A stretch of DNA of 64,000 nucleotides from positions 3,868 to 67,867 of the forward strand of contig JAFGSN010000052.1 of the NCBI GenBank assembly GCA_016934575.1, given 5' to 3'. The notes under the pieces are model-generated. The model was not told the DNA's origin. It made no database searches and saw only the letters and a list, made by a program, of their open reading frames with translations. Below, in pieces: positions 1 through 64,000 of the stretch. Positions within the stretch are counted from its first letter, which is position 1. Each line of letters starts with the position of its first letter. The position numbers and the translations under genes were made by a program. This stretch comes from Vicinamibacteria bacterium. GTDB taxonomy: Bacteria > Acidobacteriota > Vicinamibacteria > Fen-336.

Positions 1-4
1 CTCC

Positions 5-769
5 ATGTTGCTCGAAGGCAAGAGGGCTCTGATATTCGGCGTTGTCAACGAGCGCAGTATCGCTTACGGCATCGCCGAGCAGTTGCACAAACACGGCGCG
101 CGGCTGGGCTTCGGATACGCGTCCACCCCGATTCGGAAGCGACTGGAGCCGATCGCCGAACGCCTCGACGGCGAGCTGCTCTTCCAATGCGATGTCACGT
201 CGGACGCGGAGATTCAATCCGGGGCGAATCTGGTCCGCGAAAAGTGGGACGGCGTGGACGTTCTCGTGCATTCCATCGCGTACGCCAATCGCGAGGACCT
301 GAAAGGACGCTTCATCGACACGAGCCGCGAAGGTTATCGTATCGCTCTGGATGTTTCATCCTACTCGCTCGTCGCGCTCTGTCGGGCGTATGAACGCCTG
401 CTCGTTCACGGCGCTTCCGTCATCACCCTGAGCTACTACGGCTCGGGACGCGTCGTCGCCAACTACAACGCCATGGGCGTCGCCAAGGCCGCCCTCGAGG
501 CATGCGTGCGTTACCTCGCCGTGGATCTCGGCGTCTCGGGCGTCCGGATCAACGCCATCAGCGCCGGCCCGGTCAAGACCCTGGCGGCAAGCGCCGTTTC
601 AGGCTTCCATAACATTCTTTCGCTAATCGAAGAAAAGGCGCCCCTCGGGAGAAACATCTCGTTGGAAGACGTGGGCAAGTGCGCCCTCTATCTCGCGTCG
701 GACCTATCGTCAGGAACAACCGGCGACGTCGTCTTCGTCGATTCCGGATACAACATCATGGGGCTATAA
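5..769 (+). CDS. fabI: Enoyl-[acyl-carrier-protein] reductase (NADH), FabI
   Basis: 254-aa ORF whose N-terminus (MLLEGKRALIFGVVNERSIAYGIAEQL) matches FabI SDR family; LVHSIAYAN and YNAMGVAKAALEA (Tyr-x6-Lys) catalytic motifs; TAA stop at 767-769. Confidence 0.85.
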   Translation: MLLEGKRALIFGVVNERSIAYGIAEQLHKHGARLGFGYASTPIRKRLEPIAERLDGELLFQCDVTSDAEIQSGANLVREKWDGVDVLVHSIAYANREDLKGRFIDTSREGYRIALDVSSYSLVALCRAYERLLVHGASVITLSYYGSGRVVANYNAMGVAKAALEACVRYLAVDLGVSGVRINAISAGPVKTLAASAVSGFHNILSLIEEKAPLGRNISLEDVGKCALYLASDLSSGTTGDVVFVDSGYNIMGL

Positions 770-814
770 TCGGCCCAAACTCGGCGTCCAGTTTGGATTC
801 GTGCGATTGAAAGT

Positions 815-2695
815 CTACCTCGGCTTCAGCTTCGCGGCCCAATCGGTCGTGGCCACGTCGTTATCACCAGGGAACTGAGGCGCGGTCAACAGTCCATTGG
901 TGTCGGCGTCGATCTCGATCGGCGCCATCCAATCGCCGCGCCGGGGATCATAGAAGGTCCATTGATAGCTTGTACTCGGCTGGAAGCCCGATAAAGTCGC
1001 TCGTACCGCGCGCTTTTCGAAATATAGCAACGCGAGATCCTGCCCGGCGGTGCGCATCATGAACGACCAGCCGTCCAGGCCCTTCTCCGGACTGCCCGGC
1101 GCCTGTCGCGGCGCGATATCGTCCGTCGCCAGGAGCAGGTTTTGATAGCGCCGCCCTTCGGAGAGCACGAACGCCGCAAGGTGTCGCATGTACTCTCCTG
1201 AAGAATATCGGAGAGCGTCCCAGATATACGGCCGAAATCCGGCCGGCTCGCCCGCCGCCGTCACGTCGTACGCGGCCGTGCCGTGCACGTGACCCACGAG
1301 AGCGCCGGACAGGACCGATCCATACATCTGCGCGCGCGCGAAATAGTTATCGCGCTCGGAATCGGCCGGCGGCCTTTCGCCTGCCGGCATGTTGAGGCTG
1401 TGATCCCATCCGGTGTAGTAGGGCTCCATGTTCACCGCCGGATAGGGCGGATCGAGACGAAACAGCTCCTCGATCAGCGCGTAGACGCCGTGGTGCCGGG
1501 GATTGTTCCCCACGCTGTGCATGGTGAGCCAGGGGCACTTGTCCCCGTGACCGAACCGGGGATAAGTCGACGAATCGATGAGCGTCGTGTACGGCTGTCC
1601 AAAAGGAGGCGGGCCGAACTTGTGGTGGTGATGAGTCAGCGCGGCGTTGAACTCGTCCGCGGTCAGGCTGTACTTCTCCGGAATCCAGTCCAGGTGAATG
1701 CCGCTGAAGATCATGTTGAAGGCGCCGTAGCGCGCGATGAGATACTGGACGAAACGAGCATAAGACTCGTTGAAGTCGAAATACGCTTTCCATGTCGGGC
1801 AGTTGTCGCGCCTCACGGTCTCGAAAACCGGGACGAATCCTTGTTCCGCGAGATGCCGCATCTTGCGATCGAGACTCTGGAAATAGCCGGGGTTGAGACG
1901 TTCGAAGTCCGCCACCCCTTCTCCGCCGGCGAGCAACTCAAAAGGACGCCGTCCCTGCTCGTCATGCATGTCCTTGGAGGCGAGATCGCCTTCCGCGGTG
2001 CGAAAACCGAACTTCTCCCAGGCATTGCGGACGAAGACTCCGTTCTTGTCGGCAAAGGTCGCGGAATAATGGTCTGTTTCCCAGTTGGGGAACGCCGCGA
2101 TGAAGCTGATCGAGTTGAAGCCCTGCCTCTTTCGGTAGGCCACGGCCTGCTCGAAGCCGACGCCCGGACCCGGCTCGTAGTCCGGGACAGCCGCCTCTCC
2201 TTTGTACGGCAAGCGCCATGTCGAGGCGGCCAGCCATGTGTCGCCGAGCATAAAGAACGGAGAGCCGTCCGCATGGTCGAACGCATGCCCGTTGGCCGTC
2301 GCGCGAATGAATCCGCGACGGTTTGGATTGGCCTGCTTCTCTTCCTCCGTCCACGGTATCGCTTCGAGCCGGCCGCTCCTTCCGTCGAGACCGGCGTCAT
2401 TCTGATTGGATGCGCTGATCCACGTCCATTCGCCCGTCTTTGTGGCCACGAATCGGACCTTGAAGACGTCTCCCCCGTCCCAGAATCCGTGGACACGCCG
2501 CGAAAAGTCCGGTCCCCGCAGCTCGATCCACATGATGACGTCCGTATAGGGATTGATGTCAGTCTTTGCGGACCGGAACACGATTTCTTGCATTTCCCAG
2601 ACGTGGATCCGTCGAAGCTCCGGCTCACCGGCGCATGGGCCGCTCACTACCAATGAAGCAACGATGAAGCCGAAAAACGCTCGGAAGAACCTCAA
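815..2695 (-). CDS. Secreted putative glycoside hydrolase (DUF4038/DUF5060-like, GH140-related)
   Basis: 626-aa ORF with N-terminal signal peptide (MRFFRAFFGFIVASLVVSGPCAG); content typical of DUF5060+DUF4038 plant-polysaccharide hydrolases; sits beside arabinose operon; antisense Arg-rich ORFs in same span judged artefacts. Confidence 0.5.
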   Translation of the reverse strand: MRFFRAFFGFIVASLVVSGPCAGEPELRRIHVWEMQEIVFRSAKTDINPYTDVIMWIELRGPDFSRRVHGFWDGGDVFKVRFVATKTGEWTWISASNQNDAGLDGRSGRLEAIPWTEEEKQANPNRRGFIRATANGHAFDHADGSPFFMLGDTWLAASTWRLPYKGEAAVPDYEPGPGVGFEQAVAYRKRQGFNSISFIAAFPNWETDHYSATFADKNGVFVRNAWEKFGFRTAEGDLASKDMHDEQGRRPFELLAGGEGVADFERLNPGYFQSLDRKMRHLAEQGFVPVFETVRRDNCPTWKAYFDFNESYARFVQYLIARYGAFNMIFSGIHLDWIPEKYSLTADEFNAALTHHHHKFGPPPFGQPYTTLIDSSTYPRFGHGDKCPWLTMHSVGNNPRHHGVYALIEELFRLDPPYPAVNMEPYYTGWDHSLNMPAGERPPADSERDNYFARAQMYGSVLSGALVGHVHGTAAYDVTAAGEPAGFRPYIWDALRYSSGEYMRHLAAFVLSEGRRYQNLLLATDDIAPRQAPGSPEKGLDGWSFMMRTAGQDLALLYFEKRAVRATLSGFQPSTSYQWTFYDPRRGDWMAPIEIDADTNGLLTAPQFPGDNDVATTDWAAKLKPR

Positions 2696-3214
2696 GTTTC
2701 ACCTCCAGGAATCATCCCATCGCCTCGCGGCACGCCGCGCCGGCCGTAATATTTATCATATAACGTGCTCCGTCATGCGTGGGATTCGGCTCGTGATGGC
2801 CTGCCATGGAGCAGAGATCGACAGCGTTGATTGCACAGGAGCCCGTCCGGTCGGTATTCATCAGCCCTTCTCCTCGACGGCGTCGGCATGTATGCATGCT
2901 CCAGCCCTGGACCGCTTCTCGGCAGCACTGCGACGACTCCTGCGCCATGCGGGCCGCTCACGGCCAGATGACTTCCATCCCGGTTTTGGACGGCCCGATC
3001 AGATAGGCATAGGCTTGATACAGCTAGGTCCTCGTCACGGCTCAGCTTGTCGAGGCAACAGATGACGAGGTTGTTTTCGAGGAACCAATTTGCCGCTGTG
3101 AGCCGACTCAAACTTGTCGTTCGTGAGGATCTCGAACGGGAGATGGAACTTCGCGGGAAGCTCGTCGGATTATGGGGCGCCGTTCAATCTTTACTGCATC
3201 TTGACGGGCCGATT

Positions 3215-3657
3215 CTATTCCGTCGCCGCGCGATACGCGTCCTCGATTCGCGACAAGAGATCCGGTCGCCAGCCGATCGTGCCCATGATGTCGCGGATGA
3301 GGCGCTCCCAGGTCACGATCCGCTGTCCATGGAGCAGGGTGACGAACGGCGGCTCCGCGCCCAGTCGGGCCACGAGCAGCGGCGGTCGCGGCAAAAGCGG
3401 ATCGACGCTGATAGACGCCGGCGCTGGCTCGTCGATCAGTCCGGCCGAGCGGACGGCGTCAAGCGCGCCGTCATCAAGATAACCCGTCAAATCGGAAGCC
3501 ACGAGAAAACCCCGCAGCCCGGCAAGGCGCACGGCCGTGTCGAGCGTCCAGATCGCGCGTCCTTTGAGTGCTTCCAGCAGAGACTGCGCGGGACAAGAAA
3601 GCGCGGCGGCGCGGAGCGCGTCCGGCGCGAGGAATAGATATGGCACGATACGAAGAT
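3215..3657 (-). CDS. Hypothetical protein (protein-like C-terminal portion of longer ORF)
   Basis: Only the last ~147 codons (from MRDLRIVPYLFLAPDAL...) of the 3215..4255 ORF look protein-like; upstream part is Arg-rich junk overlapping 3766..4488 in another frame. Confidence 0.35.
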
Positions 3658-3765
3658 CGCGCATGAACCGAGGGTACACGCGGCGAGCCAGGCTGCGCCG
3701 GCGATAAGCCGCGCGGTCGCGTCGAGCGCATCTCAGCCGCTCATCGGGCCACTCCAGGCCGCGCA

Positions 3766-4488
3766 TCACGCCGGCACCAATCGCTGAAGCGCCGACAGGC
3801 CGCGTGCCGACGCTTCGCGCAGCGCCGCGTAACCCGCCGATTGCGAATCGGCACGCATCGGATCCGAGGATAGCGCGAGGCTCGCCGCCTGCGCGTCGGC
3901 GAGCGCGTCTTGCAGGCGATCGTCCGGAAAACGCGCAAGCAAGCCGCGTAACGCCTCCAAAAAACCGGGATCCTTCGAGTGCTCGTCGATCAACAGCAGA
4001 GCCTGCAGCTTGTCCTTGCTCCCCTTCTCCAGGCGCACGGTGAGCAGCTTGCTGGCCGAAAGCGCCGCGGCCGAGAGCGCTCGGCCGCCGCCCGGCACGT
4101 CGACCGCCGCGCCCGGCTGTGTCATGATCTCTCCCAGATCCGCGTACGTCATCACGCGCACGACGGCGCCGCCGGCTATGCAATCCTGCAACTCGCCCCC
4201 GACTGAATACCCGATCAGATCCAGAGACATGCCGTCCTCGGCGATAAACGTGCACGAGCCTCTCTCGTGCCGGAACCCGAGCCGCGTCATGGCGTCAAGC
4301 ACGTCGGCTTCGTGATCGGCGAGCCAGTCCGCGTCCACAAGGAAATCGTAGTCCTCGGTCAAGGCGGGCAGCGTGTCGCTCGCCGCGTAAAGCCCGGACG
4401 AGCCGGCGAGCACGAAGCGCTGTCCGACCGCCGTGGACGCCAAACGTCGCAACAGTTCGCGCGCCGCAAGTCTTTCTGTCGAGGTCAT
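3766..4488 (-). CDS. Hypothetical protein, possible minimal nucleotidyltransferase-fold protein
   Basis: 240-aa ORF; LAGSSGLYAASDTLPALTEDYDFLV resembles pol-beta NTase GS...D.D motif; no firm family assignment. Confidence 0.45.
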   Translation of the reverse strand: MTSTERLAARELLRRLASTAVGQRFVLAGSSGLYAASDTLPALTEDYDFLVDADWLADHEADVLDAMTRLGFRHERGSCTFIAEDGMSLDLIGYSVGGELQDCIAGGAVVRVMTYADLGEIMTQPGAAVDVPGGGRALSAAALSASKLLTVRLEKGSKDKLQALLLIDEHSKDPGFLEALRGLLARFPDDRLQDALADAQAASLALSSDPMRADSQSAGYAALREASARGLSALQRLVPA

Positions 4489-4589
4489 CCGTTAATGCTA
4501 CGCAGCTCGATGCGCGAGGACAAATCCCGTCATTGATCTGGCGCGCTCGCGCCCTTACAATTGCTTCTTGAAAGGGGTGCGAACTGATT

Positions 4590-6089
4590 ATGATGAAACT
4601 CGACAATACTCCGGAGGTCAAGATCGCCGTGGCCGGCGTGAGCCGCGATTGTTTCCCGATCGAGCTGGCGCGCAACCGGCTCGGCCGATTGATGGCGGCC
4701 TGCGAGAAGGCCGGCATTCCGGCGCGGGCATGCCCGACGATCATCGAAAGCGAGAAAGACGCTCTACAGGCCCTCGAAGAAGCGAGAGGGATGGGCGCCA
4801 ACGCCGCCGTGATCTTCCTGGGCAACTTTGGCCCCGAAGGGCCGCTCGCGATCTTTGCGCAGCGCTTCGACGGTCCCGTCATGGCCTGCGCCGCCGCCGA
4901 AGAGTCGAGGAAGGACCTTATCCAGGGTCGCGGGGACGCTTTCTGCGGATTGCTCAACGCGTCATACAGCTTCGATCTGCGCGGCGTCGCAGTTCATATC
5001 CCGGAACGTCCGGTGGGGCTTCCCGACGAGCTGGCCGCCGATATCCGGCTTTTCATCGGCGTGGCGCGCGTCCTCCTTGGCCTGAAGAGCCTGAAGGTTT
5101 TCGGCTTCGGTCCCCGTCCCCAGGACTTCTACGCCTGCAATGCGCCCATCCGGCAGCTCTACGACCTCGGCATCGAGGTGACGGAAAACAGCGAGCTGGA
5201 TCTCTTGCAGCTCTATCAATCGGTCGACGCCAAGGACCCGCGGGTGGCCGAGATCGTTCGCGACATGGCCGCGGAGCTGGGCGAGGGCAAGTATTACCCC
5301 GATCTGCTTCCGAAGTTGGCGCGTTTCGAGCTGGCTCTTCTGCGCTTCGCCGAACAGAACCTCGGCTCCCGCCGATACGCCGTGTTCGCCGATAAATGCT
5401 GGCCGGCTTTTGAACGCGCCTTTGGTTTCGTGCCTTGTTATGTCAACTCGCGGCTGGCCGGGCGCGGCATGCCGGTCTCCTGCGAGGTCGACATGTACGG
5501 CGCCGTGAGCGAGTACGTCTGCCAGCTCGCGAGCCTGCAACCCGCGACGCTGCTCGATATCAACAACACCGTCCCGGATGATCTCGTCTCGTCCGGCACG
5601 GATCTCAAGGGAGCCGCGCGCGAAGACCTGTTCATGGGCTTTCACTGCGGCAACTCGCCAAGCTGTTGCATGAAGAGCTACTCGATGAAGCATCAGCTCA
5701 TCATGTATCGCCTGATGGAGGATCCGTCCAAGCCGCCGGACATCACGCGCGGAACGCTCGAAGGCCAGCTCCGGCCCGGTCCGACGACATTCTTCCGCCT
5801 GCAAGGCCACTCGAACGGAAAGGCGGCCAGTTACGTCGCTCCCGGCGAGATCCTGGATATCGACCCCCAGAGCTTCGGCGGCATCGGCGTCTTCGCCATC
5901 CCCGGCTTCGCGCGGTTCTACCGTCACGTCCTGGTCGGCGAGCGCTTCCCGCATCATGGCGCGGTCGCGTTCAGCGACTGCGCCTCGACGCTCTATGACG
6001 CGATGAGGCTCCTCGGAATCGGCGACATCCACGTGCCGTTACCGCCCGCGCGGCTCTATCCTCGCGAGAATCCGTTCCGCGCCGTCTGA
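4590..6089 (+). CDS. Sugar isomerase of the L-fucose/L-arabinose isomerase-like family (likely the L-arabinose isomerase of this operon)
   Basis: 499-aa ORF, RBS AAAGGGGTG upstream of ATG 4590; size/content consistent with FucI-like (COG2407) isomerases; immediately upstream of araB-araD. Confidence 0.6.
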   Translation: MMKLDNTPEVKIAVAGVSRDCFPIELARNRLGRLMAACEKAGIPARACPTIIESEKDALQALEEARGMGANAAVIFLGNFGPEGPLAIFAQRFDGPVMACAAAEESRKDLIQGRGDAFCGLLNASYSFDLRGVAVHIPERPVGLPDELAADIRLFIGVARVLLGLKSLKVFGFGPRPQDFYACNAPIRQLYDLGIEVTENSELDLLQLYQSVDAKDPRVAEIVRDMAAELGEGKYYPDLLPKLARFELALLRFAEQNLGSRRYAVFADKCWPAFERAFGFVPCYVNSRLAGRGMPVSCEVDMYGAVSEYVCQLASLQPATLLDINNTVPDDLVSSGTDLKGAAREDLFMGFHCGNSPSCCMKSYSMKHQLIMYRLMEDPSKPPDITRGTLEGQLRPGPTTFFRLQGHSNGKAASYVAPGEILDIDPQSFGGIGVFAIPGFARFYRHVLVGERFPHHGAVAFSDCASTLYDAMRLLGIGDIHVPLPPARLYPRENPFRAV

Positions 6090-6108
6090 CCGGACGAAAG
6101 GTGCGACC

Positions 6109-7797
6109 ATGGCACGCTACTCGCTCGGCCTCGATTTCGGAACGAACTCCGTGCGCGCCCTCCTCGTCGACGTCGCCAATGGAAAGGAGACGGCAACCGC
6201 CGTCGACGGCTATCGGCGCGGCACGCAGGGCGTGATTCTCTCGCACGATCCCAATCTCGCGCGCCAGCATCCGGCCGACTACATCGATGGAACGGAACGG
6301 GTGATCCGCAAGGTCCTGTCGCAGGCCCGCCGCGCCAAGAAAGGTTTTCGACCGGAGCAGATCGTCGGCATCGGCGTCGATACGACGGGCAGCACGCCCC
6401 TCCCGGTCGATCATCGCGGGATCCCTCTCGCCTTTGACAGACGCTTCGCGCGTGATCCGGCGGCTCTGGCTTGGCTATGGAAGGATCACACGGCGGTCGC
6501 GGAGGCGGCCGAAATCACCTCGTTGGCGCGAGAGATCCATCCGGAGTACCTGGCCAAGTGCGGCGGAACGTACTCGAGCGAGTGGTACTTCAGCAAGGTC
6601 TTGCATTGCCTGCGCGCCGCGCCACAGGTCTTCGACGCCGCGCACCTTTGGGTGGAGATCGCCGACTGGATCCCGGCGACGCTGACCGGCACGCAGGCGC
6701 CCGATCAACTCAAGGTCGGCGTGTGCGCCGCGGGCCACAAGGCAATGTACAACGATCTGTGGGGCGGCTATCCCGAAGCGGAATTCCTGGGCCGCCTGGA
6801 TCCCAAGCTGGCCGGGTTGCGTTCGCGCCTCCCGGCCAGGGCGGAAACGGTCGACAGCGCCGCCGGCGGCCTGACGGCGGACTGGTCGCGGCGCACGGGT
6901 CTGCCGGCGGGCGTTCCCGTGGCTGTCGGCGCTTTCGACGCTCACCTGGGCGCGATCGGCGCCGGAGTCGCGCCGGGAATCCTCGTCAAGATCATTGGCA
7001 CGAGCACTTGCGATATCACGGTCGCTCCCGTTGATCGCCCGCTGGCCGACGTCCCCGGCCTGTGCGGCATCGTGCCCGGCAGCGTTCTGCCCGGTTTTTA
7101 CGGCCTTGAGGCCGGCCAGTCGGCCGTCGGCGACATCTTCAACTGGTTCGTCAACTACGTTCAGCCGGGCGGCAAGAAGGCCGGATCGCACGAGGCTCTC
7201 AGCGCCCAGGCGGCCAAGGTCCGACCCGGCGCTTCGGGCCTTCTGGCTCTCGACTGGAACAACGGCAACCGCACGATTCTCGTCGATCAACGCCTGACCG
7301 GCTTGCTCCTCGGACAGACGCTCTACACCACTCCGGCAGAAATCTATCGTGCGCTCATCGAAGCCACGGCCTTCGGCGCGCTCACGATCATCAACCGTTT
7401 CGAGGAGTACGGCGTCGCGATCCGCGAGGTCGTCAACTGCGGCGGCATCGCCGAGAAAAGCCCGCTCGTGATGCAAATCTACGCCGACGTCATCGGCCGT
7501 CCGATGAAAATCTCGCGCTCCAGCCAGACCTGCGCGTTGGGCGCCGCCGTCGCCGGGGCCGTGGCGGCCGGCCGCGACGCGGGCGGCCACGCTGACTTCG
7601 ACGCGGCACAGAAGGCGATGACCGGGCTGAAGCCGAAGGACTACCGTCCCGATCCGCAAGCGCATCGGATCTATGGCGATATTTATGCTCTCTACAGGAA
7701 GCTGCACGACGGCTTCGGGCCGCCCCAAGGCGTTTGCGGGAACGTCATGAAAGACCTACTGGCGCTTCGAGCCCACTCCCGCCGCGACGTCATATGA
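6109..7797 (+). CDS. araB: Ribulokinase
   Basis: 562-aa FGGY kinase; N-terminus MARYSLGLDFGTNSVRALLVD typical AraB; RBS AGGTG before ATG. Confidence 0.85.
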   Translation: MARYSLGLDFGTNSVRALLVDVANGKETATAVDGYRRGTQGVILSHDPNLARQHPADYIDGTERVIRKVLSQARRAKKGFRPEQIVGIGVDTTGSTPLPVDHRGIPLAFDRRFARDPAALAWLWKDHTAVAEAAEITSLAREIHPEYLAKCGGTYSSEWYFSKVLHCLRAAPQVFDAAHLWVEIADWIPATLTGTQAPDQLKVGVCAAGHKAMYNDLWGGYPEAEFLGRLDPKLAGLRSRLPARAETVDSAAGGLTADWSRRTGLPAGVPVAVGAFDAHLGAIGAGVAPGILVKIIGTSTCDITVAPVDRPLADVPGLCGIVPGSVLPGFYGLEAGQSAVGDIFNWFVNYVQPGGKKAGSHEALSAQAAKVRPGASGLLALDWNNGNRTILVDQRLTGLLLGQTLYTTPAEIYRALIEATAFGALTIINRFEEYGVAIREVVNCGGIAEKSPLVMQIYADVIGRPMKISRSSQTCALGAAVAGAVAAGRDAGGHADFDAAQKAMTGLKPKDYRPDPQAHRIYGDIYALYRKLHDGFGPPQGVCGNVMKDLLALRAHSRRDVI

Positions 7798-8837
7798 AGC
7801 GCGCAGTGCTGTTCGCCGCTCGTGGGATAAGGATCGAGGAGACGACGATCCCCAAGCCGTCGCAAGGCGAGGCCCTCGTCCGCATTCAGGCTGTCGGCCT
7901 CTGCGGCAGCGACCTGCATCTCTACAAAGACGGCGTGATCGGCGGCGTTCCGATCGACGCCTCCGCCGGCGCCGTCCCCGGTCACGAATGCGTGGGGATC
8001 GTCGAAGACGTCGGACCGGGCACGGATCGCACTCTCGTCGGCCAGCGCGTGTCCATCGAGCCGGCGATCGCCTGTGGACGTTGTCGCTATTGTCTTGAGG
8101 GCAAGCCCAACGTTTGCCCGTCATCGCATTTCCTAGGCCTGCCGCCTCGAAGCGGCGCTCTGGCGGAGCGCATCGTTCACCCCGTTTCTCTCTGCGAGCC
8201 CCTGCCCGACGAGATCGACGACGACGAAGGCGTGCTGCTCGAGCCGCTGGCGATCGCCGTGCATTCGCTCGATCGTGTCGGCGTAACGGCGGGCGCGAGC
8301 GTCGCCGTCCTGGGCGCGGGGACGATCGGCCTCACACACACGTTGCTCCTGGCGCGAAGCGGCGTTCGGCCGCTGATCGTTACCGATCCGCTGCAATATC
8401 GCTTGGACTTCGCGCGCGATCTGGGCGCCACGCACGTCTTGAATCCTCGCTCCGACGACGTCGTCGAGATCACGCGGCAGTTGACGGGCGGACTCGGCGC
8501 CGATCTCGTCTTCGAGTGCGCCGGCGAACCCGAGACCTTCGAACAGATGGTGGATCTCGCATCTCCCGCCGGGCGCGTCGGCGTAGTCGGCATTCCGGGA
8601 GAGGATCGGCTGTCCTTCCGGCACTCGACCGCGCGGCGCAAAGGGCTCGACGTCCTGATGATACGCCGCTCGAACCGCACCTTTCATCGAGCGCTGGAAT
8701 GGACGTTGCGCGACGCTCTGCCGCTGTCGCGCCTGGCCACGCACCGCTTTCCCTTGGAACAGACGGTCGCGGCGTTCGAAACGGCGAGCGCCTACCGCGA
8801 CGGCGCCGTCAAGGTCGTCGTTCGATGCAACGACTGA
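7794..8837 (+). CDS. Zinc-dependent medium-chain alcohol/polyol dehydrogenase (sorbitol/L-iditol dehydrogenase-like)
   Basis: Start ATG 7794 overlaps araB stop (ATGA); GLCGSDLH zinc motif, GHECVG, Rossmann GAGTIGL; track ORF from 7734 is an upstream extension. Confidence 0.8.
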   Translation: MKRAVLFAARGIRIEETTIPKPSQGEALVRIQAVGLCGSDLHLYKDGVIGGVPIDASAGAVPGHECVGIVEDVGPGTDRTLVGQRVSIEPAIACGRCRYCLEGKPNVCPSSHFLGLPPRSGALAERIVHPVSLCEPLPDEIDDDEGVLLEPLAIAVHSLDRVGVTAGASVAVLGAGTIGLTHTLLLARSGVRPLIVTDPLQYRLDFARDLGATHVLNPRSDDVVEITRQLTGGLGADLVFECAGEPETFEQMVDLASPAGRVGVVGIPGEDRLSFRHSTARRKGLDVLMIRRSNRTFHRALEWTLRDALPLSRLATHRFPLEQTVAAFETASAYRDGAVKVVVRCND

Positions 8838-8847
8838 GCGATCGATC

Positions 8848-9567
8848 ATGATGAACGATCTGAGGATGGCCGTCCTTGATGCCAACCTGGAGCTGGTCCG
8901 TCGCGGACTGGTGCACGACACCTGGGGCAACGCCAGCGGCATCGATCGCGAACGCGGCTTGATCGCGATCAAGCCGTCCGGAATCGCATACGAGGTCATG
9001 AAGCCCGGCGACATGACGATCGTGGCGCTCGACAGCGGCGAAGCCGTCGAGGGCGATTATCGCCCAAGCTCGGACACGCCGACGCATCTCGCTCTGTATC
9101 GCGCCTTCAAGACGATCGGCGGCGTCGTTCATACTCACAGTCTCTATGCCACGGCCTGGTCTCAGGCCAACCGCGACCTGCCCGCTCTCGGCACGACGCA
9201 CGCGGATCAGTTCCACGGCGCCGTGCCCTGTACGCGCAAGCTCAGACCATCGGAGATCCGCGAGGATTATGAGCAAAACACGGGGCGCGTCATCGTCGAA
9301 CGCTTTCGCAAGCTGGATCCCATGCAGATTCCGGCCGTGCTCGCCGCCAGTCACGGTCCGTTCGCCTGGGGCGCGACTCCCGCCGAAGCTGTCGTGAACG
9401 CCGACGTCCTCGAACACGTTGCGCGACTGGCCTCGGAGACGCTGCGCATCGCGCCGCGCGCGCCGTCGATGCAGAAGGCGCTTCTCGACAAGCACTTCTT
9501 CCGCAAGCACGGCCCATCCGCTCGATACGGCCAAAACCGCGTCAAGAACGAGCGCTCGCCCCGATAG
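8848..9567 (+). CDS. araD: L-ribulose-5-phosphate 4-epimerase
   Basis: 239-aa class II aldolase/adducin fold; WGNASGIDRERGLIAIKPSG and HTHS motifs typical of AraD. Confidence 0.85.
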   Translation: MMNDLRMAVLDANLELVRRGLVHDTWGNASGIDRERGLIAIKPSGIAYEVMKPGDMTIVALDSGEAVEGDYRPSSDTPTHLALYRAFKTIGGVVHTHSLYATAWSQANRDLPALGTTHADQFHGAVPCTRKLRPSEIREDYEQNTGRVIVERFRKLDPMQIPAVLAASHGPFAWGATPAEAVVNADVLEHVARLASETLRIAPRAPSMQKALLDKHFFRKHGPSARYGQNRVKNERSPR

Positions 9568-9832
9568 CCGACGAGGCGGAACAGTCCTCCACCTCTCCGA
9601 TCGGGCTCGGCGGGCGCGCGAAACAGGAGCGGCGCATCGGGCCGCGCTTCGACGAACACGCGGCTGACAACACGGCCGCCGTCGATCGCAACATGACAAC
9701 TCCAGCCTGCGGGCGCGACGCGATCCAGCATGTCGGGCGCCCGGCCCGTAGGACTCTCATCGCGCTCACGCTCGACGATCCGCACGACTCTGGATCGCAT
9801 GATATATTTGTCGTCCATTTCGACGCCATGTC

Positions 9833-12673
9833 ATGAGAGTTCTCGAATACACCGACCTCGACACCAGCCGCGTGCGTCCTCAGTACGAGAAGGTCAAGCG
9901 CCGGATCGAGGAGGACGATTTCCGGTCCGCCGACCTGAAGAAGCTGACCGGCGGCCTCTATCGGGCCCGGCTCGACTACGCGAATCGGCTGATCGTGAAG
10001 CTCATGCGCCACCAAGGCGAGCGCGTGGCTCTGGCGCTCGAGGTGGTCGAAAACCACGCCTATGATCGATCGCGTTTCTTGCGCGGCGCCACCGTCGACG
10101 AAGACAAAATCGCCGTGCTCCAACAAGAAGATGTGCCGGAAACGGACCTGCCGCAACTGACCTACATCAATCCCGCCTCCACGCGTTTTCACCTGCTCGA
10201 CAAGGTCTTGAGTCTTGACGACGCGCAGGAGGTCGTCTATCGGCAAGCGCCGCCGCTGATCCTGATCGGCTCGGCGGGCAGCGGCAAGACCGCGCTGGCG
10301 CTGGAGAAGCTGAAGCTCGAGTCCGGCGACGTGCTATACGTCACGCTCTCCGCCTATCTGGCGCAACACGCCCGCAACCTCTACTTCGCGAACGATTATG
10401 CGGCGGACCACCAGAATCCCGACTTCCTGAGCTTGCGTGAGCTGATCGAGACCGTTCACGTGCCGCCGGGCCGCGAGGCGGGCTACTCCGATTTTCGCGC
10501 GTTCGTCGCGCGCCACAGGCAGGCGTTCCGCGATATCGCCGATCCTCACAAGCTGTTCGAGGAGTTCCGCGGAGTGCTGACCGGCCCCGCCATAGACTCG
10601 CCGTGGCTCACGCGCGCGGACTATCTCGCGCTCGGGCCGCGGCGCTCGTTGTTCCTCGACGAGGAGCGGAACCGTGTGTACGACCTGTTCGAGAAGTACC
10701 TCGTCTGGTTGCGCGCCGATTCGCTCTATGACGGCAATATCGTCGCCCAGGAAATCGTCGCGCGCGTTCCGCAACGCTACGACTTCGTGGCGGTCGACGA
10801 GGCGCAGGATCTCACGAACATCCAGCTCGCGTTCGTGCTCCGAATGCTGCGCCGGCCGGGAGCCTTCCTGTTGTGCGGAGACTCGAACCAGGTGGTGCAC
10901 CCCAATTTTTTTTCATGGTCCAACGTCAAGACGCTCTTCTTCGAGCATCAGGATCTGGCGCCGCGCCGGCGCGTGGAGATCCTACGCGCCAATTACCGCA
11001 ACGCGATCGAGGTGACCGGGATCGCGAACCGCCTGCTCAGATTGAAGCTCGCCCGCTTCGGTTCGGTCGACCGGGAGAGCCACTACCTGGTGGAGGCGGT
11101 CCCGGGCAACCGTGGAAGCGTGGATCTGTTGTCGGATCGCGATCGCGCGGTCGCGGAGCTCGACGCGCGTACCAACCGCTCGGTGCGTTTCGCCGTGATC
11201 GTGTTGCGCGAGGACGACAAGGCGGAGGCCGCTCGGCGTTTCCGCACGCCGCTTTTGTTCTCGGTGCAGGAAGCCAAGGGGCTCGAGTACGAGAACATCA
11301 TCCTATTCAATCTCGTCTCCCGCGCGCGAGCCGACTTCTCCGGCGTCGCCGAGGGCGTCTCTCCGTCCGACCTCGACACCGCGGCGCCGTACGCGCGGGC
11401 CGCCGACAAGCGCGACAAGTCGCTGGAACGCTACAAGTTCTTCGTCAACGGCCTCTACGTCGCGATGACGCGGGCCGTGCGCCGTCTTTACATCGTTGAG
11501 TCGGACACGCGTCATCCGCTGCTCGCGTTGCTCGGGATCAAGGAGTCGGCGGCGCAATCGAAGCTCGACAATCAGGCGTCGAGCGCGGAGGAATGGCAAC
11601 GCGAGGCGCGGCGGCTGGAGCTCCAGGGAAAGCAGTCGCAGGCGCAGGCCATCCGCCGGAACGTCCTTCACGAGCATGGAGTGCCGTGGCATGTCTTCGA
11701 TCTCGTCCGATTCGCCGAGGTCTCGACAAAGGCGCTCGATCCGGCCTGCGTCTCCAGCAAGCTGCGCCGGCAGCTTCTGGAATATGCCACTGTCTATCGC
11801 GAGTACGACGTGGCCGAACGATTGACGGCATTAGGAGTCGCCGATGACGCCGCGATCGACGTGATGTCGCCGGCGGTGCGGAGAAAACATCTGGCCGCTT
11901 TCGAGGCAAAGAGCGTCAAGGACGCGCTGCGGCTGGTCGACGAGCACGGCGTCGACTACCGCAGTCCCTTCAACTTCACGCCTCTGATGCTGGCCGCGGA
12001 GGCCGGCAATCTCGGTCTGGCGCGGATGCTCGTCGAGCGCGGCGCCGATCCGGAACTCGTCGACAACGGCGGCCGGACGGCTCTGCATCTGGCGCTGGCG
12101 CGGGCGCGCGACGACGCCGAATACGCCAGGATGACGCTCCCGGGCTTGTGGTCCCTGCTGGCGCCGCCCAGCGTGTCTTTCCGGCTTGACAACCGGCTCG
12201 TGAAAATCGACGCACACCTGATCGAGTTCGTGCTCTTCCATCTCATGTACGCGATGCTCCGCGACCATCTCTGCACTTCGCATGGCTGGAGCCATGGAAT
12301 GCGCTCCAAGGATCTGCTTGCGGTCGCCGCGCGCCTCCCCTTTGCGGCACTGCGGCCCGATCGTCGTCGGCGCGAGTATCTGAACGGCGTGCTCGCCCGC
12401 AACGAGATCGGCCGGGACTATCCCTACAACCGCCGCCTTTTCCTGCGCCTCTCGCATGGTCGATACGTGCTCAATCCACGGCTTGAGATACGCTCGGGAG
12501 AGGGCTTCACTCCCGTCTACGACGTGATGGGCGTGCGCCGAATGGCCTCGCTGGGTCTAACGCGATACGTTGCTGCGCTGGCATTGATCGAGAACGCGGA
12601 CGCCGCTTCGATCGCCGAGATCCCACGGATCGAGCGACAAGAGAAGGGGGAAGCTCAGGCGACGCTGTTTTGA
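9833..12673 (+). CDS. UvrD/Rep-like superfamily 1 helicase with RelE/ParE-like N-terminal domain and C-terminal ankyrin repeats
   Basis: 946 aa; Walker A GSAGSGKT, DEAQD (Walker B), motif VI-like VAMTRAVRRLYIV; N-terminal ~85 aa LKKLTGGLYRARLDYANRLIV resembles RelE/ParE toxin fold; two ankyrin repeats (TPLMLAAEAGNLGLARMLVERGADPELVDNGGRTALHLA). Confidence 0.8.
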   Translation: MRVLEYTDLDTSRVRPQYEKVKRRIEEDDFRSADLKKLTGGLYRARLDYANRLIVKLMRHQGERVALALEVVENHAYDRSRFLRGATVDEDKIAVLQQEDVPETDLPQLTYINPASTRFHLLDKVLSLDDAQEVVYRQAPPLILIGSAGSGKTALALEKLKLESGDVLYVTLSAYLAQHARNLYFANDYAADHQNPDFLSLRELIETVHVPPGREAGYSDFRAFVARHRQAFRDIADPHKLFEEFRGVLTGPAIDSPWLTRADYLALGPRRSLFLDEERNRVYDLFEKYLVWLRADSLYDGNIVAQEIVARVPQRYDFVAVDEAQDLTNIQLAFVLRMLRRPGAFLLCGDSNQVVHPNFFSWSNVKTLFFEHQDLAPRRRVEILRANYRNAIEVTGIANRLLRLKLARFGSVDRESHYLVEAVPGNRGSVDLLSDRDRAVAELDARTNRSVRFAVIVLREDDKAEAARRFRTPLLFSVQEAKGLEYENIILFNLVSRARADFSGVAEGVSPSDLDTAAPYARAADKRDKSLERYKFFVNGLYVAMTRAVRRLYIVESDTRHPLLALLGIKESAAQSKLDNQASSAEEWQREARRLELQGKQSQAQAIRRNVLHEHGVPWHVFDLVRFAEVSTKALDPACVSSKLRRQLLEYATVYREYDVAERLTALGVADDAAIDVMSPAVRRKHLAAFEAKSVKDALRLVDEHGVDYRSPFNFTPLMLAAEAGNLGLARMLVERGADPELVDNGGRTALHLALARARDDAEYARMTLPGLWSLLAPPSVSFRLDNRLVKIDAHLIEFVLFHLMYAMLRDHLCTSHGWSHGMRSKDLLAVAARLPFAALRPDRRRREYLNGVLARNEIGRDYPYNRRLFLRLSHGRYVLNPRLEIRSGEGFTPVYDVMGVRRMASLGLTRYVAALALIENADAASIAEIPRIERQEKGEAQATLF

Positions 12674-12684
12674 GCAAATTGACA

Positions 12685-12712
12685 GGCGGCGCCTGCGCCG
12701 CCTCGCTTCTCC
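12685..12712 (+). terminator. Candidate intrinsic terminator after helicase gene
   Basis: GGCGGCG-CCTG-CGCCGCC 7-bp GC stem/4-nt loop 12 nt after stop, followed by pyrimidine-rich TCGCTTCTCC (weak U-tract). Confidence 0.35.
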
Positions 12713-12943
12713 GCGCCAAGGACGGACAAGGACGCGCGGGACGGTCTCCGGCGAGACCCGCTCAATGCTTTGACTTGGCGCGCCCAGGCCGATAGTATGC
12801 AATTCCGCAGGCGCGGCTTTTAATCGCATCCAGACCGACGTGATACGTCGGCGGCAATCCGTGAGGTGAAAAGCCACGCCGGACGAGCATTGCCACGGTT
12901 CGCGCGGAAGTCGAGACGCAATATCGCAGAGGCGACTCACGCA

Positions 12944-13771
12944 TTGAAAATCGCCGCCATTATTCCGGCGCGTTACGCATCAACAAGACTTCCGGGAAAG
13001 CCTCTCTCCGACATTCTCGGAAAACCGATGATCCAGCATGTTTACGAACGGGTCAGCCGCGCGCGCTCGATCGATCGCGTGTTCGTAGCCACCGACGATG
13101 AGCGCATCGTGCGCGCCGTGCGCGCGTTCGGCGGCGAAGCCTTGCTCACCGCCGCGTCGCACCGGAGCGGAACGGATCGCCTGGCCGAGGCCGTGGCCCT
13201 GATCGACGCCGACATCGTCGTCAACCCGCAGGGCGACGAGCCGCTCATCAATCCGGATGCCGTCGACTCCGCGGTCGAACCGTTGCATCGGGACGCGGCG
13301 CTGCCGATGGCGACGCTTTCGGCGGCGATTCGCGACGTCGCGGAGATGCTCTCTCCGGACGTCGTCAAGGTCGTCGTCGACGCCGCGGGCGACGCGCTCT
13401 ATTTCTCGCGCAGCCCGATCCCGTACTCGAGAGAGGACGGAGCGAGCGATCGGCGCAAGGCCGCGGCCATCGCCGTGTCCCGCGGTCTTGCTCGCAAGCA
13501 CGTCGGTCTCTATGTTTATCGACGCGCGGCGCTCCTGCGATTCGCTTCGCTTCCGCCTTCGCCGGCCGAAGAGGCCGAGCGACTCGAGCAACTCCGCGCT
13601 CTTCACCACGGCTTGCGCATCCGCGTCGTTCCGCTGGACTCGGAACCCGGCCCCTCGGTCGACACGCCGGAAGACCTCGAGCGGGTGCGCTCCTTTATTG
13701 AAGCTGCGTCCGGGCGACTCGATGGTCGATCCATGAAAGGAGAGCCGTGCCCCCCAAGTACATCTTCGTGA
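12944..13771 (+). CDS. kdsB: 3-deoxy-manno-octulosonate cytidylyltransferase (CMP-KDO synthetase)
   Basis: [20 protein letters not shown] and PQGDEPLI motifs; probable TTG start 12944 (in-frame, GAGG 11 nt upstream); ORF open from 12866. Confidence 0.85.
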
Positions 13772-13849
13772 CCGGCGTCGTCGTCTCGTCTCTCGGAAAG
13801 GGCCTGGCCTCGGCGTCGATCGGCTCGTTGCTCGAAGGCCATGGCTGCA
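13748..13849 (+). pseudogene. N-terminal remnant of CTP synthase (pyrG), ~34 codons
   Basis: Translation [33 protein letters not shown] matches conserved PyrG N-terminus ([23 protein letters not shown]) then diverges into Arg-rich sequence; lies in kdsB-kdsA spacer where pyrG-kdsA linkage is common. Confidence 0.55.
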
Positions 13850-13901
13850 ATCGCCATAAACGCTGCCGCGTTGAAGCGGAAGCTCGAATGGAGGCGGTCT
13901 C

Positions 13902-14726
13902 ATGAGAGCGCGCGTCATCAAGCTGGGCGGCCTGCGTCTCGGCGGCGGACATCCTCTTTTTCTCATCGCCGGTCCGTGCGTTATCGAGAATCCCGCGCAC
14001 CCGTTGCGGATCGCCGCGCGTCTCAGACGTATCGCGAACGAGCTGGGCATGCCGCTCATCTTCAAAGCCAGCTATGACAAGGCCAATCGATCGAGCCTGC
14101 GCTCGTTCCGCGGTCTGGGCGTCGAACGCGGCCTGGAGATCCTGCGCGAAGTGCGCGAACGCCATGGCGTTCAGATCCTGACCGACGTTCATGAAGTGGA
14201 TCAGGTCGAGCGCGTCGCCCGGGTGGCGGACGTTCTCCAAATCCCCGCCTTTCTCTGCCGCCAGACCGACCTCGTCGTCGCCGCGGCGCGCACGGGCAAA
14301 ACGGTCAACATCAAGAAAGGCCAGTTCATGGCGCCATGGGACATGGCCGGCGTGCTCGAAAAAGCCGAGGCGACGGGCAACCGCAACCTGCTCGTGACAG
14401 AACGCGGATGCTGCTTCGGTTACAACAATCTGGTCGTCGACATGCGGTCGTTTTCCGTTCTGCGCTCGTTCGGATTTCCCGTAGTCTTCGACATCACCCA
14501 CAGCGTGCAACGGCCGGGCGGCCTAGGCGACCGCTCGGGAGGCGACGCCGCGATGATCGAGACGCTCGGTCCCGCAGGCGTGGCGGCGGGAGTGGACGGC
14601 GTGTTCATGGAGGTTCACGACCATCCGGAACGGGCGCTCTCCGACGGGCCGAACGCCTATCGTCTCGGCCGGCTCAAGCCGTTTCTATCACGACTCCAGA
14701 AGATCCATGCCGCCGCACGCTCTTGA
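13902..14726 (+). CDS. kdsA: 2-dehydro-3-deoxyphosphooctonate aldolase (KDO-8-phosphate synthase)
   Basis: 274 aa; [34 protein letters not shown] motifs typical of KdsA. Confidence 0.9.
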
Positions 14727-16371
14727 AAAGGAGAGCGCGGGTGAAAGACGTTGCGCCGACCGTGAGGTCTGGTTGACCGAACGCCGGCGTCGCATCGCGT
14801 CCGTCTCGCTTTTGATTCTCGTCGCATCACTTCTGTACGCATGGGGAATTCGATGGGGTCTGCCGAGCGCCGAGGGCTGGGCCGCGGATGAAATCGTTCC
14901 ATCGGACGTTCTCGAGGCGATGAGGCGGAGCTTCACGAACGGCTGGCACACGCGATACCCGCCGCTACATTACTACTTGTTAGCCGTCGTCTATCGCGCC
15001 GTTTTCTTCCTCTTTGGTTCGCAAACGCCGTTGACGGATCCGTCGGCGCCGATATACGCGGTTCTGTTCATCGCCGGCCGTTGTCTCAGCCTGCTCATGG
15101 CCGCCGGCGTCGTTCTCGTCGTTTACCGCTGCGCGCGCCTCCTGGCCGATCATTCGGGCGCCCTGGTAGCGGCCGCTCTCGTCGCCTTCCTGCCGGGCAT
15201 GGCCTACTATGCGAAGCTCGCGAACCTGGACGTTCCTTACATGTTTTGGTGGTCCTTGTCCCTGTTGTTTCAGATCCGCTCCTTCGCTCATCACCGGCGA
15301 AGAGACTATCTGCTCTTCGCCGTGTTCGCCGCGCTGGCTCTAGGAACGAAGGATCAGGCATATGGCCTCTATGTCCTGATCGTTCCCATGCTCGTTGTGT
15401 CACGCTATTTCCATATCGAGAGCCGATCGCGTCCCGGAGCGCTTCTCCAGGCTGTTTTCGGACGCGACCTCTGGCTGGCCGGCCTGGCCGGCGCCGCTGT
15501 TCTGGTCGCCATTCACAATCCTTTCGGCAACCCCTCGGGATGCCTTTCGCATTTCGAAGCGATCATCGCGTCCGCTCATGATTTTCGGGTTTTCGACAGA
15601 GGACCACGGGGTTATCTCGGCCTGTTCATCGACACGGCTCGCAGCCTCGACTTCGCGATGGGCGGCTCGGCGCTCGTCCTTGGCGCCGCCGGAGCGATAC
15701 ATCTGCTCAAGCCTCGCCGTGATCTCGCACCACGCCTTTCGCTCCTCGTATCGATCGTGTCCTACGGCATCTTCTTTCTCGGCGTCATTCTCTACTGCTA
15801 CGACCGATTCGTTCTGCCCGTCGCCGTCATCCTGTCCATCGGAAGCGGCCGCCTTTTCGCGGCGTCGGTCCGCGCGAAAAGCGCCGTCAGATTGCCGATG
15901 CTCGCCTGGATTGCGGCCACGATCGTTTTCGCCCTGGGACGCGTCATCACGCTCGATCTGGTCATGGCCAACGACTCGCGTCGAAGCGTGCGGTCCTGGC
16001 TGGAGGACGTCGCCTCCGACAAGAAGATCGCCACGATCGGACCGCCGATCATGTTGCCGAACCTGGCCGGTTTCGCGGCGAAGAACATCGTGCCGAGCGT
16101 CAATCGGCTGCGCCGCATGCGGCCCGATTGCCTTGTGATCAACTCCGACTATGTCGGTTACGTCGAATCCGGCGATTCCTCTCCAGGCTTCTTCACGCGC
16201 CTTGATCGCGGCGAGGCCGGCTACTGCCTGACGCGCCGTTTTCGGTACTCGCCGCCCTTGGACCTCCTGGATCTTGACGATGATCGGCGCATAGGAATCT
16301 CGAACCTGGCCAAGATCAATCCGTTGATGAGGATCTATCAACCTTGCGAGAGCGGCGGCGTCATGCGTTAG
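14707..16371 (+). CDS. Polytopic membrane glycosyltransferase of the ArnT/PMT (GT39/GT83)-like family
   Basis: 554 aa, ~12 predicted TM helices, overlaps kdsA stop; embedded in KDO cluster, suggesting LPS core/lipid A modification; start uncertain. Confidence 0.55.
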   Translation: MPPHALEKESAGERRCADREVWLTERRRRIASVSLLILVASLLYAWGIRWGLPSAEGWAADEIVPSDVLEAMRRSFTNGWHTRYPPLHYYLLAVVYRAVFFLFGSQTPLTDPSAPIYAVLFIAGRCLSLLMAAGVVLVVYRCARLLADHSGALVAAALVAFLPGMAYYAKLANLDVPYMFWWSLSLLFQIRSFAHHRRRDYLLFAVFAALALGTKDQAYGLYVLIVPMLVVSRYFHIESRSRPGALLQAVFGRDLWLAGLAGAAVLVAIHNPFGNPSGCLSHFEAIIASAHDFRVFDRGPRGYLGLFIDTARSLDFAMGGSALVLGAAGAIHLLKPRRDLAPRLSLLVSIVSYGIFFLGVILYCYDRFVLPVAVILSIGSGRLFAASVRAKSAVRLPMLAWIAATIVFALGRVITLDLVMANDSRRSVRSWLEDVASDKKIATIGPPIMLPNLAGFAAKNIVPSVNRLRRMRPDCLVINSDYVGYVESGDSSPGFFTRLDRGEAGYCLTRRFRYSPPLDLLDLDDDRRIGISNLAKINPLMRIYQPCESGGVMR

Positions 16372-16486
16372 TCTGTTTTTCTGGCGGGGATTTCACAAGC
16401 CTTGTCCCGTCTCCTTGCGCCTTTGCGTTGGTTGATGCGCGACCCCGGCCTTGCCTTCACGGGTCGGATGACACTAGCATTGCGCC

Positions 16487-17446
16487 ATGTCACGGGAGAT
16501 CGGACGGCGCGTTCTTCAGATCGAAGCCCAGGCACTGCTCGATCTCATCCCGCTCCTTGACGACTCTTTCGATCGGGCGGTGGACTCTCTCTTCGCCTGC
16601 TCCGGCCGGGTCGTCGTGACGGGCATGGGAAAGAGCGGGCTGATCGCCAGGAAAATCTCCGCCACGCTCTCCTCGACCGGGACGCCGTCCTTGTTCTTGC
16701 ATCCAGCCGAGGCGATCCACGGGGACATCGGCCGGATCGTGAGAAACGACCTCGTTCTGGCCGTATCCTACGGCGGCGAAACGTCGGAACTGCTCACGCT
16801 TCTGCCTCTCATCAAGCGTCTGGGATGCACGCTGATCGCCATGACGGGATACTCCGCCTCGACGCTGGCGGCGGCGGCGGACATGCATCTGGACGTCTCC
16901 GTGCGCAAGGAGGCATGCCCGCTCGGCCTGGCGCCCACGGCATCCACCACTGCGTCGCTGGCCATGGGCGACGCTCTCGCGATGGCCCTGCTCGAGCGCC
17001 GCGGCTTCACCGTCGAGGACTTCGCCGTGCTCCATCCCGGCGGGAATCTAGGCAAGAAGCTCCTGCGAGTCGAGGATTACATGCACACCGGACCCGAGAT
17101 CCCGCGCGTGTCGCCCGAAACGCTCATGAAGGACATGCTCTTCGAGATGACGCGCAAGCGCCTTGGGATGACGACGGTCGCGGACGGCGACGGCCGACTG
17201 ATCGGAATGATTTCGGACGGCGATCTCCGGCGACAGATGGAGCGTCACGGCCCAGCCGTCTTCATGCGCCGCGCCGAGGAGTGCATGACGCATCATCCGG
17301 TCTGCATCGCGCGCCAGGAACTGGCCACGCGCGCGCTCGACGTCATGGAGGAACGTAAGATCACTTCGCTGATCGTCGTCGATCCCGCGGGGACGATCGA
17401 GGGCGTCGTCCACCTGCACGATCTGTGGAAGACTGAAATGATATGA
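16487..17446 (+). CDS. kdsD: Arabinose-5-phosphate isomerase (SIS + tandem CBS domains)
   Basis: 319 aa; SIS domain GRVVVTGMGKSGLIARKI, C-terminal CBS pair; KpsF/GutQ family. Confidence 0.85.
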   Translation: MSREIGRRVLQIEAQALLDLIPLLDDSFDRAVDSLFACSGRVVVTGMGKSGLIARKISATLSSTGTPSLFLHPAEAIHGDIGRIVRNDLVLAVSYGGETSELLTLLPLIKRLGCTLIAMTGYSASTLAAAADMHLDVSVRKEACPLGLAPTASTTASLAMGDALAMALLERRGFTVEDFAVLHPGGNLGKKLLRVEDYMHTGPEIPRVSPETLMKDMLFEMTRKRLGMTTVADGDGRLIGMISDGDLRRQMERHGPAVFMRRAEECMTHHPVCIARQELATRALDVMEERKITSLIVVDPAGTIEGVVHLHDLWKTEMI

Positions 17447-17997
17447 GCGCTGATGCTTTCTCGTCTCGCAGCCGACGGCTGCGGCTGATCCTGAGCGACG
17501 TCGACGGCGTGCTGACCGACGGCACCGTGCTGCTCACCGCGGACGGACGCGAAGCCAAGTCCTTCCACGTGCGCGACGGCGTGGGCGTGAACCTGGCCCA
17601 TGGCGTCGGCCTGCGCACCGGCGTCTTCTCGGGACGGCGATCCGAGGTCGTCGTGCGCCGGGCCGCGGAGCTGGGCATGAGCATCGTCCGGCTGGGCGTG
17701 ACCGACAAGCTCGAAGCTCTCCGAGAAGTCATGGCCAAGGACGGACTGACTCCGGATCAGGTGGCGTTCATGGGCGACGACCTGCTCGACCTGCCGGTGA
17801 TGGCGGCCGTCGCCTTGAGCGCCGCGCCGATGGACGCGCCGGAAGAAGTCCGTTCGCGCGCGCATTTCATCACGGCGATGAGAGGCGGAAAGGGATGCCT
17901 TCGCGAGTTCATCGAGGCCATTCTCCGCGCCCGGGGAGAGTGGGAGCGGGCGCTCGCGGCCATCGGCGTCGTCTCTGCGCAACCTGGAAAGGATTGA
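17443..17997 (+). CDS. kdsC: 3-deoxy-D-manno-octulosonate 8-phosphate phosphatase
   Basis: ATGA overlap with kdsD; HAD motif I LILSDVDGVLTDG; KdsC family size (184 aa). Confidence 0.85.
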   Translation: MSADAFSSRSRRLRLILSDVDGVLTDGTVLLTADGREAKSFHVRDGVGVNLAHGVGLRTGVFSGRRSEVVVRRAAELGMSIVRLGVTDKLEALREVMAKDGLTPDQVAFMGDDLLDLPVMAAVALSAAPMDAPEEVRSRAHFITAMRGGKGCLREFIEAILRARGEWERALAAIGVVSAQPGKD

Positions 17998-18021
17998 GAT
18001 CATGCCCGGATTCATCCGGCC

Positions 18022-19200
18022 ATGAGCGAAACCGCCATCATGGCCGTCGTCCTCGCGTCGCTGGCCGGCATTTGGGCCGGCTGGGCCTGGGCGCATGCTT
18101 CCGATCTCGATGGCGGAGAGCGACGGCCGTCTTTCCGATCGTCGCATCATTACCAACAAAGCCTGCACTTTCTTTCATCCGGCCGGATGAGCCTGGCGAT
18201 GAGCGAGCTGCGCAAGGCAAGCCGCCAGAATCGCGACGCGACCGACGTCCAGCTTCTGCTCGGCAATCTTCTACGCGAGCTGGGACAGGTCGAGAAGGCC
18301 ATTCGCGTGCATCAGGGCGTGCTCTCGCGCGAAGATCTCGGCCGCGGCGAGCGCGCGTACGCGCTCTGCTGCCTGGGAATGGATTTCCGCCGCGCGGGTT
18401 TCCTCGATCGAGCCACCTCCACCTTCCTGGAGGTTCTCGATCTCGACCCGCGCAACATCCACGCCCTGGCGGGGCTTCAGAAACTGTACGAGGAACAGAA
18501 ACAATGGCCGGAAGCTCTCTCGGCCCAGAGCCGTCTCTCTCGCCTGCGCAAGACCGATGACAGCCTCGTCATGGCTTACCTGAAGTCCGAAATCGGGCTG
18601 CATCTGGCCGACTCGGGCCAACGTGACGCCGCGCGCAAGGCGTTTCTCGAAGCCATCGCTCTCAATCGGGCGGTCGTTCCGGCGTATCTCGGCCTTGCCG
18701 ACCTTCATGCGGAGACCAATCCGCGCCGCGCCGCGGCCATTCTCAACGATCTGCTCGCCATCGTCCCCGACCGCGCCTATCTCGCCTTCGACCGACTCGC
18801 GCGCGCCTACGCGTCATGCGGCGAGCCGGCTCGCTTCGTGGCTCTCTGCGAGCGCATGATAGAAGATGATCCCCGCGACTGGCGCGCCCGACTGGCGCTC
18901 GCGCGACATCTACGCGCCGACGGGCGTCATCGTGAAGCCTTCGGCCTGCTGCTGCGGGCTCTCGAGCTCAATCCTCAGGGCATGCTCCTGCACCTCGAGA
19001 CGTGGCGCAGCCTACGCGAGCTTTCGGGTCGCGATTCGTTGCTCGAGGAGTACGTGGCGACGGCGGAGCAGTCGGTCTTCTTTCTCGACCCTCATATTTG
19101 CACGAGCTGTCGTTACCGGACGGGCGACATGCTCTGGCGCTGCCCGCACTGCCACGAGTGGGGCACGCTCGTCGAGGAACGCGTCGCCCCGCGCGAGTGA
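18022..19200 (+). CDS. lapB: Lipopolysaccharide assembly protein LapB (YciM): TM anchor + TPR repeats + C-terminal rubredoxin-like zinc site
   Basis: 392 aa; N-terminal TM helix, multiple TPR repeats, C-terminal CTSCRYRTGDMLWRCPHCHEWGT (CxxC..CxxC) as in LapB. Confidence 0.8.
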   Translation: MSETAIMAVVLASLAGIWAGWAWAHASDLDGGERRPSFRSSHHYQQSLHFLSSGRMSLAMSELRKASRQNRDATDVQLLLGNLLRELGQVEKAIRVHQGVLSREDLGRGERAYALCCLGMDFRRAGFLDRATSTFLEVLDLDPRNIHALAGLQKLYEEQKQWPEALSAQSRLSRLRKTDDSLVMAYLKSEIGLHLADSGQRDAARKAFLEAIALNRAVVPAYLGLADLHAETNPRRAAAILNDLLAIVPDRAYLAFDRLARAYASCGEPARFVALCERMIEDDPRDWRARLALARHLRADGRHREAFGLLLRALELNPQGMLLHLETWRSLRELSGRDSLLEEYVATAEQSVFFLDPHICTSCRYRTGDMLWRCPHCHEWGTLVEERVAPRE

Positions 19201-19246
19201 TCGCCGTTTCCGAGCGAGGGCCTCGTTCTTCATCAAAACATACCGA

Positions 19247-20671
19247 TCACGGAGACGCGGAGTCGCCGCCTCCGCCTCGCGAGCCGCCCCGGAGCGACGC
19301 GGCGGCGGCGCCGAGAAGCGCGACCACGAAGCCGCCTCGGAGAACCAGGACGAAAGCTTCGAAATCCATCGCGCGCCACGGTGAACCCGTCCGGCCGCCC
19401 GCGTTACGGAAGATCAAGCTCGCCGCGGCGACGCCGAGAAGCATGCCGAGAATCCGCGCCTCGGCCAGAACGGCTCCCGCCGTGCCTTGCCGCGCCCGGG
19501 GCGCGGAACCCATGAGTGCGCTTGAGTTCGGAGAGCTAAAGACGCCTACTCCAAGCCCGACGATCGCCAGCCACATCGTTATTTCAAAAGGCGGGCTGTT
19601 GTCGGCAAGCGTCGAGGCGCCGAGCAGGCCCGCGGCCAACACGAGCATGCCCGCGGTCGTCGGAAGACGAGAGCCGAAGCGATCCGACAGCCATCCGGAC
19701 GGCGCGGCGACTAACGCCATCGTCAGCGGCTGTATCGAAAGCAGCAGACCGGCGAAGGCGGGCGAGAAACCAAGCCCCTCTTCAAGATAGAAAGGCATAA
19801 GAAGCGACACGGCCAGGAGCGCGATGTAATTGGCGACGGCGCTCAGCGTCGCGCCGGTGAAAACCCGCGACTGGAAAAGGCGCGGATCGATGAGCGGATG
19901 AGCGCTCCCGTGCTCGAGAGTCACGAAAGCACCGAATCCCAGCAAGGCGATGACGCTGGCGATCAAGGTCGGCGGCTGCGACAAGTCCTGCCACCGGACA
20001 TGACTCAGCCAGCACAAGACAATCGGAAGACCGACAATGATTAAAAGCGCACCGCTCCAGTCAAAACGTTCGCGGGTCGCCCCGCCGCTCCGACGGAGGC
20101 AGCGAAAGGCCAGGGCGATCACGGCCAGGCTCACGATCGTCGAGAAAAAGAACGTCCAGCGCCATCCAAGTGCGGCGATGACGAATCCTCCCAGCGGCGG
20201 ACCCGTCGTCAATCCGAGGTACGTGGCCGTGGCCAGCACGCCCAGGGCGCGCCCGCGCCGCGAGGGAACGACTGCGGCCGTGATAATGGCGGGGCTGGTG
20301 GCCATTATCATCGCGCCACTCACACCCTGGACGACACGCGCGGCGATCAGTATGCCGAACGATCCCGCCAGCCCGCTCACAAGCGTGGATGCTCCGAACA
20401 GCGCGAATCCGAGCATGTAGACGCGCCCATATCCAAAAAGATCGCCGAGGCGTCCAAAAGGCAGGAGCGACACCGCGTTGGCAAGTAAAAACGCCTGGAC
20501 GATCCACTGCGCGGCGTCGAGAGAAAGCGACATCTCGCGCGCGATGCTCGGAAGCGCCAGGTTGACCACGGAACCGGCCATCGCGCTCAGAAACGTTCCG
20601 GTTCCCAGCGTGACCAGAACCAGGTGCGGCCGGTCGCGCGTCTGTTCGCAGCCAAGCGATCTCAGAAACAC
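19247..20671 (-). CDS. MFS transporter (14-TM DHA2-like drug/H+ antiporter family)
   Basis: 474 aa, highly hydrophobic, MFS motifs (GRLGDLFGYGRV); GTG start. Confidence 0.8.
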   Translation of the reverse strand: MFLRSLGCEQTRDRPHLVLVTLGTGTFLSAMAGSVVNLALPSIAREMSLSLDAAQWIVQAFLLANAVSLLPFGRLGDLFGYGRVYMLGFALFGASTLVSGLAGSFGILIAARVVQGVSGAMIMATSPAIITAAVVPSRRGRALGVLATATYLGLTTGPPLGGFVIAALGWRWTFFFSTIVSLAVIALAFRCLRRSGGATRERFDWSGALLIIVGLPIVLCWLSHVRWQDLSQPPTLIASVIALLGFGAFVTLEHGSAHPLIDPRLFQSRVFTGATLSAVANYIALLAVSLLMPFYLEEGLGFSPAFAGLLLSIQPLTMALVAAPSGWLSDRFGSRLPTTAGMLVLAAGLLGASTLADNSPPFEITMWLAIVGLGVGVFSSPNSSALMGSAPRARQGTAGAVLAEARILGMLLGVAAASLIFRNAGGRTGSPWRAMDFEAFVLVLRGGFVVALLGAAAASLRGGSRGGGGDSASP

Positions 20672-20793
20672 GAAGGCAATGGTACGTCAAAGAAAGGCTT
20701 CGCTGCCATGACTGTCGCGGCGACGCGCGGATCGCGGATTGAAACGCCGGGTCTTCCGTTGGACTCGCCGCTCAACGCCGACGGAAGAGTCGA

Positions 20794-21165
20794 CTACGAA
20801 GCATCCTTGCCACGGGACGGCGAGCGCGGCCGAGCCAGTTTCGCGCCGCCGCGCGCGGCTTGTTTCAGATGATTGACGATGTGGAGCTTGTCCTCCATGG
20901 CGACTTTGCGAATCTGAAAACCGAAGCCCGCGGGAAGATGAGGCGCTCGCCGCTCCTTCCCCTCGTTCGTCCAGATCACGACGCCGGCGACGACGAAGGC
21001 GGGGCGCGATCCAAGCGCAAGCTTGAGGGCCACCGCCGTCCCTTGCATCGGCGGAATCGGCGTGCAGACGAACATCCCGCCGACGCTGATGTTGGCGATC
21101 GGGGCCGGCGCCTCGCTATACCATGCCCGCGCGTCGTCCAGGACGTATCGATCGGTCGAATACAT
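20794..21165 (-). CDS. Small PilZ-like domain protein
   Basis: 123 aa; NISVGGMFVCT resembles PilZ D.S.GG motif but RxxxR motif non-canonical. Confidence 0.4.
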   Translation of the reverse strand: MYSTDRYVLDDARAWYSEAPAPIANISVGGMFVCTPIPPMQGTAVALKLALGSRPAFVVAGVVIWTNEGKERRAPHLPAGFGFQIRKVAMEDKLHIVNHLKQAARGGAKLARPRSPSRGKDAS

Positions 21166-21319
21166 ATCTCACCTTCTTCCCATGATGCGGAAGACAGCCA
21201 ATGTATTTTAACAAATCGCACGACGCCGTGTGAATGGCCTTGACGAACATCGCTCCCTCTCGCCGTTCAAACCGCGAGATGGAAACGCGCGACCATCGTT
21301 CGTCGATGGACCGGCGGGC

Positions 21320-22474
21320 TCAGCCTTTTTCGCAGGCGGCGCGGAGAGCGTCGCTCTGGTTCGACTTCTCCCATGTGAAGTCGGGCTCGTTTCGTCCGAA
21401 GTGGCCGTAAGCGGCGGTGTTCTTGAAAATCGGACGGCGCAGCTTGAGGTATTCGATGACGCCGCCGGGCGTCAGGGGGAAGATGTCTCGTATCGCCTTG
21501 ACGAGGCGCCTGTCGTCGACTTGGCCCGTGCCCATCGTGTCGACCATGATCGACACCGGATCCGGCACGCCGATGGCATAGGCGATCTGCAGCTCGATTT
21601 TGCGCGCCAATCCCGCCGCCACGACGTTCTTGGCGATGTGGCGGGCCATATAGGAGGCCGAGCGATCGACCTTCGTCGGATCCTTGCCCGAGAAGGCGCC
21701 GCCGCCGTGGCTGCCGACTCCGCCGTAGGTATCGACGATGATCTTACGCCCGGTAAGGCCGCAGTCGCCCTGAGGCCCGCCGACCACGAAGCGGCCGGTC
21801 GGATTGATGAGAAACTTCGTCTGGTCGTCGAGCAACTCGGCGGGAATCACCGCGCGGATGACCTCGTCCGCGATATCGGCGCGAAGCTGTTCGATGGAAA
21901 CGTCCGGGCTGTGTTGAGTCGAGATGATGACGGCCTCGACTCGCAACGGTTTTCCATCGTCATATTCGATCGTGACTTGGCTCTTGCCGTCGGGACGAAG
22001 GTAATCGAGCAAACCCTCCTTGCGCACCGCGCTCAGCCGCCGGACGAGCTTGTGCGCGGCCATGATCGGCATCGGCATCAACTCGGGCGTCTCGTCGCAT
22101 GCATAACCGAACATCAAGCCTTGATCGCCTGCGCCGCCGGGATCGACGCCCATCGCGATGTCGGGCGATTGCTCGTGAATGGCCGATATCACCGAGCAGG
22201 TCTCGTAGTCGAATCCATACTTGGCGCGCGTGTAGCCGACGTCCCGGATCGTTTCGCGCACGATCGCGGGCAGATCGGCGTAGGCCTGCGTCGTGATCTC
22301 GCCGGCGATGAATGCCAGGCCGGTGGTCACCAGCGTCTCGCACGCGACGCGGCTTTTCGGGTCCTGCGCGATCAGAGCGTCGAGAACGGCGTCGGAAATC
22401 TGATCGGCGATCTTGTCGGGATGACCTTCGGTCACGGATTCCGACGAGAAGAGGTGTCGTTCGGCTTTGCTCAT
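21320..22474 (-). CDS. metK: S-adenosylmethionine synthetase
   Basis: 384 aa; [35 protein letters not shown] signature motifs; RBS GGAGGAG. Confidence 0.95.
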
Positions 22475-22707
22475 TGCTCCTCCGGCAGTGCGGTTTGATG
22501 GTTCAGAAGCGACATCGGCGGAGCGTCACGATTCCGCGCGATAAAAGCGGATTAGCGTACCACCGCGCCTCGGAACGGTCAATCATGCCGTGGCGAGCGG
22601 GTCACGGCGCGGTTGCGTCGCCGCCTCGAATGCAGTCACAATGCATTGACGGAGGCGCGGCGAGCGCCTATCTTCGAGGACGTATCGAGACGTGTTCCGA
22701 TCTGCGC

Positions 22708-23583
22708 ATGACTGATTTGTTACGGTGGTCCTTGATCGTCTGGTTCGCGGGCGGCGGTTTCATCGCCGGCGTCATTGGCATCGGCGCGGTGTCGGCCATC
22801 TCGGTCTTCAGACCCCGTCCGAGGCGCATGCTCCCGCGCGTCATTGCTTACATCGCCCTTCCGCTTCTCGCCCTTTCCGCGATACCGATGCCCTGGTGGC
22901 TATATCTGGCTTACTCCGGGGCGACTCTGGCCTGGTGCGAAATGGAGCGCCGCGTCCCGGATTCGCGGCCGCTGATCGCCGTGCCGCGGATCATCGTGGC
23001 GTCGTCGTCGTTGCTCGTCGCCGGCTGGTTCCTGGTCCGACAGATTCCTCATCGTCTCCCGCACGTCGACAAGACGCCGATCGTCGTCTTGCGCACGACG
23101 CAAGGCGACGATCCTGCATCGGAAGACTCCTGGCCGCGCATGCTGGCGACCTTGCTCGGCGCTCCGATCGACGATCGCTCGCTGAGCCTCGACCCGTCTC
23201 AAACGGCGGAGCATGCTTTTCTCACGCCTCGCCCTGGAATCGTCATCGTCGAGATCGGGCCGCATGAGTTTTTCGCGCGTATCACGGCCCGCGAGACGCA
23301 TGACGGGATCGAACGGCTGCTAGCAATGCTCGCGCGTCGCAAGCATGCGGTGATCATGCTCGAGACGCCGCTCGGTCCGTTGGAGAACCGCCACGGCGAA
23401 ATCCTGCGCCGTCTGGCGCGACGATATGACGTCATGCTCATCCCGCGTTGGGTGCTCGCACGTGCCTGGGTCGACTCCGCCGCCGGTCCGGCCGGACGAG
23501 AGGAGGCTCAGCGCTTCATCGCGCGTCGCCTGCACGAAGTATTACGACCGCTGAGGAAATCCCAGGCGCGCGGCGATGGATAG
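22708..23583 (+). CDS. Membrane-anchored hypothetical protein (possible SGNH/GDSL-like hydrolase fold)
   Basis: First ATG with hydrophobic N-terminus MTDLLRWSLIVWFAGGGFIAGVIGIGAV; 3 TM helices then soluble domain; 3' end overlaps murA start; track ORF from 22312 is an extension. Confidence 0.5.
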   Translation: MTDLLRWSLIVWFAGGGFIAGVIGIGAVSAISVFRPRPRRMLPRVIAYIALPLLALSAIPMPWWLYLAYSGATLAWCEMERRVPDSRPLIAVPRIIVASSSLLVAGWFLVRQIPHRLPHVDKTPIVVLRTTQGDDPASEDSWPRMLATLLGAPIDDRSLSLDPSQTAEHAFLTPRPGIVIVEIGPHEFFARITARETHDGIERLLAMLARRKHAVIMLETPLGPLENRHGEILRRLARRYDVMLIPRWVLARAWVDSAAGPAGREEAQRFIARRLHEVLRPLRKSQARGDG

Positions 23584-24829
23584 AATCCGAGTGCTCGGCG
23601 GCCGCCCCCTGGAAGGCACCGTTCGCATCTCCGGAGCGAAGAACGCTTCGCTCCCCGACATGTGCGCCACTCTTCTCGCGGACGAGCCCGTCGTCCTGCA
23701 CAACATCCCGGAGGTGCGCGATATCTGCACCATGGCACGGGTTCTGGAAGCTCTGGGGGCGGCGGTCGATTTTCGCGTGGGCGGCACGATCGAAATCCAT
23801 GCGCGCACGCTGCGCTCCATCGAGGCGCCTTACGACCTCGTGAAAACCATGCGAGCATCCGTGTTGGTCCTGGGCCCGCTGCTCGCGCGCGAGGGCCGCG
23901 CGCGCGTCTCGCTGCCCGGCGGCTGCGCGATCGGAGCGCGACCGATCAATCTTCACCTGCAAGCGCTCTCCAAGCTGGGCGCCGAGGTCGACGTGCAGCA
24001 CGGTTACGTCGAAGCGATCGCGAAGCGTTTGCAAGGCGCGAACGTCATGTTCGACACCGTGACCGTCACCGGAACCGAGAATGTGATCATGGCCGCCTGT
24101 CGCGCGCAAGGCGAGACCGTTATCGAAAACGCCGCCTGTGAGCCCGAAATCGTCGATCTCTGCGATCTGCTCCGCGCCATGGGCGGCGAGATCGACGGCG
24201 CCGGCACGCCAAGGATCCGCATACGGGGCGTGGACCGCCTGCATGGCGCGACGCATGCCGTCATGCCCGACCGCATCGAGACCGGCACCTATCTCGCGGC
24301 CTGCGCCGTCGCGGGCGGCGAGATCGAAATCTACGCGTGTCGCCCGGATCATCTGCGCGGCGTCCTTGACAAGCTTCGCGAGACGGGCGTGCGGATCGAG
24401 GAGGGTCCCGACAACTTGCGCGTGCGCGCGCCGCGAGTGATCCGCGCGACCGACGTGACGACTTCACCGTTCCCCGGCTTTCCCACCGACATGCAGGCGC
24501 AATACATGGCGCTCATGACCCAGGCCTCTGGAACGTGCACGATCACCGAGACGATCTTCGAAAACCGTTTCATGCACGTGGCCGAGTTGCGCCGCATGGG
24601 CGCCGACGTGCGCGCCGACGGACGAACGGCGCTGATCGTCGGCCCCACGCCGCTCTCCGGCGCGCAACTCATGGCGACGGACCTACGGGCTTCAGCCTGC
24701 CTCGTTCTCGCCGGCCTGGCGGCGAGCGGCGAAACGATCGTGGAGCGCGTTTACCATCTGGATCGCGGATATTATCGCATTGACGAAAAGCTGCGCGGCC
24801 TGGGCGCGGACATCGAGCGTTTGAAGTAG
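23576..24829 (+). CDS. murA: UDP-N-acetylglucosamine 1-carboxyvinyltransferase
   Basis: 417 aa; MDRIRVLGGRPLEGTVRISGAKNASLP N-terminus and EPSP-synthase fold motifs. Confidence 0.9.
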   Translation: MDRIRVLGGRPLEGTVRISGAKNASLPDMCATLLADEPVVLHNIPEVRDICTMARVLEALGAAVDFRVGGTIEIHARTLRSIEAPYDLVKTMRASVLVLGPLLAREGRARVSLPGGCAIGARPINLHLQALSKLGAEVDVQHGYVEAIAKRLQGANVMFDTVTVTGTENVIMAACRAQGETVIENAACEPEIVDLCDLLRAMGGEIDGAGTPRIRIRGVDRLHGATHAVMPDRIETGTYLAACAVAGGEIEIYACRPDHLRGVLDKLRETGVRIEEGPDNLRVRAPRVIRATDVTTSPFPGFPTDMQAQYMALMTQASGTCTITETIFENRFMHVAELRRMGADVRADGRTALIVGPTPLSGAQLMATDLRASACLVLAGLAASGETIVERVYHLDRGYYRIDEKLRGLGADIERLK

Positions 24830-24842
24830 ATCGTCGATCAGA

Positions 24843-25904
24843 ATGCCACGCACGAATTCATTGCAGAACCTTTCGGCATGGTACCGCCGGAATCGGCGCG
24901 AGCTGCCGTGGCGGCATAGCGGCGATCCATACCACATCTGGGTGGCGGAGGTCATGCTTCAGCAAACGACAGTGAGGTCCATGACGCCATATTACGAGGC
25001 TTTCCTGCGCCGTTTCCCCTCGATCGGCGCCCTCGCCGCGGCAAGCGAGGACGAAGTCGTCAGCGCCTGGTCCGGCCTCGGATACTACCATCGCGCGCGC
25101 AACCTTTTACGCGGCGCGCGACACGTCGTCGAACGCCATCGCGGGCGCTTCCCCGACGATCTGGATCACGCTCTCGCCGTTCCCGGCGTCGGGCTCTACA
25201 CGGCAAGCGCCGTCCTCTCGATCGCATTCAATCGGCCGCTGGCCGTCGTCGACGGCAACGTGCGCCGCGTCCTGGCGCGGATCCATGCTCTACGCGGACG
25301 ATCAAAGCGCAAGGAATCGAACTATCACCGCATGGCCGTCGAAATCCTCGATCGCCGCAATCCCGGAGAATGGAACCAGGCGTTGATGGAACTGGGCGCC
25401 CTGATCTGCACTCCGCGCAATCCGGCCTGTCCGGCCTGTCCCGTGCGCACGGCCTGCGCGGCACGACGCCTCGGACTTACTGCCGTGATTCCGGAAACAC
25501 GACCGCGCCGGGCGACTGCGGACGTTTACGTCAAGGCCGCCGTGATCGAGCGCTCGGGACGTTTGCTGCTCGTCCGAGGCGCCGAGACGCCGCTCCAGCG
25601 ACTCTGGTGCGTGCCGCACACGTCACTGGACTCGACTGTTGCTCCCAACCTTGCGGAGGAGCTCCGAAAACGATACGGAATGGCGATTGAACCGGGCCCC
25701 TTGTTGCTCCGCACACGTCACCGTGTGACGTTTCGACGCATTCGCCTCGAGGCGCATGCCGCCCGACTCCACTCGAATCCCGACTCCACGGCGCACGATC
25801 TTCTCTGGGCCGCGCCTGAAGAAATCGACGACCTTCCCGCTTCTTCCATGACACGTAAGATCATCAAGGCCTGGCTCGCCCGACAGCTCGCACTCGATCT
25901 TTGA
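24843..25904 (+). CDS. mutY: A/G-specific adenine DNA glycosylase
   Basis: 353 aa; HhH-GPD (PGVGLYTASAV), 4Fe-4S cluster loop CTPRNPACPACPVRTAC, C-terminal NUDIX-like domain. Confidence 0.85.
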   Translation: MPRTNSLQNLSAWYRRNRRELPWRHSGDPYHIWVAEVMLQQTTVRSMTPYYEAFLRRFPSIGALAAASEDEVVSAWSGLGYYHRARNLLRGARHVVERHRGRFPDDLDHALAVPGVGLYTASAVLSIAFNRPLAVVDGNVRRVLARIHALRGRSKRKESNYHRMAVEILDRRNPGEWNQALMELGALICTPRNPACPACPVRTACAARRLGLTAVIPETRPRRATADVYVKAAVIERSGRLLLVRGAETPLQRLWCVPHTSLDSTVAPNLAEELRKRYGMAIEPGPLLLRTRHRVTFRRIRLEAHAARLHSNPDSTAHDLLWAAPEEIDDLPASSMTRKIIKAWLARQLALDL

Positions 25905-26164
25905 TCCGTCATCCGGCATCTTACGCGACCGAACCGTTACAATGACTCGCGACATTCCGTGAGCGCGCGGTTTTTGCTCGGCGAATCCATCCGTGACGAT
26001 CATGCCCGCTCGTTGGTCGAGCGGCGCCGTGGCCACGATGTAAACAAGCAAACACACAATCGCGTCGCGCGTAATCCTTCCGACCACGCGTATGGCGCGA
26101 GCTTCATGTGGGCCACGCTCATCGAGTTGCTGCAAAAGCGAGGGCTCGGTGTACACTACGCATT

Positions 26165-26506
26165 ATGGATTGTTTATTCTGTGACATTGCTTCCGGACGT
26201 CTGGCCAGCAAGAAGGCTTATGAGGACGACGACATTCTGGCGTTTCACGACATCAACCCTCAAGCGCCTGTGCATGTTCTCGTGATACCCAAGAAGCACG
26301 TCGCCAGCCTGCTTGATTTGGCTCCCGAAGACGACGCTCTCGTCGGCGCTCTCGTTCGTACGGCGCGAGACCTCGCCCATCGGCTGGGTCTGTCCGAACG
26401 CGGATTCCGCCTCGTGCTGAACTGCGGCGCCGATGCAGGATACAGCGTCTTCCACGTCCATCTGCATCTGATCGGCGGTCGCGCTCTCGGGTGGCCGCCC
26501 GGTTGA
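26165..26506 (+). CDS. HIT-family (histidine triad) nucleotide hydrolase
   Basis: MDCLFCDIASG N-terminus and HVHLHLIGG histidine triad; start at internal ATG 26165 of track ORF 26108..26506. Confidence 0.8.
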   Translation: MDCLFCDIASGRLASKKAYEDDDILAFHDINPQAPVHVLVIPKKHVASLLDLAPEDDALVGALVRTARDLAHRLGLSERGFRLVLNCGADAGYSVFHVHLHLIGGRALGWPPG

Positions 26507-26522
26507 TCCCGAGGAAACGGCT

Positions 26523-28373
26523 TTGAGCGAATCCACGCCTTCGTCTGATCTCTCCGAGATCGCCGGCCGCTATCAGGTGGTCACGAAACTCGGCGCCGGA
26601 GCGTTCGGAACAGTCTTCAAGGCTCGAGACAAGGTCCTGGGTCGCATGGTGGCCATCAAGACGATTCGTCTCGACGGCCTCGCCGCGGCCGGCGTCAGCC
26701 GCGAAGAGCTCATGGACCGCTTCGGACGCGAAGCCCGCATCGCGGCCCAGATCAAGCATCCGAACATCGTCACCATTTATGACGTTGGCGAAACGGGAGG
26801 CGTGAACTACCTGGCGATGGAGTACATCGACGGGATCGGTCTCGACAAGCTCATCGTCTCATCGGGTCCACTGCCGGCGGAACGTGCCGGAGCCATCGCG
26901 GCGCAGGTGGCCGACGCTTTGGACCATGCGCACCGACACCACGTTGTTCACCGCGATATCAAGCCGGCCAACGTGATGATCGAAGCCGGCGACCACGTGA
27001 AAGTGACGGACTTCGGCATCGCCAAACCTCTGGACGCCAGCGAAAAACTTACCATCACCGGCAGCCTGCTCGGAACGCCCTCTTATATAAGCCCGGAGCA
27101 AGCCCGCGGCGGAGCGATCGACGGCCGCAGCGACCTGTTTGCTCTTGGCTGCATTCTTTACGAGATGCTGTCGGGCAAGAGGGCGTTCACCGGCGAATCG
27201 ATCACCGGCCTGATCTTCAAGATCATCACCGAAGAGCCGCCTCCCCTGCGCTCCCTGGCACCTACGGTGCCGGAGGCAATGGCGCGGATCGTGGACAGGG
27301 CGCTCGCGAAAGTCCCGGGAAAACGCTACCAGTCCGGACAAGAGATGGCCAGGGATCTGAGCGCCTTGACCGGCCCGGCGGCCGTGCCCACCGTACGTCA
27401 CGCCGATGTCCCGACCGCGTCGCTCCCGCAGGAGACCGTGCGAAGCCTGCCTCAAAAGGCGCCGAGCAGCCCGGACGTTCCAACACGCGTCGTCTCGCCG
27501 ACGCGCGCCGAGACGTCTCCGGGAGTGCGCCCGATCCCTTCATCGCCGCGGAGATCCATCTGGCTAGTCCTTGCGCTTCTGGGAGTTGTCGGTTTGATCC
27601 TCGTCGCCGGCGCCGCCGGCGTGGCGTGGCACGTCATGCGACCAAAGCCACGGCCGATCGTCGCGCCCGGCGATAGTACGACGATCGATGCGCTTCCGCC
27701 CGAGACGTCTACGGCGGAATCGGTCGCGGATGAATCAACCACCGAAATCCCTCAGAGCCCGCTCGGGACGGATGCGTCTCTCACTGGCGGCGGAACCGGC
27801 ATGGCGAGCGCTCATCATCCTCGAACAATGGCCTCCGTCTCGTCGCGTCTCGATGGCCGTGAAAAGCCGCCGCCCGCCGCCGCCCCTCAAACTTTGATGC
27901 CTGAACCAGCCGCTCGTGCGTCCGCCATACCCCCGGAGAGCGATTACTCCCTTCTCGATCCTCTTCCGGACGAGGAAGCCGACGGCTCTGAAACCGGTCA
28001 CCGCCTGGCCGGCATGTATCGGCGCGACGTCGGCTCAAGTCACGGGACCCACCAGCCGATGCGCGTACGGCGCAGAGTTCCGATCGGCGCTCCCGCCGAA
28101 CGGCCCGCGCTCCGAATGATGCATCACATCATCAACGCCGAGGAATCGCACAAGAGCGAGACGGGCAAATACGTCGATCTGCCCGCTCTCGCTCGCGCCG
28201 GCAAGCTGACTCCCGCCGTGACGCAGACTCTTGGAAAGTGGAGCGAAAACTACTATCGCTTCGAGATCCGCGTCGAGGACGGCGGCTTTAGGCTGCTCGC
28301 GATTCCAATGATGCGTCGTGAGACGCGTCCATTCGTCGCCGACGACTCCGGCATCATCCAGCCGAGCCGGTGA
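26523..28373 (+). CDS. Serine/threonine protein kinase with TM segment and C-terminal extracytoplasmic domain
   Basis: Hanks kinase motifs GAGAFGTVFKA, VAIK, HRDIKPANVMI, DFGIA, SPEQ; TM helix IWLVLALLGVVGLILVAGAAGVAW; TTG start. Confidence 0.8.
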   Translation: MSESTPSSDLSEIAGRYQVVTKLGAGAFGTVFKARDKVLGRMVAIKTIRLDGLAAAGVSREELMDRFGREARIAAQIKHPNIVTIYDVGETGGVNYLAMEYIDGIGLDKLIVSSGPLPAERAGAIAAQVADALDHAHRHHVVHRDIKPANVMIEAGDHVKVTDFGIAKPLDASEKLTITGSLLGTPSYISPEQARGGAIDGRSDLFALGCILYEMLSGKRAFTGESITGLIFKIITEEPPPLRSLAPTVPEAMARIVDRALAKVPGKRYQSGQEMARDLSALTGPAAVPTVRHADVPTASLPQETVRSLPQKAPSSPDVPTRVVSPTRAETSPGVRPIPSSPRRSIWLVLALLGVVGLILVAGAAGVAWHVMRPKPRPIVAPGDSTTIDALPPETSTAESVADESTTEIPQSPLGTDASLTGGGTGMASAHHPRTMASVSSRLDGREKPPPAAAPQTLMPEPAARASAIPPESDYSLLDPLPDEEADGSETGHRLAGMYRRDVGSSHGTHQPMRVRRRVPIGAPAERPALRMMHHIINAEESHKSETGKYVDLPALARAGKLTPAVTQTLGKWSENYYRFEIRVEDGGFRLLAIPMMRRETRPFVADDSGIIQPSR

Positions 28374-28403
28374 ATTCGTCGCGGAAGACGCGAAGCCTCT
28401 TGA

Positions 28404-29519
28404 CTAGAGCGTCAGTTCGGCCCGCAACCGTCCGCGGCTATCGCGGTATTGATTGAGGAAGCCGTACTCGAAGGACACTCTGAACCGTGGAATCACATGG
28501 ATTTGCACGCCGGGGAAGAAGCCGAGATACGTGCTCCGTCGTTCATCCGAAGACGTCGGCGCGACGTCCGTCCGCGGAGTCGGCGTCGCATACGTCGGTT
28601 GATCGACCAGGCTCATGCGAGCGGTGATGACGACCCGCTCCTCCAGATGATAGTCGCTCTGGATAAAAGCGCCGGCGACAAGACGCTCATCGCCGTACTT
28701 GCCGACGGCGACGAGGCCGTACATATTCAGATGCGCGAACCAGAGATTCCAGTCAAGACCGCCGCGGAAGTGGCTCTTGTCTTGCGGGGCGTTCGAGCCC
28801 AGGTGGGCGAACGCTCCGATTCTGTGCAAACGACAGGGAACGGCGGCTCTCATGAAGACGCTGAAATCATCGTCGCGTTCGGAATTTTCTCCCGCGAAAA
28901 GACCGAGCGACCAGCGGGAATCTCCTTTAAGAGCTCCGCCCAGCTCTATCCCATCCTTGCGCTCTCCCAGCGCATCCGGCCCGAAAGCGTCATAGACGTC
29001 GTATTCGAAAAGATGCGCGCTGCGGGTCTGCGTGAAGGGCAAATCCATCTCCATGCGGCCGCCGCGCAAGTAAACCCCTCCTCTGCGCGAGAGCTCGTAG
29101 CGCAAGTACGCGTTGTCCGGCTCGACGTGCGTGGGATCTTGGCCGGGTTTGCTGTAAAAACGCAGGCCGTCATCCACCCAGTACGAAAAACGATCGCCGA
29201 GATTTCCGGCCGAAACCAGCTTGACCGCTCCCTCGGACTCGCTTTCATCCCCCTCGACAAAGCCGTGGTTGAACGCGGCGCGACCGGAGATCGGCAGGCT
29301 GCGCAGCCACTCGCGCGAATCGAAGCTCGTCTCTCGTTCGAGTCGAAAACCCCGCTCCTTGAAACTCTGGCCGACGTTATTGAGCTTGGGATAGCCGGTG
29401 TGGCACAGGTTGCAGCTCACTTGATATCGTCGCGCGAACGCGGGCAGCGCGCTTGCCGTTCCACACCAGAGCATGGAAACGCAAGCGGCCAGCGCTCCGC
29501 TCGCCAACGCTCGTCTCAT
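28404..29519 (-). CDS. Putative outer-membrane beta-barrel protein with CxxCH motif at mature N-terminus
   Basis: Start at internal Met (MRRALASGALAACVSMLWCGTASA signal peptide); mature N-terminus FARRYQVSCNLCHTGYPKLNNVGQ; remainder rich in alternating beta-strand patterns. Confidence 0.5.
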   Translation of the reverse strand: MRRALASGALAACVSMLWCGTASALPAFARRYQVSCNLCHTGYPKLNNVGQSFKERGFRLERETSFDSREWLRSLPISGRAAFNHGFVEGDESESEGAVKLVSAGNLGDRFSYWVDDGLRFYSKPGQDPTHVEPDNAYLRYELSRRGGVYLRGGRMEMDLPFTQTRSAHLFEYDVYDAFGPDALGERKDGIELGGALKGDSRWSLGLFAGENSERDDDFSVFMRAAVPCRLHRIGAFAHLGSNAPQDKSHFRGGLDWNLWFAHLNMYGLVAVGKYGDERLVAGAFIQSDYHLEERVVITARMSLVDQPTYATPTPRTDVAPTSSDERRSTYLGFFPGVQIHVIPRFRVSFEYGFLNQYRDSRGRLRAELTL

Positions 29520-29595
29520 CGCACGATCTCCCCGTTCGTCATGATTGATTACTCTACTCGAACACGACAAGGCGCACCAGCCTCCAAACGGCGGA

Positions 29596-30261
29596 TCACG
29601 AACGCCAACCGAGCCAGAGCGTGTATTGACCGCATCCACGGATCAATGGCTGGCGGCGAAACGGCCTCTCGATGGCGGCCAGAGCGCCGAACGCCTGAGG
29701 ATGCGACTGCGCCCACGCCGCGTTTTCGGGACCCGGCATGAGCCAGCCAAGGCTGCAATACGGACGCCAGCGAAGCGCGACATCTTGCGACCTCGGCGGG
29801 GCAAGGTAATCCCTTCGTCGAATCCAGCCAAAGCCAACCCTTCGGCTCGGAAGAGTCAGAAGCGCGAAACCGCCCTTCCGCAGAGCGCGCGACAGCCATT
29901 CGCACACCATGGGCAGCGCATCCCGTTCGGGCGCGTCGGGAAACGCATAGGCGGCGTCCAATGAGTCGTGAAGATACGCCAGATCCGCGCCGATCGACGC
30001 TTCGATCTTCCACCGTTCGGCGCCCGGCATGCTCCTCTGCGCTCTGTCTGCCCATTGACGCGTCCGCCCGGAGCCAGCCTCCAGTATGCGGCGGACCGAG
30101 AAGCCGCGCTCCGCGAGATGGAACGCCGTCTCCGCCGTCCCGCCGCCCACATCAACGACGCTGGCTCTCTCCGGCATGAGGCTTATGAGATGTTCCTCGA
30201 ACACGAAGCGATAAAAAGCCATCACCGGATTCGCCGCATCCTGTTTCCGACAGTCCTTCAT
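29596..30261 (-). CDS. Class I SAM-dependent methyltransferase
   Basis: VVDVGGGTAETAFHLAERG glycine-rich SAM motif; start chosen at MKDCRK (ORF open to 30348). Confidence 0.55.
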   Translation of the reverse strand: MKDCRKQDAANPVMAFYRFVFEEHLISLMPERASVVDVGGGTAETAFHLAERGFSVRRILEAGSGRTRQWADRAQRSMPGAERWKIEASIGADLAYLHDSLDAAYAFPDAPERDALPMVCEWLSRALRKGGFALLTLPSRRVGFGWIRRRDYLAPPRSQDVALRWRPYCSLGWLMPGPENAAWAQSHPQAFGALAAIERPFRRQPLIRGCGQYTLWLGWRS

Positions 30262-30428
30262 GCGGACCCCGCTCGCGCAAAGACAACGACAAAAGACAAC
30301 GAAGACGACGATGCGCAGCCTACCATACGCGCGCGATGGCGCTCTCAACGGGCCGGCTGGTTTGACGGCATTTCCGGGCGCGTGATAGTTTGTCTCGTTC
30401 GGCGGAATTGTCCGTCTTTATTCGAACC

Positions 30429-33236
30429 ATGGCCACGAACGACATGAAAGCGACTCTCAACTTGCCGCGCACCGATTTTCCGATGAAGGCCAATCTCTCG
30501 CAAAGCGAGCCGGCACGGCTCGAAAGCTGGAAAGAAAGCGATCTCTACGGCCGGATCGCTCAAGCGCGACGAGGCGCCGCGCCGTTCATGCTGCACGACG
30601 GACCCCCATATGCGAACGGCCACATCCACCTCGGCCATGTCGTGAACAAGGTTCTCAAGGATTTCCTGGTTCGCAGTCGGAGCATGGCGGGCTGTCACGC
30701 TCCGTACATACCCGGTTGGGATTGCCACGGATTGCCCATCGAGCTGCAAGTCGATCGTAATCTGGGCGCCAAGAAAAAGGACTTGTCTCCCGTCGCCTTC
30801 CGCAGGGCCTGCCGTGCTTACGCGGAAAAATTCGTCGGCATTCAGCGAAAGGAATTCGAGCGACTCGGCGTGCTGGGCGAGTGGGATCACGCCTACTTGA
30901 CGATGCACCCCTCCTACCAGGCGGCCATCGTGAGACAACTGGCGGTCTTCATCGAAAAAGGGATGGTCTATCGGGCGAAAAAATCCGTCCACTGGTGCGT
31001 TTCCTGTCGCACGGCGCTGGCGGAAGCCGAAGTCGAGTACGACGAGAATCACTTGAGTCCGTCGATCGACGTGCGATTCCGTCTGGCGAACGAAGAGGCC
31101 GAGCGTCTCGCGTCGCGTCATGAGGCGCTGCGCGGTCGGCGCGTCTTCGCCGTGATCTGGACGACGACCCCCTGGACTCTGCCGGCCAACCTGGCGCTCG
31201 CCGTGCATCCTGATCACGACTACGCCTTTTACGAAATCGCGGACACGGGAGACATCGTGATCGTCGCCGAGCGTCTCCGCGAGGCCGCGTCGGCGCGTTG
31301 GCGCGACGCAGGAGTCGCGCTCACGACGCCGATGCTCTCCCTCAAGGGGCGCGATCTCGAGGGCTGGCGTTTCCGCCATCCCTGGATCGATCGCGATTCT
31401 CCGGTCGTGCTCGCGGAGTACGTGACGCTCGACGCCGGCACCGGCGTTGTTCATACTGCTCCGGGACACGGCTGGGACGACTACCTGACGGGCATGCGCT
31501 ATGCAATGGACATCTACTGCCCCGTCGACGAAGCGGGACGATTCCTGGCCGAAGTCGAACGCTTTGCCGGAATGAAGGTCTTCGACGCGAATCCGGGCAT
31601 CATGGACCTGCTGAAGGAGCGCAACGCGCTCATTCAAGCGTCGGAGGACCGTCATTCGTATCCCATCTGCTGGCGCTGCAAGCATCCCGTGATATTCCGC
31701 GCCACCGAGCAATGGTTCATCGGCCTGGACGCCGCCGGCCTTCGCGACCGGGCGCTGACCGCCGTGAGTCAGGCGCGCTGGTATCCCTCGTGGGGCGAGG
31801 AGCGCATCCGCAACATGATCGCCACGCGTCCCGACTGGTGCATCTCGCGGCAGCGATTGTGGGGCGTGCCGATCCCGGCCTTCTACTGCAAGAGCTGCGG
31901 CGAGACGATACTGACCGCCGCGCTGGCGCGGCGTTCGGCCGACCTTTTCGAGCGCGAGAGCGCCGACGCATGGTATGAACGCGAAGCGGCGGCGATCCTG
32001 CCCCCCGGATTTCAATGCTCGAAGTGCGGCGGAGCGTCTTTCGACAAGGAGAGAGACATTCTCGACGTCTGGTTCGACTCCGGATCATCCTACCCCGCGC
32101 TGCGCGTCTTGCGCCCCGAGCTTCCTCCTCAAGCCGACTGTTATCTCGAGGGCAGCGACCAACATCGCGGCTGGTTTCACTCCTCGCTCCTCATCGGCGT
32201 CGGCACCGTCGGCCGCGCCCCCTTCAAGCAGGCGATCACGCACGGCTTCACGGTCGACGCCGACGGCCGGAAGATGTCGAAGACCGAGGGCAACGTCGTC
32301 GATCCCCAAAAGATCGTGGCCAGTCACGGCGCCGAGATCCTGCGCTTGTGGGTCGCAATGGTCGACTACCGCGAGGACATGCGCATCTCGGATGAGATGA
32401 TCAGGCGGCTTGCCGAGGCTTATCGCAAGATCCGCAACACGTGTCGATATCTGCTCTCCAATCTTTACGATTTCGATCCGTCGTGTGACGCCGTCGGCGA
32501 AGAGCGTTGCGAAGAAATCGATCGCTATGCCCTGGCGCGCCATCGGCAGTTCGCACGCCGCGTGCTTTCGGCCTATGAAGCCTTCGAATTCCACGTCGTC
32601 TATCACCAGCTCGTTCAGTACTGCGCGGTCGATCTGTCCGCGTTCTATCTGGACGTTCTTAAAGACCGCCTCTACTGCGACGCGACGGCCGGATCGAGAC
32701 GACGATCGTCGCAGACCGTCCTCTGGCGCGTCGCGCGCGACTTGGCGCGTCTGATGGCGCCGGTTCTTCCGATCACGGCCGATGAAGTCTTCTCATTCCT
32801 GCCCGGACAGCGGCCGGAATCGGTCCACCTTGATCGTTTTCCCGACGCCGAACCGGTCGACGAAGCTCTGTTGGCGGAATGGCAGGGCCTGCTCGATGTA
32901 CGTTCCGCCGTCACCAAGGCCCTGGAGGAAGCGCGCGCGGAACGTCGCATCGCTTCCAGCCTCGAGGCGCACGTCGCGCTGCGGGGACCCGCCGGCGTTC
33001 TTGCGCCGCTTCGGGCATACGAGAGCCGTTCCACGCTCGCCCCGGGAAATCTGGCATGCCTGTTCATCGTTTCCGGAACGGACTTGCATGACCAAGACGG
33101 CGCGCTCACGATCGAAGTGGCGCGCGCCGCTGGCGAAAAGTGCGAGCGCTGCTGGTCGTATTCGACACGGTTGCGGCGGACGAATTCGTCGGCCGCCGTC
33201 TGCGAGCGTTGCGCCGCCGTCCTGGAGAGCGCATGA
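30429..33236 (+). CDS. ileS: Isoleucine--tRNA ligase
   Basis: ~935 aa; TLNLPRTDFPM N-terminus, HLGH (HIGH) and KMSKT (KMSKS) class I motifs, C-terminal zinc-binding CERCWSY...CERC; start ATG 30429 or 30444. Confidence 0.9.
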   Translation: MATNDMKATLNLPRTDFPMKANLSQSEPARLESWKESDLYGRIAQARRGAAPFMLHDGPPYANGHIHLGHVVNKVLKDFLVRSRSMAGCHAPYIPGWDCHGLPIELQVDRNLGAKKKDLSPVAFRRACRAYAEKFVGIQRKEFERLGVLGEWDHAYLTMHPSYQAAIVRQLAVFIEKGMVYRAKKSVHWCVSCRTALAEAEVEYDENHLSPSIDVRFRLANEEAERLASRHEALRGRRVFAVIWTTTPWTLPANLALAVHPDHDYAFYEIADTGDIVIVAERLREAASARWRDAGVALTTPMLSLKGRDLEGWRFRHPWIDRDSPVVLAEYVTLDAGTGVVHTAPGHGWDDYLTGMRYAMDIYCPVDEAGRFLAEVERFAGMKVFDANPGIMDLLKERNALIQASEDRHSYPICWRCKHPVIFRATEQWFIGLDAAGLRDRALTAVSQARWYPSWGEERIRNMIATRPDWCISRQRLWGVPIPAFYCKSCGETILTAALARRSADLFERESADAWYEREAAAILPPGFQCSKCGGASFDKERDILDVWFDSGSSYPALRVLRPELPPQADCYLEGSDQHRGWFHSSLLIGVGTVGRAPFKQAITHGFTVDADGRKMSKTEGNVVDPQKIVASHGAEILRLWVAMVDYREDMRISDEMIRRLAEAYRKIRNTCRYLLSNLYDFDPSCDAVGEERCEEIDRYALARHRQFARRVLSAYEAFEFHVVYHQLVQYCAVDLSAFYLDVLKDRLYCDATAGSRRRSSQTVLWRVARDLARLMAPVLPITADEVFSFLPGQRPESVHLDRFPDAEPVDEALLAEWQGLLDVRSAVTKALEEARAERRIASSLEAHVALRGPAGVLAPLRAYESRSTLAPGNLACLFIVSGTDLHDQDGALTIEVARAAGEKCERCWSYSTRLRRTNSSAAVCERCAAVLESA

Positions 33237-33775
33237 CGCGCGCGCGACGACGTTTCGCCTTCTACGCCGTCATCGTCGTGAGCGTCTTCGTCGCGGACCA
33301 GATCATCAAGCGAATCGTCGACCGGCTGTTCATGCTGCACGAAAGCCATGAGATCATCCCCGGCATGCTGAATCTCACGCATACCCGCAACTGGGGAGCG
33401 GCGTTCGGTCTGTTTTCGGACCGGACGCTGCCCGCGCAGACCGTCATCCTGACTCTCGTGAGCATGGCGGCGCTCGTCGCCATCTTCCTGTACTTCATTC
33501 GACTTCCCGCCGGCCGCGTTCTGCCCCACGCGGGGCTCTCTCTGGTGCTGGGCGGGGCGCTCGGCAATCTGGCCGACAGAATCCGTGTTGGATACGTGAC
33601 CGACTTCGTGGACGTCTATTGGCGTGAATACCACTGGCCGACGTTCAACGTCGCCGACTCGGCGATCACCATCGGCGTCGGCCTGCTGCTCATCGACATG
33701 CTCCGCGACCGAACGCCGCGAACGACCGAGTCCGGAGCCGTCAATCCCCGCGTCGCCGCGGAAAGGATGGAGTAA
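33233..33775 (+). CDS. lspA: Lipoprotein signal peptidase (signal peptidase II)
   Basis: ATGA overlap with ileS stop; NWGAAFGL and FNVADSAI motifs; 4 TM segments. Confidence 0.85.
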   Translation: MTRARRRFAFYAVIVVSVFVADQIIKRIVDRLFMLHESHEIIPGMLNLTHTRNWGAAFGLFSDRTLPAQTVILTLVSMAALVAIFLYFIRLPAGRVLPHAGLSLVLGGALGNLADRIRVGYVTDFVDVYWREYHWPTFNVADSAITIGVGLLLIDMLRDRTPRTTESGAVNPRVAAERME

Positions 33776-34771
33776 ATGTGGCCCCGTATCTTTTCAGTGC
33801 GCGCCTTTGAGATCCCCGGCTCTCCGATCGGTCTCACGATTCTCCTCGTGGGTTTGGCGCTCGTCGCGCTCGTGTGGTTCGCCGCCCTCTGGATGCGAAA
33901 ACGGAGCGCGAGCGGAGCGCGAGCGATCGAGTACGCCGCATACGCCGCCGCCGCCGTTCTGATCGCGGCATTCCTCCTGCCCGGCCGTCGTCTGGGGCCC
34001 TTCACTCTCCACACATACGGTTTGACGCTCGCCGTCGCGTTCCTTGTCGGGCTCTGGATCGTCGCGCGCCGCGCGCGCAAGGAAGGGCTCGAAGTCGCGC
34101 GGATGACCGACCTGTCGATCTTCATGCTGATCGCGGGCCTGATCGGAGCCAAGCTCTTCATGGTGATCGTCGAGTGGCGCCATTTCTCGCGTCACTTCCA
34201 ATGGCGCGACATCTGGTCGTTGCTGCAGAGCGGGGGCGTCTTCTATGGCGGCCTGCTCGTCGCGCTGCCCGTCGCCTGGTGGTACATGAGGAAACACGGG
34301 CTTCCAACATGGAAAGCGCTGGACGTTCTGGCCCAGGGTCTCGTGCTGGGTCAAGCGATCGGACGCCTGGGCTGCTTCTCCGCGGGCTGCTGTTACGGTC
34401 GCGGCTTTCAAGGCGCCTGGGCAGTGACGTTTCGCGACATCGAGGCATGGCGAACGCTCGGCACTCCGCTGGACACGCCGCTCCATCCGACCCAGCTCTA
34501 CGAATCCGCCGCGGCGCTGCTCATCTTTTTCCTTCTCGTCTGGCTCGCCCCGCGCAAGCGATTCCATGGCCAGATCGCGCTCGTCTACCTTCTCGCCTAT
34601 TCCTCGGCGCGCTTCGTGGTCGAGTTCTTTAGAGGAGATTCTGGAAGGGGCCTGCTCTTCGGCAACGCGCTCTCAACCGCCCAGGTCGTCGGCATCGTGA
34701 TCGTTGTCGTGACGCTGGCGATCATGCCCTATCTCGCCAAGACGCAACGCGTCACCACGCCGGGCGCATGA
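33776..34771 (+). CDS. lgt: Phosphatidylglycerol--prolipoprotein diacylglyceryl transferase
   Basis: Starts directly after lspA TAA; polytopic; Lgt signature region HTYGLTLAVAFLVGLWI and GRLGCFSAGCCYG. Confidence 0.85.
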   Translation: MWPRIFSVRAFEIPGSPIGLTILLVGLALVALVWFAALWMRKRSASGARAIEYAAYAAAAVLIAAFLLPGRRLGPFTLHTYGLTLAVAFLVGLWIVARRARKEGLEVARMTDLSIFMLIAGLIGAKLFMVIVEWRHFSRHFQWRDIWSLLQSGGVFYGGLLVALPVAWWYMRKHGLPTWKALDVLAQGLVLGQAIGRLGCFSAGCCYGRGFQGAWAVTFRDIEAWRTLGTPLDTPLHPTQLYESAAALLIFFLLVWLAPRKRFHGQIALVYLLAYSSARFVVEFFRGDSGRGLLFGNALSTAQVVGIVIVVVTLAIMPYLAKTQRVTTPGA

Positions 34772-34813
34772 CGGCGGCCTCCCGGCCTTGACGGCCGGAT
34801 CGTTCTTCACGTC

Positions 34814-35812
34814 ATGCCGGACGATATCAGAATGCGCGTGGACGCAAGCGGCGCGGACTCCCGTCTCGACTCCTGGCTGGCGCGCGTCATGCCGGAGCAT
34901 TCACGCTCGCGGATAAGGGACTGGATTGAACGGGGATTCGTCACGATCGACGGCGCGCTTCCCCGTCCCGCGACACGACTTCGCTCCGGACAGGCCGTGC
35001 GCGTCACGATGCCGCCGATCTTGGCGGCGGAACCGCTGCCGGAAGCGCTGCCATTGCACATCGTCCATGAGGACGCGAATCTCATCGTGATCGACAAACC
35101 CGCCGGCCTTGTCGTTCATCCGGGCGCCGGCGTTTCAAGCGGCACGCTCGTCAACGCCCTGTTGCATCATGTCCGAGACCTCTCCGGCGTGGGCGGAGTC
35201 TTGCGCCCCGGCATCGTCCACCGTCTCGACCGCGGCACTTCAGGCCTGTTGGTCGTCGCCAAGGACGACGCGACGCATCGCGATCTCGTCCTTCAGTTCT
35301 CGGGTCGGACCGTCGAAAAGAACTATCTGGCCGTGACGCTGGGCGAACCGCGTCCCGCGCGCGGCGTCGTTCAGGCGCCGATCGGGCGCGACGCCGCGCA
35401 TCGTCACAAGATGTCCACGCGCGCGGCGCGCGGGCGTCCGGCGACGACCGAATACGAAACGATCGAGACGTTCGACGGCGCCGCGCTGCTGCGAGTGCGA
35501 TTATTGACCGGACGTACGCATCAGATCCGCGTGCACCTGACCTCGATCGGACATCCCCTGGCCGGCGACGCCGTCTATGGCGGCGGCCGGACGCCGCCCA
35601 CGCGCAACCCCTTGACGCACGAGGCATTGCTGCGTTTCACGCGTCCCGCGCTCCATGCAACGCTGCTCGCTTTCGAGCACCCGTCCCTTCGCCGCCGTCT
35701 GGTCTTTGAAAGTCCGCCTCCGGAAGATCTGGAGCGCTTGATCGACGATCTTCGCGCCGCAAGAAAGGCGGCCCTGGGCGGCCACGCGCGAACCGCTCCG
35801 GCAAACGGCTGA
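34814..35812 (+). CDS. rluD: 23S rRNA pseudouridine synthase, RluA family with N-terminal S4 domain (RluD-like)
   Basis: S4 domain RLDSWLARVM...; catalytic HRLDRGTSGLLVVAK motif. Confidence 0.75.
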   Translation: MPDDIRMRVDASGADSRLDSWLARVMPEHSRSRIRDWIERGFVTIDGALPRPATRLRSGQAVRVTMPPILAAEPLPEALPLHIVHEDANLIVIDKPAGLVVHPGAGVSSGTLVNALLHHVRDLSGVGGVLRPGIVHRLDRGTSGLLVVAKDDATHRDLVLQFSGRTVEKNYLAVTLGEPRPARGVVQAPIGRDAAHRHKMSTRAARGRPATTEYETIETFDGAALLRVRLLTGRTHQIRVHLTSIGHPLAGDAVYGGGRTPPTRNPLTHEALLRFTRPALHATLLAFEHPSLRRRLVFESPPPEDLERLIDDLRAARKAALGGHARTAPANG

Positions 35813-35899
35813 GCCTCATGGCCCGCACCCTGGACGGCCGGCGTCAATCGAGACAGAATCCGTCTTCGGAACGATAATAGTATCGGAGACGAATGGAAA

Positions 35900-36469
35900 A
35901 TGGAGAACCGTTCTTCGCGCCCCAACACGACCGGCGGCGCGCTACGACTCGACTCGCGCACCATCCATGAAGGCAAGGTCTTCTCCGTCGAAGCGGTCGA
36001 GGTTATGGAACCGGGGGAAATTCGATCCATGCGCGAGGTCGTCCGACATCGCGGATCGGCGGCCGTGCTGCCGATTCATGACGACGGCCGCCTGTCGCTT
36101 ATTCGGCAGTACCGCTTCCCCGTTGACGATCGCGTCTGGGAGCTGCCCGCCGGCAGGATTGAACAGGGAGAGACGCCCGCTCAAAGCGCGGCGCGCGAGA
36201 TGGAGGAAGAAATCGGATTGCGGGCCGAATCGATCGAGCCCCTGGTCGTGTATTTTTCGACTCCCGGTTTCTGTGATGAAACGATGCACGTCTTCCGCGC
36301 CACGCGCCTTTCGCGCGTCCCGCCGCGCCCCGAAGTCGACGAAAAAATCGAAGCGCGCGTGTTTTCCCTCGACGAGGCGCGCGCGATGATCGCGCGCGGC
36401 GAGATCCGCGACGGCAAGACCTTGATCGCCCTTCTTCTGGAGAGCGAGCGACAGAGGAGATCGTCATGA
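35900..36469 (+). CDS. NUDIX hydrolase (ADP-ribose pyrophosphatase-like)
   Basis: Nudix box GRIEQGETPAQSAAREMEEEIGL. Confidence 0.75.
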   Translation: MENRSSRPNTTGGALRLDSRTIHEGKVFSVEAVEVMEPGEIRSMREVVRHRGSAAVLPIHDDGRLSLIRQYRFPVDDRVWELPAGRIEQGETPAQSAAREMEEEIGLRAESIEPLVVYFSTPGFCDETMHVFRATRLSRVPPRPEVDEKIEARVFSLDEARAMIARGEIRDGKTLIALLLESERQRRSS

Positions 36470-36966
36470 CCGACCGACGTCATACGCGCAGGCGCACGAT
36501 GTCCAACGTTCGCAGCGGCGTCCTCTCGGTGGGTTCGCGCAAGCACATCGTCGCCGTCGTCGACCTGAGTCCGGAAGGCGCCTTTCTCACGACGCGAGCG
36601 GAGGTCTCGGCCGCGGATGAAATGACGCTCGAGCTGATGCTGCCCCGCCGCAGCCGCGTCGTCCGCCTGCCGTGCCGTCTGGTCTGGCGCAGCGAACGCT
36701 TCGACGCGACCACGGGGCACCCGGCGGGCATCGCGGTCCGCTTCGAGCCGTTGGACGCCGAGACGAATCGACACATCGAAGAATTCGCCCGTACCGGCTT
36801 TAGGCTGTCGGAACAGCCGGCGACGTCGCGTTACGAGTACATCATCATCGAGCGCAAAGACGTCGACGTCGACGAGCTCAACCAGCTCGGCCGCGAAGGA
36901 TGGGCGCTGGTCGCGACGCCCCTGTCACGACGCGGAATGCGACTGGTGCTGATGCGCCCGCTCTGA
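36466..36966 (+). CDS. PilZ domain protein fused to C-terminal DUF4177-like domain
   Basis: ATGA overlap with preceding gene; canonical PilZ motifs RRHTRRR (RxxxR) and DLSPEGAFL (D.S.GG-like); C-terminal YEYIIIER...LNQLGREGWALV resembles DUF4177. Confidence 0.7.
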   Translation: MTDRRHTRRRTMSNVRSGVLSVGSRKHIVAVVDLSPEGAFLTTRAEVSAADEMTLELMLPRRSRVVRLPCRLVWRSERFDATTGHPAGIAVRFEPLDAETNRHIEEFARTGFRLSEQPATSRYEYIIIERKDVDVDELNQLGREGWALVATPLSRRGMRLVLMRPL

Positions 36967-37045
36967 TGCGCGAATCACGCGCCGGATGGGCCGCGGGTCG
37001 GCTCTCGGCCCCCTGGATCCCCTGGAGAGGTCGAATCGATACGCC

Positions 37046-40000
37046 ATGCGTTTGAGATTGTCGCGACGCGCCGGCCTGATCACCGTTCTGTTGTTGGTCT
37101 TCTGTTTGGGCCTGTTCAGCTTCGGATTGTTCCCCCAGGATCCCTTGCGTCGCCTGGCGGAACAAAGACTTCGCGCCGCGGTAGGTCCGCGCTGCCGCAT
37201 CGGTCAGCTTCATGTCATTCCCATCCGCCTGGCCGTCTCGGCCCGTGACGTCGTGCTGGCAAGCGACGGCTTCGAGCTCTCCATCGAACGAGGCAGCGCG
37301 GCACTTTCCCTCGATGCGCTCCTTGGCCGCGCCCTGTCCCTGAGGTCGCTCACTCTGCATCGGCCGCTCCTCCGTCTCAATTCGGCGCCGGCATCCGATG
37401 AAACGCCCCCCTTGGCGCTTCCCCCGATCGTCCTGAAACGCGTTCTGGTCACCGACGGCCGTTTCATTTACGCCGGCGCCAAGGAGCGTTTCGATCTCTC
37501 CGGCATAGAAGTCCGCGGCGGCATGGGAGAGGGCCGGCTCGACGTTCGGGTCCGTCACGGCCAGTTCCTTAAACCGCGTCGGATCGACATCGAGTCACTT
37601 CATGCCCGTCTGATGATCTCGCCGCGATTGGCGCTCGTCATCGAGTCATTCGAAGGCGCGACACGCGGCTCCCGGTTGTCGGTCGACGGCCGCTTGGGAT
37701 CGCTTCTCGACGACTGGAGCCCTGATTTGCGTTTCTCCGGAACGATCGCTCTGGACGAACTATCTCCCCCCGCACCGCAGCTTCATGGCGCCGTCTTCCT
37801 CGAAGGTCGTCTGTCGAAGCGTCAAGACGATCTCGAATGGAACGTCGTTATGAATGGCGCCCGGCTCGATGTCGCCGGCTGGACGATTGATCGCATGCGC
37901 GCATCGCTCAGCCAGTCCTCGGACGCCGGGCTGCGCGCGCGGGCGAAACTCGAAATGTTGAGCGGCGGAATCGACGTTCAGGCGACCATGCGAGAAAAGA
38001 AGTTGATCGCCACGCTCGCCGCGCGCCGCCTGCGTTTCGACCAACGAACGCTTCCCGCGGCCTTCCATCAAGCGGGCGTCGATTTCGACGCATCCGCGAG
38101 AGGCCGTCTCGACGGTCGGCTCACGACTCTGATCAGCGCCCGCGCCACGACGCATATCGGCCGAGACATCGTTGCGAACATCGACGCCGAAAGCTCCGGC
38201 TGGCTGAATCCCACGCGGCAGACGACTGACATGAAGTTCAAGGCCGTGACCGACGCTCGACCGCGTCATGCGTCGGATACGCCCATGTCAATCGTTCGCG
38301 CGACGCTCACGCTGAACGGCCGCGCTGCGGGCGCGCTGAACGATCTCTCCATCGAGAGCGTCCTGGAAGGCCTGGCGACCATCGCGACGCCGTCCGGCGG
38401 TCGTCACGTCGAGATCGCGGGCGAGCTGCGTCGCGTGCATGACCGCCTGACCTCCCGCATCGAAGCGCTGGGCGTCGGCGACGGCGCGCGCCTGGAGCTT
38501 GAAGCGACCGCTGGCCATGTGCGGAACCTCGCGATCAAGGCCGCCAACGTGAATCTGGCGGAGATCCTTCCCGAGTGGAGCGGAAAGGCGGACTGGGTGC
38601 TCGAGGCGTCCGGGCCGCCACAACGCCTCGCGGGTCATTCCCAACTCTCGATCCGTGACGCGTCCTGGCGTTTTCTGGACATCGGATCGGCGACCGCCGC
38701 TTACAAAGGAACGGCGAGCGATGGACGCCTCTCACTACGCGTGCCCGCCTTCAACGTCGCTGGCGACGGCGATCTGCGTCTGGGACGCCGTCCGATCCTG
38801 AACGCTTCGATCTCTTTCGAACGTTTTCCTTTGTCGCCGTTCGCCGCCCTGGTCGAGCGTCCTCTGGAAGGAACGCTCTCCGGCCTCGTCGTCGTCGCTC
38901 TTCCGCTCGATCGCCCCGAGAAGCTGCGCGTGGAGACGCGCCTGTCGGCTCTGAACGCTTCAAGCGAAAGACTCGACGTTCGTCTCGAACGACCGCTTGT
39001 CGTTCGACTCGACGAGACGACGATTGCGATCGACGATCTCGCTCTTCTCGGACCGGCCTTTCTGCTCGAGACGCATGGCGCCTCGAGCCGCCTTGAAAAC
39101 GGCCCCTTGGATCTGTCCGTGAAGCTTTCCGCGGATCTTGCCCGACTGCCGTACCGTTCACGCACGGACCTCGCGGGCGAAGTCGCCGCCGACATTCGCC
39201 TGCGCGGCTCCAGAAAGTCGCCCTCCGCCACGGGCACGATCCTTCTGAGTCGTGTCAACGCCGGCAGCCCGAAGCTCCCGCCGCTTGCGCTGGACTCGGG
39301 ACGTATCACGCTCGACGGCGACGCTTTTCGCTTCGACGACCTCGCCGCCGCGTTCGCGAATGGAACATTGAAACTGCATGGCCGCCTGCCGTTCGAATCC
39401 CTTCGTCCGCGCGACGCTTCTCGCCCGCATTCCGCGGAGGCGGACGTGGATATCGAATGGAGCGGCATCGAAGCCGCGCGGATTCTCGCGTCGCTCGCTC
39501 CTCGCGGCGTCGAGGGCGGCGCGCCTCGAATCAACGCTCGACTTTCAGGACGCCTCCACATCGGCGGCCGGCCGACGAGCCTGGAATCGATACGCGCGCG
39601 CCTGGTCTTCAACGAAACGCCTCTGACTATCGAGGAAGCGGGCGTCGTGATCTCTCAGGCAATCCTGACGATGGATGGCGGCGTCGTCCACACCGACGGC
39701 GTCGCGCTGGACAGCGAGCAAGGCGAGTTCTCCATGCGTGGAGACGTCGATCTGCTTCGACGACGTCTCGACGTCGGCGGCGACGGGGCGCTGAATCTGC
39801 GGATGCTTTCGCCTTTCCTCAGCGATATGGCGTTCGGCGGTCGCGCCGAGGCGCACGTCGCCGTCGGAGGAAGCTTCGACTCTCCCGACATGCGCGGCAG
39901 CGTCGACATCAAGGACGGCTTGCTGCGATTCCGCGAACTGCGCCAGCCGCTCACGGCAATCGACGCAAGATTGCAGTTCGATCGCGCTGCGATCCGATTA

Positions 40001-43000
40001 CGCGACGCTTCGGCCTCGTTCGGCGGCGGCGCGCTGACGCTTGACGGCGGCGCGCGACTGGAAGGCGGTGGCGTGACCGGCGTTCGGCTCGACGCGCGCG
40101 CGCGCGACGTCGCTCTCCACTATCCGCCCGGCCTGCGAAGCCGCCTTGACGCCGAAGTCGCGCTTACCGGCAGGTCCGGCGCGCTTCGGCTCACGGGCCG
40201 CATCGCTTCCCAGCGCGCGCTCTTCGATCGTGATCTGATGACGGAAGAAACCTTGTTCGCCTCCGTGCCCGAAGCGACGGCCTCTCCGCTTCTGCGGTCC
40301 ATCGGCCTTGATCTCGCCATCGACACGGCCACGCCGCTGCGGATGAACAACGACGTCGCCCGCCTTGAAGCCAAGGGAACGCTCGTGATCCGGGGCACCA
40401 TGGAAACGCCCGAGCCCTATGGCGCGCTCGACGTCGTCGTTCCCGGCGGCAAGTTCTTCTTCCAGGGACAGGAATATTCGATCACCGAGGGCCAGATCGC
40501 CTATCGGGGCGACTGGGAGCCCGTCCTTCGTCTCTCGGCCGAGACGTATATCGAGAAGCAGCGCCAATCCGAACCTGGGAACAAGCGCATCGACCGTTAT
40601 CTCGTCAGGGTGAACGTCAATGGAACGGTGTTCGAGATCTCTCAAGCCTGGACCGCGAAACGTTTCGGTTTGCAGTCGCCGGATCAAATCCGAGACGCCT
40701 TTTCAGCGACGTCCGACTCCATCACTGACGAGCAGCAGCTCCTTGACGAGCTTTTCGGACGCAGGGCCGATCAGCACGCGTTGTCGCTGCTGGCGGGCCG
40801 TATCTCGCGCGGATTGGCCGCCGATCTCCGCAAGCTGGGTCTGGACGAGGTGAGCATTGAGCCGCAGCTCGTGGCGCGCGAGACCGATCCGGGAGCGCGG
40901 TTCACCTTCGGCAAGAATCTGACGGATGACGTGGACCTCGTCTACTCCACGAGCCTGGGCAACGCCGAGCGGTCTTTCGTGAAAATCGAGGCGCGCCCCG
41001 GGTGGAACGTCGCGATCACGATCCAACGCCAGATTGAAGGCGCCGGCGGCGGCGCTTTCACTTACGGCGCCGGACAGAGGATCCGCCTGGGCGGACCTCG
41101 ACGTGACAAAGCGTTCGCGACCGAGGAACGAATAACGATACGCGCCCTGACTTTCGAAGGCTGTCCGGCATGTGAGACGGAGGCCTTCGCCGGAGTCCTG
41201 GAGCTTAAAGTCGGCGACCGCGTGACGCCGTTCGAGCTTCAGGACGCCGCCGAACGTCTGAGAAGCCGTCTTGCGAAAGACGGATACATCGAGGCCGCCG
41301 TCAGCGCGCATCACGTCGGCGACGGCGTCGTCTTCAAAGTGCGCGCCGGCCGTCGCTATGACTGGCGCGTCGAGGGCATCTCCAATCACCCCGATCTCGA
41401 AAGCGAGATCAAAGGCGCGCTCTTCGAAGAGGAAGCCGTCGACCGTGGAATCGCTCGCCTGCTCGATATCGCGCGCCGCCGCGGTCATCCCCGGGCGCGT
41501 GTCGAGACGCGCGTCGAGAACGAAGACGAGACGCGCCGCCTCGTTTTTATCGTCGAATCCGGCCCGCGCATGAAAATCGACGACGTCCGATTCCCCGGGG
41601 CGCATTCATTGTCTCGTCGAAGGCTTCTCAAGGCGTGCGGCGGCGCGGCCGAGCTGCTCGTGGCGCCGGATCATGCGCGCGCCGCCATCAGCGACGCTTA
41701 TCGCCGGATTTTCCATCTTCGCGCACAGGTCGGAGAGCCGGTCCTCCATGAAAGCGTCGGTCGTGTCGCGATCGAGGTTCCCATCGACGAGGGCGAAGCA
41801 GCGCGGGCCTCCGCCGTCGTATTCGACGGCGCGACTCTTCCCGTCGATGACCTCATCGACGCCTCCGGCCTCGTCGCCGGCGAGCCTTTCGACCCCGTTG
41901 CCGTCGAACGAGCGATCGTCACGGTCATCGAACACTATGCGAAGCTAGGCCATAGCGACGCACGCGTCTCTCTCACGACGTCGCCGGCCGGCGACGGCGA
42001 CCTCGACCTGCGTTTCACGGTCATCGAAGGTCCGCGCCTGCTTCTGCAAGCGATCGAGATCGAGGGCTTGACGCGGACGAGCGAAGCGCTCGTCCGCCGG
42101 CGCGTGCCGCTCAAGATCGGCGAACCGCTCGATCCTCGCCGGATGGCGGAAACGGAACGTTGCCTGAGAGGACTGGGCATCTTCGACAGCGTCGTCGTCC
42201 GGCGTGATCCGCAACGGCCCGACGTCGTGCGGATCGAGTTGCGCGAAAGCCCGATTCTCATCGGCGGATACGATCTACGTTACGAGAATCGCGGGGGGAA
42301 GAGGCGGTTCACCGACAACTTGAGCGCGCTTGCCGACGTTGAGTTGCGCAACTTTCTGGGCAGCGCCTTCACCGTCGGCGGCCGGCATCAGATCGGCCAA
42401 GCTCTCCAGGAAAGCCGCGTCTCCCTGCACGGGCCCCTGCCGATCGGCGGCTCCTTCACCGGCTCGGTCTTCCGCCAGTACGAGACTCTGCCCCCGACAT
42501 CGAGCGACGGCGAGCCCGTCGACAGCGACACGCGAGGCTTAAGCTTCCAGCACTCGCTGGATCTTCCCGATCGATGGGCTCTTCTCTATGGCTTTCGACT
42601 GAAGCGAGTGCGCATCTTCGACTTCAGTCCGGTGAACGTCGCCAGCGCCGAGCTTTCGCTGTTGCGCGACTCGCGCGACAATCCACTCGATGCGCGCCGC
42701 GGCCGCTTTCTCAGCCTGAACCTCACGCTGTCCCACCCCCGCCTCGGATCAAGCCTCTCGTTCCTCAAGGGATTCGGACAGGCGTTCGTCATGCGCCGGC
42801 TGGGCGAGAACTGGACCTGGGCGCAGGGTTATCGTCTCGGGCTGGCGCACGTTTTCAGAGAGGAGCCGCTCGTCGCATGGGAGCGCTTCCGGGCGGGCGG
42901 CGTCAACAGCCTGCGTGGTTTCGCCGCTGAAAGCGTGGGACCGCGCGACATCCTCGGCGACCCGCGCGGCGGACAGGCGGTGGTCGTTCTCAATCAAGAG

Positions 43001-43228
43001 CTGCGCTACCACCATCGAAGCGGTTTAGGTTTGTGCTTTTTCTACGACACCGGCGAAGTCTTTCCCTCGATCGGCGAGATGCGCCTGGATTTCCGCCATA
43101 CGGCCGGCGTGGGACCCAGGTGGAACTCGCCCATCGGGCTGCTCCGATTGGATCTTGGATTTCCGCTCGATCGCGAGGGAAATGAAGCGAAACTGCAGTA
43201 TTTCTTCAGCCTGGGACAGGCGTTCTGA
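37046..43228 (+). CDS. Giant envelope protein: TamB/AsmA-like (DUF490) module fused to POTRA + Omp85/TamA-like beta-barrel
   Basis: Uninterrupted 2080-codon ORF (36986..43228); start set at ATG 37046 (MRLRLSRRAGLITVLLLVFCLGLF signal-anchor, GGAGAGG upstream); N-terminal ~1350 aa TamB-like beta-rich repeats ending in DUF490-like C-terminus; then POTRA repeats and Omp85 barrel ending in aromatic beta-signal ...KLQYFFSLGQAF; no in-frame start or signal peptide at junction. Confidence 0.75.
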   Translation: MRLRLSRRAGLITVLLLVFCLGLFSFGLFPQDPLRRLAEQRLRAAVGPRCRIGQLHVIPIRLAVSARDVVLASDGFELSIERGSAALSLDALLGRALSLRSLTLHRPLLRLNSAPASDETPPLALPPIVLKRVLVTDGRFIYAGAKERFDLSGIEVRGGMGEGRLDVRVRHGQFLKPRRIDIESLHARLMISPRLALVIESFEGATRGSRLSVDGRLGSLLDDWSPDLRFSGTIALDELSPPAPQLHGAVFLEGRLSKRQDDLEWNVVMNGARLDVAGWTIDRMRASLSQSSDAGLRARAKLEMLSGGIDVQATMREKKLIATLAARRLRFDQRTLPAAFHQAGVDFDASARGRLDGRLTTLISARATTHIGRDIVANIDAESSGWLNPTRQTTDMKFKAVTDARPRHASDTPMSIVRATLTLNGRAAGALNDLSIESVLEGLATIATPSGGRHVEIAGELRRVHDRLTSRIEALGVGDGARLELEATAGHVRNLAIKAANVNLAEILPEWSGKADWVLEASGPPQRLAGHSQLSIRDASWRFLDIGSATAAYKGTASDGRLSLRVPAFNVAGDGDLRLGRRPILNASISFERFPLSPFAALVERPLEGTLSGLVVVALPLDRPEKLRVETRLSALNASSERLDVRLERPLVVRLDETTIAIDDLALLGPAFLLETHGASSRLENGPLDLSVKLSADLARLPYRSRTDLAGEVAADIRLRGSRKSPSATGTILLSRVNAGSPKLPPLALDSGRITLDGDAFRFDDLAAAFANGTLKLHGRLPFESLRPRDASRPHSAEADVDIEWSGIEAARILASLAPRGVEGGAPRINARLSGRLHIGGRPTSLESIRARLVFNETPLTIEEAGVVISQAILTMDGGVVHTDGVALDSEQGEFSMRGDVDLLRRRLDVGGDGALNLRMLSPFLSDMAFGGRAEAHVAVGGSFDSPDMRGSVDIKDGLLRFRELRQPLTAIDARLQFDRAAIRLRDASASFGGGALTLDGGARLEGGGVTGVRLDARARDVALHYPPGLRSRLDAEVALTGRSGALRLTGRIASQRALFDRDLMTEETLFASVPEATASPLLRSIGLDLAIDTATPLRMNNDVARLEAKGTLVIRGTMETPEPYGALDVVVPGGKFFFQGQEYSITEGQIAYRGDWEPVLRLSAETYIEKQRQSEPGNKRIDRYLVRVNVNGTVFEISQAWTAKRFGLQSPDQIRDAFSATSDSITDEQQLLDELFGRRADQHALSLLAGRISRGLAADLRKLGLDEVSIEPQLVARETDPGARFTFGKNLTDDVDLVYSTSLGNAERSFVKIEARPGWNVAITIQRQIEGAGGGAFTYGAGQRIRLGGPRRDKAFATEERITIRALTFEGCPACETEAFAGVLELKVGDRVTPFELQDAAERLRSRLAKDGYIEAAVSAHHVGDGVVFKVRAGRRYDWRVEGISNHPDLESEIKGALFEEEAVDRGIARLLDIARRRGHPRARVETRVENEDETRRLVFIVESGPRMKIDDVRFPGAHSLSRRRLLKACGGAAELLVAPDHARAAISDAYRRIFHLRAQVGEPVLHESVGRVAIEVPIDEGEAARASAVVFDGATLPVDDLIDASGLVAGEPFDPVAVERAIVTVIEHYAKLGHSDARVSLTTSPAGDGDLDLRFTVIEGPRLLLQAIEIEGLTRTSEALVRRRVPLKIGEPLDPRRMAETERCLRGLGIFDSVVVRRDPQRPDVVRIELRESPILIGGYDLRYENRGGKRRFTDNLSALADVELRNFLGSAFTVGGRHQIGQALQESRVSLHGPLPIGGSFTGSVFRQYETLPPTSSDGEPVDSDTRGLSFQHSLDLPDRWALLYGFRLKRVRIFDFSPVNVASAELSLLRDSRDNPLDARRGRFLSLNLTLSHPRLGSSLSFLKGFGQAFVMRRLGENWTWAQGYRLGLAHVFREEPLVAWERFRAGGVNSLRGFAAESVGPRDILGDPRGGQAVVVLNQELRYHHRSGLGLCFFYDTGEVFPSIGEMRLDFRHTAGVGPRWNSPIGLLRLDLGFPLDREGNEAKLQYFFSLGQAF

Positions 43229-43372
43229 GCTTCCCGAGCCTCCTGGCGATGATGAGTTGTCGCCGCTCACGCCAAAACTTCAAAGAGACCACGAGTGCGG
43301 TACGATGGCGGAGTCCGCGGATCGGCCGACGCCGAAGCCGCTGCCGGCGCGGCGCGGAATGGGAGAGGTCGA

Positions 43373-45079
43373 GTGAGGTTCGGCATCAAGAGATCGACAG
43401 CGTACATTCTTGCGGCGGCGGCTGGCGCCGCCGGCTTGGCGTACCCTGGCCGCGTTCAGGAGGTTCGTTTTACCGACGTGACCGAATCGTCCGGCATCCG
43501 CTTCGAGCACATCAACGGAGCGTTCGGCAAAAGGCTCCTTCCCGAAACCATGGGTGCGGGCGTGGCGCTGTTGGATTACGATAACGACGGACGCCAGGAC
43601 ATCTTTTTCGTCAACTCCACGAGTTTCCATGGCCAGCCTGGGCCCATAGGCCTCCCCGCGCTCTACCATAACAACGGTGATGGAAGCTTCACGGACGTGA
43701 CCCGCGCCGCTGGACTGGCCGTCGCGGTCTACGGCATGGGCGTCACCGTCGCCGACTACGACAACGACGGCTGGGAGGACATATACGTCACGGCGGTCGG
43801 ACCGAACCGATTGTTCCGAAACCTGAACGGCCGGCGCTTCACGGACGCGACAGTTAAGGCGGATGTCGGAGATCCCGGATTCTCGGCAAGCGCGGCGTTC
43901 TTCGATTATGACAATGACGGCTGGCTGGACCTCTTCGTCACCAATTATGTCGAGTGGTCGCAGGCCAAGGACGTCTTCTGCACGCTGGACGGCAGTCGCA
44001 AGTCCTATTGCTCTCCCGAGTCTTATCGCGGCCAGAGTCCCCGTCTCTACCACAACCGGGGCGACGGCACATTCGAGGACGCCACCGCCCGGGCCGGCCT
44101 CCGCGATCCATCGAGCAAGGCCCTGGGCGTGGCGCTCCTGGACATCGATAGCGACGGCTGGCTCGACCTGTTTGTGGCCAACGACACCCAACCCAACAAA
44201 CTCTATCGCAACACCGGCAAGGGCACATTTGTCGACGTCGCGGTTCAGATGGGCGTGGCCTTCAGCGAGTACGGCATCGCCCGGGCCGGCATGGGTACGG
44301 ACGCCGCCGACTACGACGGATCCGGACGAGCCGGCCTGATCGTCGGCAACTTCTCCAATGAGATGATGGCGTTGTTTCATAACGACGGCGACGGGTTCTT
44401 CGTCGACGAAGCCGCGCTGACGACCGTGGGGCATGCGACGTACCTCAAGCTGACCTTCGGCTGCTTCTTCTTCGACTTCGACCTCGATGGGCGCCGCGAC
44501 ATCCTCGGCGCGAACGGCCACATCTGCGACGATATCGCCGCCGCTCACCCGCGGATCGGTTACGCCCAGACCGCTCACCTCTTGCGCAACCTCGGCGGGC
44601 GGCGCTTCGAGGACGTCTCCGGAACGGTCGGCCGCGGGCTGGCCGTTCCGTTCGTCGGCCGCGGGCTGGCGCATGGCGACCTCGACGGGGACGGCGACCT
44701 CGATGTCGTCCTGACCGTCAACCAGGGACGGGCGCGAATGTTCCGCAACGACGGCGGCAACCGCAACGGCTACGTGCGGCTTCGGCTCATCGGAACGCGC
44801 TCCAACCGCAGCGGCATCGGCGCTCGCGTCATCCTGACTCATGCCGGCGGCACACGGCAATGGGCCCTCGTGAAAACTGGATCGAGCTACTGCTCCCAGA
44901 GCGAGCTGCCAATCACTTTCGGCCTGGGCCCGAGGGACAGGCCTGCGCGCATCGAAGTGGCGTGGCCCAGCGGCCAGCGGGATCTCATTACACATCCATC
45001 GTCCAACCGTATGCTCACGATCGTGGAGCGGGAAGGGCTTGTCGCAAGCGGCGTCATCAAGACGGATCGGAAGCGGTAA
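43373..45079 (+). CDS. CRTAC1-family protein (FG-GAP/VCBS repeats + ASPIC/UnbV domain), secreted
   Basis: GTG start 43373 preceded by GGGAGAGG (5-nt spacing); signal peptide ILAAAAGAAGLA; repeated DYDNDGW.D FG-GAP motifs; C-terminal UnbV_ASPIC-like region. Confidence 0.7.
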   Translation: MRFGIKRSTAYILAAAAGAAGLAYPGRVQEVRFTDVTESSGIRFEHINGAFGKRLLPETMGAGVALLDYDNDGRQDIFFVNSTSFHGQPGPIGLPALYHNNGDGSFTDVTRAAGLAVAVYGMGVTVADYDNDGWEDIYVTAVGPNRLFRNLNGRRFTDATVKADVGDPGFSASAAFFDYDNDGWLDLFVTNYVEWSQAKDVFCTLDGSRKSYCSPESYRGQSPRLYHNRGDGTFEDATARAGLRDPSSKALGVALLDIDSDGWLDLFVANDTQPNKLYRNTGKGTFVDVAVQMGVAFSEYGIARAGMGTDAADYDGSGRAGLIVGNFSNEMMALFHNDGDGFFVDEAALTTVGHATYLKLTFGCFFFDFDLDGRRDILGANGHICDDIAAAHPRIGYAQTAHLLRNLGGRRFEDVSGTVGRGLAVPFVGRGLAHGDLDGDGDLDVVLTVNQGRARMFRNDGGNRNGYVRLRLIGTRSNRSGIGARVILTHAGGTRQWALVKTGSSYCSQSELPITFGLGPRDRPARIEVAWPSGQRDLITHPSSNRMLTIVEREGLVASGVIKTDRKR

Positions 45080-46451
45080 GCTTGTCGGCGTCGATGCCGT
45101 GCTTGCGCAGGTAGTAGCCAAGGTTCCGCTGATCGATACCGAGCAGTCGCGCGGCCTCTTTCCGCACACCACCTGAGCCGCCGAGAGCCGCCAGAACGAC
45201 CTCTTTTTCACGCTGTAGAAGCGCCTGCCGTAAATTCATCGGGCTATCCTCGGCGTTCTTGCCTCTGGCCGGCGCAACAGACCCCGGAGCCAGGTCGAGA
45301 GACTCGACGATGTCGCCAATGCTCATGATGATCGTACGCTCGATGGCATTGCCCAGTTCGCGGACGTTGCCGGGCCACGAGTAGGCCGTCATTTCTTCCA
45401 GGCACGACCGTGAGAATGCAGGGGTGGATCGGCCGAGACGAGCGGATACCTTTGCCGCGAAGTGAGCGGCCAGGAGCGGAATGTCGTCGATCCTCTCGCG
45501 CAGCGGAGGGACGACGATACGAATGACATTGAGGCGATAAAAAAGATCCTGCCGAAAACGGCCTTCGGCGACGTCTTTCTCCAGGTCGCTGTTGGTCGCG
45601 GCCATGAGCCGAACGTCGACGCTGGTCGCGCGTTCATCGCCAAGGCGATTGAACTCGCCGTCTTGCACGACACGGAGGATCTTGGCCTGGGCGATGAGCG
45701 GCATGGACCCGACCTCGTCCATGAAAAGAGTGCCTCGATGAGCCAGACGGAAATGTCCCTCCCGATCCGCCACGGCCCCCGTGAAGGCGCCCTTACGATG
45801 GCCGAAAAATTCGCTTTCCCACATCTCCACGGGCACGGCGGCGCAACTGACCCGAACATAGGGAGCCCTGGATCGAGCGCTCCACCGGTGGACGAGGCGG
45901 GCGAGAAGCTCCTTGCCCGTTCCCGATTCGCCGAGGATCAGAACCGTCGAGTCAGTGGGGGCCACGGATTGAATGGTCTTCAACACCTGCCGCCACGCGT
46001 CCGACCGCCCCACCGGGAACTCCGCTCCGTCCTCTCTGCCACGCAGATATTCAAGCTCACGGCGTATCGCTCGCGATTCCATGGCCCGGTCGAGAACGAG
46101 CTCCAAAGCCGAGGGAGCGGCGGGCTTGAGGACATAGTCGGATGCGCCGGCGTGCAGACACTCCACGGCCGAGGACACGGTGCCGAAACCGGTCAACACC
46201 ACGACGGGAACTTCCGGGTAAGATGCTCGCACGCGCCGCACCAGTTCAAGGCCTCCGCCTTCGGGCATCTTGAGATCGGTGAGAACCACGTCGAATGAGC
46301 GGCGCTCGCAGCGCCTCAAAGCCGACTCAACTCCGTCGGCCAGATCGACGTCGAATCCGCGAGACGCCAGCATCTCGCCCAGTGAATTACGGACATAGGT
46401 CTCGTCGTCCACGACAAGGACCTGGCCCCTCCGTGGTCGCCCGTCAGCCAC
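45057..46451 (-). CDS. Sigma-54-dependent two-component response regulator (NtrC family: receiver + AAA+ + Fis HTH)
   Basis: Receiver VLVVDDE...DLKMP; AAA+ GESGTGKE, GAFTGA sigma54-contact motif, ESELFGH-like, arginine finger region; C-terminal HTH; GTG start 46451 two nt after kinase stop. Confidence 0.85.
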   Translation of the reverse strand: MADGRPRRGQVLVVDDETYVRNSLGEMLASRGFDVDLADGVESALRRCERRSFDVVLTDLKMPEGGGLELVRRVRASYPEVPVVVLTGFGTVSSAVECLHAGASDYVLKPAAPSALELVLDRAMESRAIRRELEYLRGREDGAEFPVGRSDAWRQVLKTIQSVAPTDSTVLILGESGTGKELLARLVHRWSARSRAPYVRVSCAAVPVEMWESEFFGHRKGAFTGAVADREGHFRLAHRGTLFMDEVGSMPLIAQAKILRVVQDGEFNRLGDERATSVDVRLMAATNSDLEKDVAEGRFRQDLFYRLNVIRIVVPPLRERIDDIPLLAAHFAAKVSARLGRSTPAFSRSCLEEMTAYSWPGNVRELGNAIERTIIMSIGDIVESLDLAPGSVAPARGKNAEDSPMNLRQALLQREKEVVLAALGGSGGVRKEAARLLGIDQRNLGYYLRKHGIDADKLTASDPS

Positions 46452-48066
46452 CGGCCGCCTCCGTCCACTCGGGAAGAGTGATGCGGAACACGGCGCCGCC
46501 TCCGTCTCTGTTCGCCGCCTCCAGCTTGCCTCCATGCTGGGCGACGATGGAGTTGCATACGGAGAGTCCGAGGCCGGTGGAGCCCTTCGTCGAGAAAAAC
46601 GGCTCGAAAATCCGATTCAGGTCGGCCGGCGAGACGCCGGGGCCGCGATCGGCGACCTCGATGCGTATCTGTCCGTCGCTCCGATCGGCGGTCAGGCGCA
46701 CCTCGCCCCCCTGAGGCTGAGCCTCGCAGGCGTTGAGCACGAGGTTCATGAGCACTTGCCCGAGCATCACGCTGTTTCCCATGACCATCAGCGGCCCCTT
46801 GCGCAGATCGACATCGAACGTCGTTTCACGGAAAGCGCGCCGCGATTCCACGAAAGCCGTCGTCTGTCGTGACAAATCTCCAACGTCTACTGGGCTGGCG
46901 GGGGCGCTCGTGGGATCGACCTGGGTGAGAACCTGCCGGACAGTGCCCGCGACACGCTCCATCCCCTCCTGTACGCCTTCCAGGCGACGGCGGACCGAGG
47001 AAACATCGGCGCGATCGAGATCATCCTTTGCCAGGGTCAGGTAATTGAGCATGCCCTCGAGCGGATTGTTGATCTCGTGAGCGATGCCGGCCACAACTCG
47101 CCCGACAGTGGCGAGCCGTTCGGAGTGAAAGAGCTGTCGCTCTAGTTCCCGAACCCGAGTCTCCTCGCGAGCCTGGCTCTCGAGCCTCACCTGGCGCCGA
47201 AGCTGGAGCACGCTGTAAAGACCCAACAACAAGGTCAGCGCCATCACTCCCAGGTCGACGACCAAGGTGAGGCGATAGCGGCGGGAGAGCGGTTCGACAA
47301 GACCGAGGATCGCCGCTCGGCTCCCCACGCAAGTCAGCTTCCATGGAGACGGCGCGGCCCAGCCTCCGGCCCGTACCAGTGACTCGGCCGTGAGGCGTTC
47401 AACGACGGCTTCGCTCTCCGGAATGCCGCCCGCCAGGGGCCAATCGCTGGCGTCCGTGAGCAGGCATTGCGGGGAAGCTTCGGATCTCGCCGGCGCGATC
47501 AGGCTGGAAGCGTCCAGCTCGGCCACCACACGCTGAGCCCTGGTCGTCGCGGCGTGAGTTCCTAGGCCGAAAACGCCCCGAATATGCGGCCGTCGTCCCA
47601 AGGCCGGCGGCGGCTGAACCATAACCTGTCTGTCGGAAGCAGGACGCCATACCATAGGAACGCCGCCGCGCCAGCCGGCTTCGACGAGCACACGGTTCTT
47701 TCCCACAAGGACGGAGATCCGCAAGATCTGAGGGTGTCCGCGAAGGAAGATGAGGAGGGCCGCTCCCGCGCCCTGGCGGTCCCAGTCGTTCCCTCCCGCC
47801 CCGGACGGATGGGTCTCCTCTCCTAGTCGAGTGATGGCGCTCGAGCCCGCTAGAAAGACGAGATCCATGCGGCTCTGCGACACGATATCCTGAATGGCGC
47901 GGGCGCGATTCTCCGTTTCGAGACGAAAGAGGCGATTCGCCTCCTCATCGAGACCCCGGCGGGCCATCGTGATGTCCCACAAGCCCGCCCCGTTGACGGC
48001 AACGACTATGGACAGCAGGAGAATCGTAAGCCAGCCAAGGTGAGTGTTGCTGCGGCGTATCTGCAT
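46444..48066 (-). CDS. Sensor histidine kinase with N-terminal TM/periplasmic sensor domain
   Basis: H-box HEINNPLEGM, N/G boxes DRGPGVSPADLNRIFEPFFSTKGSTGLGLSV; TM helices flanking ~270-aa periplasmic region; start ATG 48066 or GTG 48120. Confidence 0.75.
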   Translation of the reverse strand: MQIRRSNTHLGWLTILLLSIVVAVNGAGLWDITMARRGLDEEANRLFRLETENRARAIQDIVSQSRMDLVFLAGSSAITRLGEETHPSGAGGNDWDRQGAGAALLIFLRGHPQILRISVLVGKNRVLVEAGWRGGVPMVWRPASDRQVMVQPPPALGRRPHIRGVFGLGTHAATTRAQRVVAELDASSLIAPARSEASPQCLLTDASDWPLAGGIPESEAVVERLTAESLVRAGGWAAPSPWKLTCVGSRAAILGLVEPLSRRYRLTLVVDLGVMALTLLLGLYSVLQLRRQVRLESQAREETRVRELERQLFHSERLATVGRVVAGIAHEINNPLEGMLNYLTLAKDDLDRADVSSVRRRLEGVQEGMERVAGTVRQVLTQVDPTSAPASPVDVGDLSRQTTAFVESRRAFRETTFDVDLRKGPLMVMGNSVMLGQVLMNLVLNACEAQPQGGEVRLTADRSDGQIRIEVADRGPGVSPADLNRIFEPFFSTKGSTGLGLSVCNSIVAQHGGKLEAANRDGGGAVFRITLPEWTEAAGG

Positions 48067-48207
48067 GCCATGAAGACCCGAGTCGCACGCTAGCGTAGCG
48101 TGGATTCGCGACGAACGCACCCCGCCTGTCGTGCTCGATGTGCGCGCCTAGGCCGGATCATAGAGGATATTCGACCCCCGGTTGGCTCGCCCATAGATCG
48201 TATGGAG

Positions 48208-48226
48208 GGCACGCATCACACGTGCC
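48208..48226 (+). promoter_or_regulatory. Candidate enhancer (UAS) inverted repeat for the sigma54 activator
   Basis: GGCACG-N7-CGTGCC perfect inverted repeat ~100-125 bp upstream of the -24/-12 element, in the HK/RidA divergent intergenic region. Confidence 0.35.
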
Positions 48227-48310
48227 GGCGCTTCTCCAACGCACCCTGGAAGTCCTTCTCCTGTATAGTGATTCGCGAATCGTGGCTTGTTTCAGAGACG
48301 CCGCCATTCT

Positions 48311-48326
48311 CGGCATGTGTATTGCT
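48311..48326 (+). promoter_or_regulatory. Sigma-54 (-24/-12) promoter candidate
   Basis: CGGCATG-TGTA-TTGCT matches TGGCACG-N4-TTGCW with exact GG/GC spacing (GG 48312-13, GC 48324-25); ~80 nt upstream of RidA-like ATG; adjacent to sigma54 activator gene; AT-rich spacer region. Confidence 0.5.
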
Positions 48327-48405
48327 AGATATTAATTCGGTTGAAATCAACAGACCGCCTAAGAATCATCAACTGATTGGCGCGAAACAAGAATGCGAGG
48401 AAGCG

Positions 48406-49017
48406 ATGTTCAAGGAGCAATTCATGCCGGACAAGCAACAACACAAGATCGACCTCGGCCATCTGACGTCTGGCGGACGCGAAGAACTGGCGAAACTCGG
48501 CCTGCTCGGTTCGAATGACGCCGTGCTCGATTGCCCCTACCGTAAAGACGCCTCTCGATCTTCATCGATCTCTAAGCACGCCATATCGGCGCCCCAAGTG
48601 CTGAACGAGGCGCGCTGCTACGGCTCGTCTTTTCCGCGAGGCCTGCGACTTGAGCTCGGCGGATTGTCGGTCCTGCTCATCTCGGGGACGGCATCGATCG
48701 ACGAAAACGGGAAAACCGTCCATGTCGGCGATTTCGGCGCGCAGTGTTGGCGAACCTATCGCAATATCACGACGCTTCTGGCCGCAGAAGGCGCCACATG
48801 GCACGACGTCATTCGCACGACTAACTACCTGAGGGACATCGAGCGCGATTATGAGCCATTCAACGGAATCCGAACGTCATTCTTCACCTGGCTGGGCCTG
48901 AATCCGCTCCCGGCCAGTGTTGGCGTGCAGGCGCGGCTGTGCCGCAGCGATCTCTTGGTCGAGATCGAGGCCGTGGCTCTCATCCCACGCGGCGAGAAGG
49001 CCGAGCAAACGCGATGA
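48406..49017 (+). CDS. RidA/YjgF/TdcF-family protein with ~70-aa N-terminal extension
   Basis: GAGGAAG RBS before ATG 48406; C-terminal 130 aa match RidA fold (ISGTASIDENGKTV...NYLRDIE...VEIEAVA); track ORF from 48100 is an extension. Confidence 0.7.
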   Translation: MFKEQFMPDKQQHKIDLGHLTSGGREELAKLGLLGSNDAVLDCPYRKDASRSSSISKHAISAPQVLNEARCYGSSFPRGLRLELGGLSVLLISGTASIDENGKTVHVGDFGAQCWRTYRNITTLLAAEGATWHDVIRTTNYLRDIERDYEPFNGIRTSFFTWLGLNPLPASVGVQARLCRSDLLVEIEAVALIPRGEKAEQTR

Positions 49018-49044
49018 TTGACAACATGGAGGATCGACGGGCGC

Positions 49045-49329
49045 ATGACGACCCAATTTGAGTCGTCGATCCTGGCATGCGTTGAATCAACGGATCATCT
49101 CGGCGCCGCGACGCGATATAATCGCGCCGCTGTCGCGTGGAAAAAGCATCTCCTTGACGATTCGATCTCGGCGGTGGATATATCCGAGAACACGCATGGC
49201 GCACGGTCAACGGAGCCGAACGAAATCGAGGACATTTTTCGGCTGGTGCGCCGCGCCTCCGAGTATTTCCCGCTGAAGACGATGATTCGGCGGCGGATAA
49301 GCCGGCTGGAGGTCATCAGGCAGCAATGA
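49045..49329 (+). CDS. Small hypothetical protein
   Basis: 94-aa ORF (ATG 49045) between RidA-like gene and PD40 gene; overlaps next start; no recognisable domain. Confidence 0.3.
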   Translation: MTTQFESSILACVESTDHLGAATRYNRAAVAWKKHLLDDSISAVDISENTHGARSTEPNEIEDIFRLVRRASEYFPLKTMIRRRISRLEVIRQQ

Positions 49330-51407
49330 ACGTCATTCATCGTGACGAACAACACGGCTTGCGACGCGAGGCCCCGAGACTGCGGATTCGTCTGCTCGCG
49401 CTGGCGGTCTTTGTTACGACCGGCGATCCCGGGATCGCCTTGAACCGGCAGAGCGCTCCTGGAATCGCTGCGGCATTGTCCGCGAAACGTACGCCCTCGA
49501 TGTGCTTCGTCGTCACGCAATTGCCCATCGGCACGGCGGCCGAGAAGCAGGGGCCTCTTTCGGGCGGCATGTCGCCCGCCGACTGGGGCGCCGGCGCGCG
49601 GCTCGTTCTCGTCGAAGCGGGCAAGGTCTTCAAGGTGCTGACGTCCGATTTCGCGAGCGCCGCCGATCCCGACGTGTCCTTCGACGCCAAATCAATCGTC
49701 TTCGCCGGCCAGAAGCAAGCGGACGACCGTTGGGCCATCTACGAGATGAACGCCGACGGGAGCGGAGTGCGACAGGTCACGAGCGCGATCGATGATCTTC
49801 GCCAGCCCGTCTACCTACCAACAGTCCACACCATCATCGCCGACCCGACCAAGGGCACGGAGCCTCGACCTCAGATCGGCTACGTGCGTCTCTTCGACGC
49901 GTCACTCAACGAGGCCGGCGCCGGCCGCGCGCGGGCGATCTACTCCGTTCGAATCGACGGAGCATCGCCACGACGCCTGTCCTACAACTTGTCGAGCGAC
50001 ATGAACCCGACCGTTCTGAACGACGGCCGCATCGTCTATGCGAGCTGGCGGCGCGCGACGTTTTCACGCGGGGTCTCGGGTCGAATCGTGCTGCTCGGCA
50101 TCAACCCGGACGGCACGGACCCGGCGATCTTCGCGGGCGACGAAGGGCTGCGTCTCAAGCTCATGCCATGCGTGACGCGCGATCGCCTGGTGGCCTTCGT
50201 CGAAGCCGAAAGCGTGGGCTGGGACGGCGCCGGAAGCCTGGGATGCGTCAGCCTGCGCCGAAACCTGCACTCGCGCCGCCGGATCACCTTTGAGGGCGAC
50301 GGTCTCTTCCTTTCTCCGTCGGCCTTGTCTGACGGGCAGATCGTGGCGGCGCGACGCCCGCCAAACGGATCCGGCGATCACGGCATCGTCCGCGTTCATC
50401 CCGTTTCCGGCAAGGTGACGTCGCTCTTCGATGACGCCGCCTTCCATGACATTCAGGCGCGTGCGATTGCGCCGCGCCCGGCGCCCGACGGTCGATCGAG
50501 CGGCCTCAAGGACCCCGATGAAGAGGCGCATGCCGCCGAGTCCGGCGACGCGTCCCGGAAGGTTGCCATCCCGGACGTGACAATGTACGGCCTGAACGTC
50601 TATCTGAACGACTTGGGGCACGACTTGGCCGAAGGCGTCATCCGCCGCCTGCGCATCATTGAAGGCATGCCGTTGACCTCGACAAGCGGACCGGCAGCCC
50701 ATGGTCCCGAGCCGCTCGCTCCCCGAAGGCTCCTCGGCGAGGCGCCGATCGAGCCGGACGGCTCCTTCTACATCCAGATTCCGGCCGAGACGCCAGTGCA
50801 ATTCCAGATCCTCGATCAGGACGGCCTCGCGCTTCGCACGTCGGGTTGGATCTGGGGGCATTACAACGGCCGTCAGGGCTGCGTGGGCTGCCACGAAGAC
50901 CCGGAGCGAACGCCTCCAAGCCGCTTTGCCGACGCGCTCCGCAAGCCGGGCGTCAGGCTGATTCTTCCTCCCGAGCGCAGGCGTGCGGTGGATTACCGCC
51001 ACGACATCGCTCCCATCGTCAAGGCCCGCTGCGCCGGTTGCCACGGCGAGGACAAGATGGTGCGCCTGGACGGCGGCCTTTCCACAACAGGCGCGAGCGG
51101 CCGTTTCTCACGAGCATACGAGTCGCTGCTCGCCGAACTTGACCGTGCGCCCGGCGAGGTGGTCGGCCGGTACGTGCATCCCCATCAGGCGCGTACCAGC
51201 CCTTTGATCTGGCATATCCTGGGTCGTAACACCGCTCGGCCGTGGGATGGATCGGCCACGCGTGCGAAAGCCAAGCCGATGCCGATGAGCGCGGGCGCCG
51301 CCTTGAGCGAGGACGAACGCGGACTGTTCATCGAATGGATCGACATGGGAGCGCTATGGGACGCGTCGGCAGGGTCCACGTCCATGACGATCGGAGGAGC
51401 GCGATGA
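49326..51407 (+). CDS. Secreted PD40/TolB-like beta-propeller protein with C-terminal Planctomycete-type cytochrome c (PSCyt1-like) CxxCH domains
   Basis: Signal peptide region RLLALAVFVTTG; PD40-like repeats (DPDVSFDAKSIVFAG...IYEMNADGSGVRQVT); C-terminal CVGCHED and IAPIVKARCAGCHGEDKMVRLDGG matching PSCyt1 pattern. Confidence 0.65.
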   Translation: MNVIHRDEQHGLRREAPRLRIRLLALAVFVTTGDPGIALNRQSAPGIAAALSAKRTPSMCFVVTQLPIGTAAEKQGPLSGGMSPADWGAGARLVLVEAGKVFKVLTSDFASAADPDVSFDAKSIVFAGQKQADDRWAIYEMNADGSGVRQVTSAIDDLRQPVYLPTVHTIIADPTKGTEPRPQIGYVRLFDASLNEAGAGRARAIYSVRIDGASPRRLSYNLSSDMNPTVLNDGRIVYASWRRATFSRGVSGRIVLLGINPDGTDPAIFAGDEGLRLKLMPCVTRDRLVAFVEAESVGWDGAGSLGCVSLRRNLHSRRRITFEGDGLFLSPSALSDGQIVAARRPPNGSGDHGIVRVHPVSGKVTSLFDDAAFHDIQARAIAPRPAPDGRSSGLKDPDEEAHAAESGDASRKVAIPDVTMYGLNVYLNDLGHDLAEGVIRRLRIIEGMPLTSTSGPAAHGPEPLAPRRLLGEAPIEPDGSFYIQIPAETPVQFQILDQDGLALRTSGWIWGHYNGRQGCVGCHEDPERTPPSRFADALRKPGVRLILPPERRRAVDYRHDIAPIVKARCAGCHGEDKMVRLDGGLSTTGASGRFSRAYESLLAELDRAPGEVVGRYVHPHQARTSPLIWHILGRNTARPWDGSATRAKAKPMPMSAGAALSEDERGLFIEWIDMGALWDASAGSTSMTIGGAR

Positions 51408-53047
51408 AAAGCTGGACTGCCGCCGGAGCGATCATCCTTGTCGCGGCGACCGCGCCCGGCCAGGCGCAAGATCGGCCCTCCGGGCCGATCACTTTCACCG
51501 ACATCGCCGGACCAGCCGGCCTGGCCGCCTTCAAGCATAGCTACGGCGACCACGATCTCGACAACATCGTCGAGGCCACCGGCGTGGGGCCGTGCCTGTT
51601 CGACTATGACGGAGACGACGATCTGGACGTCTACTTCCCTAACGGTCGTTGGACGAAGGGTCTTTCCGATAATCGTGGCCGCAATCTGATCGGGAAACTC
51701 AAGAACGCCCTCTACCGCAACAACGGCGACGGCACGTTCACCGATGTCACGAATCGGGCCGGCGTGGCCGGCAAAAGCGCCGGTTACTCCGCGTCGGCGG
51801 CCGACTATGACGGAGACGGCGACCTCGATCTCTACCTATGCAATTACGGACCGAATGAGCTCTATCGCAACAACGGCGACGGCACGTTCACCGACGTCAC
51901 GGCCGAAGCGGGCATCGGCGATCCGCTCTTCAGCCTCTCGGGCGTCTGGCTCGATTACGACGGCGACGGCGATCTCGATCTCTTCGTCTGCAACTATCTC
52001 GAATACGATGAAGGCAAGTTCCGCTCTTTTTACGCGGCCACGGGTTTTCCCGGACCGCTGTCGTACAACGGCCAGCCCGACACGCTGTACCGCAACAACG
52101 GCGACGGCACGTTCACCGACGTGACCAAGGCGGCCGGCGTCTACTTCGAGCAAGGCCGCGGCATGAGCGCGACCGCCGCGGATCTGAATAATGACGGCCT
52201 AGTCGACATCTATGTCGCAAACGACGCTATGGAGAACAACTACTTCGAGAACAGCGGCAAGGGATCCTTTATCGATAATGGGCTGCTGACGGGACTGGCG
52301 TTCGGGCAGAACGGCCAGGGCGTCTCCTCGATGGGTCCCGCCGTCGGCGATATCGATCGCGACGGCCATCTGGACATCCTGATTCCCGATATGGACTACA
52401 TGAGCCTTCTCGTCTGGCGCGACGGCATATATGAGGATCATGTCGATCGCTCCAACATCGCCGTGATCAGCGGTCAGTACACCGGATGGGGCGGCGTGCT
52501 TTTCGACTTTGACAACGACGGCTATCTTGACGTATTCATCGCTAACGGCCACCCCCATCATGAATATCCAGAAAACGCCGTGCTGGCGCGGAACAACGGC
52601 AAGGGCGTCTTCGTCGACGTCGCGCGCCATGCGGGCGAGTACTTTGGAACGAAGAAATGGTACTCGCGCGGAACGGCGTATGCCGACATTGACGACGACG
52701 GCGATCTCGATCTGCTGGTAATGGACCTCAACGGCCACCCGCACTTGCTGCGCAACGACGGCGGCAACACGGCCAACCACTGGCTCAAGTTCGACGTGCG
52801 CCGCGCCGACGGCAAGCTGGCCGCGATTGGAGCCCGCGTCACGGTCGTCGTCGGGGGCTTGAAGTTGATTGACGACGTTTCGCCCGTCCGCGGCTATCTC
52901 GCGCAGAACGATCCGCGCCTTCACTTCGGGCTTGGCAAAGCGGTCAAAGCCGACTTGGTGGAGATCCGCTGGCCGGACGGCCGAACACGGCGGATGAAGG
53001 ACGTGCCGTCGAATCAAATCCTGAAGGTGACTCCCGATGCTCGCTAG
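51404..53047 (+). CDS. CRTAC1-family protein (FG-GAP/VCBS repeats + ASPIC/UnbV domain), secreted; paralog of 43373..45079
   Basis: ATGA overlap with upstream gene, GGAGGAG RBS; signal peptide MKSWTAAGAIILVAATAPGQA; DYDGDGDLD FG-GAP repeats; C-terminal UnbV_ASPIC-like. Confidence 0.7.
   Translation: MKSWTAAGAIILVAATAPGQAQDRPSGPITFTDIAGPAGLAAFKHSYGDHDLDNIVEATGVGPCLFDYDGDDDLDVYFPNGRWTKGLSDNRGRNLIGKLKNALYRNNGDGTFTDVTNRAGVAGKSAGYSASAADYDGDGDLDLYLCNYGPNELYRNNGDGTFTDVTAEAGIGDPLFSLSGVWLDYDGDGDLDLFVCNYLEYDEGKFRSFYAATGFPGPLSYNGQPDTLYRNNGDGTFTDVTKAAGVYFEQGRGMSATAADLNNDGLVDIYVANDAMENNYFENSGKGSFIDNGLLTGLAFGQNGQGVSSMGPAVGDIDRDGHLDILIPDMDYMSLLVWRDGIYEDHVDRSNIAVISGQYTGWGGVLFDFDNDGYLDVFIANGHPHHEYPENAVLARNNGKGVFVDVARHAGEYFGTKKWYSRGTAYADIDDDGDLDLLVMDLNGHPHLLRNDGGNTANHWLKFDVRRADGKLAAIGARVTVVVGGLKLIDDVSPVRGYLAQNDPRLHFGLGKAVKADLVEIRWPDGRTRRMKDVPSNQILKVTPDAR
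51710..52140 (+). repeat. Three near-identical ~41-nt intragenic direct repeats (LYRNNGDGTFTDVT-coding) within CRTAC1 paralog
   Basis: CTCTACCGCAACAACGGCGACGGCACGTTCACCGATGTCACG at 51710, 51860 and 52085 with 1-3 mismatches; corresponding repeats in paralog 43373..45079 are much more diverged. Confidence 0.7.
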
Positions 53048-53069
53048 AAACGAAAGGCCTCCGCGCGCG

Positions 53070-55973
53070 ATGCGTTACAAGAGAGCTCTCGCGTTGCTGC
53101 TCGTGCCGCTCGCATGGGTCTTCGTCCATGCGCCGGGGCGTCCGTCCGTTCGCGCCGCCGGCAAGGATCCGATCTATGTCGGATCCCACGCCTGTGCGAA
53201 GTGCCACGACGGCGCGGGCATGGGCCACCAGTATAGCAAATGGCTTCTCGGCCGACACGCACGCGCGTACGCCTCGCTGAGCCTTCCGGAGTCGCGCCAG
53301 ATCTCGGATCTTTCCGGAATTCCAGGCGATCCGCACGACTCCCCGATGTGCCTCGGCTGCCATGCCACCGGCTCGGATGCGGAGCCGTGGCAACGCGACG
53401 CCGCGTTTCATACGGCGGACGGCGTCCAGTGCGAGAAGTGCCACGGTCCCGGCAGCGAGTATATGGACATGGAGGTCATGCAAAACCGCGAGGCAGCCAT
53501 GATGGCCGGCCTCATGATGCCCGCCAAGAAGGACTGCATGCTCTGCCACTACGTCAAGGGGTCGCACGCGGCCGTGCACAAGCGGCCGCTGATCGACGTC
53601 GAGAAGGCATGGATGAAGATCGCGCATCCCACGCCCAAGAGCGCATCGCCGGGCGGCCCCGCCGGCGTGGGCAAGACGGTTTCCCTGAAAGGTCCCAAGT
53701 ACGCGGGCGTCGATGCCTGCGGCGCCTGCCACAACACAGCCATGATGAACCGCCAAGCCAATCGCTGGAAAATGACGGCGCATTCCCGGGCCTGGGCCGT
53801 GCTGGCGACGCCGAAGGCCTTCGAGATTGCGAAAGACAAGGGCCTGACCGGAGCGCCCCAGCAGACGGCGCAGTGTCTCAAGTGCCACGCGACCGGCCAT
53901 GGGCAAGACCCCGGCCGTTTCCTGGCGAGCGCACGAATCACCGAAGGCGTGACTTGCGAGGCGTGTCACGGACCCGGCAGCGAGTACATGCCCGAGGCCG
54001 TCATGCGCGACCGACTAGCCGCCAGGAAAGCCGGTTTGGTCGAACCGACGGCCGAGAGCTGCATGGGCTGCCACCAAAACGCCCACGGCAAGACGTTCGA
54101 CGCGGTGATGGCGATGAAAAAAATCGCCCATCCCATGAAGCCTCCCATGGCGACCATGGCAAAGACGGCCGAGTTCTCGATCCCGCCGAGCCGGAGCGGC
54201 TACAAGACGCCGCGCCACCTCGCCGTCCGTCCCGACGGCGCCGAAGTCTGGATCGCCTGCGAAGCCAGCGACAGCCTGATCATCGTCGACGTGAAGAAAC
54301 GGCTGAAGACGGCGGAAATCAAGGTCGGCGGGCAGCCTCACGACGTGGCGTTCGAGCCTGACGGGAAGCGCGCCTTCGTCTCCAATCGTCTCGATGACAG
54401 CGTCTCGGCCATAGACGTCGCGTGCCGCAAGGTTACGGCGACCATTGCGGTCGGCGACGAGCCACACGGGTTGGTCGTCAACAAGTCCGGCGCACTGCTC
54501 TTCGTGCTCAACTCCGCCAGTGAAGACATCTCGGTGATCGACCTTGAGGAGCTGCGCGAGCTACGCCGGCTCAAGGCCAGCCGTTTCCCATGGTCGCTCG
54601 CGCTCTCTCCCGACGGCCGGCGCATCGTGGCCACGAACACGCTCTCCAAGCTCGTGCCCTTCCGGCAACCGTCGGTTTCCGAGCTGACCGTGATCGACGC
54701 CGAGAAAGGCCGTATCGCGGACCGGCTGGAGGCGCCTGGCGCGAACTTGCTTCAGGGTGTGGACTGGCACCCTTCGGGCCGCTTCGCCCTCTTCACGCTG
54801 AACCGCACCAAGAACCTTGTTCCCATGACGCGCATCCACCAGGGTTGGACGATCACGAACGGTTTAGGCGTCGCCTGGGCTGACGGGCGCGTCGATCAGG
54901 TCCTGCTGGACGAGCCCAACTGGTACTTCGCCGACGCCTCCGACGTGGCCATCACGCCCGACGGCCGCCTAGCTTTCGCCACCAGCCAGGGCACGAATCG
55001 CGTCGCTGTTGTCGACGTCGAGCGACTCATCGATCTGTTGCAGAAAGCGTCGCTACGCGATCGCGCCGAGGTGATCCCGAACCACCTCGGCAAATCGGCC
55101 GAGTTCATCGTGAACTACGTGGAGACGCCGGATGCTCCGCGCGGCGTGGCCGTGACGCCGGATGGCACGACGGCGTTCGTGGCCAATCAGCTCGACGACT
55201 CGCTCACCGTGATCGACGTGGGAAGCAGGGCGTCCGTGGCGCGCATCGACCTGGGCGGGCCCAGGGAGGTCACGCACACGCGCTGGGGCGAGAAACTCTT
55301 CCACAGCGCCAACATCACTTTCCAGCGGCAGTTCGCTTGCGCCTCCTGCCACCCGGACGGCCACGTGGACGGTCTGACTTATGACATCGAGGCCGACGGC
55401 ATCGGCATCAATCCCGTGGACAATCGCACGCTGCGCGGGATCTACGACACCGATCCCTTCAAATGGGAAGGAACGAATCCATCGTTGGCGCGGCAATGCG
55501 GCGCGCGCTTGGCGGCGTACTTTACGCGCATTCAGCCGTTCACTCCCGAGGAGCTTTCGGCCGTGAACGACTACACGGTGACGATCCCTCGTCCTCCCAA
55601 CCGATACCGCGCCGCCGGCGCCGAGCTCACCGCGGCGCAAGCTCGGGGCAAGTTGGTGTTCGAGCGCACGCACGGCGCGGATGGCAAGGAGATCCCCGTT
55701 GACAATCGCTGCATCACCTGTCACTTCCCGCCCTACTATACGGATCGCAGCAAGCGGGACGTCGGCTCCAAGCACTGGCTGGACAAGCAGGGCATCTTCG
55801 ACGTGCCGCACCTCAACAACATCTACGACTCGGCGCCGTACTTGCACAACGGCATCGCCGACACGCTCGAGGAAATCTGGACGCGCTTCAATCCATACGA
55901 CACGCACGGCGTGACGAACGACATGACCAAGGACCAGTTGAACGACCTGATCGAATACCTGAAAACACTGTAG
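53070..55973 (+). CDS. Multidomain c-type cytochrome: 8 CxxCH (2x tetraheme c554-like) + YVTN beta-propeller + C-terminal di-heme cytochrome c peroxidase/MauG-like domain
   Basis: Signal peptide MRYKRALALLLVPLAWVFVHA; CxxCH motifs CAKCH, CLGCH, CEKCHGPGSEYM, CMLCH, CGACH, CLKCH, CEACHGPGSEYM, CMGCH, then CASCH and CITCH in CCP-like C-terminus (DVPHLNNIYDSAPYLHNG, LIEYLKTL); YVTN-like repeats between. Confidence 0.8.
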   Translation: MRYKRALALLLVPLAWVFVHAPGRPSVRAAGKDPIYVGSHACAKCHDGAGMGHQYSKWLLGRHARAYASLSLPESRQISDLSGIPGDPHDSPMCLGCHATGSDAEPWQRDAAFHTADGVQCEKCHGPGSEYMDMEVMQNREAAMMAGLMMPAKKDCMLCHYVKGSHAAVHKRPLIDVEKAWMKIAHPTPKSASPGGPAGVGKTVSLKGPKYAGVDACGACHNTAMMNRQANRWKMTAHSRAWAVLATPKAFEIAKDKGLTGAPQQTAQCLKCHATGHGQDPGRFLASARITEGVTCEACHGPGSEYMPEAVMRDRLAARKAGLVEPTAESCMGCHQNAHGKTFDAVMAMKKIAHPMKPPMATMAKTAEFSIPPSRSGYKTPRHLAVRPDGAEVWIACEASDSLIIVDVKKRLKTAEIKVGGQPHDVAFEPDGKRAFVSNRLDDSVSAIDVACRKVTATIAVGDEPHGLVVNKSGALLFVLNSASEDISVIDLEELRELRRLKASRFPWSLALSPDGRRIVATNTLSKLVPFRQPSVSELTVIDAEKGRIADRLEAPGANLLQGVDWHPSGRFALFTLNRTKNLVPMTRIHQGWTITNGLGVAWADGRVDQVLLDEPNWYFADASDVAITPDGRLAFATSQGTNRVAVVDVERLIDLLQKASLRDRAEVIPNHLGKSAEFIVNYVETPDAPRGVAVTPDGTTAFVANQLDDSLTVIDVGSRASVARIDLGGPREVTHTRWGEKLFHSANITFQRQFACASCHPDGHVDGLTYDIEADGIGINPVDNRTLRGIYDTDPFKWEGTNPSLARQCGARLAAYFTRIQPFTPEELSAVNDYTVTIPRPPNRYRAAGAELTAAQARGKLVFERTHGADGKEIPVDNRCITCHFPPYYTDRSKRDVGSKHWLDKQGIFDVPHLNNIYDSAPYLHNGIADTLEEIWTRFNPYDTHGVTNDMTKDQLNDLIEYLKTL

Positions 55974-56013
55974 GAGCGAAAGGCCGTTCGCCCCTACGAT
56001 TCGGGAGACACCG

Positions 56014-57219
56014 ATGATGCGCGTAATCATTAAAGTCTCGGCCGCGGTTCTGGCCGTCTTGACGCCGGTGGCCGCCTTCGCCGAGGCGACGCATGCGTCG
56101 CCTCGAGGATTGCCTTATGTCTATACAAAATGGAAGCATTTCACGATCGAGAACGGCTTGCCGAACAATCACGTCTTCGCCGTGCGCTCCAACGGGAACG
56201 ATCTTTGGGTCGGCACTGAAAACGGGCTGGCGCTGATCGACAAGCGCCAGAGCAAGGTCGTCAAGGTCTGGCAGGAAAAGGACGGCCTCCCCTTCCGATC
56301 GATCGCCGGCATCGATGTCGACAAAAACACCGGCGACGTCTGGCTCGGCCTTTTCGGCGGCGGATTGGCGCGCCTTTCGGGCGACCGTTTCGATCACTGG
56401 CACCAGTTGAACAGCGGTCTCGTCAACGACGTCGTCTACGACGTGGTCATGGAGCACGAGAACGTCTGGTGCGCCACGACCGCCGGGGCCTCGCGCTTCA
56501 ACCCAAAAACCGGCGAGTGGGCGATCTTCACTGAAAAAAACGCCCCCATGGAGGAAATCTGGAACTACGCCGTCGATTACGACCCGCAAGCGAACAAGGT
56601 CTTCCTGGCGATCTGGGGCTCGGGCGTGCTCGAATACGACGTGGCGACGGACCGCTGGCAGGAATACGTCGACCCGGACGGAGAAATGGAAATCGACCTT
56701 TACCGCGACGACGGCGTCAACCACGTCATTGTCACCGGCGTAACCAGCATCGACGGCGCCATGTGGGTTTCCTCCTACTTCGGCGGCACGCGCTATGACG
56801 GCCGGAGCTGGCTCGGACTGCCGGACATCGAAGGCGGACTGCCGAGCCTGTTCAACAATAACGTCAAGGGCCGGAGCGCTCACGAGGCCTGGTTTTGCTC
56901 GGACAAGGGCGCGGGCGCGATCGTGGATCTCGATCCCGAAACCTGGGTCCAGTACGTGCGCGACGGCCGCGGCGGACGCGCGATCGTGAAGCAACGCCTG
57001 AAGCCGGAGGACAAGACCCTGACGACGGTCGAGGTAGTCGAAACGGGCGTCAACGCACCCCACTCCTTCATCGTCAACGCCGACGTCGAGGGCAACGACG
57101 TCTTCCTGGGAACGTCGCACGGACTGGGCTGGGGCGTCGGCGAGGGCTATTATCCGCGCCTCAAGGAACGACCGCTCATCGGGGCTGCGCCCAAGGCGGA
57201 TGTCGCCACACAAAGGTAG
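56014..57219 (+). CDS. Secreted beta-propeller protein with two-component-regulator-propeller (Reg_prop)-like repeats
   Basis: Signal peptide MMRVIIKVSAAVLAVLTPVAAFA; repeats NGLPNNHVFAVRSNGNDLWVGTENGLALID typical Reg_prop. Confidence 0.6.
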   Translation: MMRVIIKVSAAVLAVLTPVAAFAEATHASPRGLPYVYTKWKHFTIENGLPNNHVFAVRSNGNDLWVGTENGLALIDKRQSKVVKVWQEKDGLPFRSIAGIDVDKNTGDVWLGLFGGGLARLSGDRFDHWHQLNSGLVNDVVYDVVMEHENVWCATTAGASRFNPKTGEWAIFTEKNAPMEEIWNYAVDYDPQANKVFLAIWGSGVLEYDVATDRWQEYVDPDGEMEIDLYRDDGVNHVIVTGVTSIDGAMWVSSYFGGTRYDGRSWLGLPDIEGGLPSLFNNNVKGRSAHEAWFCSDKGAGAIVDLDPETWVQYVRDGRGGRAIVKQRLKPEDKTLTTVEVVETGVNAPHSFIVNADVEGNDVFLGTSHGLGWGVGEGYYPRLKERPLIGAAPKADVATQR

Positions 57220-57272
57220 AGGGAAGGCATATGCCTCACCCGCGGAACCGTCAAATGGTTAGGAGAAACGTC

Positions 57273-58748
57273 ATGAAACGCCAATCGGTCATTGTAATCA
57301 TGCTGCTTTTCGCCGCCGGATTCGCTTTTCCCGGCGACGGACGGAAGGCAACGCCGCTCAAGGAGTGGATCGAATTCGATCATCCCAAGATTCTCGCGTT
57401 GCTCAATCACATCAACGGCTTGGACGCGTACACGGTTCCTCCGCTCGAGGTTCGCAAGGACGAAAACTACGCCGGCACGGCCGTTGACGTCGAGCCCTTC
57501 GGAGGCGTGCGACCCTACAACGAGTTCTTCCTCCAGCAGATGGAGTACACAGGGCCTGGACGAGCCGAACCCGAACCCGAACACCTCGACACGGTGAAGA
57601 TCGGTTTCATCGGTCCCATCATGTCCACGGTCTCGGTCGCCACCGGCGGCAAGAGCCACGAGGAGACGCTTGGCATTCCAATGCTGCAGGGCGCGCGTCT
57701 CGCTCTCGAACAGTGGAACGAGCGCGGCGGCTATCTCAAGCGCAAGATTCCCTTTGAGCTAGTCGTTAGCAACGACAACGGACTGTGGGGCGCATCCGGC
57801 AACGAGATCATCAAGCAGAACTACAAGGACAAGGTGTGGGCGATCCTCGGGACGATCGACGGCGCCAACAGCCACATCGCCATCCGCGTGGCGCTCAAGT
57901 GCGAGGTCGTGATGATGAACACCGGCGACACGGATCCGACCTTCATCGAAACCAACATCCCCTGGGTTTTTCGTAACATCGGCGATGACCGGCAGCAGAG
58001 CTATCTCCTGATCGACTACGCATACCGCAAGATGGGTTACAAAATGCTCGGCATCATCCGCGCCAGCAACCGCTATGGCCGTTTCGGCGTGCGCGAGGTC
58101 CGCGACAGCGCGCGACGGTTGGGCAAGCCCGTGCCGCTGGAGATGGCCTACCAGGTGGGTCAGGAGGACTTCGCGCTCGAGATCGAGCGTTTGCGGAAGT
58201 CCGGCGTCGACGCCATCGTGCACTGGGGCGACGCGGTCGAGGGCGCCAAGATCCTCAACCAGATGCGCGCCATGGGCATGAAGCATCCCTACCTGGCCTG
58301 CGATCGCTGCGTTCAGGCTGATTTTGCGAAGATCGCCGGCGCCAACGCCGAGGGCGTCGTCTGTGCTTACCCCTGGAATCCCGAGAGCCAGACGAAGTTG
58401 TTCGTGAAGTTCCGCGACGCCTACCGCGCCCGTTTCGGCCAGGAACCCGAGACCTACGCCGCCCACGCTTACGACGGCATGAACATGATCATTTGGTCGA
58501 TCCAGGCGGCAGGCCTCAATCGCGCCAAGATGCGTGACGTGCTGGCCTACATGCCCGAGCCCTGGCCGGGAGTTACCGGCGATATTCAGCTCTCGGCCTG
58601 TCTTGACGACGTGGGCGACGTCTTCCTGGCGAAATACGAGAACGGCGACTGGAACTACTATTCGCGCACGGATCTCGACATTCCCAAGGGTTACATCCCG
58701 CCTCGCGATCGCGTGAGTCGTCCGGACATCGAGATCGCGCGGAAGTAA
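57273..58748 (+). CDS. Periplasmic binding protein type I (LivK/Peripla_BP_6-like), orphan
   Basis: AGGAG RBS then ATG 57273; signal peptide MKRQSVIVIMLLFAAGFAFPG; PBP-I fold features; no ABC permease/ATPase genes nearby; track ORF from 56895 is an extension. Confidence 0.7.
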   Translation: MKRQSVIVIMLLFAAGFAFPGDGRKATPLKEWIEFDHPKILALLNHINGLDAYTVPPLEVRKDENYAGTAVDVEPFGGVRPYNEFFLQQMEYTGPGRAEPEPEHLDTVKIGFIGPIMSTVSVATGGKSHEETLGIPMLQGARLALEQWNERGGYLKRKIPFELVVSNDNGLWGASGNEIIKQNYKDKVWAILGTIDGANSHIAIRVALKCEVVMMNTGDTDPTFIETNIPWVFRNIGDDRQQSYLLIDYAYRKMGYKMLGIIRASNRYGRFGVREVRDSARRLGKPVPLEMAYQVGQEDFALEIERLRKSGVDAIVHWGDAVEGAKILNQMRAMGMKHPYLACDRCVQADFAKIAGANAEGVVCAYPWNPESQTKLFVKFRDAYRARFGQEPETYAAHAYDGMNMIIWSIQAAGLNRAKMRDVLAYMPEPWPGVTGDIQLSACLDDVGDVFLAKYENGDWNYYSRTDLDIPKGYIPPRDRVSRPDIEIARK

Positions 58749-58756
58749 GGGGCGGC

Positions 58757-59986
58757 GTGTCTGCCCCCGCGCCGGCTCCAGGGCCGCGTGGCCGCCTTCT
58801 GGTTGCTCCGTCCACGCCGGGCCTGCTGCTTCTCCTGGCGACAGCGACCATGGCCGTCGCGCAGGAAAGCCGCCCCGCGCCGTTCTTCGATGCGCGTACA
58901 TATCAGACGGAATACGTAGGGCCCGGACGGGACGCGCCCCAACCGACGGACCTGAACGAAGTGCGGATCGCTTACTTCGGACCCGCCGATGAGGGCCATC
59001 CCGACTGGGGCGAGGCATGGCGCGGCGCGAGTCTCGCGATAGAGAAGGCCAACGCCAACGGCGGCCATCAGGGCAAACCGTTCCGTCTGCTCTCGGCTTG
59101 GTCGGACAATCCTTGGGGTTCAGGTGTCGCCGACCTCGCCAGGCTGGCGTTCAAGGAAGGCGTCTGGGCGATCGTGGGCGGCGTTGACGGCGCCACGACG
59201 CACCTCGCCGAGCAGATCGCCGTCAAGGCCAGGCTACCGCTCGTGAGCCCGGGATGCACGGACCCGAGCGTCAACTTCACCAACGTGGCATGGATGTTCA
59301 CTCTTCTTCCCACTGACGACCGGATCGCGCCCTTGCTCGCGAAATCCATCGTCGAGAGAAACGCGGATAAGTCGTGGGCCGTCGTCACAACGAACAACCG
59401 CGACGTTCGCGCGGCATGGAGCGCTCTCCGCCTCGGGCTTGCGGCGCGTCGCGCGCGGTCGCCGTCGCTCCACTTGACGTTGACGACTTCGACGCCAGAG
59501 TGCGCACGCGCCGCCCGCGAAGTCGCGCGACACAAACCGCGCCTCGTGCTGGTTCTCGCGACCGCCCGCGACGGCGCTCGCATCATCAAAGCGCTTCGAT
59601 CTGCGGGTTGCGACGGAAACGTCATGGGCGGCGCATCGTTCGGACATCGGCCGTTCTCGCTAGAAGCAGGCCCGACGGCCGATGGAGTCGCTTTCCCCTT
59701 GCTCTTCGACCCGGAAAACCCGGATGCGGACGCCTTCATTCGAGCCTACAAGGCCCGTTGGGGCTCGCCGCCGGACTTTCTGGCGGCCAACGCATACGAC
59801 GCGACGGATCTGATCGTTGGCGCCGTGGACCGGGCCGGCCTGAATCGCGTCCTGATACGCGACGCTCTCGCAACGCTCGCGCCCTGGGACGGAGTCGCGG
59901 GCCGAATCGCCTGGGATTCCACCGGACGGAACATGCGTCCAGTCACGATGGGCGTCTGGCATGACGGCCATGTACGCCGGCGATAG
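58757..59986 (+). CDS. Second periplasmic binding protein type I (LivK-like), orphan paralog
   Basis: GTG start 58757; hydrophobic signal region LLLLLATATMAVAQES; IAYFGP, GVWAIVGGVDG PBP-I-like motifs. Confidence 0.6.
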   Translation: MSAPAPAPGPRGRLLVAPSTPGLLLLLATATMAVAQESRPAPFFDARTYQTEYVGPGRDAPQPTDLNEVRIAYFGPADEGHPDWGEAWRGASLAIEKANANGGHQGKPFRLLSAWSDNPWGSGVADLARLAFKEGVWAIVGGVDGATTHLAEQIAVKARLPLVSPGCTDPSVNFTNVAWMFTLLPTDDRIAPLLAKSIVERNADKSWAVVTTNNRDVRAAWSALRLGLAARRARSPSLHLTLTTSTPECARAAREVARHKPRLVLVLATARDGARIIKALRSAGCDGNVMGGASFGHRPFSLEAGPTADGVAFPLLFDPENPDADAFIRAYKARWGSPPDFLAANAYDATDLIVGAVDRAGLNRVLIRDALATLAPWDGVAGRIAWDSTGRNMRPVTMGVWHDGHVRRR

Positions 59987-60111
59987 CCGCGCGTCATTCG
60001 GGAGTCATGTGATAAGCTCTATGAAATCATGGGTATGACTTCGAAGCTGTTCATGCTTGTAATCCGGCGTTTCAACTACGCTCAATCGGCCCTTTTTCCA
60101 AGATTCAAAAC

Positions 60112-60140
60112 TTGACAATTAAGAGCATATGCTCATAATA
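60112..60140 (+). promoter_or_regulatory. Sigma-70 promoter TTGACA-N17-CATAAT with embedded 12-bp perfect palindrome operator
   Basis: TTGACA 60112-60117, CATAAT 60135-60140, spacer contains GAGCATATGCTC (60123-60134); in AT-rich stretch directly upstream of DUF134 gene (RBS GAGGTG, ATG 60155). Confidence 0.5.
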
Positions 60141-60154
60141 GACCGAGGTGTGCA

Positions 60155-60475
60155 ATGCCTCGACTTCCGGACTGCCGGCGTATTTCAGCGGACCCCGTGG
60201 TATCGATCTTCAAGCCCGCCGGCCTTCCGGTGAGAGGGCTCAACCAGATCGAAATGACGCTGGACGAGTTCGAGGCGATCCGACTCGCCGATCTGGAGGG
60301 CTTGTATCAGGAACAGGCCGCGGAAAAGATGCGGATCTCGCGTCCGACGTTTGGTCGCATCATCGAATCCGCGCATCGCAAGGTGGCGAAGGCGCTGGTG
60401 CAAGGACGGGCGCTCGTCATCCGCGGAGGCTTCGCCCACATGGCCGGAGAGCGCTGTCCGCGTTGTCGCACGTGA
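60155..60475 (+). CDS. DUF134 (UPF0251) family predicted DNA-binding protein
   Basis: 106 aa; LDEFEAIRLADLEGLYQEQAAEKMRISRPTFGRIIESAHRKVAKALVQGRAL matches DUF134 sigma-70 region-4-like HTH pattern. Confidence 0.75.
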   Translation: MPRLPDCRRISADPVVSIFKPAGLPVRGLNQIEMTLDEFEAIRLADLEGLYQEQAAEKMRISRPTFGRIIESAHRKVAKALVQGRALVIRGGFAHMAGERCPRCRT

Positions 60476-60523
60476 ACGCGCCCCGCTGGAAACGTCAATG
60501 CGGTCTTTGGATGCAAACGGAGG

Positions 60524-60892
60524 ATGAAAATGAAAATCGCCTTCACGGCGTCGGGTGAAACGCTGGACGCGCCGCTCGACGACCGTTTCGGCCGCGCCCC
60601 GAAATTCCTGATCGTCGATCCGGAAAGCGGCGCCCTTGAAGTCATCGACAATCTGCAAAACATGAACGCGCCCCAAGGCGCCGGCGTTCAGTCCGCGGAA
60701 ACGGTGGCGCGCTCCGGCGCGAGTTGCATCGTGACGGGCCATTGCGGGCCGAAGGCCTTTCGAGCGCTCTCCGCGGCCGGCATCAAGATCTACAACACGG
60801 ACGCGACCACCGTCGCCGAGGCGCTCGATCGATTCCGCTCGGGCACGCTCGTTCCGGCCGTATCCGCGGACGTTGAAAGCCACTGGATGTGA
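60524..60892 (+). CDS. NifX/NafY/NifB-C-terminal-like dinitrogenase FeMo-cofactor-binding domain protein
   Basis: 122 aa; MKIAFTASGETLDAPLDDRFGRAPKFLIVD...GAG...IVTGHCGPKAF...GIKIY matches Nitro_FeMo-Co domain. Confidence 0.8.
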   Translation: MKMKIAFTASGETLDAPLDDRFGRAPKFLIVDPESGALEVIDNLQNMNAPQGAGVQSAETVARSGASCIVTGHCGPKAFRALSAAGIKIYNTDATTVAEALDRFRSGTLVPAVSADVESHWM

Positions 60893-61383
60893 GCGCGACC
60901 GTCATCGCCTATCGACCGATCGGCGTAATCCGTAGCGAACATTTCGTCGTGGACAAGACGCCCATCCAGCCGATCTATGCGCGCGGATGCAAAGGGCAGG
61001 CGGAGGTGTTCCCGGAACACTCGGAGGGATTGAAAGACCTGGACGGCTTCTCTCACCTCTACCTCATTTATCACTTCCACCAAGCCGGGCCGTCGCGACT
61101 GGTCGTCGAGCCGTTTCTCCAGGACGTTGCGCGCGGAGTGTTCGCGACACGCGCTCCTTGTCGTCCCAATCCCATCGGCTTGAGCGTCGTGGAGCTGATC
61201 GGCCGTGACGGCAACGTTCTCCAGCTTGATGGCCTCGATGTTCTGGACGGCACGCCGCTGCTCGACATCAAGCCGTACACGGCCAAGTTCGACCGTATCG
61301 ACGGCACGCGCAACGGCTGGCAGGACTTTTTGGACGATGGAACTGCCGGAAGGCGAGGAAAACGCGGGTACAAGGAACCATGA
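60889..61383 (+). CDS. TsaA/YaeB (TrmO)-like SAM-dependent methyltransferase-fold protein
   Basis: GTGA overlap with upstream stop; PIGVIRSEH, LDGFSHLYLIYHFH, GVFATRAPCRPNPIGLS, DGTPLLDIKPY motifs typical of TsaA family. Confidence 0.8.
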   Translation: MSATVIAYRPIGVIRSEHFVVDKTPIQPIYARGCKGQAEVFPEHSEGLKDLDGFSHLYLIYHFHQAGPSRLVVEPFLQDVARGVFATRAPCRPNPIGLSVVELIGRDGNVLQLDGLDVLDGTPLLDIKPYTAKFDRIDGTRNGWQDFLDDGTAGRRGKRGYKEP

Positions 61384-62258
61384 AGACGTATCTCGACTGC
61401 ATTCCCTGCTTCGTGCGCCAAGCGCTGGAGGCGGTTCGTCCTCTCACAACCGACGTCGCCGTCCACGAGCGAATCGTCCGGGAAGTTCTCCGCTCCGCCG
61501 CGGAAATGGATTTCGCGCAGTCGCCTCCGTCAATGGGACAGTTTATTCATCGACGATTGCGCGAGATTACCGGCGTCGCGGACCCGTATCGCGACAAGAA
61601 GATCAGCTTCAATCGCATGGCTCTGGAAATGCTCGCCGAGAACAAGGCCCGTGTCGAAGCCGCGTCGGATCCCCTGGGAACCGCCGTTCGCCTAGCCGTC
61701 GCCGGGAACGTCATCGATCTGGGCGTCAAGGGCGGCCTGACGGAAAGCGATGCTCGCGAGGCGATTGAAAGAGCGCTTTCGGAGCCCCTCCACGGCGACG
61801 TGAACGAGCTGCGCCGCGCCCTATCCTCGGCCCGGCGCATTCTCTACCTGACCGACAATGCCGGCGAGATCGTTTTCGACCGTTTGCTCATCGAACAGCT
61901 TCCCCTGGATCGCGTGACCGTCGCCGTCCGCGGGCGTCCGATCATCAATGATGCGACTCTGGAAGACGCCGTCGCCGCCGGGCTCGATTCGCTAGTTGAA
62001 GTCATCGACAACGGATCGGACGCTCCGGGCACGATCCTGAGCGATTGCAGCGAAGGCTTCAGGGAACGATTCCGGACGTCCGATCTGATCATCGCCAAGG
62101 GCCAGGGCAATTTCGAAACGCTCTACGACGACGGGAACGACGTCATGTTCTTGTTCAAGGCGAAATGCCCCGTGATCGCCGCTCACATCGATCTGCCCCT
62201 GGGATCGCACGTGATGACAAGGCCGCCGAAAGCGGCGCGGGACGCGCGATGCCTCTGA
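61380..62258 (+). CDS. DUF89 (ARMT1-like) family protein
   Basis: ATGA overlap; MKTYLDCIPCFVRQALEA N-terminus and overall pattern of DUF89 metal-dependent phosphatase/damage-control family. Confidence 0.7.
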   Translation: MKTYLDCIPCFVRQALEAVRPLTTDVAVHERIVREVLRSAAEMDFAQSPPSMGQFIHRRLREITGVADPYRDKKISFNRMALEMLAENKARVEAASDPLGTAVRLAVAGNVIDLGVKGGLTESDAREAIERALSEPLHGDVNELRRALSSARRILYLTDNAGEIVFDRLLIEQLPLDRVTVAVRGRPIINDATLEDAVAAGLDSLVEVIDNGSDAPGTILSDCSEGFRERFRTSDLIIAKGQGNFETLYDDGNDVMFLFKAKCPVIAAHIDLPLGSHVMTRPPKAARDARCL

Positions 62259-63136
62259 ATACCCCGCCCGATCTGCGAGTCGTCGTGGCTTCCGGCAAGG
62301 GCGGAACCGGAAAGACGACGGTCGCGCTGAATCTTGCAAGCGTCGTGGCCGCGCCGGTGCAGCTTCTGGACTGCGACGTGGAGGAGCCGAACGTCCACCT
62401 GTTCCTCGAAGGCTCGACACGAAGCCGGGAGATCGTGTCGATTCCAGTTCCCGAGGCGGACGCGTCTCTCTGCGACGCCTGTGGCGAATGCAGCCGCTTC
62501 TGCCAGTATGGCGCGATCGCCGTTCTCAAGGATCGCCCGCTCGTGTTCGCCGAGCTATGCCACGGATGCGGCGGCTGTGTCAGGGTCTGTCCGAGGAGGG
62601 CGCTCCATGAGGTCGGACGACGGATCGGAACGGTTGAGGTGATCGCCGCGAATCACGTCACGCTCATTCAGGGTCGGCTCGACGTGGGCGTGGCCATGGC
62701 GCCGCCCCTCATCAAGGCCGTCAAGGCGCGCATGCGCGCCGGATCGATCGCGATCCTGGACGCTCCGCCGGGCACATCGTGTCCGGTGATCGCCGCGTTG
62801 CGCGATTCGGACGTCGCCGTGCTCGTTACCGAACCGACGCCTTTCGGCCTTCACGATCTGAAGCTGGCCGTCGAGACGGTTCGCGCGATCGGCGTTCCTC
62901 TGGGAGTGGTCGTCAATCGCGTCGGTATCGGCGACGATCGAGTGCATGCCTATTGCAGCGAACAGAGCCTCCCTGTTCTCGCGGAGATCCCGGACGACCG
63001 GCGCGTCGCCGAGGCCTATTCCAGAGGCGAGATCATTGTGAGCGCGTTGCCGGATTACCGGTCCGTTTTCGAGCGGCTGTGGGATTCCGTCGTGGATCTC
63101 GGCGCGCGGCAAGGAGATCAACATGCCGATGTATGA
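62249..63136 (+). CDS. MinD/ParA/Mrp-family P-loop ATPase with inserted 2x[4Fe-4S] ferredoxin domain
   Basis: Deviant Walker A GKGGTGKTT; two Cys clusters CDACGECSRFC and CHGCGGCVRVCP; start ATG 62249 overlapping DUF89 3' end. Confidence 0.8.
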   Translation: MPLNTPPDLRVVVASGKGGTGKTTVALNLASVVAAPVQLLDCDVEEPNVHLFLEGSTRSREIVSIPVPEADASLCDACGECSRFCQYGAIAVLKDRPLVFAELCHGCGGCVRVCPRRALHEVGRRIGTVEVIAANHVTLIQGRLDVGVAMAPPLIKAVKARMRAGSIAILDAPPGTSCPVIAALRDSDVAVLVTEPTPFGLHDLKLAVETVRAIGVPLGVVVNRVGIGDDRVHAYCSEQSLPVLAEIPDDRRVAEAYSRGEIIVSALPDYRSVFERLWDSVVDLGARQGDQHADV

Positions 63137-63383
63137 GTATGAGTGTCGATCGTGCGGTCATCGCTTCGAAAGCCGCCAATCGATCAAGGATGATCCGTTG
63201 ACGAAATGTCCGAGTTGCCAGGGCAACGTGCAACGATTGGTCACCGGCGGTTCCGGTTTTATCATCAAAGGTGGGACCGGACGAATTGGAGGGCGGGAAA
63301 ACGCGTGTTCCCTGGAGCAAACCGGACGGACGTGCTGCGGGCGAAGCACTCGTTGCGACCAGCCTGCCTGTGAAAGCCAATGA
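63123..63383 (+). CDS. FmdB-family zinc-ribbon protein
   Basis: MPMYEYECRSCGHRFE...CPSCQG classic FmdB CxxC...CxxC zinc ribbon; overlaps upstream gene end. Confidence 0.8.
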   Translation: MPMYEYECRSCGHRFESRQSIKDDPLTKCPSCQGNVQRLVTGGSGFIIKGGTGRIGGRENACSLEQTGRTCCGRSTRCDQPACESQ

Positions 63384-64000
63384 CGATCTCCGCGAGAAAA
63401 CGACACGTCTACGGTCCGGTTCCCTCGAAACGTCTGGGACGCTCCCTGGGACTGGATCTGGTCCCCTTCAAAACCTGCACTTATGACTGCATCTACTGTC
63501 ATCTGGGTCGGACCACGAACAAAACCATCGAGCGCAGGGAATACGCGCCGATCGATGCAGTCCTGTCGGAGCTCGAAGAAAGACTGCGACAAGGCCCCGC
63601 GCCGGATTATCTGAGCCTGGCGGGTTCGGGCGAACCGACGCTCAATTCGAAGATCGGCGATCTGATCCAGGCGATAAAGAGAACGTCCAGCATCCCCTTG
63701 GCGGTTCTCACGAACGGCTCCCTGCTATGGATGCGCGACGTTCAGGACGCTCTCATGGGCGCGGATCTCGTCATCCCGTCGCTCGACGCCGGTGACGCCA
63801 AGCTGTTCGAGCAGGTCAATCGTCCCCATGAAGGAATCTCCTTTGAAGCCATGGTCGACGGACTCATCCGCTTCAGGGAGCGGTTCGCGAAGTCGATCTG
63901 GCTCGAGGTTCTGTTGCTTTCCGGCTACACGGGGACGATTTCCGAAGCGGAGAAGATCGCCGCCGTCGCCAATAGAATACGACCGGACAGGATCCAACTC
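63380..64000 (+). CDS. Radical SAM enzyme (5' portion; runs off window end)
   Basis: ATGA overlap with FmdB stop; translation contains LGLDLVPFKTCTYDCIYCHLG (CxxxCxxC) and SLAGSGEPTLN glycine-rich SAM motif; no stop before position 64000. Confidence 0.75.
   Translation, partial: MTISARKRHVYGPVPSKRLGRSLGLDLVPFKTCTYDCIYCHLGRTTNKTIERREYAPIDAVLSELEERLRQGPAPDYLSLAGSGEPTLNSKIGDLIQAIKRTSSIPLAVLTNGSLLWMRDVQDALMGADLVIPSLDAGDAKLFEQVNRPHEGISFEAMVDGLIRFRERFAKSIWLEVLLLSGYTGTISEAEKIAAVANRIRPDRIQL

Follow-up and report, generated by a model that had tools for sequence, protein, structure and literature searches.

An ORP-type operon in a Vicinamibacteria genome that probably builds and carries metal-sulfur clusters

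Results

The 64,000-nt stretch of DNA analysed here, which we call the window, comes from a Vicinamibacteria (Acidobacteriota) MAG and ends in seven co-directional genes behind a sigma-70-type promoter (Table 1). All seven genes are present, and profile searches upheld every domain call that a preliminary description had made from the letters. Its picture of a GC-rich diderm host also fits, Acidobacteriota being such a lineage. The DUF134 protein is 100% identical to 'MAG: DUF134 domain-containing protein [Vicinamibacteria bacterium]'. We compared the families across ~170 related loci, labelling them with HMMs built here from stop-to-stop ORFs.

Table 1. Promoter, operator and genes of the operon within the window
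Feature	Position	Strand	Evidence
Sigma-70-type promoter TTGACA-16-CATAAT	60112..60139	+	11/12 consensus matches
Palindromic operator GAGCATATGCTC, perfect 12 bp, in promoter spacer	60123..60134	none	Cross-genome conservation
DUF134/UPF0251 helix-turn-helix protein, 106 aa	60155..60475	+	PF02001, 87.5 bits
ORP/Orp8-type homologue, 120 aa	60530..60892	+	PF02579 (Nitro_FeMo-Co), 78.9 bits
TrmO/YaeB-like protein, 164 aa	60889..61383	+	PF01980 (TrmO_N), 136.6 bits; TIGR00104, 120.8 vs cutoff 93.25
DUF89/ARMT1-like metal-dependent phosphatase homologue, 292 aa	61380..62258	+	PF01937, 236 bits
MinD-type ATPase with ferredoxin insert, 295 aa	62249..63136	+	CbiA/ParA and Fer4 Pfam matches
FmdB-family zinc ribbon, 86 aa	63123..63383	+	TIGR02605, 75.2 bits
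Radical SAM enzyme, first 207 of 318 residues, truncated by window end	63380..64000	+	PF04055

The operon runs on beyond the window. A near-identical contig, L009, matches positions 62680-64000 with 2 mismatches in 1321 bases and supplied what the window lacks of the radical SAM gene, together with the downstream genes, a retrieval that the preliminary description had proposed. Past 64,000, both L009 and the relative L003 complete the radical SAM gene and go on to another MinD-ferredoxin ATPase, another NifX-type protein, NifU and NifS. The operon totals about 11 genes, of which the window carries the 5′ two-thirds, and the 'seven-gene operon' described earlier arises only from where the window stops. 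Nor does every junction overlap, as had been claimed: a gap of 54 nt lies between DUF134 and the NifX-type gene (48 nt with the first ATG, at 60524; the start at 60530 is backed by the L003 alignment). At each of the other five the genes do overlap, by 4 (GTGA), 4 (ATGA), 10, 14 and 4 (ATGA) nt, which is common within GC-rich operons and unremarkable alone.

The promoter and palindrome of the preliminary description are both there, the palindrome backed by conservation and not by rarity. By itself it is no rarer than chance within one window, and we judge it real because it is conserved in other genomes. Among 17 DUF134 genes of several phyla, 14 carry the palindrome GARCATATGYTC within the promoter spacer, counting 11 of a set of 15 with at most two mismatches together with L022, L171 and L172 below. 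In the common frame TTGACA-N5/6-site-(T)ATAAT, the operator precedes the DUF134 start codon by 32-44 nt. L003 keeps the block ACTTGAC(A/T)ATTAAGAGCATATGCTCATAATA except for one base, amid diverged flanking sequence, and L022 has three mismatches to the 12-mer with the core GCATATGC unbroken. Two independently chosen DUF134 loci, L171 (Myxococcota) and L172, also carry the operator, that of L172 altered in both half-sites (GAACAT...ATGTCC). We found no description of this conservation in the searched literature.

From the conservation of the site we infer that DUF134 binds the palindrome, presumably in autoregulation and presumably as the repressor of the operon; a DUF134 dimer bound there would block the promoter. 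The NifX-type gene comes next after DUF134 in all examined loci with a readable next gene, DUF5320 intervening in two, and DUF134 may take its cue on cluster or redox state from the protein that follows it.

By gene content and motifs, the operon is an ORP (orange protein)-type cluster. Gene 2 encodes a single NifX/Nitro_FeMo-Co domain whose best solved structure is the Desulfovibrio gigas ORP (2WFB; E 2.5e-24, ~45% identity over 107 residues). The window ATPase carries GKGGTGKT at residue 16 and the ferredoxin motifs CDACGECSRFC and CHGCGGCVRVC (2x CX2CX2CX3C), and a paralogue is encoded downstream of the radical SAM gene (L009 1654-2592). Both ATPases combine a deviant Walker A motif with two ferredoxin motifs, the domain make-up of Orp3 and Orp4 (PMC6345978). 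Against the C-terminal domain of the MrpORP model, the second NifX protein reaches 127 bits; it also carries the Orp9 cluster-binding motifs CxHFGHCE, TPPxHxPG and CDH, which have been tied to a [3Fe-4S] cluster (PMC6345978). What had been called an uncharacterised neighbourhood is the ORP complex cluster, a poorly understood system that has been studied in Desulfovibrio and is suspected there to be connected with cell division (PMC6345978, PMC8359166).

This ORP-type operon probably builds and carries metal-sulfur clusters. Going by homology, NifS (cysteine desulfurase) and NifU (scaffold), both encoded beyond the window, supply Fe-S clusters. Work on Desulfovibrio Orp3, Orp4 and Orp9 suggests that the two MinD-type ATPases, with their 2x[4Fe-4S] inserts, would take these up and act as an ATP-driven pair for electron transfer and conformational work. 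The product cluster may sit on the two NifX-type proteins, given their homology with D. gigas ORP and the Orp9 Di-Nase domain: bound non-covalently in the ORP homologue, and in the second protein bound through its CxHFGHCE...CDH motifs. The earlier general guess of a metallocofactor or Fe-S pathway fits this picture, with NifU and NifS in the same operon and an orange-protein homologue as gene 2.

The ATPases could instead be membrane-associated positioning proteins acting in cell division, a role that has been proposed for the Desulfovibrio ORP complex, with the metal clusters serving as redox sensors only. Loss of orp expression causes morphological defects, Orp9 is found at the cell pole, and Orp3 and Orp4 have MinD-type C-terminal amphipathic helices (PMC6345978, PMC8359166). 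In the Vicinamibacteria genome, however, the ATPases share a predicted operon with NifU, NifS, a radical SAM enzyme and cofactor carriers, which suits cluster metabolism, and division genes are absent nearby. We consider a positioning role improbable.

The genes of the window recur together across phyla. For the radical SAM gene we took 45 species-level genomes in which it is flanked by 5 kb or more in either direction; its neighbours within 10 kb include NifX-type genes (32), MinD-ferredoxin ATPases (33), DUF5320 (33), Mrp (24), zinc ribbons (16), TrmO-like genes (15), NifU (13), DUF89 (12) and sigma-54 activators (30, counted with an 'OrpR' HMM that picks up any such activator). An independent metagenome set centred on the TrmO-like gene agrees: relatives of 65-81% identity lie in ORP-type clusters at 16 of 20 well-flanked loci, and DUF89 is directly downstream at 21 of 53. 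The extension noted in the preliminary description is not peculiar to this genome: TrmO-like, DUF89, ribbon and radical SAM genes keep their order within many ORP clusters, among them those of Syntrophales, Thermodesulfobacteriota, Planctomycetota and others (for example L022, L044, L154, L156, L164 and L166). Because synteny is conserved across phyla, gene order supports the seven genes as one functional unit, not chance neighbours.

Within this recurring module, the TrmO-like protein is an ORP-cluster-specific paralogue of TrmO/YaeB. It keeps the four AdoMet-contact residues (Q27, R88, D117, K128) on a single beta-barrel domain. E. coli TrmO needs a C-terminal DPRxxY domain for activity (PMC4132733); because that domain is absent here, this is a 'TrmO' without the part needed for tRNA methylation. 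The DUF89 protein has the motifs DNAGE (159) and KGQGNFE (240) and matches 2FFJ and 2G8L. The zinc ribbon ends in a five-cysteine tail, CSLEQTGRTCCGRSTRCDQPAC, and the motif C-x8-CCG-x4-C-x4-C is kept in 20 of 22 radical-SAM-adjacent homologues across phyla. The full-length radical SAM protein on L009 (P0123, 318 aa) has the motif CTYDCIYC, a single CX3CX2C, and a C-terminal winged-helix domain; its family keeps this triad and one further nearly invariant cysteine, with no auxiliary-cluster cysteines. It reaches the cutoff of no NCBIfam family, and fold comparison brings up generic matches (PFL-AE, NifB, TYW1 and viperin; 13-20% identity), with PFL-activating enzyme the best. In the searched literature we found no description of the module, of a 'TrmO' lacking its methylation domain or of the tailed ribbon's adjacency to radical SAM genes.

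Taken at face value, the names would make gene 3 a TrmO (tRNA m6t6A) and gene 7 a TYW1-type wyosine enzyme, housekeeping functions merely adjoining Fe-S genes. NCBI does name gene 3 TrmO, its score exceeds the NCBIfam equivalog cutoff, and JGI labels the radical SAM family 'wyosine synthetase'. Yet wyosine is known from archaeal and eukaryotic tRNA, the radical SAM protein scores 32.5 bits against TYW1 where the cutoff is 318, gene 3 lacks the DPRxxY domain, and both families sit inside ORP-type clusters across phyla. We give this reading hardly any credence.

Another possibility is peptide modification, by a RiPP-like route or one to a peptide-derived cofactor, in which the ribbon would be the precursor, the radical SAM enzyme would recognise the peptide by its winged helix and modify the Cys-rich tail, and the TrmO-like protein would then methylate it; ORP, the MinD-ferredoxin ATPases, NifU and NifS would merely provide Fe-S clusters. 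Such a route would agree with the ATGA overlap of the ribbon and radical SAM genes, with the conserved tail, with the 12 of 16 tail-bearing ribbons in TrmO-picked loci that directly precede a radical SAM gene, and with the best structural match, PFL-activating enzyme, which works on a protein substrate. A ribbon near only 16 of 45 radical SAM loci is, however, not an obligate cis-encoded substrate. The SPASM/auxiliary-cluster domain typical of known Cys-crosslinking maturases is missing, as are protease and exporter genes, and radical SAM-NifX (Nitro_FeMo-Co) fusions in relatives (P0125, L010) suggest a cluster ligand and not a peptide. We regard the peptide route as unlikely, though the least so of the alternatives.

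The same fusions reproduce the NifB domain order and bring in organometallic synthesis: the radical SAM and TrmO-like proteins would fuse or alter NifU-derived clusters with SAM-derived carbon or sulfur, the NifX-type proteins would carry the product and the MinD-ferredoxin pair would mature it, a nitrogenase-independent analogue of NifS/NifU -> NifB -> NifX -> NifEN/NifH. For every functional class of Nif cofactor assembly the operon offers a counterpart, and NifB structures (6y1x, 7bi7, 7jmb) are among the top fold matches. Against this, the triad and one nearly invariant cysteine leave no NifB-type K1/K2 cluster ligands, the fold likeness is at a level common to many radical SAM enzymes, and the TrmO family is known solely as N-methyltransferases (PMC4132733). 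We rank this doubtful reading below the peptide route and above a positioning role.

In the cluster-assembly reading that we prefer, the TrmO-like protein, DUF89, the Cys-tailed ribbon and the radical SAM enzyme would form an optional SAM-dependent module that modifies the cluster, or a Cys-rich tail holding it. This is the least certain step and is drawn from conserved gene adjacency.

Discussion

We favour, with somewhat better than even confidence, the reading that the window holds the 5′ part of an ORP-type operon of about 11 genes that assembles and carries metal-sulfur clusters. Points in its favour are the domain calls, the continuation of the operon, the orange-protein homology, the Orp9 and Orp3/Orp4 motifs, the synteny and the conserved operator. 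Against it weigh the lack in the Vicinamibacteria operon of Mrp/NBP35, DUF5320 and the sigma-54 activator OrpR, all three characteristic of the Desulfovibrio cluster, and a radical SAM enzyme with generic nearest folds and without auxiliary-cluster cysteines.

The reference system is the ORP cluster of Desulfovibrio vulgaris Hildenborough and D. gigas (orp3-orp5, orpR, orp7-orp9). Shared with it are the orange-protein homologue, two paralogous MinD-type ATPases with 2x[4Fe-4S] inserts, and a NifX-type protein with Orp9 Di-Nase motifs; sigma-54-regulated clusters of Syntrophales and Thermodesulfobacteriota have the window's seven families in the same order. Unlike the reference, the window has a DUF134 gene and a sigma-70 promoter with an operator in place of OrpR/sigma-54 control. 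The operon dispenses with the Orp9 P-loop part (Mrp/NBP35) and DUF5320, brings its own NifU and NifS, includes a TrmO-like/DUF89/ribbon/radical SAM module unmentioned in the searched ORP literature, and resides in an Acidobacteriota MAG instead of a deltaproteobacterial sulfate reducer.

The Nif assembly line (NifS, NifU, NifB, NifX/NafY, NifH/NifEN) has the same functional classes that are gathered here in one operon: cysteine desulfurase, U-type scaffold, radical SAM enzyme (NifX-fused in some relatives), NifX-fold carriers and SIMIBI ATPases carrying Fe-S clusters. Unlike Nif, the operon has no NifD/K/E/N homologues, its radical SAM enzyme lacks NifB's extra cluster ligands, its ATPases are not NifH but MinD-type proteins containing a ferredoxin insert, and its AdoMet beta-barrel and DUF89 proteins have no Nif counterpart.

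Individual proteins also depart from their namesakes. The TrmO-like protein shares the N-terminal beta-barrel and all four AdoMet residues of TrmO/YaeB (class VIII AdoMet methyltransferase, tRNA m6t6A37) and resembles single-domain archaeal YaeB such as AF0241 (PDB 2NV4), but its gene lies between ORP-type NifX and DUF89/MinD-ferredoxin genes. The DUF89 protein aligns over its full length with damage-control phosphatases of the 2FFJ and 2G8L type, keeping DNAGE and KGxGNxE, but scores 184.6 against an NCBIfam equivalog cutoff of 440; its recurrence in ORP clusters suggests a dedicated substrate. The ribbon retains the N-terminal CxxC...CxxC of FmdB (TIGR02605), whereas its cysteine tail replaces a low-complexity one and a radical SAM gene usually comes directly after its own, in the window with predicted translational coupling from the overlap.

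An eleven-gene operon of the orange-protein type

Seven co-directional genes behind a single promoter occupy window positions 60112-64000, and Pfam and NCBIfam searches bear out each domain that the preliminary description had assigned to them. It had every junction overlapping: five do, by 4, 4, 10, 14 and 4 nt, and the DUF134 gene and gene 2 are separated by a gap between 60475 and 60530. The start of gene 2 is backed by alignment with the related contig L003; the first in-frame ATG is at 60524. The count of seven proved to be an effect of the window edge, as the operon continues in two other contigs. Logan contig L009, which differs from window 62680-64000 by 2 mismatches in 1321 bases, supplied the rest of the radical SAM (rSAM) gene (318 aa in total) and the genes beyond it: a second MinD-ferredoxin ATPase (4-nt overlap), a second NifX-type gene, NifU_N and a NifS-type cysteine desulfurase (4-nt overlap). 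L003, whose TrmO-like protein is 81% identical, has all eleven of these genes in unchanged order. A DsrE-like sulfur-relay gene lies 124 nt past NifS in L009 (4733-5053); L003 has none there, which makes it an unlikely permanent part of the operon. The window's TrmO-like, DUF134 and rSAM proteins are identical to NCBI entries from an 86.5-kb contig of a Vicinamibacteria (Acidobacteriota) MAG.

Features of the operon within the window
Feature	Position	Strand	Basis
Sigma-70-type promoter, TTGACA-16-CATAAT	60112-60139	+	sequence
Perfect palindrome GAGCATATGCTC	60123-60134	.	between -35 and -10 elements
Gene 1, DUF134	60155-60475	+	Pfam PF02001, 87.5 bits vs cutoff 27
Gene 2, Nitro_FeMo-Co (NifX type)	60530-60892	+	Pfam/NCBIfam
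Gene 3, TrmO_N	60889-61383	+	PF01980, 136.6 bits
Gene 4, ARMT1/DUF89	61380-62258	+	Pfam domain, 236 bits
Gene 5, MinD/CbiA ATPase, two CX2CX2CX3C ferredoxin motifs	62249-63136	+	Pfam/NCBIfam
Gene 6, FmdB zinc ribbon, CxxC...CxxC	63123-63383	+	TIGR02605, 75.2 bits vs cutoff 31.3
Gene 7, radical SAM (CTYDCIYC)	63380 to beyond 64000	+	Pfam/NCBIfam

Judged by homology and architecture, the operon is an orange protein (ORP) complex-type cluster. The best solved-structure match of gene 2 is 2WFB, the ORP of Desulfovibrio gigas (E 2.5e-24, ~45% identity over 107 residues, 2-108 against 6-113). The second NifX-type protein (L009 2610-2948) contains CLHFGHCE, TPPAHEPG and a C-terminal CDH; CxHFGHCE, TPPxHxPG and a C-terminal CDH are the motifs of the [3Fe-4S]-binding Di-Nase domain of Orp9/MrpORP (Pardoux et al., PMC6345978). 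Its orthologue in L003 matches positions 265-365 of the MrpORP model at 127 bits. Gene 5 and its paralogue (L009 1654-2592) both carry GKGGTGKT and two CX2CX2CX3C motifs, an architecture like that of Orp3/Orp4. Together, these matches give an identity to what had been described as a recurrent but uncharacterised neighbourhood. The Orp proteins of D. vulgaris associate in a complex and bind Fe-S and Mo-Cu-S clusters; they are produced, under control of the sigma-54 activator OrpR, only when the redox potential is low. Their function is unclear, with a suspected tie to cell division (PMC6345978; PMC8359166).

We found no OrpR-type PAS-[4Fe-4S] sigma-54 activator, and no other activator gene, in or adjoining the operon. 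The nearest sigma-54 activator (45057-46535), 14 kb away, is of the NtrC type with a receiver domain, not the PAS/OrpR type, and is paired with a histidine kinase (both within 45057-48120, minus strand); it shows that the genome uses sigma-54. A candidate sigma-54 promoter between genes 1 and 2, TGGAAACGTCAATGC at 60487-60501, has correct GG/GC spacing and was rejected: L003 does not conserve this stretch, and the window contains 39 matches to the relaxed search pattern TGG-N9-TGC. Between 59500 and 64000 no riboswitch or other known RNA matched Rfam, even at E = 1. Base composition was uninformative on horizontal transfer, the operon's GC content of 0.59-0.64 resembling that of its flanks. 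Antisense ORFs overlap the operon (for example 232 aa at 60185-60883, minus strand) and are unsupported, a usual by-product of high GC.

Directly 5' of the operon lies a co-directional block (49326-59986) syntenic with L003 1-7928. It encodes a protein with a hydrazine-synthase-alpha-like middle domain (HZS_alpha), an FG-GAP/ASPIC protein, two Peripla_BP_6 binding proteins, a 978-aa multihaem cytochrome (c554/MtrC-like) fused to a beta-propeller, and a 401-aa protein without a Pfam match. This block may be an extracellular redox module. Further upstream, the plus strand holds a very long ORF of 2080 aa (36986-43228).

A conserved putative operator for DUF134

The promoter and palindrome noticed in the initial reading are present, and the palindrome recurs in front of other DUF134 genes. 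Judged within the window alone it is not rarer than chance, so its significance comes from cross-genome comparison only. Although the upstream regions of the window and L003 have diverged, the block ACTTGAC(A/T)ATTAAGAGCATATGCTCATAATA differs between them at one base. Among the fetched loci, 11 of 15 DUF134 genes with readable upstream sequence have the palindrome with at most 2 mismatches, 32-44 nt 5' of the start codon, and the frame TTGACA-N5/6-site-(T)ATAAT is kept at these sites in all but one locus (L146). L022 has 3 mismatches to the 12-mer and retains the core GCATATGC; L036 has a variant of the core. Two further loci chosen by DUF134 homology alone have the same frame: the site is TTGACAATTATGAGCATATGTTCAATAAG in L171 (Myxococcota) and TTGACAATTATGAACATATGTCCATAAT in L172, where both half-sites are altered (GAACAT...ATGTCC). 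This paired change is consistent with, but does not prove, an inverted repeat bound by a dimer. A protein sitting in the -35/-10 spacer would obstruct RNA polymerase; the natural reading is therefore that DUF134 is an autorepressor, and we infer that it binds this DNA.

DUF134 is tied to a NifX-type partner. A NifX-type gene follows it in every examined locus with a readable next gene, two loci having DUF5320 in between, and this order holds even where sulfur-handling genes (rhodanese, DsbA-like, YeeE/YedE) replace the rest of the cluster. Such constancy suggests that the NifX partner may report a signal to DUF134. No fusion of the two domains occurs among the best 120 homologues, and we found no functional study of DUF134 in the literature searched. 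In other phyla the pair, with the same putative operator, precedes sulfur-handling genes in place of ORP genes: rhodanese, DoxX/MauE and a DsbA-like thioredoxin in L171 (8001-10667), and YeeE/YedE transporters together with a ferredoxin and rhodanese in L172 (8001-12341). Perhaps the two genes act as a regulatory cassette of general use that responds to sulfur or to clusters.

ORP-type clusters across genomes

The operon belongs to a widespread family of clusters. We aligned the rSAM family (alignment A1) and surveyed GTDB at one genome per species. The family is encoded by at least 579 of these species-level genomes, including Acidobacteriota, Planctomycetota, Verrucomicrobiota and NC10, and 80 loci were taken from them. 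Neighbours were labelled on stop-to-stop ORFs with HMMs built from the operon and its relatives. At the 45 loci flanked on each side by 5 kb or more, within 10 kb of the rSAM gene, we found NifX-type genes (32), MinD-ferredoxin ATPases (33), DUF5320 (33), sigma-54 activators (30, the 'OrpR' model picking up any sigma-54 activator), Mrp (24, from a NifU-Mrp fusion seed), zinc ribbons (16), TrmO-like genes (15), NifU (13), DUF89 (12) and DUF134 (6). An independent metagenome set, selected via the TrmO-like protein, has 20 well-flanked loci: an orange-protein-type NifX, an Orp9-type NifX and a second MinD-ferredoxin ATPase are each present in 16, the rSAM gene in 14, and a zinc ribbon and DUF89 each in 8. 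The sets of 80 loci comprise the best-scoring relatives, not random samples. DUF89 is the downstream neighbour of the TrmO-like gene in 21 of the 53 loci where that neighbour was readable.

Gene order is conserved as well. All seven window families stand in the same order in L022, L044 and L164, and in L166 minus the zinc ribbon. In L154 and L156, where no DUF134 gene was detected, the six structural families keep the window order. These loci come from Smithella, Syntrophales or 'Deltaproteobacteria' MAGs, and in them a sigma-54 activator and DUF5320 precede the block. The TrmO-like, DUF89, ribbon and rSAM genes, which had been taken for an extension, are therefore no peculiarity of this genome. 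A full cluster typically reads (DUF134-NifX)-activator-NifX-DUF5320-ORP-TrmO-like-(DUF89)-ATPase a-(ribbon)-rSAM-ATPase b-Mrp/NifU-NifX, of which the Vicinamibacteria version is a trimmed variant. DUF5320 is equated with Orp5 only by gene order, that of locus L010 set against the operon in PMC8359166, and we found no link of DUF134, DUF5320, COG1149/1433/1342, DUF89 or FmdB to ORP clusters in the literature searched.

Other genes adjoin clusters of this type. A UbiE/Methyltransf_11-type class I methyltransferase does so in several unrelated loci, L003 (8036-8848), L001 (856-1497 and 11250-11873), L010 (9834-11015) and L172 (9607-10479); the window has none, the binding-protein gene and DUF134 lying just 168 nt apart. 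Ferrous-iron uptake genes FeoA/FeoB flank clusters in L003 (18750-20501) and L001 (1-756), and L003 also has a DtxR-type iron-dependent repressor fused to FeoA. The Feo genes are compatible with an iron-demanding function.

A proposed SAM-dependent module under misleading names

Two proteins of the module carry the names of tRNA-modification enzymes, and both names fail. The TrmO-like protein shares with TrmO the TrmO_N beta-barrel and four AdoMet contacts, its Q27, R88, D117 and K128 aligning with AdoMet-binding Q22, R82, D111 and K122 of AF0241. Its chain, however, ends 36 residues past the barrel and lacks the C-terminal DPRxxY domain, which E. coli TrmO requires to form m6t6A (PMC4132733); in this single-domain form it resembles archaeal YaeB, whose substrate is unknown (PMC4132733). 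The rSAM family, which JGI names 'wyosine synthetase', scores 32.5 bits against TIGR03972 (cutoff 317.95), and in a profile search TYW1 structures reach E ~3e-4 over 90 residues only. A tRNA-modification role at face value is thus rejected by both tests and carries the least weight among the rivals we considered. For gene 4, the DNAGE and KGQGNFE motifs are present, and the damage-control phosphatase equivalog models score far below their cutoffs (184.6 against 440, 167.3 against 500).

The rSAM family resists assignment to a characterised enzyme. Its members have one CX3CX2C motif, one further nearly invariant cysteine, C271 (RRPCT), and a C-terminal MarR-like winged helix. Among NCBIfam models none gets close to its cutoff, a single-sequence PDB search gave no match, and profile matches are weak. 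Structures of PFL-activating enzyme, NifB, TYW1 and viperin fit the confident AF2 model (pLDDT 87.7) more or less equally well, at 13-20% identity, so the fold is not informative on substrate. NifB-like synthesis of an organometallic cluster, second in weight among the rivals, draws on a 440-aa protein, P0125 (L010 8001-9323), in which a Nitro_FeMo-Co domain is joined C-terminally to the rSAM domain, the same order as in NifB. A ribbon gene precedes this fusion, in a divergent arrangement around a sigma-54 activator that is like an orp cluster. NifB identity was itself rejected, since the additional K1/K2 ligands are absent and only C271 is nearly invariant beyond CX3CX2C; the match to the NifB fold (TM ~0.54-0.66 at 16% identity) is generic.

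The zinc ribbon appears to be paired with the rSAM enzyme. Its cysteine tail, C-x8-CCG-x4-C-x4-C, is present in 20 of 22 rSAM-adjacent homologues, and in loci selected via TrmO the rSAM gene lies directly 3' of a tail-bearing ribbon in 12 of 16 cases. The weightiest rival is a peptide-modification pathway with the ribbon as precursor.

Proposed mechanism

Most likely, the operon encodes an ORP-type system that assembles metal-sulfur clusters and carries them, with DUF134 as its repressor. Fe-S clusters would be made by NifS and NifU and taken up by the two ferredoxin-bearing MinD ATPases, which would work as a pair driven by ATP. Carriage of the product would fall to the orange-protein homologue and the Orp9-type NifX protein; we infer this direction of flow. 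An optional SAM-dependent reaction, acting on either the cluster or the ribbon's cysteine tail, would be the task of the TrmO-like, DUF89, ribbon and rSAM module. A role in cell division or positioning, as mooted for Desulfovibrio, ranks third among the rivals.

A bolder scheme is improbable. In it, rSAM and the TrmO-like protein would use the cysteine-tailed ribbon as a platform for building either a metal-sulfur cluster with a covalent, SAM-derived modification or a cofactor derived from a peptide; the orange protein and second NifX protein would carry it, the MinD-ferredoxin ATPases would drive its transfer, and DUF134, representing a new family of cluster-sensing repressors, would switch the route on and off. 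If the ribbon is such a platform, the ORP system gains its long-missing chemistry, and there is a second, nitrogenase-independent route to an organometallic or otherwise modified cluster.

The ORP complex has figured in Desulfovibrio studies since the 2000s, and to our knowledge nobody yet knows its role. With the rSAM family as marker, clusters of this type reach well past sulfate reducers. They often include a SAM-dependent module mis-annotated as tRNA-modification enzymes, are sometimes wired straight to NifU and NifS, and bring a conserved putative operator to the DUF134 family. The names 'TrmO' and 'wyosine synthetase' are systematic annotation errors affecting thousands of database entries.

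Comparison with known systems

We read the operon as a variant of the known ORP system; by-products of the analysis are the putative DUF134 operator, a non-tRNA TrmO paralogue and the ribbon-rSAM pair. The original observation is real with small corrections, and its interpretation as a metallocofactor or Fe-S-dependent modification pathway is right in kind. The Vicinamibacteria operon differs from the Desulfovibrio cluster in lacking DUF5320, an activator and an Mrp/NBP35 P-loop gene, the N-terminal domain of Orp9; in both L003 and L009 the place after the second NifX-type gene is taken by NifU and NifS, which end the operon. What it shares is the core: a single-domain NifX/Nitro_FeMo-Co protein homologous to D. 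gigas ORP and D. vulgaris Orp8, a second NifX-type protein with Orp9-type Di-Nase motifs, and a pair of MinD-type ATPase paralogues that both bear two [4Fe-4S] ferredoxin motifs, likened to Orp3/Orp4 (DVU2103/DVU2104) by described architecture.
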